Assembly: GCA_963810935.1 (NCBI GenBank)
Contig: CAWEPK010000007.1
Coordinates: 1 to 64,000 of the forward strand
DNA: 64,000 nt
Source of the DNA: an uncultured delta proteobacterium
GTDB taxonomy: Bacteria > Desulfobacterota > Syntrophorhabdia > Syntrophorhabdales > WCHB1-27
Reading direction: 5' to 3'
Positions within the stretch are counted from its first letter, which is position 1; the number at the start of each line of letters is the position of its first letter. This document shows, one piece after another, positions 1 through 64,000 of the stretch. Under the pieces are notes generated by a model. That model was not told the DNA's origin and did not search any database. It saw only the letters and a program-made list of their open reading frames with translations. The position numbers were made by a program, and so were the translations under genes.

Positions 1-406
1 CGAGAGAAGTGAGATTCGTCGAGAGCTTCTCGGGAAGCATGGGGAATATTTTCGCGGGAGTGTATACCGATGTTGTATTGTGGCGCGCGTGGCCGTCAAT
101 CGCCGAGCCTCTCTTAACGAGGCCGTCGACATCGGCGATGGCTATGAATATCCTTACCCGGTAGCCCGGCATCACCTCGGCGCAGGTCAGCTGATCCAGG
201 TCCCGGGAATCGTCGTTGTCGATGGAGGCCCAGGGCAGATCCCTTAGATCGCGCACGTCGCCATCCATCGCTGCGGCGGGAGTCTCAATTTTGGTGAGCT
301 CGGCACAGGCCTCAGCAGAGAAATCGGCGAGAAGACCTCGTTCGAGCATTATCCTCGTGGCAATACTCTCAAGAATGTCGCGGTGCTGTTCGGCAGGCAA
401 GGTCAT
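1..406 (-). CDS. RNB-domain exoribonuclease (RNase II/R family), N-terminal part; runs off the window
   Basis: Not in the ORF track. Manual translation from ATG at 406 gives MTLPAEQHRDIL...WASIDNDDSRDLDQL...IAIADVDG...HNTTSVYTP...FPMLPEKLS, containing the RNB SIDxxxxxDxD and TSVY..PMLP motifs. GAGGAG RBS upstream. Confidence 0.85.
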   Translation of the reverse strand, partial: MTLPAEQHRDILESIATRIMLERGLLADFSAEACAELTKIETPAAAMDGDVRDLRDLPWASIDNDDSRDLDQLTCAEVMPGYRVRIFIAIADVDGLVKRGSAIDGHARHNTTSVYTPAKIFPMLPEKLSTNLTSL

Positions 407-798
407 GAAAGGGTCTCCTCGTGCAATGACATTGGTACGTGTAGTCAGCCTTAATCATTACCGCATGAACGCGAGCATTGTCAAACAATGGTGATGACGC
501 TCTATTACAGGAAGCAAGTGAGCATGTTTGACCCCCAACTGCCGGCGCGTACGCAAGATGGGGCCGGGAGATTTTCGACGGGGCACCCGCCCGACGTGAG
601 GAGGGAAGGGTCGTTCCCGTGATCGACGGGCCGCCCGACGAGATCGTACTTTTGGAGTACATCGAGGGGGCGCGGCCCAGGCGAGACAGGGAAAAGCCGC
701 GAAAAGGTCCCGGCCCCGCCCCCCGGTTACCAAAAGTTGGGGCGGATGACTTGTAGGTGTATACACGTTGACGTGTTGCGACGACGGCGTTCCCCGAG

Positions 799-814
799 TG
801 GAACGCCGTTCGCT
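799..814 (+). promoter_or_regulatory. Putative sigma54 (-24/-12) promoter upstream of the NifA-type activator
   Basis: TGGAACGCCGTTCGCT = GG-N10-GC, close to TGGCACG-N4-TTGC. Overlaps one arm of a 10-bp inverted repeat (784-793/800-809). Confidence 0.45.
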
Positions 815-938
815 TGTATGGACGATGAGGCGTCTTGCCGCATTCTAAAGAAACGGGGTGCGGAAAGGCGCTTTTTTTGCGTTGGAGCGACGCGCGTAAA
901 AGGGGAAGCGGGACGGGCGCGCTTTAAGGAGGCAAAGG

Positions 939-2486
939 GTGATCGAGGCAAGAAACAGGGAGATCAGGGAGCTTAGCCTCCTTTTCGAGATCAGCACGAA
1001 GCTGAGCGAGAGCCTTGACCTCAAGGCCGTGCTCAAGCCCATCCTGCAGCTTACGGCGGAGCACATGGACATCCACAGGGGCACGCTCACTATCCTTAAC
1101 AGGAATAAGGGAGAGATCGCCATTGAGGAGGCGTACGGGCTGCGGCCCGAGGAGCAGGCGAAAGGCAAATACCGCCTGGGCGAGGGCGTCACGGGCAGGG
1201 TGATCGACACAGGGCAGCCCATCGTCGTCCCCAATATCGCCAACGAGCCTATGTTCCTCGACAAGACGGGCGCGAGGCAGCGCCTCAACAAGAACGACAT
1301 CGCGTTCATCTGCGTGCCGATCAGAATCGGCAACGAGACCATCGGTGCGCTTTCCGCGGACCGCGCAAGCGGCGACGAGGCGCGCCTGCGGGATGACGTG
1401 CGCGTCCTGACGATCATTGCCTCCACCATCTCCCAGGCTGTCCGCCTGCGCCAGCACGCCGAGGAGGAGCTTGGCCGCGTGCGGGAGGAGAACCAGAGCC
1501 TCCAGCACCAGCTCAGGACCAGGTACGGGATGAATACCATCGTCGGCAGCTCGAAGGTGATGCAGAGCGTTTACGCCCTGATTGAGAAGGTGTGCAGCAC
1601 GAACGCCACCGTGCTGCTTCTGGGCGAGAGCGGCGTGGGCAAAGAGCGGGTCGCGCAGACCATCCATTACAGCTCGAACCGCGCGGACCAGCCGTTCGTA
1701 AGGGTGAGCTGCGCCGCCCTGCCGGAGTCCCTGATCGAAAGCGAGCTTTTCGGCCATGAGAGGGGCGCATTCACGGGCGCAATACGGGCGCGCCAGGGGC
1801 GCTTCGAGGCAGCAGGCCACGGCACGATCTTCTTAGACGAGGTGGGCGACCTGCCGGCGTCCACGCAGACGAAGCTTTTGCGCGTGCTCCAGGAAAGGGA
1901 GTTCGAGCGGATAGGCGACAACGCACAGATCAAGGTCAACGCGCGCATCATCACCGCGACGAACAGGAACATCGAGACCCTCATGCAGGAGGGGAAATTC
2001 CGGGAAGACCTCTATTACAGGCTGAACGTCTTCCCCATCCTCGTGCCGCCCCTGCGCGACCGGAAGACGGACATCATGCTCCTCGCCGACCATTTCGTCC
2101 AAAAATACAGCGTGCAGCACGACAAGAAGATCGTGCGGATATCGGTTGCCGCGACGGACATGCTGATGACCTACCACTGGCCGGGGAACGTGCGGGAGCT
2201 TGAAAACTGCATCGAAAGGGCGATCATACTGAGCACGGACGGCGTCATCCAGGCGAACCACCTGCCGCCCAACCTCCAGACGAAAGAGGAGGCCGGGCAG
2301 GACAAGCCGCCTGGCACCTTCAAGGGCATCATCGCCAGCATGGAGCGCGAGCTTATCACCGAGGAGCTGCGCAGGACGCGGGGGAATATGGCGAGGGCGG
2401 CACGCGAGCTGGGGTTGACGGAACGGATCATGGGCCTGAAGGTTGCCAAATACGGTGTAGACCCCACCCAATTTAAGGGACGGTAG
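939..2486 (+). CDS. NifA-subfamily sigma54-dependent activator (GAF-AAA+-HTH)
   Basis: N-terminal GAF; GESGVGKE Walker A; ESELFGHERGAFTGA; FLDEVG; FREDLYYRLNV; WPGNVRELEN; C-terminal Fis-type HTH. Confidence 0.92.
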   Translation: MIEARNREIRELSLLFEISTKLSESLDLKAVLKPILQLTAEHMDIHRGTLTILNRNKGEIAIEEAYGLRPEEQAKGKYRLGEGVTGRVIDTGQPIVVPNIANEPMFLDKTGARQRLNKNDIAFICVPIRIGNETIGALSADRASGDEARLRDDVRVLTIIASTISQAVRLRQHAEEELGRVREENQSLQHQLRTRYGMNTIVGSSKVMQSVYALIEKVCSTNATVLLLGESGVGKERVAQTIHYSSNRADQPFVRVSCAALPESLIESELFGHERGAFTGAIRARQGRFEAAGHGTIFLDEVGDLPASTQTKLLRVLQEREFERIGDNAQIKVNARIITATNRNIETLMQEGKFREDLYYRLNVFPILVPPLRDRKTDIMLLADHFVQKYSVQHDKKIVRISVAATDMLMTYHWPGNVRELENCIERAIILSTDGVIQANHLPPNLQTKEEAGQDKPPGTFKGIIASMERELITEELRRTRGNMARAARELGLTERIMGLKVAKYGVDPTQFKGR

Positions 2487-2506
2487 GCGCCGGCCCTCAA
2501 GCGGGG

Positions 2507-4054
2507 TTAACCGTCCAACACCCGTCTGATCGTCTTTGCTATCTCGGCCTTCGTGAGCGGTTTCATGGCAAATGCCTTTATACCGGCTGCTTTGGCCTTT
2601 TCCGCATCAACCGTGTGGCTGAAGCCCGTGCAGAGAACGACAGGCATCTCCTTCCTGATTGCGAGGATTTCTTTCGCAAGCTCGACGCCCGTCATCTCAG
2701 GCATGGTCTGGTCGGTCATTACTATATCGAACCCGGAAGGGTCACGCCGGAAAAGATCTAGGGCCGCCGTGCTGTCCCTCATGGACGTTACCCTGTAACC
2801 GAGCTCCGCAAGGATATCCTCGCACATCTCCACAATGGTCTCTTCGTCATCGATGAACAGGATGCGCTCCGACCCCGTGGGGACCGCATCGTCCTCAGTC
2901 GTATCGGCGTCCGGCTCTCCCGCGATGCTGGGGAAATACAGAGTGAACGTGGAGCCGCTGCTCGGCTTGCTTTCGACGGTGATGTGCCCGCCCGCCTGTC
3001 TCACGATGCCGTGGACCACCGAAAGACCGAGCCCTGTCCCCTCTCCGAACTTCTTGGTAGTGAAGAAGGGATCGAATATCCGCTCCATAATGGCGGGCGG
3101 TATGCCGGCGCCCGTGTCCGCGACGGTCAGCCTCATATACGCGCCGGGCTCTATCTCCGGGGGACCCTTGTCGGACGGCGCTACGGTGAAGTCGGCCAGC
3201 TCTATATCCAGCGTCCCGCCTTTATCTCTCATTGCATGGGCGGCGTTCGTGCAGAGGTTTATCAGGACCTGCTGCATCTGGACAGGGTCGGCCAGCACGA
3301 ATCCCGACGCATCAGACGTGTTGACGCTGATGGCGATCGTGGACGGCGTGGCCGCCCGGATAAGCCCGGCCGTTTCCCTCACGACGTCGCCAAGGCGCAA
3401 TGGTTTTTTTTCCTGGTCGGTTTCCCTGCTAAACGTGAGCATCTGCCTGACCAGCTCCCGTCCCCTGATGCCCGCCTCTATGATCCTCGTCAGGTGGTGC
3501 TTCTCCCTGCTCCCATCCTGCGCATGGTCGGCCGCAAGCTCCGTAAAGCCGATGATCGCCGCGAGAATATTATTGAAGTCATGCGCTATGCCGCCCGCCA
3601 GCGTGCCCAGCGCCTCCATCTTATGCGACTGGCGCAACTGGTTCTCAAGGCGCTTGCGCTCGATGGCGTACCGTATGGAGCGCTCAAGGAGGTCCGGGCT
3701 TATCTGCCCCTTTACGAGATAATCGGACGCGCCCGCCCTCATGGCCTCTACGTCCAACCCGTAGTCTGAGTGGCCCGTTAAAAAGATCACCGGGACGGCC
3801 GGGCCTTTCCCATCGACCTCCTTAAGGAGGTCGAGCCCGGTCTTGTCGCCGAGCTGATAGTCGAGTATGCAGACTTCATAGCGGTCCCTGCCGATTGCTT
3901 CCCTGGCCGCTTCGTATGTAGAGGCCCATTGCAGGTCGTAGCTGGCCGCAGAGATGGCCGAAAACAGCTTCCGCACAAGGATGTAGTCATCTTCGTCGTC
4001 CTCGATGAGGAGTACCCTTATCGGCCGGCTCTCCATCTCACGCGTCTCCCTCAA
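2507..4054 (-). CDS. Hybrid sensor kinase (REC-HisKA-HATPase-REC)
   Basis: N-terminal receiver (LIEDDEDD..LDY); AHDFNN H-box; GTGLGL G2 box; C-terminal receiver (FIDDE, TDQTMP). Start may be 4036. Confidence 0.9.
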   Translation of the reverse strand: MRETREMESRPIRVLLIEDDEDDYILVRKLFSAISAASYDLQWASTYEAAREAIGRDRYEVCILDYQLGDKTGLDLLKEVDGKGPAVPVIFLTGHSDYGLDVEAMRAGASDYLVKGQISPDLLERSIRYAIERKRLENQLRQSHKMEALGTLAGGIAHDFNNILAAIIGFTELAADHAQDGSREKHHLTRIIEAGIRGRELVRQMLTFSRETDQEKKPLRLGDVVRETAGLIRAATPSTIAISVNTSDASGFVLADPVQMQQVLINLCTNAAHAMRDKGGTLDIELADFTVAPSDKGPPEIEPGAYMRLTVADTGAGIPPAIMERIFDPFFTTKKFGEGTGLGLSVVHGIVRQAGGHITVESKPSSGSTFTLYFPSIAGEPDADTTEDDAVPTGSERILFIDDEETIVEMCEDILAELGYRVTSMRDSTAALDLFRRDPSGFDIVMTDQTMPEMTGVELAKEILAIRKEMPVVLCTGFSHTVDAEKAKAAGIKAFAMKPLTKAEIAKTIRRVLDG

Positions 4055-4511
4055 GGAATTTACCCCTCGCTTTGCAGGGCAGCTCCACTATCTCGAACCA
4101 GTATTTGCCGAGAGACCTCATCACGTCGCACAGCCCGTCGAACGTCACGGGCTTCGTGATGTAAGAGTTGGCGCCCAGGTTGTATGTCCGCAGGACGTCC
4201 TCTTCGTCTTTCGACGTGGTCAGCACCACGACGGGGATTTCCTTCAGCCCCGCGTCGTCCTTGATCTCTTTCAGGGCCTCCCTTCCGTCTTTCCTGGGCA
4301 TATTGAGGTCGAGAAGGATAAGGCCGGGGCGCGGGGCGTCGGCATAGCCTTCCCGGCGGTGCAGGTAGTCCATTAAGTCCTCTCCGTCCCCGACAAAGCG
4401 CAGGTCGTTCGCGAGCCTGCTGGCCTCGAAGGCGCGTTTTACTAGCAGGCAATCGTCCTGGTCGTCGTCTGCCATGAGTATAGTGATCGATTTTTTTGGG
4501 TTTCCTTTCAT
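4038..4511 (-). CDS. Single-domain response regulator (Rcp1-like)
   Basis: MADDDQDD, LILLDLNMPRKDG, GANSYITKP. Start trimmed to ATG 4511, overlapping the kinase stop. Confidence 0.9.
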   Translation of the reverse strand: MKGNPKKSITILMADDDQDDCLLVKRAFEASRLANDLRFVGDGEDLMDYLHRREGYADAPRPGLILLDLNMPRKDGREALKEIKDDAGLKEIPVVVLTTSKDEEDVLRTYNLGANSYITKPVTFDGLCDVMRSLGKYWFEIVELPCKARGKFLEGDA

Positions 4512-6436
4512 TCTCCTTCTCCCTCGGTCTGTTTCGCAGAAAGCGTTACTATGAACGTGGAGCCCTTCCCCGGTGCGCTCCTTGCCGTGATGCTTCCGCC
4601 GTGGCGGTCCGCTATTTTCTTGCATATGGCCAGGCCGATGCCTGTCCCCTCATAGACCCCCCGGCCGTGGAGGCGTTGAAACGGGACGAATATACGGTCG
4701 AGGTACTTCTCGTCGAACCCTATCCCATTGTCTTCCACAAAGATTTCGTATCTCCCGTTAGACCGGCCGTACTGTACGTGCCGGCTATAGACCTTCACCA
4801 CCGGTTTCTCATCCCTGCGGAACTTGAGGGCGTTGCCCACGAGGTTCTGCAGGAGCTGGCGCATCTGCACCGGGTCCGCTTCGATGGCCGGCAGGTCGCC
4901 CACCTCGACGCGCCCGCCGGTCCCGCTTATGAGGGCCTCGAGGTCGCCGACCACCTCGACGGCCACCGTCCGCAGGTCGGTCATGGAAAAGGGGAGCGCC
5001 TTCGTTGTAACGCGGGAATAATTGAGCAGGGCCCGGATCAGCTCCTGCATGCGGACCGCCGCGTTCTGCATGCGTCCGAGGTAGTCGAGCCCTTCTTCGC
5101 CGAGGACCTCGCTGTAGCCGATTTTAAGCTGGTCGCCGAAGGCCTGGATCTTGCGGAGCGGTTCCTGGAGGTCGTGGGAGGCCACGAAGGCGAAGTCCTG
5201 TAGCTCCCTGTTGCTCAGCTCCAACTGGGAGGCGTACCGCTTTATCTCCTCGTCGGCGGCCTTTCGCTCCGTGATGTCGAGGTTAATCTCCATGACCGCG
5301 ACAGGGTCCCCCGCCTCGTCCCGTTGCAGGGCCTGGCGGCTGTGCACGGTGATAAGGCTGCCGTCCTTCCGCACGTGGGTCAGCTCGCCCATCCAGTGGC
5401 CTTCCTCCATCAGTGAAGCCGTGTATTCGTCGAAGGGCACGGGAAACCGGGTCTTGAAGAGGTCATGGGTGATCGCTCCGAGTACCTCCGCCTTTGTCCA
5501 GCCGTACAGCTCTTCCGCCCTTGCGTTCCAGAAGGTTATCCGGTTGTCGGGGTCGCGCACCAGGATCGCCTCGTAGGCAAGCCCCAGCAGGTCCGCCTGG
5601 CGCCGGAGGTCCTCCGTCCTCTCCCGCACGCGCTCCTCCATCTCGTCGTGGGCCTTCAGCAACGCCTCCTCCGCCCGCTTGCGCTCGGTAACGTCGCGTG
5701 CCACCACGACCGAGCCGACGACCTGCCCGTCTTTGTCGCGGATGGGGCTGAAGCTGTAGCTTCCCACCCAGGTCTCCCCCGTGTCCTTGCGCCGCAGCCC
5801 GTACTCGACGTTCGTAGCCGTCTCGCCCCGCAAGGCCCTGGGCACCGCCCACATATCGACCGGCGCCGGCCTACCGTCAGGCAGGAACACGTCGAGTATG
5901 CCGGGATACTCCGCGAACGTCTTCGCACACTCGTCCCTGTTCGTGAATCTGTGGAAGGTCGCAAACGCGTCGTTGAAGTCGATGAACCGCCCCTCGGTGT
6001 CCGAGATGAAGACGGCGTCAGTCATAGCGGAGAGTGCGGTCTCAAGCTTCACCCTGCTCTCCCGCGACACCCGCTCGGACCTTGACGCCTGCGCCCGGCT
6101 TGTGGTTACGCAGATGGCCGCCCCGATGAGTAAGAAGAGCGCGAGGGCTACCTGGTCGGCTGTGTTCTCTATCTTGAGCGAGCCGACCGGAGGGAGGATC
6201 AAATAGTCGGCGGTCAGGCCCCCCAGCACGGTTGCGGCAAGGCCCGGTCCGAGCCCGAAGAGGAGTGCGACGACTATCAGGGTGGGGTAAAACGTAATGA
6301 ATGTCGGGAGGGGACCGACAAAGTGCTTGAGGCCCAGGTGCGCGGCGGCCGAGGCGGCGACAAGAAGTACGGTCAGGCCGTACGACGCAGATAGCGTTAA
6401 GGCCTTATTGATATGCCGGAAGCGGTCCGTAAACAT
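4508..6436 (-). CDS. Membrane sensor histidine kinase (DUF4118-like TM region, 2 PAS, HisKA-HATPase)
   Basis: Hydrophobic N-terminus; two PAS/PAC (RDVTERK, DITERK); ASHDLQEPLR H-box; EGTGIGLA. Confidence 0.9.
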   Translation of the reverse strand: MFTDRFRHINKALTLSASYGLTVLLVAASAAAHLGLKHFVGPLPTFITFYPTLIVVALLFGLGPGLAATVLGGLTADYLILPPVGSLKIENTADQVALALFLLIGAAICVTTSRAQASRSERVSRESRVKLETALSAMTDAVFISDTEGRFIDFNDAFATFHRFTNRDECAKTFAEYPGILDVFLPDGRPAPVDMWAVPRALRGETATNVEYGLRRKDTGETWVGSYSFSPIRDKDGQVVGSVVVARDVTERKRAEEALLKAHDEMEERVRERTEDLRRQADLLGLAYEAILVRDPDNRITFWNARAEELYGWTKAEVLGAITHDLFKTRFPVPFDEYTASLMEEGHWMGELTHVRKDGSLITVHSRQALQRDEAGDPVAVMEINLDITERKAADEEIKRYASQLELSNRELQDFAFVASHDLQEPLRKIQAFGDQLKIGYSEVLGEEGLDYLGRMQNAAVRMQELIRALLNYSRVTTKALPFSMTDLRTVAVEVVGDLEALISGTGGRVEVGDLPAIEADPVQMRQLLQNLVGNALKFRRDEKPVVKVYSRHVQYGRSNGRYEIFVEDNGIGFDEKYLDRIFVPFQRLHGRGVYEGTGIGLAICKKIADRHGGSITARSAPGKGSTFIVTLSAKQTEGEGE

Positions 6437-6656
6437 AGTGCTTCACACACCTTCCGCGTTATTCGTTTACTTCGGCAAACTCAAGTATAGACCAGCAACG
6501 AGCCGCGCACAAGAGGCGGATAGTGCGGTGATGTATGTAACCTTTTTACCGCCGCGCCCGATTAAGCTGGTAGAGGGCAATTGTATGACTACACTGCTTA
6601 ACGCCATTTGCTGGCGGCTTTGTAACCTACGGGCCGCTTCCGCCGACTACAAGGTT

Positions 6657-6929
6657 ATGCGGCACGGGACATCGGACGACCTGGGAGGAGACCGGAAGAC
6701 ATTCTACCGTATAGGCATCGCCCTTGCGGTCCTCGCCCTGTTGGTCGCGCTGGCCATCGTGGTATTCGCCGCAGAGACGGGCAGCGGCTCCGATCCGCAC
6801 ACCTTCCGCGCCGTCCTGATGCTCGTCCCCATGCCGCAGACGCTTTCGGAATATACCCGCCTCGCGCGCGGCCTGAAAGTACGGTGGTCCTCCATTGTCT
6901 CATTCTGCCGCGCCTTGAGCCTGAAGTGA
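6657..6929 (+). CDS. Hypothetical small membrane protein
   Basis: One strong hydrophobic helix (IGIALAVLALLVALAIVVFAA) in an otherwise intergenic gap. Start uncertain. Confidence 0.4.
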   Translation: MRHGTSDDLGGDRKTFYRIGIALAVLALLVALAIVVFAAETGSGSDPHTFRAVLMLVPMPQTLSEYTRLARGLKVRWSSIVSFCRALSLK

Positions 6930-7035
6930 CGGGCCTCGTGCCCCGGCCCTACTTCATGAGCGCATGGGGATCCCGGAAAAACGAACGGGAAGACGATGAG
7001 CGTCCCGGGGGACCGGGTGGAGCCGCCGCAAGTAC

Positions 7036-8184
7036 CTATCCCTGCCTGCCCAGCACCTCTTTCGCAATCGTTATCTTCTCGATTTCCCTCGCGCCCTCGT
7101 AAATCTCTACTATCTTCACGTCCCTGTAAAACCGCTCCAGCCCGTATTCCGCGATATAACCGTAGCCGCCGTGGAGCTGGAGGGCCTGGTTGACTACGTC
7201 TACCGCCATCTCCCCCGCAAAGAGCTTCGCTACGCTTACGATCATCGGGTCGAAGTTCCCGTTGTCGATCATCCAGGACGCCTTGTAAAGGGTGTTCCTT
7301 GCCACCTCGATCTTGGCCGCCATCTCGGCGATCATGAACTGGATGCCCTGGAAGCTCGCCAAGGGCTTGCCGAACTGCTTCCGTTTCGACACGTAGGCTA
7401 CGGCCTTTTCGAAAGCACCCTGCGCAGCGCCTAAACCGGAGGCCCCGGCGACGAGGCGGTTGATATTGAACAGGTACATCGCTTGTTTGAAACCGTCATT
7501 CTGCACATCGCCAAGGAGGTTACCAGCCGGGACGCGCACGTTGTTGAAGGAAAGCTCTGCGGTGTCGGATGCGCGTATGCCCATCTTGCCTTTTATCTTG
7601 GTCGCCTCGAAGCCCGGCCTGTCCGCCTCGACGATGAAAAAGCTGTGCTTGCCGTACCTGCCGCCGGCCGGGTCGGTGATTGCGAAGACGAGGATGAAAT
7701 CAGCGATGCTCCCGTTCGTGATGAACATTTTACTGCCGTTGATGACCCATTCGTCGCCGTCGGCGACGGCCGAAGTCGAGGCCATGAGGATGTCGCTCCC
7801 TGCGTCGGGCTCCGTGATGGCGACGCCCGATATGGCCTCTCCGGTCGGGATCATGGGCAGGTATCGCGCTTTTTGCGCCTCCGTGCCGAATTTCTGGATA
7901 ATCTCCGCGCCGAAGGCCGTAAGGATCAGGTTCCCGCAGCCGCCGTCCACCCGCCAGAACTCCTCCATGATCATCACGTTCTCCATGAAGCCGAGGCCCG
8001 CGCCCCCATACCGCTCGTCGATAAAGACGCCGACGAAGCCCAGCTCGCACGCTTTTTTCCAGGCCTCCCTCGGAAACGCCTCTTTCGCGTCGCACTCCAT
8101 TGCTATATCCGTAAGCTCGCCTTCGGCGAACTCGCGGGCCGCCTTACGGATATCTTTCTGCGTGTCTGTAAAATCGAAGTTCAT
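7036..8184 (-). CDS. Acyl-CoA dehydrogenase
   Basis: Own RBS (GGGAGG) and ATG at 8184 (MNFDFTDTQKDIRKAAREFA); ITEPDAGSD, NGSKMFITNG, RKQFGK, HGGYGY, IYEG. Confidence 0.93.
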   Translation of the reverse strand: MNFDFTDTQKDIRKAAREFAEGELTDIAMECDAKEAFPREAWKKACELGFVGVFIDERYGGAGLGFMENVMIMEEFWRVDGGCGNLILTAFGAEIIQKFGTEAQKARYLPMIPTGEAISGVAITEPDAGSDILMASTSAVADGDEWVINGSKMFITNGSIADFILVFAITDPAGGRYGKHSFFIVEADRPGFEATKIKGKMGIRASDTAELSFNNVRVPAGNLLGDVQNDGFKQAMYLFNINRLVAGASGLGAAQGAFEKAVAYVSKRKQFGKPLASFQGIQFMIAEMAAKIEVARNTLYKASWMIDNGNFDPMIVSVAKLFAGEMAVDVVNQALQLHGGYGYIAEYGLERFYRDVKIVEIYEGAREIEKITIAKEVLGRQG

Positions 8185-8219
8185 AGCACCTGCCTCCCGG
8201 TTGTTGTATTGCGCGCGGG

Positions 8220-9832
8220 TTACAGCGCCCCCGGCACGTATCGCAGACTCCCCTTTTATTACCTTTCCCGCCGGGTTCCTGGGCAGTGCGCTCACGAACT
8301 CGACGTATTTCGGCACCTTGTAGTCCGCCAAATGGGCGGCGCAGAACGCCTTTATCTCCCCCGCGTCCGCCTCTTCATTCGCCCTCAATGCAATGACCGC
8401 CTTTACCGCCTCGCCCATCACCTTGTCGGGCACGCCCACCACCGCGACTTCCAGCACCTTGGGATGGTTCGCTATGATGTTCTCCACTTCGAGGGAATAT
8501 ATCTTCTCCCCGCCCCGGTTGATCATGTCCTTCTTGCGGTCGAGGACGTAAAGGAAGCCTTCCTCGTCGATCTTGCCTATGTCGCCCGTATGGAGCCACC
8601 CGCCGATTATCGTCTGTCCGGTCGCCTCCGGGTTCTTCCAGTAGCCTTTGAATATCTTCGCCCCCTTCAGCACGATCTCGCCGACGCCGTGCGGCGGCAG
8701 CACCTTTCCCTCATCGTCCATCACCGCCGCGTCGACCAGGCCGTACGGCAGGCCGCATGCCGCTATCTTCCTGAAGCGGTCTTCGTGGGGCGTGGTGGAG
8801 ACGGAGCCGAAGGATTCCGTAAGCCCGTAACCCACGCTCACCTTGCAGCCCGGCAGCTTTGCGGCCATGGCGTTCAGCATCTCTTCCGTCGCGGGAGAGC
8901 CGCCCAGCATGGCGACCCTAAAGGACGAGAAATCGAGGGCGGCGAAATCGGGGTGATTGATCATGAGCCAGACGACGTTGGCGACGCCCGTGTATATCGT
9001 CGCCCTCTCCGCAGCCATGAGCGCGAGGAAGTCGGACGTCTTGAACTGCTTCATATAAATGCACGGGATGCCCGCAAAGATGTGCGAGAGCATCACCATC
9101 GCCAGCCCCGTGACGTGGAACAATGGGACGCAGCACATCATCTTGTCTTCGGGCACGAATTCCACGAAATCGTCCATGATCATCGCTGTGAGCACGAAGC
9201 CCCGCTGCTGGAGCTGGGCGCCTTTCGGCTTGCCTGTGGTGCCGGAGGTGTACATGATGGCGGCTACGTCGGATTCTCCCGCCTGCACCCTCCTGAACGT
9301 GGCCTGCCTATGGTCGCGGATAACGGCGAAGGGGAGGGCGCCTGCGGGCGTCGATGCGCCCACGTAAAATATCTTTTCAACTGTTTTCAGCAAGCGTAAG
9401 CCGGGGCCCATGTTGGGCCAGTATTCCTCGTCCACGATAAGGAGCCTGCTTTCGGAATCGTTTATCTCGTAAGCCAGCCTCTTCCCCTTTGAACCTGGTG
9501 TTCAGCGGCACCGCCACGGCGCCCAGCTTCATCAGCGCGAAAAATATGAGAGGGAATTCAATCTGCGTCCCCAGAAGCAGGGCTACGCGGTCGCCCGCCG
9601 CCACGCCCTGTTCTTCGAGGCCGGATGCAGTTCTGTCCACCGCCGCGTCGAACTCGCGGAACGTCAGGCGCGTGCCCTGCGCGATGAAGCCTGTCCTGTC
9701 GGGATACCTTCGCACGCTATCTTCGAGCACCTCGACAACGTTCTTCGGCCGGTCCCTGAAGACCCTGCCTTTGAAATCGGGCCCGTCCTCCTCGACGATC
9801 TCCCGGCGGTGCTTGATTTCCAATGCGCACAT
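8220..9832 (-). CDS. AMP-dependent acyl-CoA ligase, with two apparent +1 indels (~9478, ~8247)
   Basis: YTSGTTGKPKG, GYGLTE, TGDIG, PRNPAGKV. Removing one base at each site joins the frames and ends the protein as ...KGELRYVPGAL* at 8220. Confidence 0.85.
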
Positions 9833-10161
9833 AGAGTTCTCCTATACGCTTCTCGCCGGCCGATCGTGCAGGGTTTTAGCCCCCTGGAGACGGGGCCTTG
9901 ATGCCCGCGCCGGTCCGCCGGTCGTGTAAACGCCTACCTGTCGTTGTTCTTTAGAAAATCAAGGCTGAATTTGAGGTATACGGCCACTAGAAAGACACCT
10001 GCGGCAAAAGACCTTTTCATAAAGCCCCCCCCTTTTTTTGTGCTGCCCTGCACTGGCCCCTTTTATGGGGTTCCCCCCGGTGCAGTTCCCGCTTTTTTAG
10101 CCCTAGGAAGCCGCCTTATCGGGAGGCCGGCTAAACAGGCATGGGTAAAGCGGCAACCCTT

Positions 10162-10755
10162 TCATCGCCCACGGTTATCGGGAGCGAGTATCCCCGACAG
10201 TGTAACCTCCCTGTAAGTTTTGGCCAGCAGCTCTCCGTCTATGTCGCCGTAGTTCATATACCATTCGAGGAGGTTGCCGATGTTCATGGCATTGAGCAGG
10301 TGGGCCGCTATCTTGCCGTCTATCTCCGGGCGCACGTGGCCTTCCCGTTTCCCCTGCCCGATCAGGCCTTCGAGAAAAGCCCGGTATTTATGATAGATGC
10401 CTTTGATCTTCCGCTCCGGCGCGGACTTGCTCCCGGAGAACTCGGCGGCAAGGGTGGTAAAGACCACGCAGAGGTTCCTGTTGAGGTAGGCGAATTCCGT
10501 GGCCAGCTTATGGAAATATTTGTACTTCTTCGTGAAGTCGCCTTCGGCCACGTCGAGTTGTGCGATGATCCAATCTATGTAGATGTGCTCGTACCTCTCC
10601 AGTATCTGCGTTAGCAGGTCCTCTTTGCTCTTGAAGTACCAGTAGAAAGTCCCTTTGCTCGTGCCCGTCTTTTTCGTGATATTCTCTATCGTCGTGGCGT
10701 TGTAACCGTTTTTCACGAAGAGCTTTATGCTTTCCTCGATTAGCTTTTCCTTCAT
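10162..10755 (-). CDS. TetR/AcrR family regulator
   Basis: KNGYNATTIENITKKTGTSKGTFYWYFKSKEDL helix-turn-helix. Start trimmed to ATG 10755. Confidence 0.92.
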   Translation of the reverse strand: MKEKLIEESIKLFVKNGYNATTIENITKKTGTSKGTFYWYFKSKEDLLTQILERYEHIYIDWIIAQLDVAEGDFTKKYKYFHKLATEFAYLNRNLCVVFTTLAAEFSGSKSAPERKIKGIYHKYRAFLEGLIGQGKREGHVRPEIDGKIAAHLLNAMNIGNLLEWYMNYGDIDGELLAKTYREVTLSGILAPDNRGR

Positions 10756-10775
10756 CGTTTCCCCATACGTTATTA

Positions 10776-10827
10776 ACTGTCCGGTCAGTCTATTAAACTG
10801 AATACCCTTTCTGAAAATTGTTGTCAA
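10776..10827 (-). promoter_or_regulatory. Sigma70-type promoter plus probable TetR operator
   Basis: TTGACA-17-TATTCA on the minus strand. Near-perfect palindrome ACTGTCCGGTCAGT (10776-10789) lies between the promoter and the tetR start. Confidence 0.5.
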
Positions 10828-10955
10828 GTAAAAACGTCAGGGTGATGGAAGGCCCGTTCAGGGTGTGCCGGCCGTCCTCTCGGCCGCGTTTCCGCAGTAG
10901 TGCTAGTTGACGATTCGCTTTTCCGTCCGCAGGTTCTATAAGGACTTGCTTCGTT

Positions 10956-12980
10956 ATGCACAATAGGGACCGGTCGGCGCGGGTTTCGGGGACGGAAAGG
11001 GGCGCATTCCGCGCGATGGCTGCGCCCTCGCGTGCGTCCGCGTTGCGGTCCGCCCTGATTGCCGCATTCCTCGCCGCCTTTGTCCTTTCTGCTGCGTCCG
11101 CCGCCTTCTGCCAGGTGACGGAAGACTCCGTCAACAAGGCAATAAAGGAAAGCGGGGCGGGGTGGGTTGCGGGCAAGACCTCCGTTTCCGAGCTGGCCCC
11201 CGAGGAGAAGAAGCGGCGCGTCTCTCTCAGGCGGCCCGAGAGCTTCGGGCAGGTGGCGGAACTTTACGAGCCGCCGGCCAATGCTGCGGCGCCTGCCTCC
11301 TTCGACTGGAGGAGCAACGGCGGCCACAACTACGTTACCCCGATCAGGGACCAGGGCAGTTGCGGCTCGTGCTGGGCCTTCGCCGCGACTGCGGCCCTGG
11401 AGTCGAAAGTCCTTATCGACACCAACACGCCCGACCGGGACCTGGACCTCGCCGAGCAGGTCCTTGTCTCGTGCGATACGACGGACCAGGGCTGCAACGG
11501 GGGCTGGACCTACGACGCGTCCGCGTTCATATGCGCCGACGGCGTGCCGCCTGAATCGTGCGACCCATATACGGCGACCAACGGCTCCTGCTCCAGCGCG
11601 TGCGCAAACTGGCAGCAAAAAGCTTACAAGGGGCAAGCTTACCTTAATGTGGCGCAATCGGCCGACGCCATCAAGGCCGCAGTCAACACGACCGGCCCCG
11701 TCCATTGCTCGATGGCGGTCTTCGAGGATTTTTACTATTACACGTCGGGCGTTTACAAGCACGTCAGCGGCGCCGAGGTGGGCCTCCACGCAGTCGCCAT
11801 CATCGGATACGACGATGTGAACCAGTGCTTCATAGTGAAGAACAGTTGGGGGACGGGCTTCGGAGAGGCCGGTTTCTTCAGGATCGCCTATACCGAGATT
11901 TCGTCGGTGACGGACTTCGGGAATTCGGCGAATGTCTTCAGCGGGATACTCAACCCCGGCGCTTCATTTATGCTGTCGCCCGCCAGCCTCGATTTCGGCA
12001 CAGTCATACTTCCGGACCAGGCCTCGAAGAGCCTCACTCTCACTATAACGAACAACGGCACGGCCGTCCTCACGAATATGACGCTTGCAGTTACCGGCTC
12101 CGCGTTCTCAGTGCAGCCCGGCACGATAGGCTCTATTCCTTCGGGCGCAGCTTATCAGGCCACCGTAACGTACCTGACCCACCCGGGCAATACGCCGGAC
12201 CAGGGGTCCCTCTCCGTCTCCTCGGGGGGTGTAACCCAGACAGTCCCCATTACGGGCAGCTCCGACACGAGGCCGAGACAGCCTGTAAACACGTCGCCGG
12301 CGAACGGGAGCGCCTCGGTCACACTGCCGTGCACGCTTTACGCCTCTGCCTTTTACGACACGGACGGCGACGGCCATAAGGGGAGCAACTGGGTCATCAA
12401 GGACGCGGCGGGTAACGTGGTCTATCAGACGAGCATCACCCAGCCGGATGGGACTGTCACGAACTTCGACCCCAACAACAAGACGAGCTTCCCCGTGCCA
12501 ACGGGTGCGCTCCAGCAGGGGCAGCTCTACCTGTGGCAGGTGACGTACCAAGACGACAGGGGCGCGGCCTCCCTGCCTTCCACTGCGACGTCTTTCAGCG
12601 CGGGGCCGTATTCGCCCGCGCCCGACCCTCCGGCAAGCGGCTCCGATCCGGCCTCAGGCGGCGGAGGCGGCGGATGCTTCATCGCGACTGCGGTCTTCGG
12701 CTCCCCGGAAGATGCCCGCGTGATGGTACTCCGGAGCTTCAGGGACAGGTGGCTGCTCACGAGCCGCACGGGCAGCGCTCTCGTCGGTCTCTATTACACG
12801 TACTCCCCGCGTTTCGTCTCGATTGTCGAACGCAATTGGCCCGCGCGCGCTTTCGCGTGGTGCTCCCTCACTGTCATAGTCTGTCTGATCGGCCATCCGT
12901 GGGCCGCGCTCCTCGCCCTCTTCGCCGGGACGGCCGGAACAGTGTTTCTGGTGAGGAGAAAGAAGGGGCGCACGGCCTGA
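10956..12980 (+). CDS. Secreted C1A (papain-family) cysteine peptidase with Ig-like domains and CFI-box-CTERM anchor
   Basis: Signal peptide; QGSCGSCWAF, HAVAIIGY, KNSWG catalytic motifs; LDFG..LTITNNG Ig-like domain; GGGGGGCFIATAVFGS..LRSFRD, then TM helix and RRKK. Start may be 11016. Confidence 0.88.
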   Translation: MHNRDRSARVSGTERGAFRAMAAPSRASALRSALIAAFLAAFVLSAASAAFCQVTEDSVNKAIKESGAGWVAGKTSVSELAPEEKKRRVSLRRPESFGQVAELYEPPANAAAPASFDWRSNGGHNYVTPIRDQGSCGSCWAFAATAALESKVLIDTNTPDRDLDLAEQVLVSCDTTDQGCNGGWTYDASAFICADGVPPESCDPYTATNGSCSSACANWQQKAYKGQAYLNVAQSADAIKAAVNTTGPVHCSMAVFEDFYYYTSGVYKHVSGAEVGLHAVAIIGYDDVNQCFIVKNSWGTGFGEAGFFRIAYTEISSVTDFGNSANVFSGILNPGASFMLSPASLDFGTVILPDQASKSLTLTITNNGTAVLTNMTLAVTGSAFSVQPGTIGSIPSGAAYQATVTYLTHPGNTPDQGSLSVSSGGVTQTVPITGSSDTRPRQPVNTSPANGSASVTLPCTLYASAFYDTDGDGHKGSNWVIKDAAGNVVYQTSITQPDGTVTNFDPNNKTSFPVPTGALQQGQLYLWQVTYQDDRGAASLPSTATSFSAGPYSPAPDPPASGSDPASGGGGGGCFIATAVFGSPEDARVMVLRSFRDRWLLTSRTGSALVGLYYTYSPRFVSIVERNWPARAFAWCSLTVIVCLIGHPWAALLALFAGTAGTVFLVRRKKGRTA

Positions 12981-12989
12981 CGGTATTGC

Positions 12990-14189
12990 TCAGGCCTTCT
13001 TTGAGCGGTCCATCACGGCGATCAGCAAAAGAAAGAGCAGGGCGGATGCGGCTGCGGTCGCCGCGCCGAAGTAGAAGGTCGCGGCCGGGGAGACGGCCTC
13101 CCACAGCCAGCCCCCGATAAGGCTCGCGGGGAATATGGCGACGCCGGTGCACGTCGCATATACGCCGAAGGCCGTGGCCTTGAAATCGGCAGGGATGATC
13201 GTTGCCAGGAACGCCTTCTGTATGCCCTCGGTAAGCCCCATGAATATCCCGTAGAGCGCAAAGAGCAACCAGACGGCCTGTGCGCTGCCTGCGACTGCAA
13301 AGCCGTAATAGACTGCGGCGAACAGCAGAAAGCCGATGAGGATGACCCTCTTCCTGCCGAACCTGTCTGCCGCCATGCCCGCCGGCACCGACGAAAGCGC
13401 ATAGACGAGGTTGAACAGCAGGTAGACGATAGGGACCATGACCGTGGGCACGCCTAACTGCCCCGCCCGCAATATAAGGAAGACGTCGCTCGAATTGCCG
13501 AGGGCGAAGATGGAGGCTATCCCTATGAAGGACTTCGCCTTCCAATCGAGCCGGCCTAAGACCGGCCGGGGCCCGTCCGAGGGAGCGGCGAGCGTTTCCC
13601 GCTTTTCCTCGATAAAGAGAAAAATTGCGATTACGGCAGCGGCGGCCGGGACCATCGAGAGCCAGAAGACGACCCTGTAACTGTCGGCGAACAGGCCGAG
13701 GAGGAGGAAGGCGAGGGCGGGGCCTGCAACAGCGCCCATCGTGTCCATGGCGCGGTGGAAGCTGAATGCCCGTGCGAGGCGGCTTGCGGGCGTGGAGTCT
13801 GCGATAATGGCGTCGCGCGGCGCAGTCCTTATGCCCTTTCCCAGGCGGTCGATGAAGCGGGCCGAGAAGACCTGCTGCCACGAGGCGGCAGTCGCCATGA
13901 CGGGCCTGCTCAACGCGGCAATCCCGTAGCCCAGGGCCATCAGGTGCTTGCGGCGGCCCAGGCGGTCGGAAAGCCACCCGGAAAATACCCTGAGCAGGCT
14001 TGCGGTCGATTCCGCGATCCCTTCGATCAAGCCGATGACGGACTTATTGACGCCCAGGACATTTGCGAGGAAGAGGGGCACGAGGGGGTAAATCATCTCG
14101 GAGCTTACGTCCATGAAAAAGCTCACGAGCCCGGAGAAGAAGATGTTCCTGCCGAAACCGAAGAATTGCCTGTTCCTGCTCACGGCCAT
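12990..14189 (-). CDS. MFS transporter
   Basis: ~12 TM segments; GWLSDRLGRRK and ADRFGRKR motif A; DRLGKGIRTAPRDA. Confidence 0.9.
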   Translation of the reverse strand: MAVSRNRQFFGFGRNIFFSGLVSFFMDVSSEMIYPLVPLFLANVLGVNKSVIGLIEGIAESTASLLRVFSGWLSDRLGRRKHLMALGYGIAALSRPVMATAASWQQVFSARFIDRLGKGIRTAPRDAIIADSTPASRLARAFSFHRAMDTMGAVAGPALAFLLLGLFADSYRVVFWLSMVPAAAAVIAIFLFIEEKRETLAAPSDGPRPVLGRLDWKAKSFIGIASIFALGNSSDVFLILRAGQLGVPTVMVPIVYLLFNLVYALSSVPAGMAADRFGRKRVILIGFLLFAAVYYGFAVAGSAQAVWLLFALYGIFMGLTEGIQKAFLATIIPADFKATAFGVYATCTGVAIFPASLIGGWLWEAVSPAATFYFGAATAAASALLFLLLIAVMDRSKKA

Positions 14190-14254
14190 TCGAGCGGCCT
14201 GCCCGCATGAAACGAAAGGACTTGGAAGCGGCGCACCATTCCCTTAAAATCTGT

Positions 14255-14563
14255 TTACAGGAAGACTAACAGTAAAGAGAGGAATTTCGTCGCCGCGATC
14301 CTCACGTAGTCGTCATGGGTGATCGCCTCGCCGGGGTTGAAATACCCCCGCTCCGACAGGGCAAGGACGATCTCTTCCTGACAGGCCGACGACGGGTCGT
14401 AATGGATCAGGCAACTCCCCGTCCTGCCGTCGATGGCGATGCTTGTAATCCCGGCCACTGCGCCGAGCGCTGCGAATATCTCTTTCTCCGCCCCCTCGTT
14501 CCGGCGCACGATAGGGCTCCTGATCCTGAGTCTTCCCGGCAAGTGGTGTATGTAATAAGACAC
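14255..14563 (-). CDS. HMA2-like small heavy-metal-associated domain protein
   Basis: IHHLPGRLRIRSP...GITSI...TGSCLIHYD pattern. GGAGG RBS before GTG at 14563. Confidence 0.65.
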   Translation of the reverse strand: MSYYIHHLPGRLRIRSPIVRRNEGAEKEIFAALGAVAGITSIAIDGRTGSCLIHYDPSSACQEEIVLALSERGYFNPGEAITHDDYVRIAATKFLSLLLVFL

Positions 14564-14695
14564 GCGCACCTCCCCGGACTCAAACACATAATTTCGATCG
14601 CTGGCGTAAGGTAAACCAGCGGAAGAACCGATGTCAAGGGAAAATATGGGTGATTAATCATTTGACAAATTAGAGGCAGGCGGTAGAATAGCGGG

Positions 14696-15742
14696 ATGGT
14701 TAAATGTCTTTTTAAAATACTCTCCTTTATTATTGCCGTTCTTGGGGGACTCTTAATGTTTGTGGCCGGGATATCCCCCACAGAATTAAATCACAATGTT
14801 AATGCATGGGTAACTAAACATCATATCCCGCTACCAGAAGTAATAAAAAGCGCAGATGCAGACGTGTGGGTATATCGGATAGGTTTAGTATTGCTGTGTT
14901 CTGGGGTTCTTTGTTTGTTGTTGATATTAATAGCGGGGATAGTCAAACAACGTAAACAGAAAAAGAGAAGGAAAGCACCGGGACCTGACCTTATTAGTTA
15001 TTACGACTTTCTAATTCTTTATGATGTGAATGATGCAAAGGACTGGTGGCCGTTTTTTGAAGTGAAGAAGGACGGGGTCTGGACAAAGGAACCCACAGAA
15101 GACGAGCAGATCTGGTTAACCCTTGAGAAAAGAAAAGAACTGTTCGATCACCCGAATCCGGTTTTGCGGTTTCCTTGTACTAAAGAGGAATTCGAGAAGT
15201 TTACCGAAGAATTTATGCCAGAAGACATGATTTGTACTATGAGGAAGAAACAAAAATCCGAAGAGAGGTTGCTTTATCATGAGAAACTAAACGTGGCTGT
15301 TTGGGGAAAGGATACGATTTTAAATATTGATTCTTCTTCCAAGGACCGCCCCACAGAATTTAAATGGCGCAGCATTACAGTTCTAACGGGGTACATAGAA
15401 AACAACGAGTTTTACGTTACCACCACTTTGTATGGTGATGAGAATGCTCCGGAAGTGCCAGTGGTAAATAATCGTAATACGATCAGTGCTTTGCCGTGGG
15501 ATATGAATTTTGACGATACAGCACTTGAACATGTTGATAGCGATCTGAACCCTCGACTCCAACTCATTTATAAGAATAATCATAGCACCGTTGTAATCAA
15601 TGGATTGTTCAGTGTGCCAAACGGCATTCTTCTGGTGAGAGAAATGATGGAGACAATGGTTTTTGGCAATTTTTTTGGCAACTGGCTTAAGCGGCTGTTT
15701 AAATACCCGTCTCGGCGGTTTCCCGGCCAAGAGGAAGATTAA
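14696..15742 (+). CDS. Hypothetical AT-rich membrane protein
   Basis: 348-aa ORF with two N-terminal TM helices, visibly AT-richer than the host. TTGACA-16-TAGAAT ends 6 nt before the ATG (possibly leaderless). Confidence 0.65.
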   Translation: MVKCLFKILSFIIAVLGGLLMFVAGISPTELNHNVNAWVTKHHIPLPEVIKSADADVWVYRIGLVLLCSGVLCLLLILIAGIVKQRKQKKRRKAPGPDLISYYDFLILYDVNDAKDWWPFFEVKKDGVWTKEPTEDEQIWLTLEKRKELFDHPNPVLRFPCTKEEFEKFTEEFMPEDMICTMRKKQKSEERLLYHEKLNVAVWGKDTILNIDSSSKDRPTEFKWRSITVLTGYIENNEFYVTTTLYGDENAPEVPVVNNRNTISALPWDMNFDDTALEHVDSDLNPRLQLIYKNNHSTVVINGLFSVPNGILLVREMMETMVFGNFFGNWLKRLFKYPSRRFPGQEED

Positions 15743-15984
15743 TGCGCTACGATAGACCCGCGAATTACCGACCACCCGCAGTTGCAGCAATTGGCCCCCG
15801 GCCCAATTGCTGCCGTGGTCGGAGGAGCGCCTCAAGGAATTGCGATAGGCGGATGAAATGGGTGCCTTGCTGACCGGAGTCTCTATGCTATAAAAGCCCT
15901 CTTCCACAGGGGCGGATAAAAAGGCTACCCTCTTTCTCTTAAGCGATGGATGCACATCGCAAACCAAGGAAAGGGAGGTAGCCA

Positions 15985-17062
15985 ATGGAGATTCATAGGG
16001 TACAGGATTTTGTGGTTGAAGGTAAAGAGGTTTTTATCGGTTTGGAAGACTCAAAGAAGACCTGGAAGATAGCAGTTCGGTGTGACAGGATGGTGATCCA
16101 CCAGGTATCCATGGAGGCAAAGTATGTCTTGCTGAAGCAATACCTGAGAAACAGGTTCCCCGGTTGCACGGTCCATTTGATGTACGAAGCAGGCTTCAAG
16201 GGGTTCAACCTTCACGATCTTCTTGCCGAAGACGGCATCGACTGCGTGGTGATCCCTCCCCATATGGTGACGGAGCCGAAGGCAAACAAGGTTAAGACCG
16301 ATAAAAGGGATGCAAACCGTCTCGCCCGCATCCTGGAGAGCCACGATTACAGGGACCCCTGCTGTGTACCCGACAAAGAGAGGAGGGAGGACCGGCAGGT
16401 AAGCCGTACCATAATCGCCATACAGAAGGATATCATCGGTAACCGCAACCGCATCCGCAAGCTCCTCGACTTTCACGGGATCGAGGTCCCCTTTGCCGGT
16501 AAGAGCGAATGGGGGCGAAAGGAGTTCGAGGGTCTTCGGACATTACCCCTGAGCGATCCCTTAAGGGCAGACTCTGGGCTCGCTTTTGACCATACTGGAG
16601 GAACTGTGGGGCCAGCGTGCGGTCTTGAGGGACTATCTCCGGGGTCTGTGCAAGAAGGAGCGTTATAGAAAGCCCTACGAGGTCGCAAAGAGCATCCCCG
16701 GCATAGGGTGGTTCACAGCCATCCGCCTGATATTAGAGCTGGGGGAGGATCTCTCCCGTTTCGGAAGCGGGAAGAAGATCGCAGGCTTCGTGGGGTTGGG
16801 CTGCAGCGAGCATTCGACGGGCCAGACCGAACGGAAAGGTCGTATCACGGGCATGGGGTCGGGGTTCATACGGCATATCCTGGTCGAGAATGCCTGGATA
16901 GCGATCAGAAAGGACCCGGCCCTGCTGTCCAAGTTCTCACGGGTATGGCGGTCGAGCGGCAGTAAGAAGAAAGCCATAGTGGCAGTTGCCCGTACTCTTA
17001 TTGTGCGCCTTCGGGCCTGCATGCTTTCGGGCAGGCCTTATACGGTCGGAGTTATTAGATAG
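15985..17062 (+). CDS. IS110-family transposase/recombinase, with an apparent +1 indel at ~16571
   Basis: RuvC-like N-terminus (FIGLEDSK, MYEAG, KTDKRDA); C-terminal SIPGIG..., GFVGL..SEHSTG, KKAIVAVAR. Confidence 0.88.
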
Positions 17063-17340
17063 GATGAGCCTGACGGAAGAGGACCTTAACAGAACAAGGG
17101 CGTACAACGCCACGTACGCTGTATTAAAGAACGGCCCGGAGTATGTTGACGCCCGTTCCTCTTTTTTCGAAAAGCAGACACATGTGGGTTGGACCACGAA
17201 TAGCAGCTTGCAAAGAACCTCCTCTTCAAGAAAGGCTCGCGCTTCGGCCGCGGACCTGTGTAAGGTCGTCGGCCTCGCGCTCGCTATCGGATATGTACTC
17301 ACTAATAACAGAGGGAAAGTCATGGACTGACCCATAAAGA
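17063..17340 (+). ncRNA. Putative bridge/seek RNA of the IS element
   Basis: Structured non-coding region containing short matches to the reconstructed target and donor junctions (see findings). RNA ends unknown. Confidence 0.6.
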
Positions 17341-17682
17341 AAAGGGGGTAGCAAAAGCCCGCTGGAAGAATCCGTTGACTTTTATCATAGCAGGCGTACG
17401 CATGTACGTCGGAGGGCACGCGCTGAGCAGGGCGCCGCATAGCGCGACCCCGCAGCAGGCGCGAGTCCAAACCTCGCCACACCATCCGCCCTTGCTCTTT
17501 TTCCCCTCCCTCTCACCCCACCCTTGGTCCCCCCCCAACCCGACCACCCACCCCCACCCACCGATAATTGTTGACACCTTTCGCTCGATATAGGAGACTG
17601 TCTCATGCGCCCGGGCTTCGCACCCGGCATCGTGAACCGTATGAAGACCGCTGCGTTTCGACAACCCGCTATCGGAGGAAAG

Positions 17683-19059
17683 ATGAATAATATGGCCTCG
17701 TCCCAGGCCCGGCCGCGCCTTTGCGCACTGGTCCGCGCCACCGCCGTTGCTCTCGTCGTTCTATCATGGACAGGCATCGCATTCTGCGGCGAGATCCATG
17801 ACGCGGCCAGGGACGGCGATGTGGCTAAGGTGACGGCGCTTCTCGACGGCAGCCCGGCACTGGTCTCCGAAAAAGATACGAACGGCGCCACGCCCCTGCA
17901 CATGGCGGCGGAGAACGGCAAAAAGGACGTGGCTGCATTGCTTCTGGCCCGAGGGGCCAAGCCGAGCGCGATTGATAACGGCGGCGTGACGCCTTTGCAC
18001 ATGGCTGCCGCCAACGGCTACAAGGACGTAGTGCAACTCCTTCTGGCGAACAAGGCATTCGCAGGCACGATGGACCGTAACGGCGTGACCCCTTTGCACT
18101 GGGCGGCCAATGGCGGCCATACGGAAACTGCTGCGCTCCTTCTGTCGAACAGGGCGGACGCAAACGCGAAAGACAACAACGGCGTGACCCCCCTCCACGC
18201 GGCCGCAGGGAAGGGCCGCAAGGAGATGGTCGCCCTCCTTCTTGCGAATAAGGCGGACGTGAACGCGCGAGACGTCAACGGCGTCACACCTCTGCTGGCA
18301 GCCGCCTCCAACGGCCAGAAGGAGACGGCGCAGGTGCTTCTGGCGAGCGGGGCGGATGCCGGGGCTGCGAATAAGTTCGGCCAGACGCCCCTCCACGTCG
18401 CCGCCTTCGGCGGCTACAAAGACGTAGCGGAGTTGCTTATCAGCCGCCGCGCAGACATCAACGCGACGGACAACGACGGCGAGACGCCTTTGCACATGGC
18501 CGCCGAGAAAGGCCGGAAGGACGTCGCTGCGCTGCTTTTGGCAAAGGGGGCCGGCATCAACGTCAAAGAAGCGAAATACGGCCGGACGCCCCTGCACATC
18601 GCCGCGAGGAACGGCCGGAAGGAAGTTTGCGATCTGCTCCTTTCGAACAAGGCCGAGATAGCCGGCACGGATAACACGGGCGAGATGCCCCTCCACGTCG
18701 CCGCCTTCGGCGGCCACAAAGACGTAGTGGAGCTGCTTGTCGCGCGCGGCGCCGACGTCAACGCGACGGACAACGACGGCGAGACGCCTCTGCACATGGC
18801 CGCCGAGACAGGCCAGAGGGACGTCGCCGAGTGGCTCCTTGGGCATAAGGCAGATATCAACGCCAGGGACGGCGACCGCCGGACGCCCCTGCACATCGCC
18901 GCGATGAAGGGCAAAAAGAACGTCGTCGAGCTCCTGTTAACAAGTAAAGCAGAGATCAACCCCTGGGACAAGGACCACCGGACGCCGTTGTGGCTGGCGA
19001 CAATCAAGGGCTACAAGGCCCTGGCGACCTGGATGCGCGAACACGGCGGCCACGAATAG
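17683..19059 (+). CDS. Secreted ankyrin-repeat protein (~13 repeats)
   Basis: GGAGG RBS; signal peptide; repeated TPLHxAA..G...V..LL...ADxN units. Confidence 0.92.
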   Translation: MNNMASSQARPRLCALVRATAVALVVLSWTGIAFCGEIHDAARDGDVAKVTALLDGSPALVSEKDTNGATPLHMAAENGKKDVAALLLARGAKPSAIDNGGVTPLHMAAANGYKDVVQLLLANKAFAGTMDRNGVTPLHWAANGGHTETAALLLSNRADANAKDNNGVTPLHAAAGKGRKEMVALLLANKADVNARDVNGVTPLLAAASNGQKETAQVLLASGADAGAANKFGQTPLHVAAFGGYKDVAELLISRRADINATDNDGETPLHMAAEKGRKDVAALLLAKGAGINVKEAKYGRTPLHIAARNGRKEVCDLLLSNKAEIAGTDNTGEMPLHVAAFGGHKDVVELLVARGADVNATDNDGETPLHMAAETGQRDVAEWLLGHKADINARDGDRRTPLHIAAMKGKKNVVELLLTSKAEINPWDKDHRTPLWLATIKGYKALATWMREHGGHE

Positions 19060-19119
19060 TCCCGCATTTCCCGCCCTTCGCTTGATTTTTCCGGTTGCCT
19101 CATTTTATAGTAGGGCGCT

Positions 19120-20304
19120 ATGAATCGGATGCGCTCAAAGCCGGGCCGCATGGCCTATTTCGTCACGGGCTGGCTCGGCATGCTTTTCTATTTCACCCAG
19201 AGATGGATTTTCGGACCTTTAATACCGTCGCTGATGCAGGCGTTCGGCGCGGACAGCACCACCATGGGCCTCATCGGCTCCGCCTCCATGTGGGGCTACG
19301 TGTTCATACCGATTGCCGCCGGCCTCTTCTCCGACCGCTTCGGAAGGAAGTACATCATCCTGATGGGGGTAGCCGGTTTTTCCGGCCTCACCGCGCTTGC
19401 CGGGCTGGCGAGCAGCCCGACCGAGCTTTTCTGGATCCGCTTTTTCACCGGCACGATGGAGGCATTGTATTTCGTCCCCGTTACTGCCTTTACCCTCGAG
19501 CTCTTCCCGGAGAGGCCCGCCTTTTTCCTCGGCCTTCTGGTTTCCGGCTCTTCTTTGGGCTGGTTCGTAGGCCCGGCACTGGCCGGCTGGCTCCTCGACG
19601 CTACCGGCACGTGGCGGAGCGCATTTCTGGTGGTGGGGCTGGCGGGGCTTCTGGTCGCCTTCCTGCAGTGGCGGTTCTGGCCGGTAGGCGTGAAACAGGC
19701 GAACCGTACCGGCCTATTCTTCGACAGGGACATCCTGCGTCCCCGCAGCCTATTCATGCTCCTGTTCCTGGGTCTCGTGCTCACCTGCCAGATGGGAGCC
19801 GAGTTCGGCTTTAGCATGTGGTTCCCCGTTTACCTCAAGAAGGAGCTGATGATGAGCGCGACAGCCGCAGGGCTGCTGACGGGCGTGTTCGGCCTGGGGC
19901 AGGCCGCAGGCAGGCCGGTCACGGGGATGCTGGCCGACCGGGTGGGGTACAGGCAGACCGGCTGTGCGGCGAGCGCCATCACCGGGATTTTCTTTATGCT
20001 CACCCTGACTGCGGGCAGCACGATGCAGAGGTTTGTTTATATGCTCGTCGCGGGGTTCGTGAGTACTGCTTCGACCGGGGGGGTCTGGACGTTCACGGGC
20101 CTGGCGTTCACCCGCTTCAAGGGGCTGGCGCTCGGCATCATAGTGACGATGGCGTATTGCACCGCATCGCTCTCGCCGGTGACGATAGGCTATATCACGG
20201 ACCACTATTCGGTGGCCACGGCGTTGTGGACGGTGTCGGTGCCCTGCGCGTTCGCCGCCGCCTTGTTCGTGTTACCTACTTTTCTACTCAAGAAGAGTGA
20301 GTAG
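19120..20304 (+). CDS. MFS transporter
   Basis: ~12 TM segments; GLFSDRFGRK and GMLADRVGYR motif A. Confidence 0.9.
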   Translation: MNRMRSKPGRMAYFVTGWLGMLFYFTQRWIFGPLIPSLMQAFGADSTTMGLIGSASMWGYVFIPIAAGLFSDRFGRKYIILMGVAGFSGLTALAGLASSPTELFWIRFFTGTMEALYFVPVTAFTLELFPERPAFFLGLLVSGSSLGWFVGPALAGWLLDATGTWRSAFLVVGLAGLLVAFLQWRFWPVGVKQANRTGLFFDRDILRPRSLFMLLFLGLVLTCQMGAEFGFSMWFPVYLKKELMMSATAAGLLTGVFGLGQAAGRPVTGMLADRVGYRQTGCAASAITGIFFMLTLTAGSTMQRFVYMLVAGFVSTASTGGVWTFTGLAFTRFKGLALGIIVTMAYCTASLSPVTIGYITDHYSVATALWTVSVPCAFAAALFVLPTFLLKKSE

Positions 20305-20321
20305 AAAAGTAGGAAGCACGA
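20267..20321. repeat. Long inverted repeat over the MFS stop codon (possible terminator)
   Basis: Perfect 16-bp arms CCTACTTTTCTACTCA (20275-20290) / TGAGTAGAAAAGTAGG (20298-20313), extendable outward with mismatches. Confidence 0.8.
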
Positions 20322-20610
20322 GAAGCGCGAGGGCCGGGGTGGGCCGGGATCTTTTCGCGGCCTTCACGTCGCTTCCTCGGGCGCGAGTCCTCACATACAC
20401 AAAACGTATGCTCCGGCTCGCTTCGTCGGAAGCAACGTGAATTCCATCGAAAATCTCTCCGGCCCACCCCGGCCCTTTTGTGGACCTCATAGACCAATCA
20501 CGATTCATTTCTCCGCCGGAATGACGGGGAGAAATTAAGCCGTTGTAAAGGTACGACCCCGATGTCAATAGCGGCCGCGAAAGGCTCCCGCCCCACCTCG
20601 GCCCCTCTCA

Positions 20611-22503
20611 TCACCAGCCTACCGCGCTGCCGTCTTTACGATGGTCTGATCCTGCCCTATAAAAGCCGTTCACCGGCTTATCGCCCTTTTTGTCCGGCGT
20701 GGGCTCGCCCTCGTATGGCGTAAACATGATCGCCTGGTAGCCGCCTACCTTGCTGCCGTTCGCCGGTGCTACGTTGTGGCCCATCTCGGCCAGGGCATCC
20801 CCCATCGTGCCTCCGCCCGCAACCGGCATATTGTAAAGCTGCGATTCAAGGAACAACTGGTTCGAGACCTCGTTGTGATAGAAGCGGGCCATGTCCGTTG
20901 CCGCCTGTAAGTTCGCGCCGAGGTCGAGGACGTTCACCAGTACCTGCTCGTGCCCCTGCGGCTGCATGTCGCCGCCCATTACGCCTACCGTCATGAGCGG
21001 CCTGCCGTCCTTCATGACGAAACCCGCTGAGATCGTGTTGTACGGGCGTTTGTGCGGCGCGATGGCGTTCGGGTGGTTCGGGTCGAGGGTAAACTGCGCG
21101 GCCCGGCTGTTCAGGACAAAGCCGTATCCAGGCACGGTCACGCCTGTGCCGAAGGCCGTGAAGTTGCTGTTGACCCACGATACCATGTTGCCCCAGCGGT
21201 CCGCTGTCGTGAGATAGATAGTGTCCGCGTCCCTGGTCAGCTTGACCGCAGGCGCAGGCGTTATGGCGGGGCCGTTCAGTCGCACCTTGCCGCAGAGCGT
21301 CGCCGCGTATTCCTTCGATATGAGCTTACGGAAAAGCTGCTGCTGTTTTTCGTCCCAGCCCCTTGGGTCGGAGTTGTATTTATAGAGGTCGATGTAGGCG
21401 AGCTTCTTGGCCTCGACGAGGAGGTGCCAGTACCTCGGGTCTTGCGGCCCCATGTCGGCAAGCGTGCGCCCTCCCGCCCACACGGGTACGCAGACCTCCA
21501 GTATGTTGAGTATCTCCAGCGTGTTCCATGCCTGGGACGGCGCCATCGTCTCGTAGACGTCGTAGCCGTGGTAATTGGTCGCGGGCGGCGTGACCCATTC
21601 GCCGTAATATTGCGCAAGGTCTTCCATAGTCATCGTGCCGCCGAGCGCGGCAGATTTGGCAACGATGGCATGCGCGATCTCCCCCTTGTAGAATACCTCC
21701 CGGCCGTGCTGCTGTAGGAGGCGGAAGGTGCGGGCAAGGTCGCGGTTGCGGAAAACGTCGCCCGGCTTCGGCGGTTTTCCATCGACGTACCATGTTTTGA
21801 CGGAATCGGGGTCCAGTGCCGTGCAGCCGCCCTTCGCGCTGCAATTGACCGCGTTGGGCAGCCGCCACGCGTCGCCGATCACTTCCGATATCGGGAAGCC
21901 GTTCTCCGCGTAATCGATGGCGGGCTGGAGCACTTCCTTGAAGGTCATAGTGCCGAATTTCCGCAAGGCCTCTTCCCAGCCCCAGACCGCGCTCGGGACG
22001 GGTGCGGCCAGTATGCCGTAAACGGGCATGCCGGAGCCGTATCCCCAGTTTTTCGGGTCGTAGGAATAGCCGAGGCTGTTGTAGCGCGCGATGGTCGCGC
22101 CCGTCGGGGCCATGCCGCTTGCGTTGAGCTGGTAGAGCTTCTTGTCCTTAGCGATATAGAAGATGGCGAACAGATCGCCCCCCACGCCGACGCTCATAGG
22201 CTCCACAAGGTTAAGGACGGCAGCAGCCGCGACAGCAGCGTCGATGGCATTCCCGCCCGCCATAAGGATGCGCAACCCCGCCTGCGCAGCAAGCGGCTGG
22301 CTGGTAGCGACGATCCCATTACGCGCCATAACCTCCGACCGCCCCTGCCCAAGCCACCCAGAAGGCCGATCACCCCGCGCAGCCTTGCAAGCGGGCAACT
22401 TGGCATCATCGGCACAAGACTTGACCGGCGAATCGGCGAGGCAGGTAAGAGGGACGAACATGATCAGGGCGATTAAGATGATCGACCAGATTTCGTGATT
22501 CAT
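20611..22503 (-). CDS. ggt: Gamma-glutamyltransferase family protein (exported)
   Basis: Signal peptide; GGNAIDAAVAAAAVL; AENGFP; DTIYLTTADRWGN (nucleophile Thr); KRPYNT; GVMGG..QPQG; SDHRKDG. Confidence 0.88.
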   Translation of the reverse strand: MNHEIWSIILIALIMFVPLTCLADSPVKSCADDAKLPACKAARGDRPSGWLGQGRSEVMARNGIVATSQPLAAQAGLRILMAGGNAIDAAVAAAAVLNLVEPMSVGVGGDLFAIFYIAKDKKLYQLNASGMAPTGATIARYNSLGYSYDPKNWGYGSGMPVYGILAAPVPSAVWGWEEALRKFGTMTFKEVLQPAIDYAENGFPISEVIGDAWRLPNAVNCSAKGGCTALDPDSVKTWYVDGKPPKPGDVFRNRDLARTFRLLQQHGREVFYKGEIAHAIVAKSAALGGTMTMEDLAQYYGEWVTPPATNYHGYDVYETMAPSQAWNTLEILNILEVCVPVWAGGRTLADMGPQDPRYWHLLVEAKKLAYIDLYKYNSDPRGWDEKQQQLFRKLISKEYAATLCGKVRLNGPAITPAPAVKLTRDADTIYLTTADRWGNMVSWVNSNFTAFGTGVTVPGYGFVLNSRAAQFTLDPNHPNAIAPHKRPYNTISAGFVMKDGRPLMTVGVMGGDMQPQGHEQVLVNVLDLGANLQAATDMARFYHNEVSNQLFLESQLYNMPVAGGGTMGDALAEMGHNVAPANGSKVGGYQAIMFTPYEGEPTPDKKGDKPVNGFYRAGSDHRKDGSAVGW

Positions 22504-22539
22504 ATTGACTCTCCTGTGGAGACGGGGCCGGTTAGCAGC

Positions 22540-22914
22540 CTATTTCATCGCCGGAGTCACTGACGGCAATGAGGTACTCAAAATAAGCTGAAAGGCCTGT
22601 TCTTTGGAAAAACCTTGTTTTATAAGGGCCTTGTAAAGATTCCTCTTGAAGACTGCCAACCTATGCGCTGTTTCTGGTTTTTCCGCTTCCATCAATAGAG
22701 TCTCAACCATTACCTCAGTCATTCGCCCCATCATTGGGACCATCGCCCCAAACGTGGCGTCCATGATTTGCTTCATTTCTTCAGGTGTTGGTTTCTTTGC
22801 ATTTGCCGCTTTGTCATCGGCGTCTGCGCCATAGGCGGCCGCCAAAAAAACCACCATCAACAACACACATATACTAACGAGACAAACGGGTCTTTTCATA
22901 ATATCCTCCACCAT
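22540..22914 (-). CDS. Hypothetical exported protein
   Basis: Signal-peptide-like N-terminus; AT-richer codon use; co-oriented with ggt. Confidence 0.6.
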   Translation of the reverse strand: MVEDIMKRPVCLVSICVLLMVVFLAAAYGADADDKAANAKKPTPEEMKQIMDATFGAMVPMMGRMTEVMVETLLMEAEKPETAHRLAVFKRNLYKALIKQGFSKEQAFQLILSTSLPSVTPAMK

Positions 22915-23202
22915 TCTTGACTTAAATGTATGCCGCTAACTCTTTTTTATACTCATTGTGTATTTTCTCAGATTTTACGCTTCCGACAAGCAGAAAATCA
23001 ACGACAAAGGTTCAAAAATACCGGTTTTTGGAAGGTCCACAATGAGTACCGAATTCTTTCGGCCCTAAATAGAGTGCACGCAACGCGGAATGGATACCCA
23101 GTACGCACCCCGGCCCGCCCCGGCCCCGCTCATTTCGCTTGACACGCTTTTCCGCATCGTATAGTCCCCGACTATTGGAGATAACCGGGAAGGGGCGCTA
23201 GC

Positions 23203-23395
23203 ATGTGCTATTACCCGAGACTGCCGAAATTCGAGTATCTGTCGCCGACTAGTATCGCAGAGGCGTGCGCGTATCTTGAACGGTACAAGGGCGAGACTAA
23301 GATCATGGCCGGCGGGACTATCGTGCTTCACCGTATGAAAGAGCGGATCGGGGTGCGTCCTTATGTGATGGGCGTGAAGCGGATATCCGCCCCGA
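23203..23395 (+). pseudogene. 5' fragment of a xanthine-dehydrogenase-family FAD-binding (CoxM-like) subunit
   Basis: FEYLSPTSIAEAC..L....TKIMAGGT is the typical CoxM/XdhB N-terminus. Only ~60 codons precede the convergent gene. Confidence 0.7.
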
Positions 23396-23398
23396 TCC

Positions 23399-24521
23399 CT
23401 AAATCCGCAGGATCAGGCGCGCATTCTTACTGAAAATGCGGTGCCTTATCTGCCGGTGACGATCTCGTCTCAGCCACACTCGCTATTGCGTCGCGGGTAA
23501 AGGATAGCCCGCCGGTTGCGTCCATGGGCGCATCCGAGCCGAAGAGCACGTGTTCAGGTCCGAAGAAGCGCACTGCCGCCTCGATAAGCGCAGGCTCTCG
23601 CCCCTGCGTCGCCGTGTCGCAGTAGAACTTGCGGAAGTGGTCGATGTACGGCCGGGAGATAGCCGTCTCCTGCTTTACGCCCGTGCTTTGCTCGAAATAA
23701 TCCCATCCGTACTGCATGCGCTGGGCGAAGCTGGGCACGAGCGCGCCGTGGTGGTGCACGATGAGCTTGAGGCCCGGATAGCGGTCGTAGACCCCGGAGA
23801 AGACAATGCGCACCATTGCGACCGAGCTGTCCATCAGCCATGAGAGCGTCTGCCACACCTGGAATTTGGAGACACGCTCGTCAACGTAATCGGCGTATTC
23901 GGGGGGACGGGAAGGGTGCAGCCAGACCGGCACGTCGAGGCGGCTTGCCGCAGCCCAGAGCTGCTCGTAATCGGGATGGTCCGGCCGCTTGAGCGTCGGC
24001 CCGACGGCGATGACCGCGCCCACGAGGCCGAGGCGCTTCACTGCGTATTCAAGCTCGGCGAGCATAATTTCCGCGTTCGTCGCGGGCAGGAGGGCTACGG
24101 CGGAGAACCGCAACCGGTTTGCAGCCGCTATCTTCGCGAGGTCTTCGTTCATCGTCCTCGCTGCTGTAGCGCATTTCCGCGCGTCGCTGAAGACTGCGGG
24201 CGATGTCTCGATCCAGGGCAGCGGCACGAGGACGGAGCGCGATATGCCGCATGCGTCCATCATAGCCAGCCGCTTATCTACGTCGATGAGGGTGGGCGTG
24301 TTGGAGAAGAGCTTCCTGAAGATGTGCGGGCCGCCTCCGCCTGCCTTTTCCAGGTAGTCGATGACGCGCATACTCGAAAAATGACAGTAGGAATCGATGA
24401 TGCCGCCGGCCGGCGCAGCCTTCGACGCACCTGCGTCCTTCGGCGCAGCGGCCGCTTCCTTACCTGCGGCAAGCGCGCCCATCGCAATCATCATACCTTG
24501 TAGAAATTTTCGCCTGTCCAT
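23399..24521 (-). CDS. Tat-signal amidohydrolase_2 family protein, with an apparent +1 indel near the C-terminus
   Basis: MDRRKFL twin-arginine motif; VWLHP, HHHG, LFGSDAP. Removing one base at ~23441 restores ...DKARIFSKNARLILRI* ending at 23399. Confidence 0.85.
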
Positions 24522-24537
24522 ATTATCCGGTTCCTTA

Positions 24538-25842
24538 TTACGGCGCTTTCCTGCCGCCGTGCTTGCGCAGGACGTCCGCTACGTCATAGTGGTTTGCGAG
24601 CAGGGCCTCGAACAGGGGCGTTGCGCCGGCCCCCCGGCTCTTTATGTTGACTGCTGCCTTGTTTGCAATGAGCAGCTCGACTATGCCCTTGTTGCCCTGC
24701 CGCGCGGCGTTGTGAAGGGGCGTCTCGCCGAGTGCGTCTTTGGCGTTCACATCGGCCTTATTCGCGACGAGCACCTGTGCAACTTCCTTGCAGCCGTGGG
24801 CCGCGGCCGCGTGCAGGGGCGTCTCTCCGGAGCGGTCCTTTGCATTGGCGTCGGCTTTATTCGCGACGAGCAGCTCCGCAATCTCTTTACGGCCTGCCGC
24901 CGCGGCAAGGTGAAGGGGCGTCTTGCCGAGGTCGTCTTTCGCGTTTACGTCGGCCTTGTTCGCGATGAGCAGCCGTGCTACGTCGATGTGACCGTTTGAT
25001 GCAGCGAAGTGAAGCGGCCTCCATCCGACGACGCCCGGTGCGTTGACGTCGGCTTTATTCGCAAGAAGAAATTCGACCATCTCCCTGTCGCCCTGCCTTG
25101 CCGCATCGTGGAGGGGCGCGACTCCGCCGTTCGTCCTCGCGTTCACGTCGGCGCGGGCCGCAATCAGGAGCTCGGCCACGTCCCTGTAGCCCCGGGACAC
25201 CGCATAGTGCAGGGGGGTGACGCCGTTTTTGTCTTTGGGTCCGGCGTCGGCTTTCGCCGCGAGGAGGAGCCTGACGATCTCTTTCTGGCCGTTCAGTGCA
25301 GCATAGTGCAGGGGCGTAGCGCCTGTATCATCTTTGGCGTTGACGTCTGCTTTTTTCTCGAGGAGAAGCTCCGTGACTTCCTTGCGGCCGTTGCCGCAGG
25401 CTACGTGCAGGGGCGTCAGGCTGCCTTTGCCCTTTGCATTGATATCTGCCCTGCGCGCGATAAGGAACGCCGCGGCCGTCTTGCTGCCGCCGGCTGCCGC
25501 ATGGTGCAGGGGCGTCAACCCCTCTTTATCTTTATCGGAAACAAGCTCCGGGCTCCGCTTGACGAGGGACTGCATCTTCTGGACGTCGCCTTTCTGCGCA
25601 GCGTCATGGATTTCGCCGCAGAATGCGGGGCTCCACAGGGCCGGGCCGGCGAGCGTGGCGACAGCAAAGAGCACGGCTGCAAGCATTCGTAAAACCGGCC
25701 GAAGATGACCCGGCTGCAAGCGGCTGCGCGCCCTGAAAAAACTTACTACTCTGCTCACGACTCCTCGTTTGCTTGTTTGCTGCGGGGAAGGCCAGGGGCG
25801 TCCGCGTTCGTGAGCCGGCGCGCCTTCAGATGTCCTGCCCAT
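24538..25842 (-). CDS. Secreted ankyrin-repeat protein (~11 repeats)
   Basis: Repeated TPLHxAA..ADVNAKD units. Signal peptide before AFCGEIHDAA; real start may be 25686. Confidence 0.9.
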   Translation of the reverse strand: MGRTSEGAPAHERGRPWPSPQQTSKRGVVSRVVSFFRARSRLQPGHLRPVLRMLAAVLFAVATLAGPALWSPAFCGEIHDAAQKGDVQKMQSLVKRSPELVSDKDKEGLTPLHHAAAGGSKTAAAFLIARRADINAKGKGSLTPLHVACGNGRKEVTELLLEKKADVNAKDDTGATPLHYAALNGQKEIVRLLLAAKADAGPKDKNGVTPLHYAVSRGYRDVAELLIAARADVNARTNGGVAPLHDAARQGDREMVEFLLANKADVNAPGVVGWRPLHFAASNGHIDVARLLIANKADVNAKDDLGKTPLHLAAAAGRKEIAELLVANKADANAKDRSGETPLHAAAAHGCKEVAQVLVANKADVNAKDALGETPLHNAARQGNKGIVELLIANKAAVNIKSRGAGATPLFEALLANHYDVADVLRKHGGRKAP

Positions 25843-26059
25843 CGGTCACATATGATATACCACAGATGGGCGGACGAATGCGCGCTTTCCGCGTCTTTGA
25901 CCCTTCACGGCCGCGCGTGACGATGCGCATGCCGCCGCCGTACACCGATGTGTACAAAATTAACTTGACTCCGTAGGGCAACCTGTTTTACGATGCAGTT
26001 GATTTTCAAACATTATGCGTCTTTCGGGTGGAGATAGGAGAAGGGGCCTGCCTCGGGAT

Positions 26060-26476
26060 ATGAAAAGTCTGCCGCTGTTCTCATTGATGGTTGCCGTCTG
26101 CTTTTTCATGCCGGTCGCGGCCAATACCGGGACGTCGGCCCCCGGTGCGGCCGGCGATCCGGGCGCCTGCCTTTCCGGCGAAAACGCGCTCGCCACGGCC
26201 CCGCCGTGCTTTGCATGGGCCGTCCCCGTACTCCGGTCCCAGGCCGGGGTAGGGCCTCAGGCTCCGGGGCTCGACATAAAGCGTATCAGCGTGGAAAGCG
26301 ATGACGTCAGCAGACACGCCGAGCTTATCCTTTACCCGCTTAAGCCTGCGGACGATACCTTCGTGCCTTTGACCGCCAAAGAGCCTGCCTCCGCCGTCCC
26401 TCCCTTCCGCGTGAGCGTGGCCCTCGCAACGGGCCTCATCGGACTTGCAACGATAAGAAGACGGCTGGTTAGATAG
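26060..26476 (+). CDS. Small exported protein with a PEP-CTERM/VPLPA-like C-terminal anchor
   Basis: Signal peptide; C-terminus SAVPPFRVSVALATGLIGLATIRRR (VP motif, TM helix, basic tail). Confidence 0.55.
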   Translation: MKSLPLFSLMVAVCFFMPVAANTGTSAPGAAGDPGACLSGENALATAPPCFAWAVPVLRSQAGVGPQAPGLDIKRISVESDDVSRHAELILYPLKPADDTFVPLTAKEPASAVPPFRVSVALATGLIGLATIRRRLVR

Positions 26477-26724
26477 AGTACGCAAGCATCGCGTCTTAAG
26501 GTGGAACCCGGTGCTGTGCGACCGATGAACCCGATAACGATCCATCGCGGAAATTAGATCAATAAAGAAATCAAGAAAGGGGCCTGAGTGGGCCGGAGGA
26601 AATTTTGATGGATTTCGCGTTGCTTTTCGAAGGCGCGAGCCGGAGCATACGGTTTGTGTATGTGAGGACTCGGGCCGAGAAAACGACGCGAAGGCCGCAA
26701 AATTGACCCGGCTCACTCAGGCCC

Positions 26725-27060
26725 CTATGGTGCTAACTGTACCTGCTCGCCGAACTGCTCAAGCAATGCTTTCACCAGGTCCTCCATGGCAGCCTCGTCG
26801 GCGCACTCCACCATCAGCTCGCCCTGCTCTCCAACGACGAGCCGGCCGTGCCGGCCTACGACCTCGGACACCTCGGTAGGCTCGACAGTCCACCACCCGC
26901 GCGTCCGCCTCAGAAGCTCGTCGCCTTTCAGCGGCTGGGGAGTGACGAGGTCGATTGTCCTGAAAAACGCCTCCCAGCCGACCTGGGCAGGCGCGCGCAG
27001 GACCGGGCTGACCGGGTCGTGGTAGATGCGGCATCGCCCGAAAAGCCTAAGCCTTATCAT
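26725..27060 (-). CDS. Hypothetical protein
   Basis: Host-like codon use; start overlaps the stop of the upstream ORF (ATGA). Confidence 0.7.
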   Translation of the reverse strand: MIRLRLFGRCRIYHDPVSPVLRAPAQVGWEAFFRTIDLVTPQPLKGDELLRRTRGWWTVEPTEVSEVVGRHGRLVVGEQGELMVECADEAAMEDLVKALLEQFGEQVQLAP

Positions 27061-27407
27061 CTTTCCTGTCCTTTATGGGGGTCCTTTTCTCCCATTATCC
27101 GCACCACCGCCGGGTTGTCGGGCAGCGTCCCGGCGGGTACGGCCACGCCGCGGGAGACAAGCACCTGCGCAAGGCAGTGCAGGTAAAGGTCGCATACATC
27201 CTTCTCGCCCAGGCAGGCGCCCGTTTGCATCGCCTTCGAGAACCCCTGCTCGAAGAGGCGGAGCGCGGACTTCCTCCACAGGGCAAGCCTCTTGTCGAAG
27301 CGATGCACGCCGGCCCCTACGAGCAGCTTTGCCTGTTTGGCGTCGATTGCGGCGAATATGCGCCTCATCCGCTGCACGGACGGGTCGCTGCCCCATTCAT
27401 CTTCCAT
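27057..27407 (-). CDS. Hypothetical protein
   Basis: Host-like codon use; translationally coupled to the next ORF. Confidence 0.65.
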   Translation of the reverse strand: MEDEWGSDPSVQRMRRIFAAIDAKQAKLLVGAGVHRFDKRLALWRKSALRLFEQGFSKAMQTGACLGEKDVCDLYLHCLAQVLVSRGVAVPAGTLPDNPAVVRIMGEKDPHKGQER

Positions 27408-27613
27408 AATCGCCTGCCCTGCGCGTAGTCATTCTTTTTCCCTATTCCTTATTGTAGCCGAAAACGGGCGGCCTGTGAAGGGGTGTGCATGGTCGCGCGG
27501 CCGCCGAATCTTTTTTCCTTATAGAAGGGAGTCTGATAGACTATATCGGCGGGTGAGGCCGGGCAGTCTTTACGGCCCCCCGTCCTTCGGAATAATCATA
27601 AGGAGTGTGTGCA

Positions 27614-28433
27614 ATGCCGTTTGAAAAGGTGAATGGCCGCCCGTTGTACTATGAAGTCCACGGAGAAGAGGGGGGCGATACGATCGTGCTGCTCCATCAC
27701 GGCTTCGGGTGCGGCAAGATATGGGGCACGGTTTATCCGCAGCTTGTCGCAGCGGGCTTCAGGGTCGTCTTTTACGACCGGCGCGGCTTCGGGCGCTCCG
27801 AAGGCGGGGACGGCTTCACGGAATTTTACGAGAGCGACCGCTACAACCCGGAGAGCGTCGTCGAGGCTGAAAGCGGTTAAAGAGCTGCTCGGCATCGGCA
27901 GGTGCCACATAGTCGGTCAGTGCGAGGGCGGAGTAGTCGGGACGTATTACGCTGCTGCATACCCCGACGAGGTGATAACGCTGGTCGCTGCGAGCACGCA
28001 ATGCTACAGCGAGGTCCCGATGACGCAGCTCAACGCCGAGAGGCTCGTCCACAACTTCACGCTCCTCGAGCCGCCGTTGCAGGCGAAGATGATCGGCTGG
28101 CACGGAAAGGACGCGCAGGTCCGGTATGACCAGTTCGCCCTGCGGGGCGGCGCATACGGGTGCGGCATGTTCGACCTGCGGCCCATGCTGGCGCGCGTCG
28201 AATGCCCGGCCCTCGTGCTTTATCCGGACCGCAGCTCCATCTTCTACGTCGAGCAGTCGGTTGCCTTTTACCGGAGCCTGCGCAAAGGCGAGCTTGCCGT
28301 TTTCCCGAAGTGCGGCCACAATACCTACGAGCAGCGCCCGGACGATTACGCCCGCACTCTCCTCGATTTCATCGCGAGGTGCGCGGGGAGGGAAGACAGG
28401 AAAGCGGCGCCCGCCATGACGTGCCTGGCGTAA
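27614..28433 (+). CDS. Alpha/beta hydrolase with Cys at the nucleophile elbow; apparent +1 indel at ~27866
   Basis: LLHHGFG, YDRRGFGRS, HIVGQCEGG, CGHN. The two frames join on deleting one base. Confidence 0.85.
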
Positions 28434-28456
28434 CGGACATCGGAGGTCTGAGCGGC

Positions 28457-29434
28457 TTACATACCGTCAAAAAGCAGGTTGAGGGAAAGGCCGCAGAGGA
28501 AGGCGGTGTTGTAGGATACCTGGTCGATCTCGTGGCCTTGGCTGTCCTCCAGCCGCAGCTTTCCACCGAAGCTTTCGCCCGCGTAGAGGTCGGCGCGCAG
28601 GTGGCTACCGATCTTGCGCGACAGGCGTGCAAAGAAGGGCCATGCGTTCGTCTGGCCGATCCCGTTCGGGACGGGGCCGTTGCTCTCCAGCCTGAAGCGG
28701 TATGTACGGTATCCTCCGCTGATGGCCGTCTCCCATATGCGCTCGCTGTCGAAAGTGTACGCAAGCTCCAGCCCGGCCGGGCCCGACGGCCCGGTCCTGA
28801 AGCTGTTGCCCAGCCGCAGCCGGTCCGTGATCTTCCACGAGAAGATTAAGGCCGGGAAGAAGCTCGTCTCCTCCAGCCTGTAGAAAACGCCCGCCCCGAA
28901 GCCGATCATGAAGGTGCTGCTCGGCCTGTACATAGCCCCTCCGACCCCTCCGTAAATGAGCGAGCGCCCGAAATCGGCCCCCTCTTCGCCCGAGAACTGG
29001 CCGACAGGCGCGGCGAAGATGGACCACTCGGGATTTAGACGGTAGCTGATTCTTGTGGTGACGCCCACTCTGTCTATCTTGTTCCAGGGGTCGGGGACAG
29101 GCAAGCCCGAAAGCTTCGAGAAGTTATAGTCGTCGAACTCGTAGGTGAGCCCGAACCCGACGCTCACGTCGTCGTTGATGGGCACGGCCGTGCGGGCCGC
29201 CAGCGAGTAACGCGAGACCGTGACGGTGCCGCCTCCCTGCACGTGCGTGTCAGGCTGGTAGAGGGAGGATGCGTTGACGAGGACTTTCGGGTTCTGGCCG
29301 GGCTCTAAGTACCCCCACATTTGCGCCGAGGCGGACGGCGCGTGCGCGGCAAACAGCAGAAGCAGCAAGCAGATGCCGGCGAGCAGCCGGCACAGAAACG
29401 ACCGTGTGGAACGACTCAGCGCTTCTCTTCTCAC
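28457..29434 (-). CDS. Outer-membrane beta-barrel protein (DUF6268-like)
   Basis: Signal peptide; alternating aromatic/Gly beta-strand pattern; FPALIFSWKITD. Confidence 0.7.
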   Translation of the reverse strand: MRREALSRSTRSFLCRLLAGICLLLLLFAAHAPSASAQMWGYLEPGQNPKVLVNASSLYQPDTHVQGGGTVTVSRYSLAARTAVPINDDVSVGFGLTYEFDDYNFSKLSGLPVPDPWNKIDRVGVTTRISYRLNPEWSIFAAPVGQFSGEEGADFGRSLIYGGVGGAMYRPSSTFMIGFGAGVFYRLEETSFFPALIFSWKITDRLRLGNSFRTGPSGPAGLELAYTFDSERIWETAISGGYRTYRFRLESNGPVPNGIGQTNAWPFFARLSRKIGSHLRADLYAGESFGGKLRLEDSQGHEIDQVSYNTAFLCGLSLNLLFDGM

Positions 29435-29676
29435 GCAAGCCCCCCTGAATTCCCTGAATTATGGTTTGGCCGCGCCCAGTTCTGCGCCTTGGTTCAATTT
29501 TATCACATTGACGGAGGGGGTGTATAGGGATAGGCGGGGCCTTGGACCTTTTTGCGCCTTTTCCGCTCTTTTCCCCGGTGCCGCGGAAAGGCGCAAAAAA
29601 CGAGGGAATTCGGATCGCTCGATTTCCATTGACATATGGTGTCGGCAGTGGTCATATATAAACGGGGATCGGGTAA

Positions 29677-29964
29677 ATGGGGAAACAAGCAGAAAGTTTT
29701 CCGCTTCTGAAGACAAGAACGTTCAGGTGCCTTAAGTGCGATTATCTGCTTCTTGAGCGGGAACTAATCGTAGATCATGAAAGTTATGCCGGCTGGGAAG
29801 TATTGCCCGACTGGCAGATCGACACGGACGGCGACATCGTTCAAACCTGTCCGCGTTGTTCGGCGAAGAACGTCTGGGCCAGCCACAGGACCAGGAGCGG
29901 AATGCTGCGGTTAATGATCTCCCATGTCAAGAACGACGACAGTCAGCTCTCCAAAAAGTTCTAA
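29677..29964 (+). CDS. Small zinc-ribbon-like hypothetical protein
   Basis: CLKC...CPRC cysteine pairs; TTGACA at ~29629 upstream. Confidence 0.6.
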   Translation: MGKQAESFPLLKTRTFRCLKCDYLLLERELIVDHESYAGWEVLPDWQIDTDGDIVQTCPRCSAKNVWASHRTRSGMLRLMISHVKNDDSQLSKKF

Positions 29965-30041
29965 CGTTCAGGCCTCGCGTTATCAACCGCTATAGATCGA
30001 TAAAATCTGCAACTTGGCTTGCTTCCGTTCGGGGGGGCCGG

Positions 30042-30983
30042 TCAATCTCTTACTTTGAGCACCACCTTGCCCGTTGCGTGTCCCGACTCGGCCAGCTCGT
30101 GCGCCTCCCTCGCCTTTTCGAGAGGCAGTACAGTGCCCACGCGGAGCTTCAGCCTGCCTGCGTCGATCATCCGCGATATCTCCGAAAGCTGCTCCCCGTC
30201 CGACCGGACAAAAAACCCTTTCGCCTCGATCTTGCGGGCTTGCGCCTCCCCGGCCACATTAATGCCGACTGTCGATACGAGAATGCCGCCAGCCCGTATG
30301 ACCTTCAGTGAGCGCTCCTGTATCTCTCCGCCGATGACGTCGAGGACGACGTCTACAGGCGCGATTTGCTGTTGTAACGGGCCGGCGTCGTAGTCTACGG
30401 CCTCATCCGCCCCAAGGTCCGATACGGATTTGATATCGGCCGCCTTCGCTGCGCCCGCGACCCACGCGCCTTTCTGCTTTGCGAACTGAACTGCGAAGCC
30501 GCCGACGGCCCCCGCCGCGCCATGGATGAGCACACGCTGTCCGGCTTCGAGCTTCCCCGCTTCGAATAATGCCTGCCAGGCCGTCAAGGACGCCAGCGGT
30601 GCAGAGGCGGCGTGAACGTGATCGAACGAAGAAGGCTTCTTTGCCAGGATGCGGGCATCGCAGACAGCGAACTCGGCATAAGCGCCGTCGCGCGTCGTGT
30701 CGAGCCGGGCGAATACTTCCGTCCCGGCCTGCGGGCCCTTCACACCAGCGCCCGGCGATTCGACTACGCCGGACATGTCCCAGCCCAAAATCAATGGGAG
30801 CTTGTTGTGCAGCCGTTCGGCCTGGCTGCCCGATCTCACCTTCCAGTCAAGAGGGTTGACCGCAGCGGCGTATACCCTGATGAGTATCTCCCCCTGCGCG
30901 GGCTCCGGGCGCGGGGCATCCTCGTAAACCAGCACCTCCGGCCCGCCGTACTTATGTATTCTTACAGCTTTCATCGTAGCCAT
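30042..30983 (-). CDS. NADP-dependent MDR-family (quinone) oxidoreductase
   Basis: HKYGGPEVL, AAVNPLD, LGWDMSG, LIHGAAGAVG, GHATGKVVL. Confidence 0.9.
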   Translation of the reverse strand: MATMKAVRIHKYGGPEVLVYEDAPRPEPAQGEILIRVYAAAVNPLDWKVRSGSQAERLHNKLPLILGWDMSGVVESPGAGVKGPQAGTEVFARLDTTRDGAYAEFAVCDARILAKKPSSFDHVHAASAPLASLTAWQALFEAGKLEAGQRVLIHGAAGAVGGFAVQFAKQKGAWVAGAAKAADIKSVSDLGADEAVDYDAGPLQQQIAPVDVVLDVIGGEIQERSLKVIRAGGILVSTVGINVAGEAQARKIEAKGFFVRSDGEQLSEISRMIDAGRLKLRVGTVLPLEKAREAHELAESGHATGKVVLKVRD

Positions 30984-31008
30984 GTACGTCTCCTTCTCCC
31001 GGCCGGTC

Positions 31009-32385
31009 TTAAGGGGGGAGGGGCTTGAGGTCTTCGAGCATAGTGGGGACCAGCTCGGAAACAGTCGGATGGATGTGCACCGCCCGCGTCACAACGGTGT
31101 AAGGCGCACCAGCGTACATCACGTCGAGGATAGAGTGAATGACCTCGTCTCCACCTGTCCCCAATATGGCCGCGCCGAGGATCTGCTTTGTTTCCGCATC
31201 GACGATTACCTTCATGAACCCTTGCGTTTCGCCCTTCTCGACGGCCCTGCCTACCCGCGTCATAGGCCATTTCGCGATAAGGGCGGCCCTTCCCGATGCC
31301 CGTACCTGGGCCTCCGTGAGACCCGCCCTACCCAACGGAGGGTCGGTGTAAAGCGCATAGGCCGTAATGCGGTCGCTAATGCGCCGGTTGTCATGGTCGA
31401 GAAGATTTGCGGCGACGATCTCGTAATCATTGTACGAGGTATGGGTGAATGCCCCCCTGCCGTTGCAGTCGCCGAGCGCCCAGACGCCCGGTACGTTCGT
31501 GCGAAGCTCGTCGTCTACCGTGATGAACCCGCGCTTGTTCATGAGCACGCCGGCCTTTTCGAGTCCCAAATCGTCCGTGTTGGGCCTGCGCCCGACTGCG
31601 AGGAGAAGGTGCGAGCCGACGCTCTCTGCCGGGTTTTCCGGACAGTCCACATTTACGCTCACGTCGCTGCCCTTCTTTTCGAGGGCGATGCATTGCGCGT
31701 TGAGGCGCACCTCGATGCCCTCGGCTTCCAGTATCTCCCTTACCGCCTGAGAGACGTCCTCGTCTTCTTTTCCCATCAGGCCCGCGCCCATTTCTATGAT
31801 CGTCACCTCGCTTCCGAAGCGGCGGAACATCTGGGCGAACTCTATGCCGATGTAGCCGCCCCCCACTATGAGAAGACGGCGGGGAAGGAAATCGATTTGC
31901 ATCATCGACGAGTTGGTAAGATAGGGCACCCGATCGAGCCCTGATATCGGGGGGATGGAGGCGCGCGCGCCGACGTTGATGAATATCTTGTCGGCCCCTA
32001 TCTGCTCCGTCCCGACAGCCACCACATGGGCCGACTCGAAGGCCGCATGGCCCCTGTAAACGGTACATTTCTTCATGTTGGTCAACCACGCTTCGAGACC
32101 GTCTCTCGACAGGGCCGACACATAGTCCTTGCGGGCCTTCGTCCGCTTCATGTCAACGGACACGGCGCCCGCGACCACGCCGAAGTCCGCGGCCCGTCTT
32201 GCCAGGTGCGCAGCGTGGGCCGATGCTATCAGGGTTTTCGTAGGTATGCAGCCCGTGTTGACGCAGGTGCCGCCGAAAAGCTTACGCTCGATGACGGCCA
32301 CGTCCATGCCGCTGCCGGTGAGGCGTCCCGCGAGCGAAGGCCCTGCCTGCCCGGTCCCGATGATAATAGCGTCGTATCTTTTCAT
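31009..32385 (-). CDS. FAD-dependent pyridine nucleotide-disulfide oxidoreductase (RclA/MerA-like, class I)
   Basis: IGTGQAG; GGTCVNTGCIPTK redox disulfide; GGGYIG; HPTVSE. Start trimmed to 32385. Confidence 0.88.
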   Translation of the reverse strand: MKRYDAIIIGTGQAGPSLAGRLTGSGMDVAVIERKLFGGTCVNTGCIPTKTLIASAHAAHLARRAADFGVVAGAVSVDMKRTKARKDYVSALSRDGLEAWLTNMKKCTVYRGHAAFESAHVVAVGTEQIGADKIFINVGARASIPPISGLDRVPYLTNSSMMQIDFLPRRLLIVGGGYIGIEFAQMFRRFGSEVTIIEMGAGLMGKEDEDVSQAVREILEAEGIEVRLNAQCIALEKKGSDVSVNVDCPENPAESVGSHLLLAVGRRPNTDDLGLEKAGVLMNKRGFITVDDELRTNVPGVWALGDCNGRGAFTHTSYNDYEIVAANLLDHDNRRISDRITAYALYTDPPLGRAGLTEAQVRASGRAALIAKWPMTRVGRAVEKGETQGFMKVIVDAETKQILGAAILGTGGDEVIHSILDVMYAGAPYTVVTRAVHIHPTVSELVPTMLEDLKPLPP

Positions 32386-32440
32386 CTGGTCTCCCGTATG
32401 TAACATCGTAAGGGGAAGCTCAGGTGTCAAGGGGCGTAAG

Positions 32441-33136
32441 TTACTCCAGATAATATTTACGGATGGGCCGCAGGTCGTTGTCCAGTTCATATACCAGCGG
32501 CACGCCCGTTGGGATTTCCACGCCGGGTATGTCCGCATCGGAGATGTTGTCGAGGTGCTTGACCAGACCGCGCAGGCTGTTGCCGTGGGCGGCGATCAGC
32601 ACCCTCGTGCCTGCTGTGACGGCGGGGGCGATGGTTTCTTGCCAGTAAGGGAGGAAGCGCACTATCGTCTCCTTGAGCGATTCGGTCCTGGGGATATCGC
32701 CGGGTGCGAGGTGTGCGTAGCGCGGGTCGTGCCCCGGCCAGCGTGGGTCGCCGGGGTCGAGGGCGGGCGGCGCAGTGTCGTAGCTCCTTCGCCAGATGCG
32801 CACCTGCTCCGCGCCGTGGGTTTCTGCCGTCTCCGCCTTGTTGAGCCCCTGGAGTGCGCCGTAATGGCGCTCGTTGAGCCGCCAGCTATGCTGCACGGGT
32901 ATCCACATCAGGTCCATCCCTTCGAGGACGATCCAGAGCGTCTTTATGGCCCGCTTGAGCACGGAGGTAAAGGCCGTGTCGAAAACGAAGCCTTCGCGGC
33001 TGAGCCTCTTTCCCGCCTGCACTGCCTCCTGCACGCCCTTCTCGCTCAGGCCCACGTCCGTCCAGCCGGTGAAACGGTTCTCCGCGTTCCAGGCGCTCAT
33101 CCCGTGACGGAGCAGCACGAGCCTTTTCATTCGCAT
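32441..33136 (-). CDS. gpmA: 2,3-bisphosphoglycerate-dependent phosphoglycerate mutase
   Basis: [34 protein letters not shown]. Confidence 0.95.
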
Positions 33137-33427
33137 CCTCCTTGCGCTTTTCGCGCTGCGGGCAGGGCCGCACGTCCGGCCGGCCTTTGAGCCGGTCGCA
33201 GCCCGACCACAAATTTATCATAATGCCCGGCAGGCTTTTCCGCCAAATTACCGGCGTGACCGTGTGAGGCGGTCCTTTGCCCGTTATTAATAATTGTCTA
33301 GCAGTTAATGATTTTTGACAAGCGGTTATTTTTAACTTGCATCCGCGCAACCCATATGGTATTTAAATCACTAATGTTAGCTTGTCTTCATCATGTGTAA
33401 CACTCTCAACAGGAAGGAGGGGGACAT

Positions 33428-33499
33428 ATGAGAATCAGGGCCGTCTTTTTTTTGATCGTGATCGTTATCGCAGTGGCGTTTATTATCACCAACGGATAA
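33428..33499 (+). CDS. 23-aa single-pass membrane peptide
   Basis: AGGAGG RBS; MRIRAVFFLIVIVIAVAFIITNG*; followed by a terminator. Confidence 0.6.
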   Translation: MRIRAVFFLIVIVIAVAFIITNG

Positions 33500-33510
33500 A
33501 GTCGCTGCGC

Positions 33511-33548
33511 AAAAAAAATCCCCGGAGCCGCCCGGCGCCGGGGATTTT
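33511..33548. terminator. Bidirectional intrinsic terminator
   Basis: A8-TCCCGG...CCGGGA-TTTT between the convergent peptide gene and hsp20. Confidence 0.75.
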
Positions 33549-33551
33549 GAG

Positions 33552-34037
33552 TTAAGCGGTTATCGGCACTTTGTGTGCCTCCTTCACCGCCTTCTCGGTT
33601 TTCGGCAGCGTCACCGTGAGGACGCCGTTCTTGTACGCGGCCTCGATTTTTTCGGCGTCTACCGTATCGGGCAGCGCGATCTCGCGCGAGAAGCACCCAT
33701 ACGAGCGCTCGACGTGGTGATAGTCCGTCTCCTTCTCTTCCTTCTCGACCTTTTTCTCACCGCTGATGGTGAGCATGCCGTTCCGGACGGAGACGTCTAT
33801 ATCCTCCCGGTTCATGCCGGGCATCTCGGCGCTGATCTCGATGCTCTTCCCTTTCTCCTTGATGTCTATCGTCGGAGAGAACAAGCCCCTTACCTCGGGG
33901 GCAACGTAGCTCACCAAAGAACCCCCGAAAACTTCGTCAAAGAGGCTGTCCATCCTTCTCTCGAAGTCGGAGAAGAACCGGTCGTCTCTCCGGAGGTCCA
34001 ACGGCCTTTCTTCATATCGTCTGAGTGAGAGTTCCAT
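33552..34037 (-). CDS. Hsp20/alpha-crystallin small heat-shock protein
   Basis: PTIDIKE, AEMPGM, LTISGEK, ERSYGCFSREIALP, AAYKNGVLTVTLPK. Confidence 0.93.
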   Translation of the reverse strand: MELSLRRYEERPLDLRRDDRFFSDFERRMDSLFDEVFGGSLVSYVAPEVRGLFSPTIDIKEKGKSIEISAEMPGMNREDIDVSVRNGMLTISGEKKVEKEEKETDYHHVERSYGCFSREIALPDTVDAEKIEAAYKNGVLTVTLPKTEKAVKEAHKVPITA

Positions 34038-34110
34038 AGTACACCTCGCTGATCCATTATGTCAGGCCCATCGCCTGACACCCTTCTCCAACTCCTACTT
34101 CCGTTGGAGG

Positions 34111-34135
34111 GGACTTAAACCTTAAGTTTAAGTCC
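34111..34135. promoter_or_regulatory. Perfect dyad upstream of hsp20 (candidate repressor/MerR-type operator)
   Basis: GGACTTAAAC-CTTAA-GTTTAAGTCC. Confidence 0.55.
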
Positions 34136-34216
34136 AAGGGACTATAATCCGCGTCTTAGCTTTGTCAAGAGTGACGCAAGAGGGAGCCGGGGATGCGCTG
34201 TAAATCTGCATCGCCC

Positions 34217-34267
34217 TTGCTATACTCCATATAGAGGGGTATAATATATACATATAAAGTGTATGTA
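34217..34267 (+). promoter_or_regulatory. Sigma70 promoter and operator of the antitoxin-PIN operon
   Basis: TTGCTA-17-TATAAT (34217-34245), followed by TACATA-N7-TATGTA. Confidence 0.65.
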
Positions 34268-34284
34268 ATATAAGGGGGTATTAA

Positions 34285-34527
34285 ATGGGCCAGGGTGCAC
34301 GCAAAATGAACTTCCTTATAGAGAAGGATGTGGAGCAGGAGATGGAGCGCCTGGTGCCTCCCGGCAAGAGGAGCAAGGTAGTTAATGAAGCTTTGCGAAG
34401 GCAATTGGAGCTGATGCGAAGGAAATCGGCTGTTGGCGATCTGCTTGCCGAGCCGTCCCTCGGCTACCGCACGTTGAGCACCGCCGCCATCGTAGACCAA
34501 CTTTCCAGGGACAGGGAGGGTCACTGA
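34285..34527 (+). CDS. Antitoxin (RHH/CopG-like, VapB role)
   Basis: MNFLI..DV...M..LVPPGKRSKVVNEAL; stop overlaps the PIN gene start (TGATG). Confidence 0.75.
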   Translation: MGQGARKMNFLIEKDVEQEMERLVPPGKRSKVVNEALRRQLELMRRKSAVGDLLAEPSLGYRTLSTAAIVDQLSRDREGH

Positions 34528-34946
34528 TGGCCGCGTACGTGGTTGACGCCTCCGTAATCCTCAAATGGGTCCTGGGCGACGCCAAAGAGCCGGACCAGGA
34601 AGCGGCCGTCAAGTTGCTCAAGGGGTGGGCCGACGGCACGGACAGCCTTGCGGCCCCGGCGCTTTGGGAGTATGAGGCAGCAAATCTTCTCGGCCGGGAG
34701 TTCCCCGACGAGGCCGAAAAAATGATGGAAATGCTCCGCCGTCTCGAAATAAAGACCGTGCCCCTGACAGACGCGATGATCAAAAGATGCTTCCACTGGA
34801 TGAAGACGCAGAAAGTGACGTTCTACGATGCCTCCTACCTCACCATAGCCGTCGAGACAGGTGCAACCCTTATAACCGCAGACGACAAATTCGTGAAGAA
34901 GATGGGGAAGGGTGAGGCGATCATGACGTTGAAAGAATTGATGTAG
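34527..34946 (+). CDS. vapC: PIN-domain (VapC-family) toxin
   Basis: VVDASVILKW, YEAAN, FYDASYL, LITAD acidic tetrad. Confidence 0.88.
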   Translation: MAAYVVDASVILKWVLGDAKEPDQEAAVKLLKGWADGTDSLAAPALWEYEAANLLGREFPDEAEKMMEMLRRLEIKTVPLTDAMIKRCFHWMKTQKVTFYDASYLTIAVETGATLITADDKFVKKMGKGEAIMTLKELM

Positions 34947-34977
34947 GGCCGGATCGCATCGCGCGACGGAAATCTTT

Positions 34978-35006
34978 TTGACATAGAAAATAGATTCTCC
35001 TATGCT
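34978..35006 (+). promoter_or_regulatory. Sigma70 promoter of the MNT-HEPN operon
   Basis: TTGACA-17-TATGCT. Confidence 0.7.
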
Positions 35007-35033
35007 ATCTATGTACATGGGAATACTAATCAT

Positions 35034-35324
35034 ATGAGAAAGAGAGAGATATTAGACATCATTAGGAGCGCCAAGCCGGAGGTGAAGGGCCGATACGGGG
35101 TCGAGCGGCTTGGCCTGTTCGGCTCCTATTTGAGAGAGACGCAACGAAAGAGAAGCGATGTTGACATCCTCGTGACGTTCAGCCGTGACATAGACCTGTT
35201 TGACTTTCTGGACCTCCGCGAATACCTCGAAAGCCGCTTGCACGCAAAGGTCGATCTTGTCATGGAGTCAGCCCTCAAGCCCGCCATCGGAAAACGCATC
35301 CTCGCCGAGGTCGAATATGTTTAA
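35034..35324 (+). CDS. Minimal nucleotidyltransferase (MntA-type antitoxin)
   Basis: LFGS-X9-SDVDILV, VDLV. Confidence 0.9.
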   Translation: MRKREILDIIRSAKPEVKGRYGVERLGLFGSYLRETQRKRSDVDILVTFSRDIDLFDFLDLREYLESRLHAKVDLVMESALKPAIGKRILAEVEYV

Positions 35325-35670
35325 GGGGCGCGACGCAGCCGATTACCTGACAGATATCCTGACTGCCATCGCCGAGGTCGAGGAGTTTACTCGCGGCATG
35401 TCCTACGAGACATTTGCAGCAGATAAGAAAACCGTCAACGCTGTCATCAGAAGCCTTGAAGTCCTTGGGGAAGCCGCCAAGAAGATACCGGCACCATTCC
35501 GCCGCAAGCATCCCGACGTCCCCTGGAGCAAAATGGCCGGTATGCGGGACGTCCTCATTCACGATTACATGGGCGTTGACCTCAAAACGGTTTGGAAAGT
35601 AGCGCAAGAGCGCCTGCCGGAACTAAGGGCTTTGCTCTCAGGGCCGGACCCGGAAGAAGGGGATTTGTGA
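35317..35670 (+). CDS. HEPN/DUF86 ribonuclease toxin (HepT-type)
   Basis: LEVLGEAAK, PWSKMAGMRDVLIHDY (RX4HXY); overlaps the MNT stop. Confidence 0.9.
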   Translation: MFKGRDAADYLTDILTAIAEVEEFTRGMSYETFAADKKTVNAVIRSLEVLGEAAKKIPAPFRRKHPDVPWSKMAGMRDVLIHDYMGVDLKTVWKVAQERLPELRALLSGPDPEEGDL

Positions 35671-35728
35671 TCGGCAAGGTGGAACAAACGGCTAAGCTGT
35701 TCTGACCGGTCCAGGACGATGACGAACG

Positions 35729-36445
35729 GTGAATAGACAAGACATAATTAACGAGATAAAGAGAACCGCCGAGACAAATGGTGGTAGTCCGTTTGGGAGC
35801 CGGAGGTTCGCGGTTGAGACGGGAATCTGTGAATCTGATTGGAACGGGAAATATTGGGCGAGATGGAGCGATGCCCTTGTTGAAGCAGGATACACACCCA
35901 ACACGTTGCAATCTTCCTACGATGACGAATGGGTGATTGGAAAGCTTGTTTGCTTGATAAGAGAGTTGGGGAGATTCCCATCGGACGCGGATTTGCGATT
36001 GAAGGCAACGCAAGATAAGAATTTCCCAAGCGTAAGACCCTTTAGACGCTTGGGAAACAAGGCCGAACTTATTGAGAAGACCATCGGATATTGCGAGATC
36101 GTGAGTGAACTTAATGATGTCTTGAGCATCTGCCGTGCACTCGAAGGCGTGCGCTCTGAACCAGATATCTCGTCACAAAGCCAGCAGGATGTGGGGTATG
36201 TCTACCTCATGAAGTCAGGAAAACATTACAAGATCGGTCGAACCGCCGCTCTGGGTAGGCGGGAGTATGAAATACGGATTCAGCTGCCAGACAAACTGAC
36301 AACAGTCCATACCATAAAGACTGATGATCCGGCAGGCATTGAGGCGTATTGGCATAATCGATTCCGGGATAGAAGAAAAAACGGTGAATGGTTTGAGCTC
36401 ACTGCTGGCGACGTTAGTGCTTTCAAAAGACGCAAATTCATGTAA
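35729..36445 (+). CDS. GIY-YIG nuclease family protein (MUG113/T5orf172-like) with N-terminal repeat region
   Basis: GYVYLMKSGKHYKIGRT...IEAYWHNRF...RKNGEWFEL; AT-richer than the host. Confidence 0.8.
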   Translation: MNRQDIINEIKRTAETNGGSPFGSRRFAVETGICESDWNGKYWARWSDALVEAGYTPNTLQSSYDDEWVIGKLVCLIRELGRFPSDADLRLKATQDKNFPSVRPFRRLGNKAELIEKTIGYCEIVSELNDVLSICRALEGVRSEPDISSQSQQDVGYVYLMKSGKHYKIGRTAALGRREYEIRIQLPDKLTTVHTIKTDDPAGIEAYWHNRFRDRRKNGEWFELTAGDVSAFKRRKFM

Positions 36446-36719
36446 CATGCCCTATGGATCGCGACGAGATAGTAAGCCATGCTAGTTAATTGCCGCTGGT
36501 CAGAAGAGTAGTGTAATATAAAGTAAAATGTAAGTTGTTTCTTCTCGGTCGGAGAGATTTTTAGATTTTCCGTTATTTTTCGAAGGCACCCGATGAGATA
36601 GTACATTTGGGAGTACATCGAGGAGGTGCGCCGAGAAAATGGCGGAAAAGGCGCGAAAACACCCCGGCCGCCCTCATATGAGAATGAGGATTTGTAAGCG
36701 TACGCAGTCGTGCGTGTGT

Positions 36720-37301
36720 TTATAAATCTTCATTCTCCCAAACTATACGCTGGGATAATGCGTGGTCCCGTCCGACCCTCTTGGCTGCTGCCATGCCTGC
36801 GCGCAGGGCTTCGCGGTTGAGGTTTTCGGTGCCCTTCGGCACGCGGGCCACTACCGCCTTTTCGAGTGCCCCTTTGGAGACGCAGTTCGTTATTGCCCCC
36901 AGCGCGCCGAGGGCCACTATGTTGGCGGCCATCTCTTTGCCTAACTTTTCGCGGGCGATACGGGTGAACGGTATGGCGAAGATTTCGGGCACGGGGAATT
37001 GCGTCACGAACGTCGAATCGACGATGAGGGTACCGTCGTCTTTGAGGTCGTGGTAATACTGGTCGCATGATTTCTGGCTCATGGCGAGCAGCACGTCAAG
37101 CCGCAGCGCCTTAGGATAGTCGATCTCTTCGTCGCTGACTACGACCTCGGCGCGGCTCGACCCGCCCCTCGCCTCGGGCCCGTAACTCTGCGTCTGGGCG
37201 ACGCACTTGCCGTCATATATGCCTATGGCCTCGCCCAGAATGATGCCCATGACGATGATGCCCTGGCCGCCTGTGCCGGAAAGCCTTATGTCGTACCGCA
37301 A
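36720..37301 (-). CDS. korC: 2-oxoacid:ferredoxin oxidoreductase gamma subunit
   Basis: IRLSGTGGQG, QSYGPEARGG, ANIVALG. Confidence 0.9.
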   Translation of the reverse strand: MRYDIRLSGTGGQGIIVMGIILGEAIGIYDGKCVAQTQSYGPEARGGSSRAEVVVSDEEIDYPKALRLDVLLAMSQKSCDQYYHDLKDDGTLIVDSTFVTQFPVPEIFAIPFTRIAREKLGKEMAANIVALGALGAITNCVSKGALEKAVVARVPKGTENLNREALRAGMAAAKRVGRDHALSQRIVWENEDL

Positions 37302-37329
37302 CCGCTAAAACCCCCTATTTATGTTCTGC

Positions 37330-37475
37330 CCGGCGGACTTCGTTCGGGCCGCCGGTCTTCACCCTCACCCAGCCCTCTCCCCTCAAGGGAGAGGGAAATC
37401 AGGCTTGCCTGCCGTTTTTCTCCGCCTGCGCAATTATTGGGGATAGCGTCGCCCCCTCCACGAGCGAAGCTCGTA
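37330..37475. repeat. Cluster of REP-like hairpins between the beta and gamma genes
   Basis: CCGGCGG...CCGCCGG; CCCTCACCCAGCCCTCTCCCCTCAAGGGAGAGGG; ACGAGC-GAA-GCTCGT. Confidence 0.6.
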
Positions 37476-37507
37476 GAGCCTCCCCCTCATAAAAAGGAAG
37501 AAACATT

Positions 37508-38374
37508 TTATCCTTTCGCATGTTCTTTCTCCGCCTGCTCCCGTGCCCGCTCCCTTATCTTTTGATACTCTTCCTCGTATACAGGCATCTCCCTGTCGAC
37601 CAGGATGCCGGTGAGGAACTTGTCGGGGGGCGGCGGGGCAGGGCATTCCGCAGAGCCCGCCCTGATAGCCTGCTCCACGGGGTAGGCGTGGTCCCGCTGC
37701 CATTCCAGCATCTGCACCGCGCCGCCCATTTTATTGAGCTTGCCATATTGCGTGTGGCAGTGCGATATGACCTCGACGACGGAGAAGCCCGTCTTGTGGA
37801 AGGCCGCCTCCATCAGGTTTGCGAGCTGGTTCGCATGGTAGACCGTACCGCGCGCAACGAAGGAGGCGCCGGCCGTCACGGCAAGCTCCGATATCTTAAA
37901 GGCGTGTTCTACGTTTGCGTACGCGGTCGTGGTCGATCGCATCCCGTAGGGCGTCGTAGGCGAGTACTGGCCGCCCGTCATGCCGTAAATACTGTTGTTG
38001 ACGACCAGTGCGGTCATGTCGATATTGCGCCGCGCCGCGTGGATGAAATGGTTGCCGCCTATGGCCACCGCGTCGCCGTCCCCCATGATGACGATCACCT
38101 TGAGGCGGGGCTTGGCGAGCTTGACGCCCGTGGCGAACGTGAGGGCGCGGCCGTGGGTCGTGTGGAGCGTGTTGAAATCGACGTAGACGGGGAGGCGGCT
38201 CGAGCAGCCGATGCCGGAGACGAGCACGATGTCGTCCTTCTCGAAACCCGTCCTGTCGATGGCGCGGATGAGCGCGCCGAGCATTATGCCTATGCCGCAT
38301 CCGGGGCACCAGACGTGGGGGAACTTCTTGTCGTGGCGGAGGTACTTATGGATCAGCTTCGTGATATCGGCCAT
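37508..38374 (-). CDS. korB: 2-oxoacid:ferredoxin oxidoreductase beta subunit
   Basis: WCPGCG, SGIGCS, HTTHGRA, GDGD..IGGNH, NNSIYGMTGGQ (TPP motif). Start at 38374. Confidence 0.93.
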   Translation of the reverse strand: MADITKLIHKYLRHDKKFPHVWCPGCGIGIMLGALIRAIDRTGFEKDDIVLVSGIGCSSRLPVYVDFNTLHTTHGRALTFATGVKLAKPRLKVIVIMGDGDAVAIGGNHFIHAARRNIDMTALVVNNSIYGMTGGQYSPTTPYGMRSTTTAYANVEHAFKISELAVTAGASFVARGTVYHANQLANLMEAAFHKTGFSVVEVISHCHTQYGKLNKMGGAVQMLEWQRDHAYPVEQAIRAGSAECPAPPPPDKFLTGILVDREMPVYEEEYQKIRERAREQAEKEHAKG

Positions 38375-39577
38375 CACCGCACCTCCATCACGGCCCTGAG
38401 TATCTCGTCGGGCGTTATCATCGTGCCGTCGACCTTGCTGAGGCGCTTCACGTAGCTCTTGCCTTCGTTCACGCGCTTTACCTCGCGCGATATCTGCCCC
38501 ATGTTCATCTCCGGGACGACGACCGCCTTGCACTGGCCGAGCACCTCCTCGACTGCGGCCCGCATGAAAGGCCAGATCGTCAGGAGCTTCAGGAGGCCCG
38601 CCTTGATGCCGCGCTCCCGCGCCTCGATAACGGCCCTCTTGGCGGAGCGCGCCACGGACCCATACGCGATGATGCCGATTTCGGCGTCTTCCATCATGTA
38701 GAGCTCGCCCTTGTGGATGTCGGCCATGCTCTGGCTGATCTTCCTGAAAAGGCGAGCGATGAAGGGGCCGATCTCGTCGGGCCGCTCGGTAGGGAAGCCG
38801 CGCACGTCGTGCGTGAGACCCGTCACGTGGTAGCGGTAGCCTTCGCCGAAGTCGGCCATGGCGGGCACCCCGGACGGCGTATCTTCGTAAGGCACGTACC
38901 ATTCGGGCGGCACCTTCGGCTTGACCCTGTTGACGATCTTGACGGCGTCGCTGTCCGCCGGCGGCAGCACCACTTTTTCGCGCATGTGGGCGACGACCTC
39001 ATCGAGCAGAAGGATGACGGGGTTCCTGAACCGCTCCGCAAGGTTGAAGGCGCGCACGGTCAGGCTCGAAGCATTCAAGGACGGTGGACGGCGCCAGCGC
39101 GATGACGGGGTGATCGCCGTGCGTCCCCCAGCGCGCCTGCATCACGTCCCCCTGGGCGGGAAGCGTGGGTAGCCCCGTAGACGGCCCTCCGCGCATGACG
39201 TTGGCAACTACGCATGGCACCTCCGCCATCACAGCGAAGCCGAGGTTCTCCTGCATGAGCGAGAATCCGGGGCCGGAGGTGGCGGTCATCGACTTGACGC
39301 CTGCCAGCGACGCGCCGATGATCGCGCCCATGCTCGCTATCTCGTCCTCCATCTGGATGAATGTGCCGCGTTCGGCGGGCAGCCTGACAGAGAGTATCTC
39401 CGATATCTCCGTCGCGGGCGTAATCGGGTAGCCCGCGAAAAACCGGCACCCGGCGCGCAGCGCGCCCTCTACGATTGCCTCGTTCCCCTGGAGGAGCACT
39501 TCATTTTGCGGTTTGTGGTTTTTGTGATTGCGATTGCCCGGTACGCCCGGGCTGCGCTGGTTGCCCACCTTCTTCAC
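38374..39577 (-). CDS. korA: 2-oxoacid:ferredoxin oxidoreductase alpha subunit; apparent +1 indel at ~39064
   Basis: GNEA, YPITP, QMEDE, TATSGPG, MRGGPSTG, VPEMNMGQ. The frames join on deleting one base. Confidence 0.9.
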
Positions 39578-39912
39578 GACGCGCCCCCTTTGCCGTTGCC
39601 TTCGGAAGAGCCGCCGCCGTCCGCTTGCGGGGAGCCCTGGGCGCCATTGGGGGCGCACGAGTCATCATCTTCCCTGTTCTCCGCTATGGTGATGGCGAAG
39701 TCGGGGCAGCGCAGCTCGCATAGGCCGCAGCGGCCGCAAAGCGACGGGTCTTTGACGTAGGGCGCGCCCGTCTCGTCGAGGGCGAGGGCCTTCTTCGGGC
39801 AGAAGGCTACGCAAATGCCGCAGCCCTTGCACCAGCCTTTGAAGATATCGATGCGCGGAGGGGGCGTCTTCGTTTTGTCGGGTGTTTTATGCCTGGCGGA
39901 ACGCTCAACCAT
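39574..39912 (-). CDS. korD: 2x[4Fe-4S] ferredoxin-like delta subunit
   Basis: CKGCGICVAFCP and CGRCGLCELRCP. Confidence 0.9.
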   Translation of the reverse strand: MVERSARHKTPDKTKTPPPRIDIFKGWCKGCGICVAFCPKKALALDETGAPYVKDPSLCGRCGLCELRCPDFAITIAENREDDDSCAPNGAQGSPQADGGGSSEGNGKGGAS

Positions 39913-40086
39913 GTCCCTAGTATTATCGCACTTTCCGGCCAGTAGTCAAATAAAGGGTTGGGACCATTTCGTGGCTTTCACCACACAAAGCACTCCAGGT
40001 CTTACGTCATTGCAAGCGGATATTGACATGGCCATATAATATGCCATACATTTGTATTGCCCATACACAGACGTCCAAGGTGCTCT

Positions 40087-40326
40087 ATGAAGAAGAAAAT
40101 AAGTTACACTGAGGGGCCTGTCGGCGAGCTTAAGGCGGTCAGGGACTTTTTGCCTTCCCCGGACCGGCTGGCGCTGAAAGAGGAGAACGTCAAGATCACC
40201 ATCTCGCTGAAGCAATCGAGCGTAGCCTTCTTCAAGGCACAGGCAAAAAAACACAAGACATCATATCAGAAGATGATAAGGGAGTTGGTAGACCGCTACG
40301 CCTCGCATTACAAGAAGAGCGCATAA
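40087..40326 (+). CDS. CopG/BrnA-like antitoxin, no adjacent toxin
   Basis: DFLPSPD.L...VKITISL....VAFFK..A......YQKMIR. TTGACA at 40023 overlaps a CATAT-A-ATATG dyad. Confidence 0.75.
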   Translation: MKKKISYTEGPVGELKAVRDFLPSPDRLALKEENVKITISLKQSSVAFFKAQAKKHKTSYQKMIRELVDRYASHYKKSA

Positions 40327-40352
40327 TGGCGTAAAGCACTCTGCCGGCCCGC

Positions 40353-40796
40353 TCACAAATGCGCGATCTCTATCTCCGGGTATATTTCTTTGAAGTGCTC
40401 GGCGACGAGGCTGCGGTGGCAGTGCTCGGCGGTCGGCTCGGCGCAGAGCAGGCACGCATCCTTTAGGTCTGTAGCGGCGAACGTTGTTTTGACCGGCCTG
40501 CTCTCCAGCAGCTTCCTGAACCGCACCGTATACGCGGGCCAATCGACCTTTTTGTTCTGCCAGTCGTCGAGCAGCTCCGGTGACGGCGACAGGATGGTCT
40601 CGTGCGCATAGTCGCAGTTGCAGATGGTTTTCAGGAAGTATTTGAGGTCGTCGCGCTTGGCAAAGCCCGCGAGTTGCGATACGTTGTTCAGCCGGATGTC
40701 GATCACCCTCTTTATGCCCGCGCCCTTGATCTTGCTGAAAAAAGCCTCGGCGCTCTTCTTCGTGAAGCCGATTGTGAAGAGAGTTGTTTTAGCCAT
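40353..40796 (-). CDS. DUF488 family protein (short)
   Basis: FTIGFTKKSAE.FF, IDIRL, LLCAE....CHR. Confidence 0.85.
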   Translation of the reverse strand: MAKTTLFTIGFTKKSAEAFFSKIKGAGIKRVIDIRLNNVSQLAGFAKRDDLKYFLKTICNCDYAHETILSPSPELLDDWQNKKVDWPAYTVRFRKLLESRPVKTTFAATDLKDACLLCAEPTAEHCHRSLVAEHFKEIYPEIEIAHL

Positions 40797-41436
40797 TGAT
40801 CCTCTCGCCGACTCCCCTCTCCGTATTGTCTGTCCGCTCCGAATACGCTATTACTTCGCTTTGCAGCTTATATGCCTCGTCAAGACGTTCGGCTTCTGTA
40901 GGATATAGGAGCGCTTTGTCGAGCCCGTGTAGACGAACAAGTCTCTTCTCTGTGTCCGCATGGTTCTCAATTAGTCCGTTATCCACAATGTGCTTGATGA
41001 CAACATTCTGAGACCGCAAATGTCTGCATATTAAAATTGCCCTATGACAGTTTATTGGATCGCGCTCAGCGCACATGATTGCTATGCGGTGCAATTGCAT
41101 GCCTTTTCGGAGACGCTCCAGACCAGTCTGGAATTCCTTGTTATGTTTGACGAGCTCGAAGCTGACCTTTCCGTTAACATAGCACTCCGGAGCTTGTATT
41201 CTCGCTCCGCACTGGTCTCCAAGGAAGACGTAGGCAATGCCATTTTGCTTCAATATATGTTTCACAGTTTCTCGGTTGAATTCCGGCCTATACCTGCTGT
41301 AAGGCTGCGAGCGGACGTCTGCAACGACATCAATTCGATAGCTCGCTATTGCCCGGATGAAATCAGCAACCGTGAAGGAAGAATAGCCTATTGAATAAAT
41401 TTCGTTGTCCACCATTTGAGCTACCTCTGATGGCAT
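40789..41436 (-). CDS. DUF488 family protein (long)
   Basis: IYSIGYS, ADVRSQPYSR, IMCAERDPINCHR. Confidence 0.85.
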   Translation of the reverse strand: MPSEVAQMVDNEIYSIGYSSFTVADFIRAIASYRIDVVADVRSQPYSRYRPEFNRETVKHILKQNGIAYVFLGDQCGARIQAPECYVNGKVSFELVKHNKEFQTGLERLRKGMQLHRIAIMCAERDPINCHRAILICRHLRSQNVVIKHIVDNGLIENHADTEKRLVRLHGLDKALLYPTEAERLDEAYKLQSEVIAYSERTDNTERGVGERING

Positions 41437-42128
41437 CTAATACCTTCGAAATAATGAGGGAACGTATAAATACCGTTTACCTGCAACCAAAAACCCCTTC
41501 TGCCGTCCGGGGCCTCATACTCTCTGCTTAGCCCTAATCGAATGAATACCCTTTCCTGGGCTCGTATGAAGTCACTTAGATCGCCCACCCTGCCGGCGTC
41601 GGACTTTTTTAAAGCATAATTATAGAACCCCAAATCATTAATCGGCAGATACCGGAACGCTTTGCCCGCCCCGTCGGTGAAAATAGCCCTTATCCTGCCT
41701 TCATTATAATCATCGGCGACTATAGTTAAATTTGTGGGAGCAACTCGGAGCGTGATGATGGAAATCCCAGGGGCCTTCTCCTTTGGAATGTATTTCTGCT
41801 TATCATCAAAGACAGGGCCGAATCCTTCCTCCACGGAATCAGTCTGCGTTGCTTCAAGGATCTTCTCAAACACTTCCGAGCTGCAAGGCCCCACGAAAGT
41901 TAACGGCCCGGAATATATTCGATCTTCGGAATGAGGGTTCGCCGAGGGAATTGGCTTAAAAGTCCCTCTCATAATGGCGCCCGGAAGGATGTTTAATCTT
42001 TGGCATTCCTTGGTTGTGAGGTATGGCATCGGTCTGACGCATTCATTTGTCAGTGGGTTGATGCCGGCAATGCAGACTACGTCCGGCCTGTTGAATCGCG
42101 TGAGGTCGGTAATTACAATATCCATCAT
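41421..42128 (-). CDS. Dual-OB-domain-like protein
   Basis: IVITDLT...VCIAG....CVRP...HSED...YLPINDL...IRLGLSR...WLQVNGI pattern; overlaps the DUF488 gene. Family recognised from memory. Confidence 0.6.
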   Translation of the reverse strand: MMDIVITDLTRFNRPDVVCIAGINPLTNECVRPMPYLTTKECQRLNILPGAIMRGTFKPIPSANPHSEDRIYSGPLTFVGPCSSEVFEKILEATQTDSVEEGFGPVFDDKQKYIPKEKAPGISIITLRVAPTNLTIVADDYNEGRIRAIFTDGAGKAFRYLPINDLGFYNYALKKSDAGRVGDLSDFIRAQERVFIRLGLSREYEAPDGRRGFWLQVNGIYTFPHYFEGIRCHQR

Positions 42129-42364
42129 CCCTGAACCGGACCGGCTGATCCGTCGGTCCTTCCCTCTTCTCTAAGGACGGGCGGCCGACCGCGCCGCTTA
42201 GTGATATCTTATGTCAGATTATACATCATTTAAAAAGATGAGTGTACAGCTTTTGATGCGCCGGGGCATCAATAATTCACAGACGGTTAAGATGTCTCGG
42301 CAGTGCGAAACCGTGCTATCATACGTGTATGCCGGAAAGACAAGCCGCTGTTGAGGAGGGGAGC

Positions 42365-43015
42365 ATGAAGGGAGGGAGAGGCAAATCTAACGGAAGATGG
42401 ATCGATGTCTCGATGCCCGTGCGGACGGGGATGGTCATTTATCCGAGCGACTCGCCGGTCACGGTGGAGCGCACGTCGGACGTCGCCAAAGGGGACCGCG
42501 TGACTCTATCTCGCGTCTCTATGGGGGTGCACGCAGGCACGCACGTGGACGCCCCGCTCCATTTCCTGCAGGACGGCGTGTCCATCGACCGCGTTCCCCT
42601 GGAGCGGCTCGCAGGGACGGCAAGGGTCGTCCACGTGCGTGAAGGGCAATCGATCGGCCTTGACGCTGTGGAAGGCGCGGACATCCAGGCGGGCCAGATG
42701 GCCTTTTTCAAGACGCGCAACTCGGCGCTCCTGCGCCTCGACCGCTTCGCCGAGGATTACGTATACCTGTCGGCTGCGGCCGCCCGGCGGCTCGTGGAGA
42801 TAGGCGTAGCCGCGGTCGGCATAGATTATCTCTCAATAGACGGCTACAGGCACGGCACGGACGCGCACATGACGCTCCTTACGGCTTCCGTGCCGGTGAT
42901 AGAAGGGCTCGATCTTTCGGACGTAGGAGCAGGCCTATACGACTGCGTCTGCCTGCCGTTGCGACTGGAAGGCGCCGAGGCGGCGCCGGCAAGGGTAATC
43001 GTGCGGGCAAAATAG
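42365..43015 (+). CDS. Cyclase family (kynurenine formamidase-like) metal hydrolase
   Basis: HAGTHVDAPLH, VGIDYLSID, IEGLDL, CLPLRL.GAEAAPARV; GAGGAGG RBS. Confidence 0.9.
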   Translation: MKGGRGKSNGRWIDVSMPVRTGMVIYPSDSPVTVERTSDVAKGDRVTLSRVSMGVHAGTHVDAPLHFLQDGVSIDRVPLERLAGTARVVHVREGQSIGLDAVEGADIQAGQMAFFKTRNSALLRLDRFAEDYVYLSAAAARRLVEIGVAAVGIDYLSIDGYRHGTDAHMTLLTASVPVIEGLDLSDVGAGLYDCVCLPLRLEGAEAAPARVIVRAK

Positions 43016-43053
43016 CGGCCGGGACCTTTTCGCGGCCCCCGCCTGTCTGAAGC

Positions 43054-45111
43054 TCACCCCGCTTTCCTGATACTGCACAGCAGCCCCTTCCACTGGGGAT
43101 ACCCCATGATAGGCTCCCTGGCCTGGCAATCGGTCAGGAGGTTGCAGTTGGCATCTTTCGGCCAGCCGTGGGGGACGAGGACGACGCCTTCCATGATCCT
43201 CTCGTCAACGTGCGCCTTCATCTTTACCTGTCCCCGGTCGGTCTCGACTATGACGTCGTCGCCGTGGGTGATGCCGTACTTCGAGGCGGTATCCGGCCCT
43301 ATCTCCGCTTTGGGGAAGGGGGACCATTTCTGGAGGGACTTGATGTTGTGGAGCATCGTGCCGTTGAAGAAGAAGTCGCGCGTGCCCGTTGAAAGGACTA
43401 GGGGGTATTTCTCCCCAAGCTCGGCCCAGCGCACCCCTTGCGGGCTTTTGTCAGGCTCCCGGTAAGTGGGCATGGGGTCCCAGCCTGCCTGCTCGAATGC
43501 CTCGCTGTATATCTCTATCTTCCTGGTGGGCGTAGCGAAGGAGCGCGGGTCGAGTGCATAATCCTTCGGCTGGTAATGGATGCCTTCGGGTGCGTCGAGG
43601 AGGGTCTGGAAGTCTATGCCTGAAGATTCAAGCTCCAGGGCAACCACCTCTTCGTCCGATTTCCAGGGGAACTTGTCGCCGAAGCCGCAGCGGTTCGCAA
43701 GCTCGGTATATACCTCCCGGATCGACTTGCACTCGTGGTACTGCGGAAGGAGGGGTTTCCTGAGCATGAGGTACGGCAGGCAGTGGCAGACGTTGTAGTT
43801 GTAGGCAAGCCCCCAGAACTCGAACTGGTTCGACGCAGGCAGGACGTAGTTGGCGAACTCGGCCGTCTCCGTCATGAACTGCTCGTAGACGACAACGAGG
43901 TCGAGCTTACTGAACGCATCGCGGAGCGCATTCGAATCGGGCATCGTGACAAGGGGGTTGCCCCCGGCTACGATAAAGGCGCGTATCTTGTCGGGCACGC
44001 TCTCCGGCACCATGTTCATGACTGCATAAGGGCTCGTCCTTCCCCAGAGTGTATAGAAGAGGGGGTATTCGTCGGCTCCCAGCGGCTTGCCGGGGAAAGG
44101 CAGGCTTACGTCGGTAAGGCGCAATCTCGGGCTGATGACCCACCCGCCGGGCACGTTGATGTTGCCTGTGAGTACCTGGAGGATGGCCATCGCCCGGTCC
44201 GTCTGGCTCCCGTTTGCGCACTGGTCCTGCGTGCAGGTGCCGTGGAAGATGGATGCCCCTTTGGTGGTGGCGAAGCGGCGGGCAAGGATGCGGATGTCGG
44301 AGGCCTTCACGGAGGTGATCTTTTCCGCCCACTCCGGCGTGTACTGCTGCACGTGGGGGACCAGCTTATCGAAGCCGTAGGTCCATTTCTCGACGAACTC
44401 CTTGTCGTAGAGGTTCTCGTTTATCATGACGTTCATCAGGGCAAGGGCGAGCGCCCCGTCCGTCCCCGGCCTTATGGCGAGGTACATCTCCGCGCGGTCG
44501 GCTATGGCGAGCCTCCTCGGGTCGATGACGATCACCCTCGCCCCCTTCTTGATATTCTCTTCCATAGCCAGGGCAAGGGGGAAGTCGGACGCGGAGGGGT
44601 TATGGCCCCAGAGTAGATAGAGGTTGGAGTCCATCTCTTCGACCGGGTATTTCCCGAAGGTGATCTGACGCGCCCTGATGCGCATACGGTAGCAGATGCT
44701 CTCGACCGAGAAGAAGTTGGGCGACCCGAGGGCTGCCTTGAACCTGTGGGTGAGTGAGATCATCTCCAGGTTCTCAACGCCGATGGAGCCGCAGAAGAAC
44801 GCGACAACGGAGGGGCCGTACTTTTCTTTCAGCGCGTTCAGCTTTTCTGCGATCTCCGAGAACGCCTGCTCCCAGGAGATGCGTATCCAGTCGCTGCCCT
44901 CTTTCTTGAGCGGGTATTTGAGCCTGTCGGGGTGGTAGAGGTGCTCGATTGCGGCCTGTCCCTTCGCACAGAGCCTCCCCTTGTTGAGGGGGTGCGATTC
45001 CTGGCCGCGCACTGCTATGGCCTTCCCGTCCTTGACAGTGACTTCCATGCCGCAGCTATGGTAGCAGAGCGCGCATCCCGTGAAGCCCGTTATCGTGTCG
45101 CTATCGGTCAT
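43054..45111 (-). CDS. Cytoplasmic molybdopterin (DMSO-reductase superfamily) oxidoreductase with N-terminal [4Fe-4S]
   Basis: CxxCxxxC...LCAKG, HPDRLKYPL, WGHNP, IRPGTD, ADY-like ANYVLP, C-terminal molybdopterin-dinucleotide domain; no Tat signal. Confidence 0.9.
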   Translation of the reverse strand: MTDSDTITGFTGCALCYHSCGMEVTVKDGKAIAVRGQESHPLNKGRLCAKGQAAIEHLYHPDRLKYPLKKEGSDWIRISWEQAFSEIAEKLNALKEKYGPSVVAFFCGSIGVENLEMISLTHRFKAALGSPNFFSVESICYRMRIRARQITFGKYPVEEMDSNLYLLWGHNPSASDFPLALAMEENIKKGARVIVIDPRRLAIADRAEMYLAIRPGTDGALALALMNVMINENLYDKEFVEKWTYGFDKLVPHVQQYTPEWAEKITSVKASDIRILARRFATTKGASIFHGTCTQDQCANGSQTDRAMAILQVLTGNINVPGGWVISPRLRLTDVSLPFPGKPLGADEYPLFYTLWGRTSPYAVMNMVPESVPDKIRAFIVAGGNPLVTMPDSNALRDAFSKLDLVVVYEQFMTETAEFANYVLPASNQFEFWGLAYNYNVCHCLPYLMLRKPLLPQYHECKSIREVYTELANRCGFGDKFPWKSDEEVVALELESSGIDFQTLLDAPEGIHYQPKDYALDPRSFATPTRKIEIYSEAFEQAGWDPMPTYREPDKSPQGVRWAELGEKYPLVLSTGTRDFFFNGTMLHNIKSLQKWSPFPKAEIGPDTASKYGITHGDDVIVETDRGQVKMKAHVDERIMEGVVLVPHGWPKDANCNLLTDCQAREPIMGYPQWKGLLCSIRKAG

Positions 45112-45143
45112 GATGAAGCCTCCTGAACCGGGTTTGCGCGCTG

Positions 45144-45995
45144 CTACTTATAGTCGTAGAACCCTTTGCCGACCTTCCGCCCGAGCCAGCCGGCCGTCAC
45201 CATCTTTCTCAGGAGGACAGGCGGGGCGTACTTGGTCTCTTTCGTCTCCTCGAAGAGGCTTTCCGCTATGGAAAGCTCCGTGTCTAGGCCTATAAAATCT
45301 ATGACTTCGAGGGGCCCCATCGGATGGTTTACGGCAAGCTTCATCGATATGTCGATTTCGTCTCTTGTCGCGATGCCTGCCTCCAGCATCCTTATGGCGC
45401 CCAGCAGAAATGGCGTAAAGAGCCGGGTAACGATAAATCCGCCCACATCAGGGGCCACGACCATGGTCTTTCCTATGGTGGCCGCCCATTTCCGGACCGC
45501 TTCTATGGTCTCTTGGCCCGTCATGATCGTTTTCACTACTTCGAGAAGCTGCATGACGGGGGCGGGATTGTGGAAATGCATGCCGATTACCTTGTCCGCC
45601 CTTTTCGTTGCGACGGCCATGTCGGTTATGGAGAGGCCGGAGGTGTTGGAGCCGAATATCGTCTCCGGCTTGCAGACGGCGTCCAGCGCAACAAAGGTCT
45701 TCTTTTTCAGCTCCAGGTCTTCCGGAATCGCTTCCTCGATGAGGTCGCAGTCTTTCAGGTCCTCTATCCGGGTGCTCGTCCTGATCTTTGCCATCATCGC
45801 GTTTTTGTCCGCCTCGGACAGCTTGCCCTTCTCGACGCGTCCCATAAGACGCTTGTCGATGCCCTTCAGGCCTTTCGCGAGCATCGCCTCGCTGGAATCG
45901 ACGGCCACGACATCATAACCCGCCTGGGCAAAGACCTGGCCGATTCCCGCGCCCATCTGACCGAACCCGATGATCCCCAGCTTTTTGATGTCCAT
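45144..45995 (-). CDS. 3-hydroxyacyl(butyryl)-CoA dehydrogenase
   Basis: GFGQMGAGI, EAIPE, SNTS, GMHFHNP, HPMGP, G.LGRK.GKGFY. Confidence 0.92.
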   Translation of the reverse strand: MDIKKLGIIGFGQMGAGIGQVFAQAGYDVVAVDSSEAMLAKGLKGIDKRLMGRVEKGKLSEADKNAMMAKIRTSTRIEDLKDCDLIEEAIPEDLELKKKTFVALDAVCKPETIFGSNTSGLSITDMAVATKRADKVIGMHFHNPAPVMQLLEVVKTIMTGQETIEAVRKWAATIGKTMVVAPDVGGFIVTRLFTPFLLGAIRMLEAGIATRDEIDISMKLAVNHPMGPLEVIDFIGLDTELSIAESLFEETKETKYAPPVLLRKMVTAGWLGRKVGKGFYDYK

Positions 45996-46064
45996 AAGTC
46001 CTCCTTGTGGTAAGGTCCGCGCAAGGAAAGCGGACCAGGGGCGTTTTCGCCCGCCCGTGCCTTA

Positions 46065-47705
46065 TTAAGAAAGTCCCAGTTTCTGCTTGATGTCTTTTCT
46101 CAAAGCTTTTTTATCGTGTTTCCCGGCTTCCGTCAAGGGCAGGCTGCCGACTACCTCGAACCTCTCCGGTACGAGCAGCTTCGATGCCCCGTGGGATTCC
46201 ATGTAAGCCTTTATAGCCTCGACGTCGAGGATAGCGCCGGGAGCGGGCCGCACGTAGGCACAAACTATTTCGCCGAGGTTCTTGTCCGGCATCCCGATCA
46301 CCGCTGCGTCCGCAATACCGGGGACGGCCAAAAGCATGTCCTCGACCTGTCCCGGCGAGATGTTCTCGCCGCCTCTGATGATTATGTCCTTGATCCTCCC
46401 GGTGATCGTCACGTAACCCTCGGCGCTTATCCGCGCCTGGTCGCCCGTCCTGAAAAAGCCGTCTTTCGTGAAGCTGCTTGCGGTCGCTTCCGGGTTCTTC
46501 AGGTAGCCGCCGAATATGCCGGGCCCCTTCGCCACCAGCTCTCCGTCCGTGCCGGGGGGCAGCCCCTCCCCGTTTTCGTTTACGACCTTGACCGTCTCGT
46601 AGGGGCAGCACGGCTTGCCGACGGTCGAGCAGATCGTATCGACGTCATCGGTGAGCCGCGAGCGGCAGAGCAGCCCTTCCGTCATACCGAACTCGTTCAC
46701 GTACGTGCACTTCAGCTTGCGGTAGACCTCCCGGATCAAATCCGGCGTGCTCGGCTCGCCCCCGCCAAGGATCTTCTTGAGCGAGCTTAAATCGTACTTA
46801 TCGAAATCGTCCATCTGCATGATCCTCCGCGTGAGGCTGGGGACCATCGGCACGTAGGTTACCTGTTCTTTCTGTATCGTGGCGCAGATATCCGCAGGCT
46901 TCGTCGAGTCGAGGAGGACCAGCTTGTACGCGTGGAACATCGCGCCCACTACATTGAGGAGCGCCAGATTGTGGCCGACGGGGACGACGACAAGGCCCGC
47001 GTCGCCGGGGCCGACCTCCCACCCCTTATGGTTATATTCGACATTGCAGATGTAATCGTTGTGCGTGCGGGGGATGCCCTTCGGCATGCCGGTGGTGCCG
47101 CCGGACGGTATCACGTGGGCAACGTCTTTCGGGTCGGGCCGGCAGGCCGCGAGTTTTTCGAGGTCGGCGGGAGTTACACTCCGCTGAAGCAGCGCCTCAA
47201 GGGTCGCGGTGAACGGGCTGCCTCCTGCACTCCTCACGGAGATCACGTGTTTCAGGCACGGGTTCTGCTTGAGCACGTCGCCGATGAAGCTCGTCGTGTA
47301 ATCGGTCTTACGGTAAGCGGCAGGCACGATCCACGCCTTTGCCTGCGTAAGGTTGCACATATGGCTCGTCTCTAGCAGGCCGAAACCCGAGATACAAAGG
47401 ACGGGGACGGCCCCGATTTTTTGCAGGCCGAAAAAGGCGTAAACGTATTCCGCCCAGTTCGGCAACTGGAGGAGCACGCAATCGCCCTTGCCGATGCCCA
47501 GGTCGAGAAAGCTCAAGGCGAGCCGGTTGGCCCCTTCCCTGATCTCCCCGTATGTGAGGCGCGACCTGTCATCGACAACGCCCTCCCTGCCGGGAAATAC
47601 GTCGGCCACGCGGTCGAGCACGTCCCCCAGGGTAAGCCCCATCCACCAGCGTAACTTTTCATATTTTGCTACGTCGTCCGCTTTCCAAACCGGTATGCTA
47701 TCCAC
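46065..47705 (-). CDS. Aryl/acyl-CoA (AMP-forming) ligase, DhbE/EntE-like
   Basis: SGGTTGMPKGIPRTHNDY, FGMTEG, RTGD, IIRGGENI. Confidence 0.88.
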   Translation of the reverse strand: MDSIPVWKADDVAKYEKLRWWMGLTLGDVLDRVADVFPGREGVVDDRSRLTYGEIREGANRLALSFLDLGIGKGDCVLLQLPNWAEYVYAFFGLQKIGAVPVLCISGFGLLETSHMCNLTQAKAWIVPAAYRKTDYTTSFIGDVLKQNPCLKHVISVRSAGGSPFTATLEALLQRSVTPADLEKLAACRPDPKDVAHVIPSGGTTGMPKGIPRTHNDYICNVEYNHKGWEVGPGDAGLVVVPVGHNLALLNVVGAMFHAYKLVLLDSTKPADICATIQKEQVTYVPMVPSLTRRIMQMDDFDKYDLSSLKKILGGGEPSTPDLIREVYRKLKCTYVNEFGMTEGLLCRSRLTDDVDTICSTVGKPCCPYETVKVVNENGEGLPPGTDGELVAKGPGIFGGYLKNPEATASSFTKDGFFRTGDQARISAEGYVTITGRIKDIIIRGGENISPGQVEDMLLAVPGIADAAVIGMPDKNLGEIVCAYVRPAPGAILDVEAIKAYMESHGASKLLVPERFEVVGSLPLTEAGKHDKKALRKDIKQKLGLS

Positions 47706-47741
47706 TATGTACCCCTCCTTAGTAATAGGCGGCCTGTCTTC

Positions 47742-48926
47742 CTAGAGAAGCTCCTCGTTGAACTGGGCCGCCCGCGCCCCCTTAGGGAGGAAAGGTTCGG
47801 GCGCCGTGACGGTTCCTTCCGGCCATCTGGTGCAGTTCACTTTTTCATAGCGTGAGTCGGCTTCGAGGCACCAGTTGCACGCAGCGCACCTCACGATCTC
47901 GTTGTCTCTGCCTTCCTTCGCCTTCACGGGCCAGTCGGGGTCGCACAAAAGGGCGCGGCAGAGGCCGATGATGTCGGCCTGCCCTTTTTCGAGTATCTGC
48001 TCCGCATGGTCGGGGTTCCTGATCTTGCCGGCAGTAATGACGGGCGTGTTAAGCCCGGCGTCCTTTATAGCCTGCCTGATGCCGTCCGCGAGGAAGACGT
48101 GCGTTCCGTCGGGCCACCAGAACCACGGGCTCATGCGGTGGCCGCTGTAGCCGGACATCGGGTCGGGCGGGTTACCCTCGGCAGGCACGACGGCGTCCTC
48201 GAACCTGCTCCCTGCCGAGACGCTTATATAATCGGCCCCCAGCTCCGCAAATTTTCGCCCGATCCTCGCGCTCTGGGCGAGGGTATTCCCGGTCACGTGG
48301 TAGTCTTCGCCGTTTATCCTGACGCCGAGGGGGTAATTTTCCCCGACGACTGCACGGACTGCCTGAAATACCTCGATGGGCAGCTTCATGCGCTTATCAA
48401 GGCTTCCCCCGTAACCGTCGATCCTGTGGTTGACGCGGGAGAGGAAGGAAGAGAGCACGTAGGCATGGGCCATGTGCACCTCGATGAACTCGAACCCTGC
48501 GGCGAGCGCCCTTTTGGCAGCGGCGACGTGGTCTTCGACGATCTTCGACAGCTCCTCGGTCTTGAAGTCCTCGACCTTCTGCCTCCAGCCTGTCTTGGAG
48601 AGCTTCAGGTGCTGCATGATCTGGATGCCTATCTTCGTTTCCTTGTTCGCGTCGCGTATCGTCTTCACCACTTCCTTGAGGCCGGGAAGGTACTCGTCGC
48701 TGCTGATCCTCAGGTTGAACGGGCTTTTCGAGGGTATAATCACCGCCGCCTCGACGACGATCGAGCCTACGCCGCCCCTGGCTTCCCTGGCGTATCTAAG
48801 TTTCAGCTCTTCGGTGACAGCGCCGTCCTCCGTGGAAAGGCCGGAGACCATCGAGGTCCTATGCAGTCTGTTGGGAAAAACTACGCCGCGCACGGTTATT
48901 GGCTCGAACAGCTTGGGGAACTTCAT
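47742..48926 (-). CDS. Old-yellow-enzyme family flavin oxidoreductase with C-terminal Cys cluster
   Basis: KLFEP, ARGG.G, EVHMAHAY..SSFLS, N.R.D.YGGS, DPDWP.K, CAACNWC...C. Confidence 0.88.
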   Translation of the reverse strand: MKFPKLFEPITVRGVVFPNRLHRTSMVSGLSTEDGAVTEELKLRYAREARGGVGSIVVEAAVIIPSKSPFNLRISSDEYLPGLKEVVKTIRDANKETKIGIQIMQHLKLSKTGWRQKVEDFKTEELSKIVEDHVAAAKRALAAGFEFIEVHMAHAYVLSSFLSRVNHRIDGYGGSLDKRMKLPIEVFQAVRAVVGENYPLGVRINGEDYHVTGNTLAQSARIGRKFAELGADYISVSAGSRFEDAVVPAEGNPPDPMSGYSGHRMSPWFWWPDGTHVFLADGIRQAIKDAGLNTPVITAGKIRNPDHAEQILEKGQADIIGLCRALLCDPDWPVKAKEGRDNEIVRCAACNWCLEADSRYEKVNCTRWPEGTVTAPEPFLPKGARAAQFNEELL

Positions 48927-49007
48927 CTCCTCCTCCTTATTTTACCTGCAATCTCTTTTCCCGTTTGAATAACCAGGATCAGGAAAACCGGTGCGTGATA
49001 TATATAA

Positions 49008-49787
49008 TCATCTGCCTTTGAAGACAGGTTTCCGCTTCTCCAGGAAGGCCGAGAGGCCCTCCTCGGCATCCTCCGAGTTTGCGACCCGGTCGTATAGCTC
49101 CAGCTCGAATCTGAGGGCCTCTTCTACGGGAAGCTCGACCCCTCTATCGACGGCCGTCTTGCACGCCTTTATCGAGAGGGGCCCGCAGGACTCAATCTTC
49201 TTCGCCAGGCCCTCCACCTCGGCCGTGAGCGTATCGCCGCTGCATACCTTTTCGACGAGCCCGAACCGAAAGGCCTCCTCCGCGTTAAGGAGAACCCCGG
49301 AGAAGAGCATATACTTGGCCCGGCCGGGCCCGACGAGCCTGGGCAGTAACTGGGTGCCCCCGTAACCTGCCAGGACGCCGAGGGTCGCTTCCGGCAGACC
49401 GAACCGCGCGTTCTCCGACGCGATCCTCAGATCGCAGGCAAGGGCAAGCTCGCAGCCCCCGCCGAGGGCGTAGCCGTTGACGGCCGCGATAACGGGCTTG
49501 TCGCACGTCCTGATCTTAGACAAGACATGCTGCCCGGCGGTGATGAAGGCGGTCCTTCCCTTCCTCGCGTCTTTGATCTCCTTCACGTCTGCCCCGGCAA
49601 CGAAGGCCTTCCTCCCCGCCCCGGTGACAACGACCACGGAGACGCCGTCGTCCTTTCCGATGTCGGTGAAAATATCGTCGAGCCTTTTCATGATGCGGCC
49701 CGTCAGTGCGTTGAGCGCCTCCTGCCTGTCAATCGTCAGGTAGACTACCCCGCCTTCGCGTTTTACAATGACCTGTCCCTCGTCCAT
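49008..49787 (-). CDS. Enoyl-CoA hydratase/crotonase
   Basis: AFVAGAD, AVNGYALGGGCELALACD, FGLPE (both catalytic Glu present), EKRKPVF. Confidence 0.93.
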   Translation of the reverse strand: MDEGQVIVKREGGVVYLTIDRQEALNALTGRIMKRLDDIFTDIGKDDGVSVVVVTGAGRKAFVAGADVKEIKDARKGRTAFITAGQHVLSKIRTCDKPVIAAVNGYALGGGCELALACDLRIASENARFGLPEATLGVLAGYGGTQLLPRLVGPGRAKYMLFSGVLLNAEEAFRFGLVEKVCSGDTLTAEVEGLAKKIESCGPLSIKACKTAVDRGVELPVEEALRFELELYDRVANSEDAEEGLSAFLEKRKPVFKGR

Positions 49788-49881
49788 TCATCGCCTCCGC
49801 GGTTTTTTCTACGCTCGCTTATTATGCCGCACGATGAAGATCTTTTCCAGGAATGCGCGATGCCTCCCGTGACGCCCGTTA

Positions 49882-49902
49882 CCGGTTCTCCCTATGAACC
49901 GG
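49882..49902. promoter_or_regulatory. Candidate IclR operator for the catabolic operon
   Basis: CCGGTTC-N7-GAACCGG just downstream of a minus-strand TTGACA-17-TAATAA promoter (49951-49923). Confidence 0.5.
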
Positions 49903-50035
49903 CGATCCACTTCATGAACTGATTATTACAACGGCCGCCTCCACTTGTCAACAAAAAAGTAAACCGGCATGCCGGAACACATATATCCCTCTTTTCTTAT
50001 TGACAACCACACCCCGTTCGCACTATACCTCATGC

Positions 50036-50833
50036 ATGGCTGAAAAATTCATCAGGTCCGCCGAAAGAACCCTTCAGATATTGAGCGCTTTCGCTCCCGA
50101 CAGGTTACAGATGGGCCTCACCCAATTATCGGAAGTCCTCGGCCTGTCGAAGGCTACCGTCCTCAGGCTCGCCTCTACGCTGTGCAAGCACGGGTTCCTG
50201 AGCCAGGACCCCGTCACGAAGCATTACTGCCTGGGACTGAAGCTCTTTGAGCTGGGGGGCCTCGTCTATGCCTCCTTCTCATTGCGGACCACCGCTTCTT
50301 CGCACCTGCGCCGCCTCCAGGCGAGGGTCGATAAAACGACATTCCTCGGTATCATGGACGGCGACGATCTGCTTTACATTGACAAGAAAGAGAACCCGAT
50401 GAACGTTATCCGGTTCGCCTCGAACATAGGCTTCCGCCGGCCCCCGCACTTCGGCATGCTCGGCCAGGTGCTCATGGCGCACATATCCGAGGAGAGGGTC
50501 CAGGCGCTCCTGCAAAAGTCCCCGCTCACGGCTTTCACGAAGAAGTCGATCACGTCCGGCCAGGTCTTCAAGGAGACACTGAGGAAGGTAAAGAAACAGG
50601 GATACTCCGTTGATGAAGGGATCGCCATTGAGGGCATCGGCGGCGTTGGGGCGCCGCTGCGCGATTTTACGGGCGCCGTTGTCGCTGCCATCGGCGTAGG
50701 GTTCATGGTCTCTTCCGTCGACAGGAAAGAGTTGAAGCGGTTGATTAAGGAGGTCGTCGAGGCGGCTGCGTCGATCTCCCGGGAGCTGGGATACCCCGGC
50801 CACGGCAGCGGCGAGAGGGGCGCCACGAACTAA
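50036..50833 (+). CDS. IclR family regulator
   Basis: SAERTLQIL..HTH (LSKATVLRL), Y.LG.KLFELG, GQVLMA, GVGAPL. Confidence 0.92.
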   Translation: MAEKFIRSAERTLQILSAFAPDRLQMGLTQLSEVLGLSKATVLRLASTLCKHGFLSQDPVTKHYCLGLKLFELGGLVYASFSLRTTASSHLRRLQARVDKTTFLGIMDGDDLLYIDKKENPMNVIRFASNIGFRRPPHFGMLGQVLMAHISEERVQALLQKSPLTAFTKKSITSGQVFKETLRKVKKQGYSVDEGIAIEGIGGVGAPLRDFTGAVVAAIGVGFMVSSVDRKELKRLIKEVVEAAASISRELGYPGHGSGERGATN

Positions 50834-51094
50834 AGGCACAGGGCGCAGCGAATGATTTCGTAAAAGACTGCAACGACATCCAACTGATCCAATCGCGGGA
50901 GGAGAAGATCGTCTAAAATTTATGTTGACAAGAATTCCGGTTTCATTATATGAACTAACGGTGCATGTAATGCACCGGCCTTTTGTGCATTGCGCAGTTG
51001 ATAAGAAACAAGCCGCTTGATAACGGGCGACCTTGCCGCCGGGTTGTGGATACCCGGACCCGCGAGGAGCGAACGCCTGCCGAAGGGGGACTTT

Positions 51095-51577
51095 ATGAAG
51101 CGATTTTTCGGGGCTGTTGTGAGGGTCAACTCGTGGATGCAGGCCGTGGCCGCAATCGCGCTCACCCTGATAATCTTCCTGACCACGGTCGATGTCCTGG
51201 CCAGGATCGTCGGAAGGCCGATACCGGGCGCCGTCGAGATCATCGCGATCCTCGGCGGAGTGGTGGCCGGGTTTACCGCGCCCGTCACCTCCTGGATGAA
51301 AGGCCACATCCAGGTCGATTTCCTTCTCAATGCCCTTCCGAAATGGGCAAGCAACCTCGTCGAGACGGCAACGCGCTGCGTGGCGATCTTCCTCTGCCTG
51401 CTGATCGCCTGGAACTCTCTTAAGATAGGTGCGGACTTTTTTGACAAGGGAGAGGTATCGGGCACCCTCCTTATACCGCTCTTCCCCGTCTGCTACGGCC
51501 TTGCGGCGTGCTTTCTCATGCTGTCGATTGTACTGGCATGCGATATCATGAAAATTTTCGGAGGAAGCGATGAGTGA
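51095..51577 (+). CDS. dctQ: TRAP transporter small permease
   Basis: 4 TM segments; DV.AR...PIPG..E, HIQVD. Confidence 0.88.
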   Translation: MKRFFGAVVRVNSWMQAVAAIALTLIIFLTTVDVLARIVGRPIPGAVEIIAILGGVVAGFTAPVTSWMKGHIQVDFLLNALPKWASNLVETATRCVAIFLCLLIAWNSLKIGADFFDKGEVSGTLLIPLFPVCYGLAACFLMLSIVLACDIMKIFGGSDE

Positions 51578-52872
51578 GGTTACGGTAGGCTGCATAGGTC
51601 TGGCGCTTTTGCTTCTCCTCTTCTTTACGGGCCTCGAACTTCCCTTTTGCATGATGTTGGTCGGCTTCGCCGGCTTCACGTACCTCGTCAACTTCAGGGC
51701 GGCCACCCACATGATGGCGAAGGACGTTTACGATATTTTCGTCTCATACGGATACACGGTGTTCCCGCTCTTTATCTTCATGGGGCAGATCGCCTTCGCT
51801 TCGGGAATGGCGAAGAAACTTTATGACAGCGCCTACCGCTTCCTTGGGCACATCCCCGGCGGCCTCGCGGTCGCTACGGTCGGGGGCGCCACGGCGTTCA
51901 AGGCCCTGTGCGGCTCGGCGGTCGCCACGGCGGCCACCTTCAGCAACCTGGCCATCCCGGAGATGGAGCGGTACGGTTACAGCCGCACCCTCTCTACGGG
52001 CCTCGTCGCCATAGTGGGAACCCTGGGCTGCCTCATGCCTCCCACGATCTTCCTCATCATTTACGGTCTCATTACCGAGCAGTCGATAGGCATGCTGTTT
52101 TTGGCGGGCATCATTCCCGGCCTGGGGATCGCCTGCCTCTTCGTCCTGACAATTTATCTGTGGGCCCGGATCAACCCGGCGCTGGCGCCGGCAGGCCAGA
52201 GATCGACCTGGAAGCAAAGGTTCGCTTCGCTTCCCGAAGTCGCCATCGTTCTGATAGTCTTCGCTCTCATGATAGTGGGCCTCCTGAAAGGCTTCTTCAC
52301 CCCCACCGAGGCGGGCAGCGTCGGTACGATGGTCGTGCTGATAATGGTCGTCGTAAGGAGGCAGGCTCGGCTTCAAGGGCTACGTAAAGGCGATAGGAGA
52401 GGCGATGCGGACGGCCTTCATGATCCTGATGCTGATGGCCGGCTCCGCGATCCTCGGCCACTTCATAACCATCACGAATATCCCGCAGATCATGGCCGAC
52501 TGGTCCTCGAACCTGCCCCTCAACAGGAACCTGATACTGATCCTCATCTGTTTTATCTACTTAATCGGCGGCTCGTTCATCGACGATCTGGCTTTCATGG
52601 TCCTCGCGACGCCCATTTTCTTCCCTGTGGTGACCAAACTCGGCTTCGATCCGATATGGTTCGGCATCATGGTCGCCGTCACCGTCATGATAGGCATCGT
52701 CATCCCGCCCGTAGCGGCGAACGTCTTTATTGTCCACAAGCTTACAAACACCCCTATGCTCACCGTTTACAAAGGGGTGGTGCCGTTCCTTACGGGCATA
52801 GTCGTTTTTGCGGCGCTTCTTTTCATATTTCCCCAGCTTGCCCTTTTTCTCCCCAATTACCTGATGAAATAG
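51570..52872 (+). CDS. dctM: TRAP transporter large permease; apparent +1 indel at ~52365
   Basis: PLFIFMG, PGGLA, GS.VATAA, PEM..YGY, FTPTEA, GFDPIWFG, PPV..NVF. Confidence 0.88.
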
Positions 52873-52930
52873 AGGGCAAGGCACAGGTGAGTGAGGCCTG
52901 ACGGCCAACTATAACTGCAAGGAGGAGTAA

Positions 52931-54007
52931 ATGGGAAGAAAATTGATGTTATTCGTGATGCTCGCTGTAATGTTCGGTGTTGTAGCCGGCACGCCCGGCC
53001 ATGCGCAAGCTCAGGCCACGATCAAGATGAAGTTCAGCAACCCGCATCCCATGACCTTCTCCTCCGCGCCCGTCATGCTCGCCTTCTGCCAGGAGATAAA
53101 GAAGCGGACGAACGGGAGGGTCGAGATCACCCATTACGCGGGCGGCGTCCTTACCACCTTCCCCAAGGCATATGACGGGATCGTCAACCAGGTTTCCGAC
53201 ATCGGCCAGAGCCACGTCGGCTACACGCGCGGCCGCTTCCCTGTGACGGAGATCCTCGACCTGCCCGTCGGCTATTCAAGCGGGTTCGTCGCGAGCCACG
53301 TCAAGTGGGACTTCTACAAAAAGTACAAGCCGAAGGAATGGAACGACGTCCATGTCCTCTATATGTGGTCGGTCGGCCCGCAGATCTTCGCAACGACCAA
53401 GAAGCCCCTCCATAAATTCGAGGACCTGAAAGGCCTTAAGATCAGGGGCACGGGGCGGCCCGCGGATACGATCAAGGCCCTTGGAGCGGTGCCTGTAGCC
53501 CTGGAGATGGGCGACGTCTATGACTCCGCGCAGAGGGGGCTACTCGACGGCATGTACGACGCGATGGAGACCTGGAAGGGCTTCCGCCTCGGCGACGTCA
53601 TGAAGTACGGCTACCTCACGCAGCAGGGCACGGGCTCGATATATACCTTTTACGTAGCAATGAACAAGGAGCGCTGGAACGCGCTACCCCCGGATATAAA
53701 AAAGATTTTCGACGAAACCTCGGAGGAGTGGGTTGACAGGCATGCGACCACTACCCTTGAGGCGGACTTCGCCGGTCTGAGTTACCTCAAGCAGCGTGGC
53801 GGCCAGATGCTGCCGATAGCCGATTCGGAGATCGCCAAAATGAAGAAGGCCGTCGAGCCGGTCATAGATGGCTACGTGAAGGACATGGAACGTAAAGGCT
53901 ACAAGAAAGCGGAGATGGAAGACCAGTTGAATTTCATCCGCGAGCGCATAGCCTATTGGTCAAAGCAGGAGAAGGACAGGAAGTTAAAGACCCCTTACGT
54001 GCAGTAA
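52931..54007 (+). CDS. dctP: TRAP substrate-binding protein
   Basis: Signal peptide; TNGRV, DLKGLKIR (conserved Arg), LGAVPV, MNKERWNALP. Confidence 0.92.
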   Translation: MGRKLMLFVMLAVMFGVVAGTPGHAQAQATIKMKFSNPHPMTFSSAPVMLAFCQEIKKRTNGRVEITHYAGGVLTTFPKAYDGIVNQVSDIGQSHVGYTRGRFPVTEILDLPVGYSSGFVASHVKWDFYKKYKPKEWNDVHVLYMWSVGPQIFATTKKPLHKFEDLKGLKIRGTGRPADTIKALGAVPVALEMGDVYDSAQRGLLDGMYDAMETWKGFRLGDVMKYGYLTQQGTGSIYTFYVAMNKERWNALPPDIKKIFDETSEEWVDRHATTTLEADFAGLSYLKQRGGQMLPIADSEIAKMKKAVEPVIDGYVKDMERKGYKKAEMEDQLNFIRERIAYWSKQEKDRKLKTPYVQ

Positions 54008-54013
54008 GGTAAT

Positions 54014-54039
54014 GATCGGGCCCCGGAAGGGGCCCGATC
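54014..54039. terminator. Hairpin between convergent genes
   Basis: GATCGGGCCCC-GGAA-GGGGCCCGATC, a perfect 11-bp stem. Confidence 0.7.
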
Positions 54040-54050
54040 CCGGTATAGTC

Positions 54051-55013
54051 TTATTTGCGCGCGATCAGGCCCAACAGGTTCCCGCTCGCGATCATTTCCT
54101 TCTCGGCCTGCGGTAGGTCCACCTGTTGCAGCGTCCGCAGGCTCCCCTCCATCCACTCCACGCCCTGCCTCGGGCCAAAGGGGTAGTCGGTGGCAAAGAC
54201 GATCTGCTTCGGGCCGAAGAATTTGTAGCCGCATTCGAGGGCGTGGAGCGAACCGTTCAGCACCATGTCGCCGTAAAACCTCTTGAAGTAGACAAGGGGG
54301 TCGTCCGGTGTGAATTTGAAATTGGACCGGGGGAACATCGACCGTGCGTCATAGAACCCTTTGATACGCTCGGAGAAATGGGGCAGCATCCCGCCCATAT
54401 GGTGCGTGATGATCCGGAGGTCGGGGTAATCGTGCATTATGCCGGAAAAAACGAGCCTGGTCAGAGCGACGCTCGTCTCGTAAATCCAGCCATAGGTCTT
54501 GTCTATGACGAACTCGTTGGTATCGCCCTGTACCTGTGGATGGAGCCAGACGGGTGTCTTCGTATCGTTCATCCTGGCCCAGAAAGGCCTGAACTCCGGA
54601 GAGTCCAACGGCTTGCCGTTGATATTGCTGACTACCTGGATGCCGGCCATGCCTAGCTTGTTGATGCAGCGGTCGACCTCCGGCAGGCACTTCTCGGTCG
54701 GCAGCGCGATGTGGCCGATGGGATAGAACCGTCCCGGATACGCGGCTGCCTCCTCCGCCACCGCGTCGTTCGCCAATATATTCAGCCGCTCCGCCTCGTC
54801 ATCCGGCATCTTCATCCATATGCTCGGCCGGGCGATACAAAGTACTTGCTTGTCGATCTTGTGCTCGTCCAGGTCCTTAATCTTCTTCTTCATGTCGCCT
54901 AGATAGGCCAGGGCCAGCGACTCCTTCGACTCCAGGGTAGGATACGTCTTGAGCAGCTCCTCCAGGAACCTGCGGGGCATAATGTGTCCGAATCCGTCGA
55001 TGATCATTCCCAT
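54051..55013 (-). CDS. Amidohydrolase_2 family protein (ACMSD/LigW-like decarboxylase or hydratase)
   Basis: AND..A, WLHP, GW.YETS, HHMGG, FATDYPF, GN...L. Confidence 0.9.
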   Translation of the reverse strand: MGMIIDGFGHIMPRRFLEELLKTYPTLESKESLALAYLGDMKKKIKDLDEHKIDKQVLCIARPSIWMKMPDDEAERLNILANDAVAEEAAAYPGRFYPIGHIALPTEKCLPEVDRCINKLGMAGIQVVSNINGKPLDSPEFRPFWARMNDTKTPVWLHPQVQGDTNEFVIDKTYGWIYETSVALTRLVFSGIMHDYPDLRIITHHMGGMLPHFSERIKGFYDARSMFPRSNFKFTPDDPLVYFKRFYGDMVLNGSLHALECGYKFFGPKQIVFATDYPFGPRQGVEWMEGSLRTLQQVDLPQAEKEMIASGNLLGLIARK

Positions 55014-55446
55014 GTTGTCCTCCCGTCGTTTAGTTGGTCACAGTCCTCAAACCGTGCCTTGTGATTCTGCATAGATGAGAAAACCCGCCCCGGCCGCTGC
55101 TATAGCCTTTCCCGCAAAATCCCGAATCGGGACCGGCACGCCGGTGACGCCGTCTATGGCTATGCCGTCAGCGATCAGGGACCCTCCCTGCCGTATCCTT
55201 ATGGAGCCTTCTCCGGCCTGCCCCCAATCATTGTACCACTCTCAGAGTCAGACTTCCTCCCATTTGACCGCTAATTCCTGAATTCTCGTGTTATAATTGA
55301 CTGCACGAAGCTCCGGAAGTGGAAGGACAAGCTCCCGCTACCGGACAAACCGGACTCGGCGTACAAGGAAGGAAGCAGGAAGAATTGGCCATCCGTTCGA
55401 GTTTTAAGGCAAGCAAGGAAAAAAACATTTGGTTACGGAGGTCCCT

Positions 55447-56454
55447 ATGAAGATAGACATTTTCAACCACATCTTCCCCAAGCCTTTTTTCGAGAAGATG
55501 GTCAAGACAGCGCCCAAGGGAAAGGATATGCACAAGCGGGTGAGGGAAGTCCCCTCGATAGTCGATCTGGACGACCGCTTCCGCCGCATGGACGAGTTCG
55601 GCCCGGATTACAGGCAGGTCATCTGTATCGCCTCCCCGCCTATCGAGGTGTTCGGTCCTCCCCCGGTCTCTACGGACATGGCAAAGCTGGCCAATGACGG
55701 CATGGCGGAGCTGGTCGCCAAGCACCCCGACCGCTTCCTCGGCTTTGTCGCATCACTGCCCATGAACGACCCGGAAGGCCTTCTGAAAGAGGCAAGGCGG
55801 GCCGTGACCGAGCTTGGCGCCGTGGGCGTCCAGATATTCACGAACGTCCTCGGCCGGCCGCTGGACAAGCCCGAGACGATGCCGCTGTTCGACCTCATGG
55901 TGGAGCTCGACAGGCCCATATGGATGCACCCTGCCAGGGGGGCGGACGTCCCAGACTACAAAAGCGAGCCGAAGAGCCACTACGAGATCTGGTGGACCTT
56001 AGGCTGGCCTTACGAGACGAGCGTAGCCATGGCCCACCTTGTCTTTTCGGGCCTTTTCGACCGCCTGCCTGCGGTCAAGATCATAACCCACCACCTCGGA
56101 GGCATGATCCCGTACTTCGAGGGAAGGGTCGGCCCCGGATGGGACCAGCTAGGCACGAGGACATCCGACGAGGACTATTTCGCACTGCTGAAGCAGCTCA
56201 AGAAACGGCCGCTCGATTACTTCCACATGTTCTACGCGGACAGCGCGGTCTTCGGCTCTATGGCCGCAACCATCTGCGGCCTTGAGTTCTTCGGGGCAGA
56301 CCACGTGCTCTTCGCCTCGGACTCCCCCTTCGATCCGGAAAAGGGCTCGGCCTACATAAGGTGGACAATCGATATCATAGATAAGCTGCCCATCAGCGAC
56401 AAGGAGCGCTACGCGATCTATGAAGGGAATGCACGGAAGCTGCTGAAAATATAG
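55447..56454 (+). CDS. Amidohydrolase_2 family protein
   Basis: IDIFNH, ANDGMA, WMHP, GWPYETS, HHLGG, FASDSPF, GNARKLL. Confidence 0.9.
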   Translation: MKIDIFNHIFPKPFFEKMVKTAPKGKDMHKRVREVPSIVDLDDRFRRMDEFGPDYRQVICIASPPIEVFGPPPVSTDMAKLANDGMAELVAKHPDRFLGFVASLPMNDPEGLLKEARRAVTELGAVGVQIFTNVLGRPLDKPETMPLFDLMVELDRPIWMHPARGADVPDYKSEPKSHYEIWWTLGWPYETSVAMAHLVFSGLFDRLPAVKIITHHLGGMIPYFEGRVGPGWDQLGTRTSDEDYFALLKQLKKRPLDYFHMFYADSAVFGSMAATICGLEFFGADHVLFASDSPFDPEKGSAYIRWTIDIIDKLPISDKERYAIYEGNARKLLKI

Positions 56455-56524
56455 CAGGACCGTACCGGCCTGAACGGGATAACCCTTACCACACGATCTC
56501 AGGTTCGGTCAGTCCGTCAAGAAA

Positions 56525-56683
56525 ACGGACGCGCACCTGACCTTCCTTACGGCTTCCGTGCCCGTGATGGAAGGGCTAGACCTGTCGGAAGCAGAGGCGG
56601 GCCTGTACGAGTGCGTCTGCCTGCCCCTGCGGCTGGAAGGTGCGGAGGCTGCTCCGGCGATGGTGATCGTGCGGGCAAAGTAG
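56525..56683 (+). pseudogene. Diverged duplicate of the cyclase gene 3' end (direct repeat of 42857-43015)
   Basis: Ungapped 159-bp match, reading TDAHLTFLTASVPVMEGLDLSEAEAGLYECVCLPLRLEGAEAAPAMVIVRAK*. Confidence 0.9.
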
Positions 56684-56762
56684 GGGCCGGGATTCCTCCC
56701 CCGCGATGAATGTTAACATTCGCAAGTGCGATCAAAGAAGCAAAAGGGGAGGTGCCTTGATA

Positions 56763-57569
56763 ATGAAAGGTTTCGAGGTCTTCAAACTTGTAGGGACTTG
56801 CCTGTTTCTGACCGCGTCTATCGCAAATGTCTGTGACGCACAGATCAGGGAAAGAGTTGTGGATATTGCCACGCGGCCCGGCGTCGTACAGCGTTTCGTC
56901 TATCTCGCGCCCGCTCAGCCAAAAGCATCCGTGGTGCTTTTTGCCGGCGGTAATGGCGGCCTGCAGATCTCCGGGGAGGGTTCGTTCGCCTGGGGCAAGG
57001 GCGGCAACTTCCTGGTCCGCTCACGCCGGTTATTCGCCGATCAAAACTTCGCTGTGGCTGTTGTGGATGCACCGTCGGACCGAAAGCGGCCTTCATACCT
57101 GGATGGTTTTCGCCAGATCCCCGAACATGCGCTTGATATCAGAGCGGTTATCGCGTGGCTGCGCAAACAGTCCGGTGCGCCGGTGTGGCTGATCGGAACG
57201 AGCAGGGGGACGGAATCGGTTGCATCCATAGCGACGAAGGTTACCGGCCCGGAAGGCCCTGATGGGATCGTTCTTACTTCCACAATACTGTCGGACGGCG
57301 GAGGGAGGGCTGTGCCGGATATGGACTTGAGCTTACTTAAGGTCCCTATCCTCGTAGTGCACCATGAACAGGACGGGTGCTATCTCTGTATGCCGCGTGA
57401 ACTCCCGCGCCTTATGGATAAACTCGGCTCGTCTCCGAGAAAGAAGCTCATTACATTCAAAGGCGGCTTGGATCACGGTGATGCGTGCCAGGCCTTTGCT
57501 CATCATGGGTTCAACGGGATAGAGAAGGAAGTAGTAACTCAGATAGCGCAGTGGATACTCTCGGAATAA
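56763..57569 (+). CDS. Exported alpha/beta hydrolase
   Basis: GGAGG RBS; signal peptide; LFAGG, GNFLVR, IGTSRG elbow, HHGF.G.E. Confidence 0.85.
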   Translation: MKGFEVFKLVGTCLFLTASIANVCDAQIRERVVDIATRPGVVQRFVYLAPAQPKASVVLFAGGNGGLQISGEGSFAWGKGGNFLVRSRRLFADQNFAVAVVDAPSDRKRPSYLDGFRQIPEHALDIRAVIAWLRKQSGAPVWLIGTSRGTESVASIATKVTGPEGPDGIVLTSTILSDGGGRAVPDMDLSLLKVPILVVHHEQDGCYLCMPRELPRLMDKLGSSPRKKLITFKGGLDHGDACQAFAHHGFNGIEKEVVTQIAQWILSE

Positions 57570-57570
57570 C

Positions 57571-59019
57571 CTACCGTCCCTGCGCTGCCCCCGCGCCCGT
57601 TGTGCCTGTGCCGGCGTCCGCCTTCGCTACCCATCCTCCACCCATCGCCTTGTAGACATTGATCAGGCTGATGAAGCCGCCGGCGCGTGTTTGTATCGCG
57701 GACAGCTCGGCGGGGAATAACTGTGCTTCGGCATACAACACCGTCAGGTACGGGACATAGCCGCCGTTGTATTGGAGGTTCGCCAGGCGGTCATACTCTT
57801 TGTACGCTGCTACGCGCCGCAGCTCGGCTGTTAGCTGCTCTTCCAGCTTTGTGCGGGCGACCAGCGCGTTATCCACGTCTGCGAAGGCATTTTGGATGGT
57901 CTGGCGGTATGACAGCACGGCCGCGTCGCGCCCGGCCTCGGCCTGTTTTACCTGGCCCGTGATCGCGCCGCCAGTGAAGATAGGCCCCGTTACCGAGCCG
58001 CCGTAACTCCATATCCGGCTCGGCCCGTTCCACAGGTTGGAAAGCTCGGAGCTTGACCGGCCGTAGGCCCCGGTCAGGGAGATGCTCGGGTAGTAGAGCG
58101 CTCTGGCCGCGCCGATTTGCGCATTTGCCGAGACGAGGACGGCCTCAGCCTGCCGTATGTCGGGACGCCGCGCGAGCAGGTCGGACGGCAGGCCGGCGGG
58201 GGTTACGGGCATCTTTAATTCATGGATCGGGAGGCCGCGTGCTATGGGGCCGGGGTTGCGCCCTAACAAGAGACAGATGCCGTTTTCCGTCTGGGCGATC
58301 TGTATCTCTATCTGCGGGATCGTCACCGCCGCAGTCTCGTATTGCGTGCGCGCCTGCTCCACCGTCATGCGGCTGACCTGCCCGTACCTGTTTTGCAGCT
58401 CGAAGAGTTTTACCGATTTCGCGTACGTCTCAAGCGTCTGCATAGAGACGGCAAGCTGCGCGTCGAGGCTGCGCAGTTGTATATAGGACGAGGCCGTCTC
58501 CGCGACTATCGACAGGATGATGCCGCGCCGCGCCTCCACGGACGCGAGCAGGTTCGCCCTTGCGGCCTCCGTGAGCCTCCTGACGCGGCCCCAGAGGTCG
58601 ATCTCCCAGCTTACCCCGCCGAAAGCCTGGAAGCTGTTGAACGGGTTCTGCATCATCGGAGAGAACGTGGCGTCGTTCTGCGACATCCTCTGGCGCGCCG
58701 CCCCGCCGCCGTATGCGGCCTGCGGGAAGAGGGCGGCGCGGGTGCTCATCAGAAAACCGGCCGCCTGCTCGACGTTCGCAGCCGCGATCTTTACGTTCCT
58801 GTTGTTGGCGAGGCTTTCCGCGACCAGGGCGTCGAGCACGGGGTCGCCGAACTGCGCCCACCAGACCGCGTCGGAGGCGCCCGGCGCGCCGCCGCCGTCG
58901 AACCGGAACGCCTCCGGCATATCGACGGTGGGCCGCACGTAATCGGGACCGACCATGCATCCGGCAAGGCCGATGGTGCAAACCGCAACGAGTGCCGTGA
59001 TGAAGGCTGTCCTGCGCAT
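57571..59019 (-). CDS. RND outer-membrane efflux lipoprotein (NodT/OprM family)
   Basis: LAGC lipobox, VGPDY.RP, WW..F.DP.L, WEIDLWGR, RRPDI, YKAMGGGW. Confidence 0.93.
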   Translation of the reverse strand: MRRTAFITALVAVCTIGLAGCMVGPDYVRPTVDMPEAFRFDGGGAPGASDAVWWAQFGDPVLDALVAESLANNRNVKIAAANVEQAAGFLMSTRAALFPQAAYGGGAARQRMSQNDATFSPMMQNPFNSFQAFGGVSWEIDLWGRVRRLTEAARANLLASVEARRGIILSIVAETASSYIQLRSLDAQLAVSMQTLETYAKSVKLFELQNRYGQVSRMTVEQARTQYETAAVTIPQIEIQIAQTENGICLLLGRNPGPIARGLPIHELKMPVTPAGLPSDLLARRPDIRQAEAVLVSANAQIGAARALYYPSISLTGAYGRSSSELSNLWNGPSRIWSYGGSVTGPIFTGGAITGQVKQAEAGRDAAVLSYRQTIQNAFADVDNALVARTKLEEQLTAELRRVAAYKEYDRLANLQYNGGYVPYLTVLYAEAQLFPAELSAIQTRAGGFISLINVYKAMGGGWVAKADAGTGTTGAGAAQGR

Positions 59020-59023
59020 ATGC

Positions 59024-62000
59024 CTATCCGCTCCCTTCGGGTGCTGCGCCGGGTCCGGTCGGCGGGGTTTCCCGGCCAGGGCCCGCCCCCGCCTTGCCCG
59101 CAGCGGGCGAGACCGCTTTCTTCTTTGCCTTCGACCTCTCGGCGAGCGTCTCGAATAGGTAGAAGAAGAGCGGCACATAGAGCATGGCGAGCGTCGTCTC
59201 GCCGATCATGCCGCCGATGATGCCTGTGCCTATCGAGTGGCGCGCGTTCGCTCCTGCGCCCATTGCCAGGGCCAGGGGCATCACGCCGAAAATGAAGGCA
59301 AGCGATGTCATGATGATCGGGCGCAGGCGCTCCTCGCCGGCCTGCTTGGTCGCCTCCATGACGGAAAGCCCCTGCTTGCGCAGGTCTACCGCGAAGGAGA
59401 CGCGGAGCACGGCGTTCTTCGCGCCGAGGCCGATCAGCACAAGGAGCCCTATCTGGAAGTAGACGTCGTTGTCCAGGCCGCGCATCCAGTTGAAAACGAG
59501 GGCGCCGAGGATGCCGAAGGGTACCGCAGTAAGCACGGAGCCGGGCAGTATCCACGACTCGAACTGCGCGGCCAGCACGAGAAAGACGATGATGATGCCG
59601 AAGATGAAGGCGTTCGCCGAGGTGCCGCCCGATTTCTTCTCTTCGTAAGCCATGCCCGACCAGGCGAAGCCGTAGCCCGAAGGCAGCGTTTCTTTTGCGA
59701 CTTCTTCCATCGCACGCAATGCCGTCCCGGAGCTTTTACCCTGCGCGGGGCCGCCGGTAATGCAGGCTGCGGGGAAGCCGTTGAAGTGCGGCTCAAGCTC
59801 AGGGCCCGTCGCGTATTTCGTCCTGACCAGGGCGGACAGCGGTACCATGTTGCCGGTCTCCGAGCGTGTGTAAAGCCGCGTGATGTCGGAGGGGCTCCGT
59901 CTGTAGGGGGCGTCCGACTGGAGGATGACGTTCCAGACGCGGCTGTACTGGTTGAACTGGCTTACCTGCATGGAGCCGAACTGCGCCTGCAATGCGCTGT
60001 AAACGTCCGGTACCGGGACGCCGAGCAGCACGGCCTTGGCACGGTCGACCTCGGCCCGCAACTGGCGGGAGGCGGCGCGGTACGTAGTGTTCAGCTCGGT
60101 CAGCTCCGGCCGCGTGCGCGCCTTCGCAAGGAACTTCTGCGTGACGTCGGCGAGCCGCTGCGGGTCGCCCGAGCCCTTATCCTGGATCCAGAACTCGAAG
60201 CCCCCGGTCGTGCCGATGCCCGGTATGGCGGGGGGCTCGATCGGTATGAAAAGCCCCTTGTCGAAGCGGCGGGCCTTCAGCGCAACGTCAGTCAGCACTG
60301 TCTCCACGTTCTGCTCCAGCGCTTTCTTCTTGCTCGCGTAGCGCTGATCGACAGGCTTGAACGTCACGAAGAATGTGGACGCGCTGGGCTTATACTGGCT
60401 GTCGAGGAGGCTGTATCCGCTGATGACCGTCCTGTTCTCTATCGCCGGGTTGTCCGCGAAGAGCTTGTCTATCTGCGCCGCGGCCTCGGAGGTGCGGTTG
60501 AGGGACGCCGAGTCGGGCATGATGAGCTGGCCCATCACGTACCCCTGGTCCTCGGGCGGCACGAAGGCCGTCGGTATCGTGTGGAAGAGATAGAGCAGGG
60601 CGTAAACGAAAAACCCGAGGAGTACGAAGGCGATGACTACGCGCTTTATCATGAGGGAGACAGCCTCGCCGAACCATACGGTGAAGCCGGCGAACCCCCG
60701 GTTGAACCAGTCGAAGAAGCGGTTTATCCAGCCGAATATACCTTTGCGGGAGGGAGCTTTCGGCTTCAGGAGGACCGCGCACATCGCCGGACTTAAGGTA
60801 AGCGCAGTAAAGCCGGAGATGGCGACGGAGACGACGATGGTGATGGCGAACTGCTTGTAAAGCTGGCCGGTCGTGCCCGGCAGGAAGGCGGCGGGGACGA
60901 AGACCGAGGCCATGACAAGCACTACGGCGATCAGCGAGCCGCCGATCTCTTCCATCGCCTTTATCGTCGCCTCTTTAGGCGCCAGGCCCTTCTTCTCCAT
61001 GTTCCGCTCTACGTTTTCGACGACGACAATGGCGTCGTCAACGACCATGCCTATGGCGAGGACTATCCCGAATAGCGTCAAGAGGTTCAGGGAGAAGCCG
61101 AGGGCGAGCATGCCCGCGAAGGTGCCGACGAGGGAGACGACAATGGCCGCGACGCAAATGATCGTCGAGCGGAAGCTCTGCAGGAAGAAGTAGACGACGA
61201 GGATGACGAGCAGCACCGCCTCGAAGAGCGTGTGTATGACTTCCTTGACGGAGATCCGCACGAAGTCCGTAGTGTCGAGGGCTACCACGTACTCGATCCC
61301 TTCAGGCATAGAGGGCTTGAGCTGCTCCAGGGCTTTGCGGACCGCATCCGATACCTCGAGGCCGTTCGAGCCTGCCTGCTGGTAGATCATGATGGGCGTC
61401 GCGGGGAAGCCGTTGAGCCTTGAATCCTCTACGTACTGCCTGCGTCCTATCTCCGCGCGCGCCACGTCCTTGAGGTGCACCAGGGCGCTGCCGTCGGGCC
61501 TTGCCCGCAGGATGATCTGCTCGTATTCGGACGGCTTGACGAACGGTCCTTGCGTCACGACGGGGAAGGTCATCTGCAGGTCGGGGGCGCCCGGCTGCTG
61601 GCCCACCTGGCCTGCGCCGAAAAGGGCGTTCTGCCCGGCAACGGCCTGTTGTATATCGGTCGTCGTGATGTGCAGGGCGGCCATCTGGTCGGGGTTCATC
61701 CAGATGCGCATCGCTTGGTCGGCCGCGCCTATCACGTCCGCCTGGCCGGCCCCCTTGACCCTCTTGATCGCGTCGAGGACGAAGACGTTGGCGTAATTAT
61801 TGACATACTCCGGGCTGTACCTGCCGTCCTTGTTGAATATGGAGATTATCATCAGGGGGCAGGCGGACCTCTTCTGCACGGAGACGCCGTACTGCACTAC
61901 GCTCTGCGGCAGCATCGGCATGGCGAGGTTGACGCGGTTCTGCACGGCCACCTGCGCGATGTCGGGGTCCGTGTTGAGCGCGAAGTAAACCGTGATCGAC

Positions 62001-62266
62001 ATCTGGCCGGTGTTGGAGCTGGTCGAGTTCATGTAAAGCATGTTCTCGACGCCGTTGATCTGCGCCTCGATGGGGGAGGCGACGGAATCGCCCACGGTCT
62101 TGGCGTCCGCACCAGGGTAGACTGCCGAGACGGAAATCTCCACGGGCGTGATCGTCGGGTACATCGAGACGGGGAGGGCATTCATCGCCACGAGGCCCGC
62201 GATCACGATGACGAGGGATATGACGGTCGCGAAGATGGGCCGCTCTATGAAAAACCTGGAGAACAT
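59024..62266 (-). CDS. RND efflux permease (HAE1/AcrB family)
   Basis: FFIERPIFA, YPGA, IGMVVDDAIVVVENVER, AKNAVL, RLRPIIMTS. Confidence 0.95.
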   Translation of the reverse strand: MFSRFFIERPIFATVISLVIVIAGLVAMNALPVSMYPTITPVEISVSAVYPGADAKTVGDSVASPIEAQINGVENMLYMNSTSSNTGQMSITVYFALNTDPDIAQVAVQNRVNLAMPMLPQSVVQYGVSVQKRSACPLMIISIFNKDGRYSPEYVNNYANVFVLDAIKRVKGAGQADVIGAADQAMRIWMNPDQMAALHITTTDIQQAVAGQNALFGAGQVGQQPGAPDLQMTFPVVTQGPFVKPSEYEQIILRARPDGSALVHLKDVARAEIGRRQYVEDSRLNGFPATPIMIYQQAGSNGLEVSDAVRKALEQLKPSMPEGIEYVVALDTTDFVRISVKEVIHTLFEAVLLVILVVYFFLQSFRSTIICVAAIVVSLVGTFAGMLALGFSLNLLTLFGIVLAIGMVVDDAIVVVENVERNMEKKGLAPKEATIKAMEEIGGSLIAVVLVMASVFVPAAFLPGTTGQLYKQFAITIVVSVAISGFTALTLSPAMCAVLLKPKAPSRKGIFGWINRFFDWFNRGFAGFTVWFGEAVSLMIKRVVIAFVLLGFFVYALLYLFHTIPTAFVPPEDQGYVMGQLIMPDSASLNRTSEAAAQIDKLFADNPAIENRTVISGYSLLDSQYKPSASTFFVTFKPVDQRYASKKKALEQNVETVLTDVALKARRFDKGLFIPIEPPAIPGIGTTGGFEFWIQDKGSGDPQRLADVTQKFLAKARTRPELTELNTTYRAASRQLRAEVDRAKAVLLGVPVPDVYSALQAQFGSMQVSQFNQYSRVWNVILQSDAPYRRSPSDITRLYTRSETGNMVPLSALVRTKYATGPELEPHFNGFPAACITGGPAQGKSSGTALRAMEEVAKETLPSGYGFAWSGMAYEEKKSGGTSANAFIFGIIIVFLVLAAQFESWILPGSVLTAVPFGILGALVFNWMRGLDNDVYFQIGLLVLIGLGAKNAVLRVSFAVDLRKQGLSVMEATKQAGEERLRPIIMTSLAFIFGVMPLALAMGAGANARHSIGTGIIGGMIGETTLAMLYVPLFFYLFETLAERSKAKKKAVSPAAGKAGAGPGRETPPTGPGAAPEGSG

Positions 62267-62287
62267 GCGGTCTTCTTGAGGCCTCCC

Positions 62288-63550
62288 TTATTTCGCGGGC
62301 GCGGAAGGCTCGCCCTTTCGGCCGGGCGCGCCCTCAGGGTGCGGCGGCCGTGCGGCGCCCGGCTTTGCGCCGCTCGACGGCGGGGTCAGCCAGGTCTTTA
62401 CTGTCGCCGGGTCGCCCGCCGCAAGGGTCAGGCCGCCGTCCACCACGACGGTGTCGCCCGCATTCAGGCCGGTGGAGACGAACCAGTCGTTGCCTATCCA
62501 GTCGCCCACGGTCACCGGCCTCGGCTCGGCCGTGCCCTGCTTGTCGATGGTCCAGACGAAGTGGCCCTTCGCCCCCTGCTGCACGGCGCGCTGCGGCACC
62601 GCGATGGCGTTAGGCCGCACGAGGCCCATCACACATGCCCGGACGAACTGGCCCGGATGCAGCTTGGCGTTGGGGTTCGGCACGGTGGCGCGCAGGAGGA
62701 AAGTGCCCGTCTGCTGGCTGAACTCTGCGTCCGCGAAGGTAATGTGCCCTCTGTGCGGGTAGACCGAGCCGTCGGCCAGTATGATCTCCACTTCGTATTC
62801 TTTCGGCCGGCGGACCGTCCCTGAGTCCGTCTCCTGCGTCCAACGCAGTATGTCGTTCTCGGAGATGCTGAAGGTGACCCACATGGGGCTGATCTGGACG
62901 ACGTACGTGAGGAGGCTGTTCATCGGGTTGACGTAGGAGCCTTCCTGCACGCGCGCGTAGCTCGATAGTCCGGTCAGGGGGGCGTTGATTTTGGTGTAGC
63001 CCAGGTTGAGGTTCGTCTGCTCGACCTCGGCCTTCGCCGATACGACGGCCGCTGCCGCTGCCTGCTGCTGGCCCGTGGCGTCATCGAGGTCTTTCTGGGA
63101 GAGGGCGTTCTGCTCGACCAGGGGCTTCACGCGCCGCAACTCCGCCTCCGCAGTGCGCAGGCGCGCCTCCTGCTGGCTAAGGGCGCCCACGGCAGCGTTT
63201 AACCGCGCCTCGAAGGGCTTGGGGTCCATGAGGAACATCGTCTGCCCTTTTTGGACGACGCTGCCTTCCGTGTACATGCGCTTATCGAGAAAGCCGTCAA
63301 CACGGGCCCTGATCTCGACCGTGTGCGAGCCCTGCGTCTGGCCGACGAATTCAAAGACTATCGGCGTGTCTTTCGCTTCCACCTTGATCGCGGTCACCTG
63401 CGCAGGCGCGTGTCGCGGCGGCGCCGGCGCTTTGCCGCACCCCGCCGCTGCCAGGCAAAGGGAGAGGCAGGCGAAGGACGAAAGGAAAACGGCCCGTGAA
63501 GGGCGCAGCAGGAAGGCTGGGCGAATAAATGCCTGGCCCGAATCGCTCAT
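62288..63550 (-). CDS. RND periplasmic adaptor (membrane fusion lipoprotein)
   Basis: AAGC lipobox-like, VEIRARVDG, YTKINAP, PGQFVR, VPQRAV. Confidence 0.93.
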   Translation of the reverse strand: MSDSGQAFIRPAFLLRPSRAVFLSSFACLSLCLAAAGCGKAPAPPRHAPAQVTAIKVEAKDTPIVFEFVGQTQGSHTVEIRARVDGFLDKRMYTEGSVVQKGQTMFLMDPKPFEARLNAAVGALSQQEARLRTAEAELRRVKPLVEQNALSQKDLDDATGQQQAAAAAVVSAKAEVEQTNLNLGYTKINAPLTGLSSYARVQEGSYVNPMNSLLTYVVQISPMWVTFSISENDILRWTQETDSGTVRRPKEYEVEIILADGSVYPHRGHITFADAEFSQQTGTFLLRATVPNPNAKLHPGQFVRACVMGLVRPNAIAVPQRAVQQGAKGHFVWTIDKQGTAEPRPVTVGDWIGNDWFVSTGLNAGDTVVVDGGLTLAAGDPATVKTWLTPPSSGAKPGAARPPHPEGAPGRKGEPSAPAK

Positions 63551-63878
63551 GTTCGGTTCCTCCTGGCCGTTTCTAAAAAAGTGGGCCTAACGGACTCGAC
63601 GGCCGTATCACACCGGTTAGGTGCGGACATAATCTATTCGGGAAAAGCCGGATTGTCCGCCCGAACTTCCATTTTCTCCCCGCAGCGCCCGTGAAAAAGA
63701 CTGACGGGCGTCGATTAGCGCGACAAACAAGGACAAATGCGCCCATGCGTGATTATCGGCCGCCCGGACTGTTTGCTTAACGATAGTGGACAGGGCGGGG
63801 TTCTATTGGGGCCTTCCACGTCGTTTTTGCTAGGCGCGGCTCGTCACGTTGCCACCTGCCCGACCGCCCGGTGTGAAT

Positions 63879-63932
63879 CGGCGGGAGTAGGATTCGAACC
63901 CACGGGGCGCGTTCTCCCTGCTCGGTTTCCGG
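63879..63932 (-). other. tRNA-like 3' half (tRNA-Ser-like remnant)
   Basis: Minus strand GGA-AA-CCGAG, long variable arm, T-arm GTGGG-TTCGAAT-CCTAC, TCCCGCC-G. No convincing D-arm, anticodon 5' strand or full acceptor partner in the window. Confidence 0.5.
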
Positions 63933-64000
63933 TCAGCAGCATAACGGAAGCAAAACGGCTCCGTCCGCCCCCTACTCGGTAGCGCCTGTGCGTTAATCCG

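Follow-up and report, generated by a model that had tools for sequence, protein, structure and literature searches.

A probable two-loop guide RNA in an IS110-family insertion sequence of IS1111-like architecture from a Syntrophorhabdales genome

The window analyzed here is a stretch of 64,000 nucleotides from an uncultured member of the Syntrophorhabdales (contig CAWEPK010000007.1), and at positions 15878 to 17393 it carries one of the four copies of a 1.5-kb IS110-family element found in this genome. The four copies are 99 to 100% identical, with identical termini and differing flanks. In the window, the element lies between the two halves of an intergenic host repeat, with the following features:

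15766..15877, no strand assigned: left half of the host repeat ("family 1", intergenic), containing the target, from BLAST of the genome itself
15878..17393, + strand: insertion sequence, counted with the AG core at each junction (1516 bp, versus 1515 bp in the intact copies)
15878..15879, + strand: core AG at the left junction, seen in the sequence, in the four copies and in candidate empty sites
15880..15882, + strand: right-donor variable triplet TCT, variable among relatives in step with the right donor guide
15883..15896, + strand: left arm of the subterminal inverted repeat (CTATGCTATAAAAG), from the left end compared with the reverse complement of the right end
15900..15935, + strand: further left-end inverted-repeat blocks (15900-11 and 15924-35), paired with 17358-69 and 17341-52
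15923..15983, + strand: predicted 5'-UTR hairpin, the 3' arm of which covers the transposase ribosome-binding site GGGAGG (15973-78)
15985..17062, + strand: transposase gene, here in two ORFs (15985-16668 and 16586-17062) owing to an extra A at 16571
17375..17391, + strand: right arm of the subterminal inverted repeat (TTGACTTTTATCATAG) plus the variable base C, containing the -35 box TTGACT (17375-80)
17392..17393, + strand: core AG at the right junction, seen in the sequence, in the four copies and in candidate empty sites
17394..17500, no strand assigned: right half of the host repeat, in which the right target reads G-CGTACG, one G more than the guide-encoded site

AG bounds the element at both junctions in all four copies. 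Of 31 candidate unoccupied paralogous sites in the same genome, 29 have a single AG where the two flank homologies meet, and in 24 of the 31 the flank alignments overlap by exactly these two bases. Such a comparison of copies and empty sites had been proposed in the first-pass annotation of this DNA as a check on the AG that it had read at 15878-79 and 17392-93, and it bears out both that core and the reconstructed empty site with one AG, the unoccupied paralogues reading ..CCGG AG GCGTACG... The suspicion that AGTCT at the left junction could be a sequencing error falls away, since all four copies read AGTCT and relatives carry AG-NNN-CTATG. We therefore see what is expected of the family: a specific site, a short core present once when the site is empty and at both junctions when it is occupied, and ends without ordinary terminal inverted repeats. 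The inverted repeats found are subterminal. Aligned to the reverse-complemented right end, the left end gave 44 identical positions in 78 columns and a score of 36 (maximum 33 in 500 shuffles), the alignment beginning 3 nt inside the core on the left and 1 nt inside it on the right; the repeat block I17 is 83% complementary and I12 92%. The non-coding left end spans 107 nt upstream of the ATG at 15985 and the non-coding right end 331 nt downstream of the stop at 17062.

The transposase is intact in copies L002 (on contig 17 of this genome) and L003, where it has 358 aa. The frameshift is confined to the window copy, which has one A more at 16571 than the other three copies, and the indel noticed there in the first pass is thus present in the window sequence. 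The extra A is missing from the contigs of four out of four public DNA runs, but these contigs collapse all copies and so cannot tell whether the window copy truly has it; either a true frameshift or a fault of assembly would fit. In the first case, the window copy would need protein supplied by the two intact copies in order to move. The two ORF halves match PF01548 (E 8.7e-10) and PF02371 (E 1.1e-18) in Pfam, the domain pair of the IS110 family (N-terminal DEDD/RuvC-like and C-terminal IS116/IS110/IS902), and the protein of an intact copy matches the NCBIfam model NF033542 "IS110 family RNA-guided transposase" over its full length (173.6 bits, cut-off 140). A single-sequence phmmer search of PDB sequences with the transposase gave no match at E 0.01, and a profile built from 10 family sequences matched the PDB transposases of ISCro4 (E 6.4e-11) and IS621 (E 5.1e-9), the match to IS621 being at the profile level and in the C-terminal domain. 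The first-pass reading of the protein as an RNA-guided recombinase of the IS110/IS1111 kind agrees with all of these matches. The IS621 bridge RNA and recombinase are reportedly the subject of a paper by Hiraizumi et al. (2024).

Among 10 relatives, E21/D22, E68 and D109 show no variation and D106 almost none, and a GL.C....(S/T)G motif, with Thr-Gly in the window element, aligns with GLTPRRYESG of IS621 and ISCro4; we infer that the conserved acidic residues and the Ser/Thr-Gly motif are catalytic. The 5'-UTR hairpin is conserved in sequence in relatives and would presumably act over the ribosome-binding site. The closest plasmid-borne relative of the transposase has 37% identity. Two plasmid matches are annotated as "ISEc45 family" or carry no annotation.

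The left flank has 20 or more BLAST matches within the genome, and the last four bases of the left repeat half, CCGG (15874-77), are the left target. The 13-mer encoded by the guides described below, CCGG-AG-CGTACGT, has four exact occurrences and 27 with one mismatch, compared with none and six in the reversed genome, and most of these sites fall within one repeat family. The target matched to the guides of the window element is CCGGAGCGTACGT, and its extra-G form is CCGGAGGCGTACG. The element accounts for four insertions in this genome, with a REP-like repeat family as its landing pad. The contigs of four DNA runs over 15700-17600 contained no empty allele of the window locus. A contig with a loose end at 17392 (..GTCGGCCGG before AG-GCGTACG), considered as such an allele, was assigned to another repeat copy because its left side is unlike 15850-77.

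Downstream of the gene, the right end contains a structured region:

17075..17246, + strand: structured non-coding RNA with outer stems, a target-binding loop and a donor-binding loop (covariance model match, 112.7 bits)
17098..17154, + strand: target-binding loop and its closing stem (17098-17108 with 17145-17154; helix 1, compensatory changes in 9/16 pairs)
17183..17198, + strand: inner hairpin of the donor loop (UGUGG / CCACG; helix 5, 98.6% paired, two pairs with compensatory changes)
17238..17279, + strand: extra hairpin 3' of the donor loop, from its conservation
17311..17330, + strand: Shine-Dalgarno-like motif and two-codon mini-ORF (ATG GAC TGA, 17322-30), conserved in relatives

A regular-expression anchor search for this RNA proved too noisy, and a covariance model was used instead, which detects the RNA in 12 of the 22 genomes of the host's family. 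Applied with stricter filters to 150 further genomes sampled across the phylum, the model had no match outside the element's own genome, and an Rfam scan of 15500-17800 with E up to 1 gave no match. The folding and alignment across homologues that the first-pass annotation had called for yielded a covariation-supported scaffold with two internal loops. The scaffold comprises 33 pairs with 95.6% of cells paired (38-48% in a slid-partner control), and 16 pairs are changed on both sides, versus 6.3 +/- 1.6 in shuffles (0/500). The closing stem of the target loop pairs GGGCGTACAAC (17098-17108) with GTTGACGCCC (17145-54), and invariant G-U pairs, one of them kept in 28/28 sequences, are consistent with the sense strand only. 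The two-loop layout first described for the downstream non-coding region is found as proposed: in each loop, the 5' segment is complementary to the top strand and the 3' segment has the top-strand sequence, the two overlapping at the core. Farther downstream, the ATG-NNN-stop of the mini-ORF is retained in 23 of 27 distinct relatives and in none of 27 reversed controls.

Each loop carries two guide segments:

17112..17120, + strand: right target guide ACGTACG-CT, the reverse complement of AG-CGTACGT, from family covariation
17136..17141, + strand: left target guide CCGG-AG, identical to the left flank plus core (6/6 in all four copies)
17178..17182, + strand: right donor guide ACA-CA in the family register (31/39 variable positions match across 13 types)
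17199..17206, + strand: left donor guide AATAGC-AG, identical to the right end plus core (7-nt identity with 17387-93)

Covariation of guides with targets had been set beforehand as a test that could refute the reading, and we found it for all four segments. Across the family, 22 distinct right target guides agree with their own flanks at 6.05 of 7 positions (2.73 of 7 in mismatched pairings), 16 left target guides do so at 4.03 of 7 (2.64 of 7), and the 31 matches of the right donor guide compare with a permuted mean of 13.9, each with 0 of 20,000 permutations, figures that overstate independence because relatives share ancestry. In the left target guide, only the four core-adjacent positions covary in the family (0.73 to 0.94, versus about 0.3 farther out), and in the left donor guide the variable base before the core agrees in 14 of 14 distinct types, whether it is C, G or T. 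Agreement at the two core positions themselves is limited to 63% and 77% of the right-guide pairs. Varied guides match unrelated targets such as GAAGGAA, TACACTC, TGGATCA or ACCGGAG. A 75%-identical element present in nine copies in genome G004 has the same left guide and a changed right guide, and its flanks follow (AG-CATACT), the site corresponding to that right guide being CCGGAGCATACT. The earlier suggestion that the system is potentially reprogrammable holds to the extent of this natural variation, that is, 22 distinct right target guides on one scaffold.

Every sequence feature listed in the first pass is present, including CGTACGC at 17113-19, CCGGAG at 17136-41, AGAC at 17176-79, ATAGCAG at 17200-06 and the GTGG/CCAC hairpin. 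As guides, however, only the two left segments keep their coordinates, while the right target and right donor guides move by one to two bases, to 17112-17120 and 17178-17182. All nine positions of the right target guide match at the right junction in copy L002 (9/9). In the window copy and in copy L004, the right flank pairs with this guide only when shifted by one base (AG-G-CGTACG), and the family register at 17112-17120 thus leaves the flank of the window copy one base out of register. For the right donor, the register 17178-17182 is better in 13 of 14 guide types, the exception being the window element itself (3/5 versus 4/5). The register at 17176-79 (AGAC), which lies 2 nt upstream, was for that reason set aside for the family and kept as an alternative for the window element.

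The individual matches are short (4-9 nt) and the targets are repeats with palindromic content (CGTACG), so it could be argued that the matches are by-products, either captured target fragments or similarity to host repeats, and that the protein alone picks the site. Taken on a single sequence, such evidence would arise by chance about once in 3000: among 3000 dinucleotide shuffles of 17063-17340, a target-type match pair as long as that observed (13 nt in total) arose nine times, a donor-type pair (11 nt) 37 times, and both together once. However, captured fragments would have no reason to hold a fixed place on a conserved scaffold, nor would by-products preserve one segment inverted and the other direct with an overlap at the core, or track the flanks across 22 distinct guide variants with unrelated targets. 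We consider this explanation very improbable.

When the ends are joined, they give TTGACT-N17-TATGCT, a predicted promoter that is conserved in 16 of 16 distinct junctions and whose -10 box TATGCT (15884-89) lies within the left inverted-repeat arm; a sigma-70 promoter scan of the linear element returned no sites. The contigs of four DNA runs over 15700-17600 include no circle-junction sequence (no joints were seen, and contigs cannot show rare forms). This promoter also bears on the nature of the guide. What covaries here are DNA sequences, and this alone does not fix which nucleic acid pairs; the loop segments might act as single-stranded DNA, as in the end recognition of the IS200/IS605 type. 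Against this, the scaffold has invariant G-U pairs, is in sense orientation and lies 3' of the conserved junction promoter, NCBIfam classes the protein as an RNA-guided transposase, and RNA use by this protein family has been shown experimentally in the portions of the two 2024 reports that concern it (Durrant 2024, PMC11208160; Siddiquee 2024, PMC11187229). Recognition through single-stranded DNA thus has very little to recommend it, and we retain a guide RNA.

Considering all of this, it is very probable that the element at 15878-17393 is an IS110-family insertion sequence with an IS1111-like architecture that moves by RNA-guided site-specific recombination. Its ends, its core, its unoccupied sites, a conserved RNA scaffold and the covariation of all four guides with their DNA partners are all observed. 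By analogy with IS621, ISEc11 and related elements, the guide would act as RNA and bind the transposase, a circle would form and the junction promoter would be active. Excision would join the two ends through a single AG. At that junction, TTGACT from the right end (-35) would stand 17 bp from TATGCT from the left end (-10), forming a promoter for the transposase gene and for the non-coding region that follows it, and this region would give rise to a bridge RNA or seekRNA with two internal loops. The guides of the target loop would jointly specify the 13-bp CCGG-AG-CGTACGT in a REP-like host repeat, while ACA-CA (17178-82) and AUAGC-AG (17200-06) in the donor loop would pair with the joined ends ..ATAGC-AG-TCT... 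The DEDD/Ser-type transposase would then swap strands at the shared AG, an exchange that would leave one AG per junction. In the window copy, the ends and the RNA region are intact and the transposase gene is frameshifted.

The label "IS1111-type" given in the first pass is supported by architecture, on which alone the group placement is made: the inverted repeats are subterminal, the longer non-coding region is downstream, and the top-strand-complementary guide (17112-20) stands 5' of the segment at 17136-41. In the sections of Siddiquee 2024 (PMC11187229) that deal with these groups, the same order of segments is given for IS1111 members, and the position of the long non-coding region has exceptions in both groups, some IS110-family elements having it downstream. 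The element could then be a real one of the IS110 group proper, from a lineage with a downstream non-coding region, which would make the label wrong and leave the mechanism the same. A transposase of 358 aa, outside the 330-350 aa that those sections state for IS1111 members, would fit such a placement, as would the Cys that replaces the Pro of the IS1111 motif GL-P----S(t)G and the fact that the solved relatives matched are all IS110-group proteins, although the PDB may hold no IS1111-group structure to match. Nevertheless, the subterminal inverted repeats are present and extended, the guide order is that of IS1111, the GL....TG form of the motif is that described for IS1111 in the same sections (PMC11187229), and similarity to the transposase of the IS110-group ISEc21 reaches only E 0.001 over 45 aa. 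Membership in the IS110 group proper therefore seems unlikely to us, and we keep the IS1111-like placement.

Bridge RNA and seekRNA recombinases are under development as programmable tools for DNA insertion, excision and inversion, and mechanistic work has dealt mostly with IS621 and a few relatives. The compact scaffold described here (about 130-200 nt), with at least 22 right target guides and four variants of the donor base, is natural evidence of modular retargeting in an IS1111-type architecture, and the lineage offers a non-CT core and natural off-register insertions, the latter bearing on the rules of specificity. On a bolder and rather unlikely reading, the Syntrophorhabdales-centred lineage might form a separate branch of bridge-RNA elements, so far undescribed and following its own working rules. 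Its core would be AG (with GG, read through U-G wobble, in a distant branch), its target guides would have a minimal 4 nt on the left and 7 nt on the right, and a single-base bulge beside the core would be tolerated in nature, as in two of the four insertions in this genome. After the two loops, its right end would hold two further conserved devices, a long hairpin and a two-codon ORF with its ribosome-binding site, through which ribosome loading would be linked to how the guide RNA is produced, stabilized or released. If true, such ribosome-coupled control of the guide would be a layer not described for such elements. Our literature search found no paper pairing this Syntrophorhabdales-type lineage, made up of uncultured genomes, with "IS110", and the supplements of PMC11208160 and PMC11187229 may include relatives or an identical arrangement of loops. 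As it stands, the element adds a well-resolved case to a known class and opens no new question.

Among characterized systems, the seekRNA elements of the IS1111 group ISEc11, ISPa11, ISKpn4 and ISPst6, as presented in the pertinent sections of PMC11187229, resemble the window element in having a long non-coding region downstream, a top-strand-complementary segment 5' of the bottom-strand one, with overlap in the target, subterminal inverted repeats, a circle-junction promoter (predicted here), specific short targets, and close relatives naturally redirected by altered guide segments. In contrast to the ISEc11 type as described there, the RNA of the window element has no detectable sequence relation to curated families (Rfam), its transposase has 358 aa with Cys for the Pro of the motif, and to a short seekRNA with target matches it adds a second loop that covaries with its own ends. 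The right-end bridge RNAs of the IS1111 elements ISPa11, ISAzs32 and ISCARN28 are likewise predicted to form two loops with target, donor and core complementarity, a likeness drawn by description rather than position by position from the relevant part of Durrant 2024 (PMC11208160), which also gives bridge RNA predictions for 93.0% of the IS1111 elements in ISfinder.

With IS621, as far as the corresponding sections of Durrant 2024 (PMC11208160) describe it, the window element shares two internal loops, one for target and one for donor, in each of which the left guide pairs with the bottom strand and the right guide with the top strand, a target in REP-type repeats, and a promoter rebuilt over the joined ends (predicted here); imperfect right-donor pairing and the tolerance of an inserted target base are likewise reported for IS621. 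On the same description, the two differ in the position of the RNA (in the left end before the gene in IS621, in the right end after it here), in the guide order within each loop, which is reversed, and in the core (CT versus AG). The left target guide has 4+2 nt in the window element and 7+2 nt in IS621, and the right target guide 7+2 nt and 4 (extendable to 7), respectively, and the transposases are related only at the profile level (E 5e-9, C-terminal domain). We regard the element as a genuine bridge/seekRNA element and a clear but expected example of a system discovered in 2024.

We found four copies of the element in its own genome, 99-100% identical to one another, with identical termini and different flanks in all four.

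Features of the window copy, and junctions of all copies (L002, L003 and L004 are the other three)
15878-79: core AG, left junction
left end: 107 nt between the left AG and the transposase gene
15985-16668 and 16586-17062: transposase gene of the window copy, as overlapping ORFs
right end: 331 nt between the transposase gene and the right AG
17112-17120: right target guide in the family register, ACGTACG-CT, reverse complement of AG-CGTACGT
17136-41: left target guide, CCGG-AG
17178-82: right donor guide in the family register, favoured by 13 of 14 family types
17392-93: core AG, right junction
window copy and L004, junctions: ..CCGG AG[element]AG GCGTACG
L002, junctions: ..CCGG AG[element]AG CGTACGT
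L003, junctions: ..CCGG AG[element]AG CATACGT

Two host repeat families form the flanks of three copies, and 31 candidate unoccupied sites emerged when BLAST hits of the left flank were paired with those of the right. In 24 of these the overlap between the flank alignments is exactly two bases, and the joint bases are AG in 29 and CG in the remaining two. Single AGs at the empty-site joints mean that one AG is borne by the element and one supplied by the target, with no other duplication. The AG core read by the first-pass annotation is shown both by the copies (4/4) and by the candidate empty sites (29/31), and a sequence check found every feature it had named in its place. The host site of the window copy is a repeated intergenic element (15766-15877 and 17394-17500); a C-rich low-complexity tract of CCC/CCCA runs (17495-17560) separates this repeat from an ankyrin-repeat gene (17605-19059). 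Two host repeat families with tens of copies, one of them REP-like, supply targets. In X5, one public DNA run (a bog metagenome from a different study), the right end at 17393 is joined, among the loose ends, to CATACGTATTCT, the insertion of L003.

Fourteen alignment columns vary among the four copies. The transposase gene is uninterrupted, with 358 codons, in L002 and L003, while L004 differs from L002 by six single-base deletions and seven substitutions. The indel suspected at 16571 is indeed an extra A in the window copy, unlike the other three, and it is absent from the contigs of all four public DNA runs; since those contigs collapse the four copies into one, the frameshift may be either copy-specific or an assembly error.

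On the ORF halves, Pfam identified PF01548 (DEDD_Tnp_IS110, E 8.7e-10) and PF02371 (E 1.1e-18), and the intact protein matched NCBIfam NF033542, "IS110 family RNA-guided transposase", over its full length (173.6 bits, cut-off 140). A large protein collection contains about 1856 matches to it at E up to 1e-5; the best 120 of these are 68-100% identical and mostly without a name, one being named as an IS110 family transposase from a Syntrophorhabdales bacterium. The lone sequence had no match among PDB sequences, but a profile of 10 family sequences matched ISCro4 (E 6.4e-11) and IS621 (E 5.1e-9) in the C-terminal domain, aligning the family motif GL.C....(S/T)G to GLTPRRYESG of both. The 10-sequence alignment shows no change at the acidic residues E21/D22, E68 or D109 and almost none at D106. 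Similarity to the transposase of ISEc21, of the IS110 group, was marginal (E 0.001 over 45 residues), and among plasmid-borne relatives the best has 37% identity. Besides the four copies, the genome holds distant IS110-family transposase genes: one at C17:103356-104144 (-), with 27% identity, is some 400 bp away from L002, and a 316-318-aa type has four copies (C7:218219, C10:159345, C18:10353, C20:564). A 73%-identical transposase with complete RNA and right end (L005) sits on a 3.7-kb contig in a MAG that is labelled Nitrososphaerales archaeon, reflecting either wrong binning or a transfer.

An Rfam scan of 15500-17800 (E up to 1) gave no match. Relatives were drawn from species-representative genomes and the host's taxonomic family (transposases 42-79% identical), and the region 3' of the stop codon aligns well across them. 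Folding and aligning these homologues, a check proposed in the first-pass annotation, recovered a conserved paired scaffold: the RNAalifold prediction has 16 pairs, of which 9 show compensatory changes. A 33-pair structure drawn by hand was then put to the test; it comprises an outer stem, a closing stem and inner hairpin for the target loop, and two closing stems and an inner hairpin for the donor loop. Its cells are 95.6% paired, falling to 38-48% when partners are slid by 1-3 columns, and in 16 pairs both partners change, where shuffles give 6.3 +/- 1.6 (0/500 reach 16). Several pairs are invariant G-U, so that only the sense strand fits. A covariance model built on this structure found the RNA in 12 of 22 host-family genomes (own genome counted), in 57 instances among the collected loci, and in none of 150 other genomes sampled across the phylum with stricter filters. 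The single-sequence fold of the window RNA agrees in architecture (z -1.72 for 198 nt, -3.11 for 331 nt). Directly 3' of the donor loop there is a long hairpin (17238-17279), which most relatives keep, though with altered arms (..CGCACTTCGGCCACGGAC..GTC.TTGGCCTCGTGC..); it could be a third RNA domain or a 3'-end structure. One relative (L050/L086; genome G008, contig 308) scores just 57 bits on the RNA model because it lacks the inner part of the target loop, both the inner hairpin and the left guide; its donor loop is intact.

The guides covary with the sequences that they would recognize, all four segments passing this check across relatives. Guide segments were taken from fixed columns of the model alignment and element ends from conserved end motifs, independently of the guides, and each element's four loop segments were tabulated against the flanks and termini of that same element. 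The counts exclude L074, whose ends lie at a contig edge or are those of a neighbour; L050 and L086, a relative that has lost most of its target loop; and the left end of L019, which had a spurious anchor. The right target guide matches its own right flank at a mean of 6.05 of 7 bases, against 2.73 in mismatched pairings (22 distinct guides), and the left one scores 4.03 against 2.64 (16 distinct guides); for neither did any of 20000 permutations reach the observed sum, although the relatives' shared ancestry means that permutation figures overstate independence. Agreement along the seven right-flank bases is, in order, 0.94, 0.89, 1.0, 0.94, 0.83, 0.83 and 0.69; on the left it is 0.73-0.94 at the four core-adjacent bases and about 0.3 farther out, giving an effective target of 4 + 2 + 7 = 13 bp. 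The three variable bases of the right donor guide match the three variable post-core bases of the left end in 31 of 39 comparisons (13 distinct types; permutation mean 13.9, maximum 26, 0/20000 reaching 31). The variable pre-core base of the left donor guide equals the right-end base in 14/14 distinct types (C, G or T); one further element, L047, whose end motif falls below a later, stricter anchor threshold, has A in both. In a distant branch (L019, L020, L026, L027), GG replaces AG in both left guides and also at the junctions. Even with that shared ancestry, the relatives' targets range over unrelated words, among them GAAGGAA, TACACTC, TGGATCA, ACCGGAG and TTTGGAT. At the right junctions of L043, L070, L016 and L052 the dinucleotide is unlike the guide prediction (e.g., AA/GA against AC/AT) or the end motif is one base short; decay of the copies, resolution of a heteroduplex between unlike cores, or an assembly error could each account for this.

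Within the host genome, the flanks of L002 match both target guides perfectly (13/13) and those of L003 with one mismatch. The window copy and L004 carry an extra G 3' of the core, and their right flanks pair only at a one-base shift (7 and 8 of 9). The left target guide proposed at first, CCGGAG at 17136-41, stands, while the right one, CGTACGC at 17113-19, was a shifted reading of 17112-17120. The genome has 4 exact occurrences of the 13-mer that the guides encode, and 27 with a single mismatch (0 and 6 in a reversed-genome control), mostly within one REP-like repeat, in the 5' arm of a CGTAC..GTACG hairpin; its extra-G variant occurs 7 times. For the right donor guide the window element is the exception in its family, with 3/5 matches at 17178-82 against 4/5 at 17176-80, the register first proposed; in close relatives with an identical donor loop the left end carries TGT in place of TCT, and the match in the family register is 4/5. 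Relative genome G004 holds nine copies of an element with a 75%-identical transposase, an unchanged left target guide and a different right one (reverse complement AG-CATACTA). Six distinct right flanks of its copies have AG-CATACT and one has AG-CGTACT, with six distinct 9-base junction pairs aligned; judged by sequence, this is natural retargeting.

Aligned with each other, the left end and the reverse-complemented right end form extended imperfect inverted repeats (44 identical of 78 columns; score 36, maximum 33 in 500 shuffles) that begin 3 nt (left) and 1 nt (right) inside the core. Joining the ends through one AG would set TTGACT (17375-80) 17 bp from TATGCT (15884-89), a predicted promoter; the arrangement recurs in 16/16 distinct junctions of relatives, 14 with the 17-bp spacer. 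No sigma-70-like site was found in the linear element at the scan threshold, and no circle junction was seen in the contigs of four DNA runs. Junction promoters are documented for the IS110 family in PMC11187229 and PMC11208160. A left-end hairpin kept in relatives (15923-15983, 15923-40 paired with 15966-83) covers the transposase ribosome-binding site, which suggests translational repression. About 70 nt before the right end, a Shine-Dalgarno-like GAGGGA precedes a two-codon ORF, ATG GAC TGA (17311-17330). ATG-NNN-stop is kept there in 23/27 distinct relatives (reversed controls 0/27); the middle codon takes nine forms, the stop is TGA or TAA, and two more relatives have 3-4 codons instead.

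The finding is real: copies, RNA scaffold and guide-target covariation support the proposed IS110/IS1111 bridge element, and we infer that the RNA exists, where it starts and stops, that it binds the transposase and that movement requires it. A literature search found no paper naming both "Syntrophorhabd" and "IS110". What makes the system valuable is a natural, well-resolved set of guide variants sharing an IS1111-type scaffold, together with its AG core and natural off-register insertions. Two features count against membership in the IS1111 group as described in PMC11187229: the transposase, at 358 aa, exceeds the reported 330-350 aa, and has Cys where Pro is reported in the motif. By architecture the element would belong there, sharing with the group the right-end RNA and the guide order (PMC11187229 and PMC11208160). 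According to PMC11208160, in the IS621 bridge RNA left guides pair with the bottom strand and right guides with the top strand, each pairing including the core; the element shares this layout, but differs from IS621 in carrying its predicted RNA in the right end, with the top-strand-complementary segment 5' of the other.

What the first reader, a model, noticed from the sequence alone, without database searches (positions are those of the whole stretch)
43054..56454. Candidate undescribed anaerobic pathway for a substituted (hetero)aromatic acid
Seen: one operon of crotonase, OYE reductase, DhbE-like ligase, hydroxyacyl-CoA dehydrogenase and a cytoplasmic Mo/W enzyme, divergent from IclR and a TRAP transporter, plus two amidohydrolase_2 genes. 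Known: amidohydrolase_2 includes aromatic-acid decarboxylases; OYE-type aryl-CoA reductases dearomatise without ATP (2-naphthoyl-CoA reductase); DMSO-reductase-family enzymes include catechol dehydroxylases and transhydroxylase. Inference: import, decarboxylation, CoA activation, (de)hydroxylation, reduction and beta-oxidation of an unknown substrate. I do not recognise this combination as a named pathway. No thiolase is present.
Basis: partly seen in the sequence, partly recalled or inferred. Interest (0 to 1): 0.75.

Follow-up and report, generated by a model that had tools for sequence, protein, structure and literature searches.

The report
Candidate anaerobic gentisate breakdown genes
This is a gene set, conserved among oxygen-avoiding bacteria, that likely takes up gentisate (a dihydroxybenzoic acid), likely attaches it to coenzyme A, and is predicted to break its aromatic ring system with a flavin enzyme and remove a hydroxyl by running fatty-acid-oxidation enzymes backwards, which would supply candidate genes for a long-uncharacterised reaction.

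Summary
The genes are real. Crotonase, short Fe-S old yellow enzyme (OYE), DhbE-like ligase and hydroxyacyl-CoA dehydrogenase (HAD) recur together across Desulfobacterota: among 27 well-flanked OYE loci, ligase 25, HAD 18, crotonase 13, thiolase 0. The Mo enzyme is accessory (10/27). The window's two amidohydrolases are not part of the module (0/27).

Syntrophus gentianae records carry crotonase, OYE and ligase with near-consecutive accessions. Between them lies a phenylphosphate-synthase-like kinase, amidohydrolase and phosphatase block. S. gentianae is recalled, not read, as the hydroquinone/gentisate fermenter. A review calls that pathway's carboxylase and gentisyl-CoA reductase uncharacterised.

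Best reading: gentisate import, gentisyl-CoA formation, OYE reduction to 2,5-dioxocyclohexanecarbonyl-CoA, then HAD and crotonase run in reverse to remove the 2-oxygen. This explains the missing thiolase. Substrate about 65%; substrate plus mechanism about 50%. No enzyme was tested.

A sister long-OYE + RidA module reuses the same crotonase/HAD. The dctM frameshift is an assembly error. The cassette sits between duplicated cyclase 3' ends.

The parts
49008..49787 (-). Crotonase (true hydratase type, Glu113 and Glu133 kept); predicted dehydratase step
   Evidence: Pfam ECH_1; motifs; 65% to the S. gentianae-named P0166
47742..48926 (-). Short old yellow enzyme, 394 aa, HMAHAY site, CxxCxxC-x11-C (predicted 4Fe-4S), no FAD/NAD domain; predicted aryl-CoA reductase
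   Evidence: Pfam Oxidored_FMN; Cys347/350/353/365 invariant in 23 of 23 aligned sequences; 68% to P0121; model and fold search
46065..47705 (-). DhbE-like aryl-CoA ligase with Asn246 (DhbE Asn235) and Glu338 (DhbE Val329); likely gentisate-CoA ligase
   Evidence: 63% to P0183
45144..45995 (-). 3-hydroxyacyl-CoA dehydrogenase; predicted to run as a beta-ketoacyl-CoA reductase
   Evidence: NF005875 324.9 bits over cut-off 319; 79% to the HAD of L081
43054..45111 (-). Cytoplasmic Mo/W-bisPGD enzyme of the acetylene-hydratase-like group; accessory, role unassigned
49886..49951 (-). Promoter-like site (TTGACA-18-AATAAT, 11/12) overlapping near-matches to the TTCA-N5-TGAA dyad
50036..50833 (+). IclR regulator
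   Evidence: orthologue in 10 of 27 loci
50942..50954 (.). Palindrome TTCATTATATGAA upstream of dctQ, candidate IclR operator
   Evidence: only exact TTCAT-N3-ATGAA in the 4.06-Mb assembly; exact dyad before the crotonase in 6 of 24 relatives, background 0.011 per 260 bp
51095..51577 (+). TRAP small permease DctQ
51570..52872 (+). TRAP large permease DctM; apparent frameshift at 52364 is an assembly error
52931..54007 (+). TRAP binding protein DctP
   Evidence: best PDB hits 4n6d, 4pgn, 4nap (their aromatic ligands are recalled, not shown by the call)
54051..55013 (-). Amidohydrolase_2 A; passenger, not conserved with the module
55447..56454 (+). Amidohydrolase_2 B; passenger, beside the module only in the sister species
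42857..43024 (+). Left copy of the 168-nt repeat (3' end of the cyclase gene 42329-43015); left cassette boundary
56525..56692 (+). Right copy of the repeat (orphan cyclase 3' end); right cassette boundary

Best explanation
The crotonase-OYE-ligase-HAD operon with its IclR and TRAP genes is a conserved module that likely imports gentisate (2,5-dihydroxybenzoate), likely ligates it to CoA, is predicted to reduce gentisyl-CoA with the Fe-S old yellow enzyme to 2,5-dioxocyclohexane-1-carbonyl-CoA, and would then remove the 2-oxygen by running the dehydrogenase and crotonase in reverse. The product would be 5-oxocyclohex-1-ene-1-carbonyl-CoA (formally benzoyl-CoA + H2O), which would feed the host's benzoyl-CoA route; how the second oxygen leaves is not resolved. 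Shown: gene content, conservation, pocket residues, shared operator-like dyad, presence in S. gentianae records. Inferred: substrate and every reaction. The Mo enzyme is an accessory gene. The two amidohydrolases are passengers. This genome lacks the hydroquinone-activation block of its relatives, so it would use gentisate, not hydroquinone.
For: (1) S. gentianae records: crotonase WP_093882469, PPDK_N ..471, amidohydrolase ..472, HAD phosphatase ..473, OYE ..476, ligase ..477, all on a 211,184-bp contig. The hydroquinone/gentisate idea was on record. (2) L081 (G104), whose proteins are 100% identical to 7 of those records, has the order crotonase-membrane protein-PPDK_N-amidohydrolase-phosphatase-unknown-PEP-utiliser-OYE-ligase-HAD-MFS. 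In G104 this is the only DhbE-like ligase at E<=1e-60 and the only PEP-utiliser beyond the two shared with all 5 genomes searched; no UbiD was found. The OYE is in 2 of 7 genomes of that genus. (3) The known route is hydroquinone carboxylation, gentisate-CoA ligation and oxygen-sensitive reductive dehydroxylation, with carboxylase and reductase uncharacterised (PMC3727088, passages). (4) Ligase: Asn246 + Glu338 in 31 of 38 short-OYE-linked ligases; window and P0183 in one clade (SH-aLRT 99, quick tree). The equivalent Asn binds a ring hydroxyl and the equivalent Val lines the pocket base (PMC11661926, passages). (5) Precedent: 2-aminobenzoyl-CoA monooxygenase/reductase yields 2-amino-5-oxocyclohex-1-enecarbonyl-CoA, and a CoA ester matching cyclohexanedione-carboxyl-CoA was seen in cells (PMC3534580, passages). 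(6) A sister long OYE is followed by RidA in 11 of 13 fetched loci, then by crotonase (59-61%) in 4 and HAD (76-80%) in 2 of them. This genome has copied HAD+Mo behind its own long OYE-RidA. This fits a shared keto intermediate. (7) Thiolase in 0 of 27 well-flanked loci. (8) The host has Oah over cut-off.
Against: No activity or expression data. That S. gentianae is the hydroquinone/gentisate fermenter of Gorny and Schink is recalled; only reference titles were seen. It is the only cultured species named among the hits listed, so the link rests on one organism. The review says both hydroxyls leave in one step and the enzyme is probably membrane-associated, whereas this scheme is stepwise, uses soluble-looking enzymes and explains only one oxygen. 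The Val replaced by Glu338 is 3.5 A from ring C4, not C5, which fits 2,4-dihydroxy- or 4-amino-salicylate at least as well. Crotonase is missing from 14 and HAD from 9 of 27 well-flanked loci. The window's ligase is only 63% identical to P0183 and sits on a long branch (0.41), so specificity may have shifted. Five of 38 short-OYE-linked ligases have Ala and two have Gly in place of the Glu.
Confidence: 0.5

Rival explanations
1. Gentisate is the substrate, but the chemistry differs: for example OYE reduction followed by hydrolytic ring opening and forward oxidation, or re-aromatisation to 3-hydroxybenzoyl-CoA, or dehydroxylation by an unlinked membrane enzyme with the OYE acting later.
For: The review describes one-step removal of both hydroxyls by a probably membrane-associated enzyme. 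An unannotated hydrophobic protein lies in L081 and L036. Crotonase and HAD are not always linked.
Against: The crotonase keeps both hydratase glutamates. No thiolase travels with the module. Benzoate is the reported product, which argues against direct ring opening.
Confidence: 0.17
2. The module handles another 2-hydroxybenzoate (salicylate, 2,4- or 2,3-dihydroxybenzoate, 4- or 5-aminosalicylate) by the same reduce-and-dehydrate logic.
For: Asn246 only indicates a hydroxyl next to the carboxyl. Glu338 replaces a residue next to C4. Best PDB ligase hits are salicylate and 2,3-DHB enzymes. Window and S. gentianae ligases are 63% identical.
Against: It leaves G104 without another DhbE-like ligase, kinase or UbiD carboxylase for hydroquinone. 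Both ligases share the pocket residues examined.
Confidence: 0.2
3. The substrate is a heteroaromatic acid (furoate, picolinate, pyrrole- or thiophene-2-carboxylate), hydroxylated as a CoA ester by a Mo enzyme and then reduced.
For: Xanthine-dehydrogenase-family genes, AOR and UbiD occur beside some copies. DhbE-like ligases for ortho-heteroatom acids are known (recalled).
Against: XDH is in 5, AOR in 3 and UbiD in 1 of 27 loci. L081 has none of these and no Mo enzyme. The kinase-amidohydrolase-phosphatase block points to a phenolic substrate (inference).
Confidence: 0.08
4. One reading: the window's amidohydrolases decarboxylate, the Mo enzyme (de)hydroxylates, then reduction and forward beta-oxidation, all as one pathway.
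For: All the genes lie inside one repeat-bounded cassette. Amidohydrolase B is also beside the module in L009. The Mo enzyme is co-transcribed by spacing.
Against: Amidohydrolase orthologues are in 0 of 27 loci and lie elsewhere in the other genomes that have them. There is no dyad in their 433-bp gap. Their best PDB hit is an uncharacterised hydrolase, 3ij6. Mo homologues occur mostly without the OYE.
Confidence: 0.05

Closest known systems
Anaerobic hydroquinone/gentisate pathway (Desulfococcus Hy5; fermenting bacterium of Gorny and Schink 1994)
   Same: Carboxylation, CoA ligation and oxygen-sensitive reduction match the gene content of L081; the window has the ligase-reductase half.
   Different: The carboxylase and reductase are described as uncharacterised. 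The reported reductase is one-step and probably membrane-associated. The window's genome lacks the kinase/carboxylase block.
2-Naphthoyl-CoA reductase (NCR, PDB 6QKG)
   Same: OYE barrel with an Fe-S motif, predicted to reduce an aryl-CoA without ATP; highest query TM-scores listed, 0.73-0.74.
   Different: 394 versus 714 aa, no FAD domain, 25-26% identity; predicted monocyclic dihydroxy substrate.
2-Aminobenzoyl-CoA monooxygenase/reductase (Azoarcus evansii, Arthrobacter Rue61a)
   Same: Reduction of a 2,5-disubstituted benzoyl-CoA to a 5-oxocyclohexene or cyclohexanedione CoA ester. The OYE hits the related NF006101 model at 6e-50.
   Different: That enzyme needs O2 and is a fusion with a monooxygenase; here the OYE stands alone in an anaerobe. 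The score is far below the cut-off (170 versus 1078).
Phenylphosphate synthase/carboxylase of anaerobic phenol degradation (recalled)
   Same: Relatives carry a split PPDK_N + PEP-utiliser kinase and a HAD phosphatase.
   Different: An amidohydrolase_2 replaces the UbiD carboxylase. The block is not in the window.
DhbE/EntE/CahJ aryl adenylation enzymes
   Same: Best PDB hits; His-Asn motif kept.
   Different: Below the TIGR02275 cut-off (377 versus 723.55), two-residue loop deletion, Val329 to Glu, no NRPS or carrier gene among the cluster's genes.
Acetylene hydratase (PDB 2E7Z)
   Same: Best PDB hit of the Mo enzyme, E 6.7e-87; Cys ligand and 4Fe-4S motif kept.
   Different: The position of the catalytic Asp13 (role recalled) is Tyr17.

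Membership tests
Gentisyl-CoA (hydroquinone) pathway | Present in the organism known to use the pathway and missing from congeners | tested here: met
   Named S. gentianae records; OYE in 2 of 7 genomes of the genus, completeness not given. The organism's physiology is recalled.
Gentisyl-CoA (hydroquinone) pathway | Ligase pocket suited to a 2-hydroxy and a distal hydroxy group | tested here: inconclusive
   Asn246 kept; Glu338 polar but its equivalent is nearest C4.
Gentisyl-CoA (hydroquinone) pathway | Gentisate-CoA ligase and gentisyl-CoA reductase activity; induction by gentisate | not testable with these tools
   Needs assays or transcriptomics.
Gentisyl-CoA (hydroquinone) pathway | Hydroquinone activation/carboxylation genes in this genome | tested here: not met
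   No phosphatase, membrane-protein or 224-aa orthologue; kinase subunits only 29-33% in another cluster.
2-Naphthoyl-CoA reductase | FMN barrel plus 4Fe-4S plus FAD domain, about 700 aa | tested here: not met
   394 aa, Oxidored_FMN only; 25-26% identity.
Fe-S old yellow enzymes | His-x-x-His-x-Tyr site and C-terminal four-Cys motif | tested here: met
   HMAHAY 151-156; four Cys invariant. Cluster binding itself is untested; pLDDT is low there.
DhbE/EntE siderophore adenylation enzymes | TIGR02275 cut-off; hydrophobic pocket base; carrier-protein partner | tested here: not met
   377 < 723.55; Val329 to Glu; no partner gene.
Acetylene hydratase | Asp13 in the Fe-S motif | tested here: not met
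   Tyr17 at that position.
Formate dehydrogenase | His after the Mo-binding Cys/Sec (recalled); TIGR01591 cut-off | tested here: not met
   SICYR; 349.7 < 666.25.
Pyrogallol transhydroxylase | Close similarity and an Fe-S beta-subunit gene (recalled) | tested here: not met
   No transhydroxylase among 41 PDB hits at E<=1e-20; no such gene beside it.
Catechol dehydroxylases (Dadh/Cadh/Hcdh) | Phylogenetic placement with the characterised enzymes | not tested
   No tool returned these sequences.
Aromatic-acid decarboxylases (LigW, gamma-resorcylate, ACMSD) | Close similarity and first metal ligand (E/H-x-H, recalled) in the window's amidohydrolases | tested here: inconclusive
   Best hit uncharacterised 3ij6; decarboxylases at 1e-25 to 1e-30; N-terminal motifs read FGH and FNH.

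The most novel reading that the evidence does not exclude
This is the lower half of the orphan hydroquinone/gentisate pathway: ATP-independent dearomatisation of a single benzene ring by an old yellow enzyme, and molybdenum-free dehydroxylation by reverse beta-oxidation. 2,5-Dioxocyclohexanecarbonyl-CoA would be an oxygen-independent hub also fed by a long-OYE + RidA module for amino-aromatics. In relatives, a phenylphosphate-synthase-like kinase coupled to an amidohydrolase ortho-carboxylase would be the missing hydroquinone carboxylase.
Probability: 0.35. Interest if true: 0.86.

Novelty: new variant of a known kind. Interest (0 to 1): 0.72.

Why it matters
Anaerobic hydroquinone and gentisate degradation was measured in 1994, and a 2013 review still calls its carboxylase and reductase uncharacterised. 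This module gives named, cloneable candidates in a cultured species (WP_093882469-477). If right, it extends OYE-type aryl-CoA reduction from two-ring to one-ring substrates and adds a way to remove phenolic hydroxyls without a Mo enzyme. It also gives a marker for turnover of lignin- and plant-derived phenolics by syntrophic and sulfate-reducing bacteria: 24 of 101 related genomes have an OYE match, short or long form.

Tried and rejected
Cyclase (KynB-like) as a pathway gene: 0 of 69 OYE loci; it is the insertion site. The same-genus genome G001 has cyclase, one other gene and the outer-membrane factor with no cassette.

A dead transporter: rejected, the extra base is missing from contigs of 4 of 4 runs. 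The HAD+Mo copy on C10 as an assembly artefact: disfavoured by 23 differences in 2986 bp, a contig in X2 leaving the window at 43030 with the C10 flank, and about twofold contig depth there (summed contig depth is a weak measure).

Mo enzyme as the core dehydroxylase and amidohydrolases A/B as pathway decarboxylases: rejected as above.

No RNA holder was listed. ESM Atlas: no usable hit for the 224-aa unknown; only generic OYE clusters for the OYE. Structure prediction (pLDDT 78) and fold search confirm the OYE barrel but not the substrate. Earlier scan findings: none.

No tree of the Mo enzyme with characterised dehydroxylases was built. The ligase tree is the quick version; the careful search did not finish, and it used only ligases aligned over at least 450 residues at 40% or more. 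Three reviews or primary papers asked for by id were not held. Gorny and Schink 1994 and the S. gentianae species description were not read. No supplements were opened. No complex prediction was run.

Counts use 69 of 71 loci (OYE at least 55% identical); 27 of these have at least 8 kb upstream and 6 kb downstream.

Full report
Observation. The window's genes are as described: crotonase, OYE, DhbE-like ligase, HAD and a Mo-bisPGD enzyme on the minus strand with gaps of 32-81 bp, divergent from IclR and dctQMP. The two amidohydrolases form a divergent pair at the right end. dctM carries one extra base at 52364; contigs of 4 of 4 laid runs (one study) lack it, as does the 95%-identical relative L009, so it is an assembly error. 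A 168-nt repeat of the cyclase 3' end (84% identical) brackets 43025-56524. The same-genus genome G001 has the site without the cassette, and L009 has the module among other neighbours. The unit therefore moves as a block. The closest named OYE relatives come from Syntrophorhabdaceae, Syntrophorhabdales and other deltaproteobacterial MAGs.

What is conserved. A scan with the OYE gave 71 loci. Of 69 with at least 55% identity, 27 have long flanks. In these 27: ligase 25, HAD 18, a different amidohydrolase 14, crotonase 13, PEP-utiliser 12, HAD phosphatase 11, Mo orthologue 10, IclR 10, xanthine-dehydrogenase family 5, AOR 3, thiolase 0, window amidohydrolases 0, cyclase 0. Mo homologues at 60% or more occur in 35 of 101 relatives, 25 of them without an OYE match. 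They sit in varied contexts, including three unrelated ligase-crotonase-OYE-HAD modules. The Mo enzyme is thus accessory. It lacks the acetylene hydratase Asp13 and does not reach any NCBIfam cut-off shown. A dyad TTCAT-N3-ATGAA occurs exactly once in the assembly, upstream of dctQ. Three one-mismatch TTCA-N5-TGAA sites lie in the 248-bp crotonase-IclR gap (genome rate 0.044 per 200 bp) and none between the amidohydrolases. Exact dyads precede the crotonase in 6 of 24 relatives. The motif was picked from the window after the fact and those six relatives are close kin, so this is moderate support for co-regulation.

Substrate. Many relatives insert a block before the OYE: PPDK_N, amidohydrolase_2, HAD phosphatase, an unknown 224-aa protein and a PEP-utiliser. 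It resembles phenylphosphate synthase (recalled) with an amidohydrolase in place of UbiD, suggesting ortho-carboxylation of a phenol. With a ligase that keeps the 2-hydroxyl-binding Asn, this pointed to hydroquinone to gentisate (noted). The test was whether Syntrophus gentianae, recalled as the hydroquinone/gentisate fermenter, carries it. It does: OYE P0121, ligase P0183, and accessions WP_093882469, 471, 472, 473, 476 and 477 on one contig. L081 (G104), identical to 7 of those records, shows the full order, ending OYE-ligase-HAD-MFS with no Mo gene. In G104 this cluster holds the only DhbE-like ligase and the only extra PEP-utiliser, and no UbiD was found. Two of 7 genomes of the genus have the OYE. 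A review (PMC3727088, passages read) gives the route as carboxylation to gentisate, CoA ligation and oxygen-sensitive removal of both hydroxyls, with carboxylase and reductase uncharacterised. The window's proteins match L081 at 65% (crotonase), 68% (OYE), 64% (ligase) and 79% (HAD). Asn246 and Glu338 are shared by 31 of 38 short-OYE-linked ligases, including P0183; all 9 long-OYE-linked ligases have Gly for the Asn. Against gentisate: the residue replaced by Glu is 3.5 A from C4 in FbsH (PMC11661926, passages), so 2,4-disubstituted acids fit too, and the physiological anchor is a single species whose substrate range I recall and did not read.

Mechanism (inferred). The OYE has the His-x-x-His-x-Tyr site and four invariant Cys but no FAD domain. 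Its 863-aa paralogue on C10 adds an Fe-S and pyridine-nucleotide oxidoreductase module, so the short form likely takes electrons from a partner through its cluster. Two electrons on gentisyl-CoA would give 2,5-dioxocyclohexane-1-carbonyl-CoA, a beta-keto thioester. The aerobic anthranilate enzyme offers a precedent: its product is 2-amino-5-oxocyclohex-1-enecarbonyl-CoA, and a cyclohexanedione-carboxyl-CoA-type ester was detected in cells (PMC3534580, passages). HAD in reverse would give the 2-hydroxy ester, and the crotonase (both catalytic Glu kept) would dehydrate it to 5-oxocyclohex-1-ene-1-carbonyl-CoA. No carbon is cleaved, so no thiolase is needed. Removal of the 5-oxygen is open; SDRs (9 of 27 loci), tautomerases or the Mo enzyme are candidates. 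The host has Oah and thiolases to finish. Supporting convergence: the long OYE is followed by RidA in 11 of 13 fetched loci (one is cut by the contig end, one is a different paralogue), then by the crotonase in 4 and HAD in 2. This genome has a 99.2% copy of HAD+Mo behind its own long OYE-RidA. An amino analogue, reduced and deaminated, would give the same diketone. Against: the review reports one-step, probably membrane-associated dehydroxylation, and crotonase and HAD are often unlinked.

Comparison and novelty. It works like NCR and like the reductase half of 2-aminobenzoyl-CoA monooxygenase/reductase, but fails membership of both, and of DhbE and acetylene hydratase. Searches found no paper assigning genes to this pathway. 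The library lacks most subscription journals, so prior description is not excluded. PMC10608942 (passages) and bioRxiv 2022.07.29.502009 (reference list) added only reference titles.

Verdict. A real, conserved, mobile catabolic module. Gentisate is the most likely substrate (about 0.65); the full reduce-reduce-dehydrate scheme stands at about 0.5. New variant of a known kind; interest 0.72, because it makes a 30-year-old orphan pathway directly testable in a cultured species.

Noticed in passing
L001/L002 (G000:C10:122158-137245): Sister cluster: ligase, XDH M/S/L, 863-aa OYE with an Fe-S/NAD(P) oxidoreductase tail, RidA, and a 99.2% copy of the window's HAD+Mo; probably for an amino-aromatic acid.
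   Followed up: partly
L081:5013-18017; L036:2288-15566: Kinase (PPDK_N + PEP-utiliser), amidohydrolase_2, HAD phosphatase, a 224-aa unknown and a 352-aa hydrophobic unknown: candidate hydroquinone carboxylation system.
   Followed up: partly
window 42857-43024 and 56525-56692: Duplicated cyclase 3' end (17 synonymous, 8 non-synonymous codon differences) bounds the cassette; no integrase gene among its annotated genes.
   Followed up: yes
G000 whole genome: About 20 related TRAP systems, 5 DhbE-like ligases (49-52% to the window's, plus itself) mostly beside XDH-family genes, and many XDH FAD subunits: a large unexplored aromatic-acid repertoire.
   Followed up: no
L100, L101, L103: The same Mo enzyme (64-78%) sits in an unrelated ligase-crotonase-long OYE-HAD module, suggesting a general accessory role.
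   Followed up: partly
L084:8538-16795 (G000:C8): Another PPDK_N + PEP-utiliser pair beside two FAD-dependent oxidoreductase-like genes and an AOR-like gene; substrate unknown.
   Followed up: no
L012, L015, L017, L018, L044: After the ligase: a DUF362 protein and a 4-oxalocrotonate tautomerase, often with a 42-45% Mo paralogue, TetR, FdhD-like and ARMT1-like genes.
   Followed up: no
L037, L040-L042, L045, L047, L048, L051, L056, L058: In Binatia-type loci the OYE lies divergent from XDH genes and sometimes next to UbiD.
   Followed up: no
L076:5621-6088: A 50%-identical OYE fragment at a contig end in a Ferroglobus MAG, near a PPDK_N-like gene.
   Followed up: no
G086:C13:8561-12682: An amidohydrolase B orthologue (79%) lies next to a Mo homologue (63%) in a genome without the OYE.
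   Followed up: no
window 23427-24521: Third amidohydrolase_2 gene in the window (26-34% to A and B).
   Followed up: no
window 36720-39912: 2-Oxoacid:ferredoxin oxidoreductase-like genes whose alpha subunit appears split across several ORFs, possibly further assembly frameshifts.
   Followed up: no
window 40353-42128: Lower-GC island of three small genes (two DUF488-like by recall) between those genes and the cyclase; G001 has only one of them.
   Followed up: no
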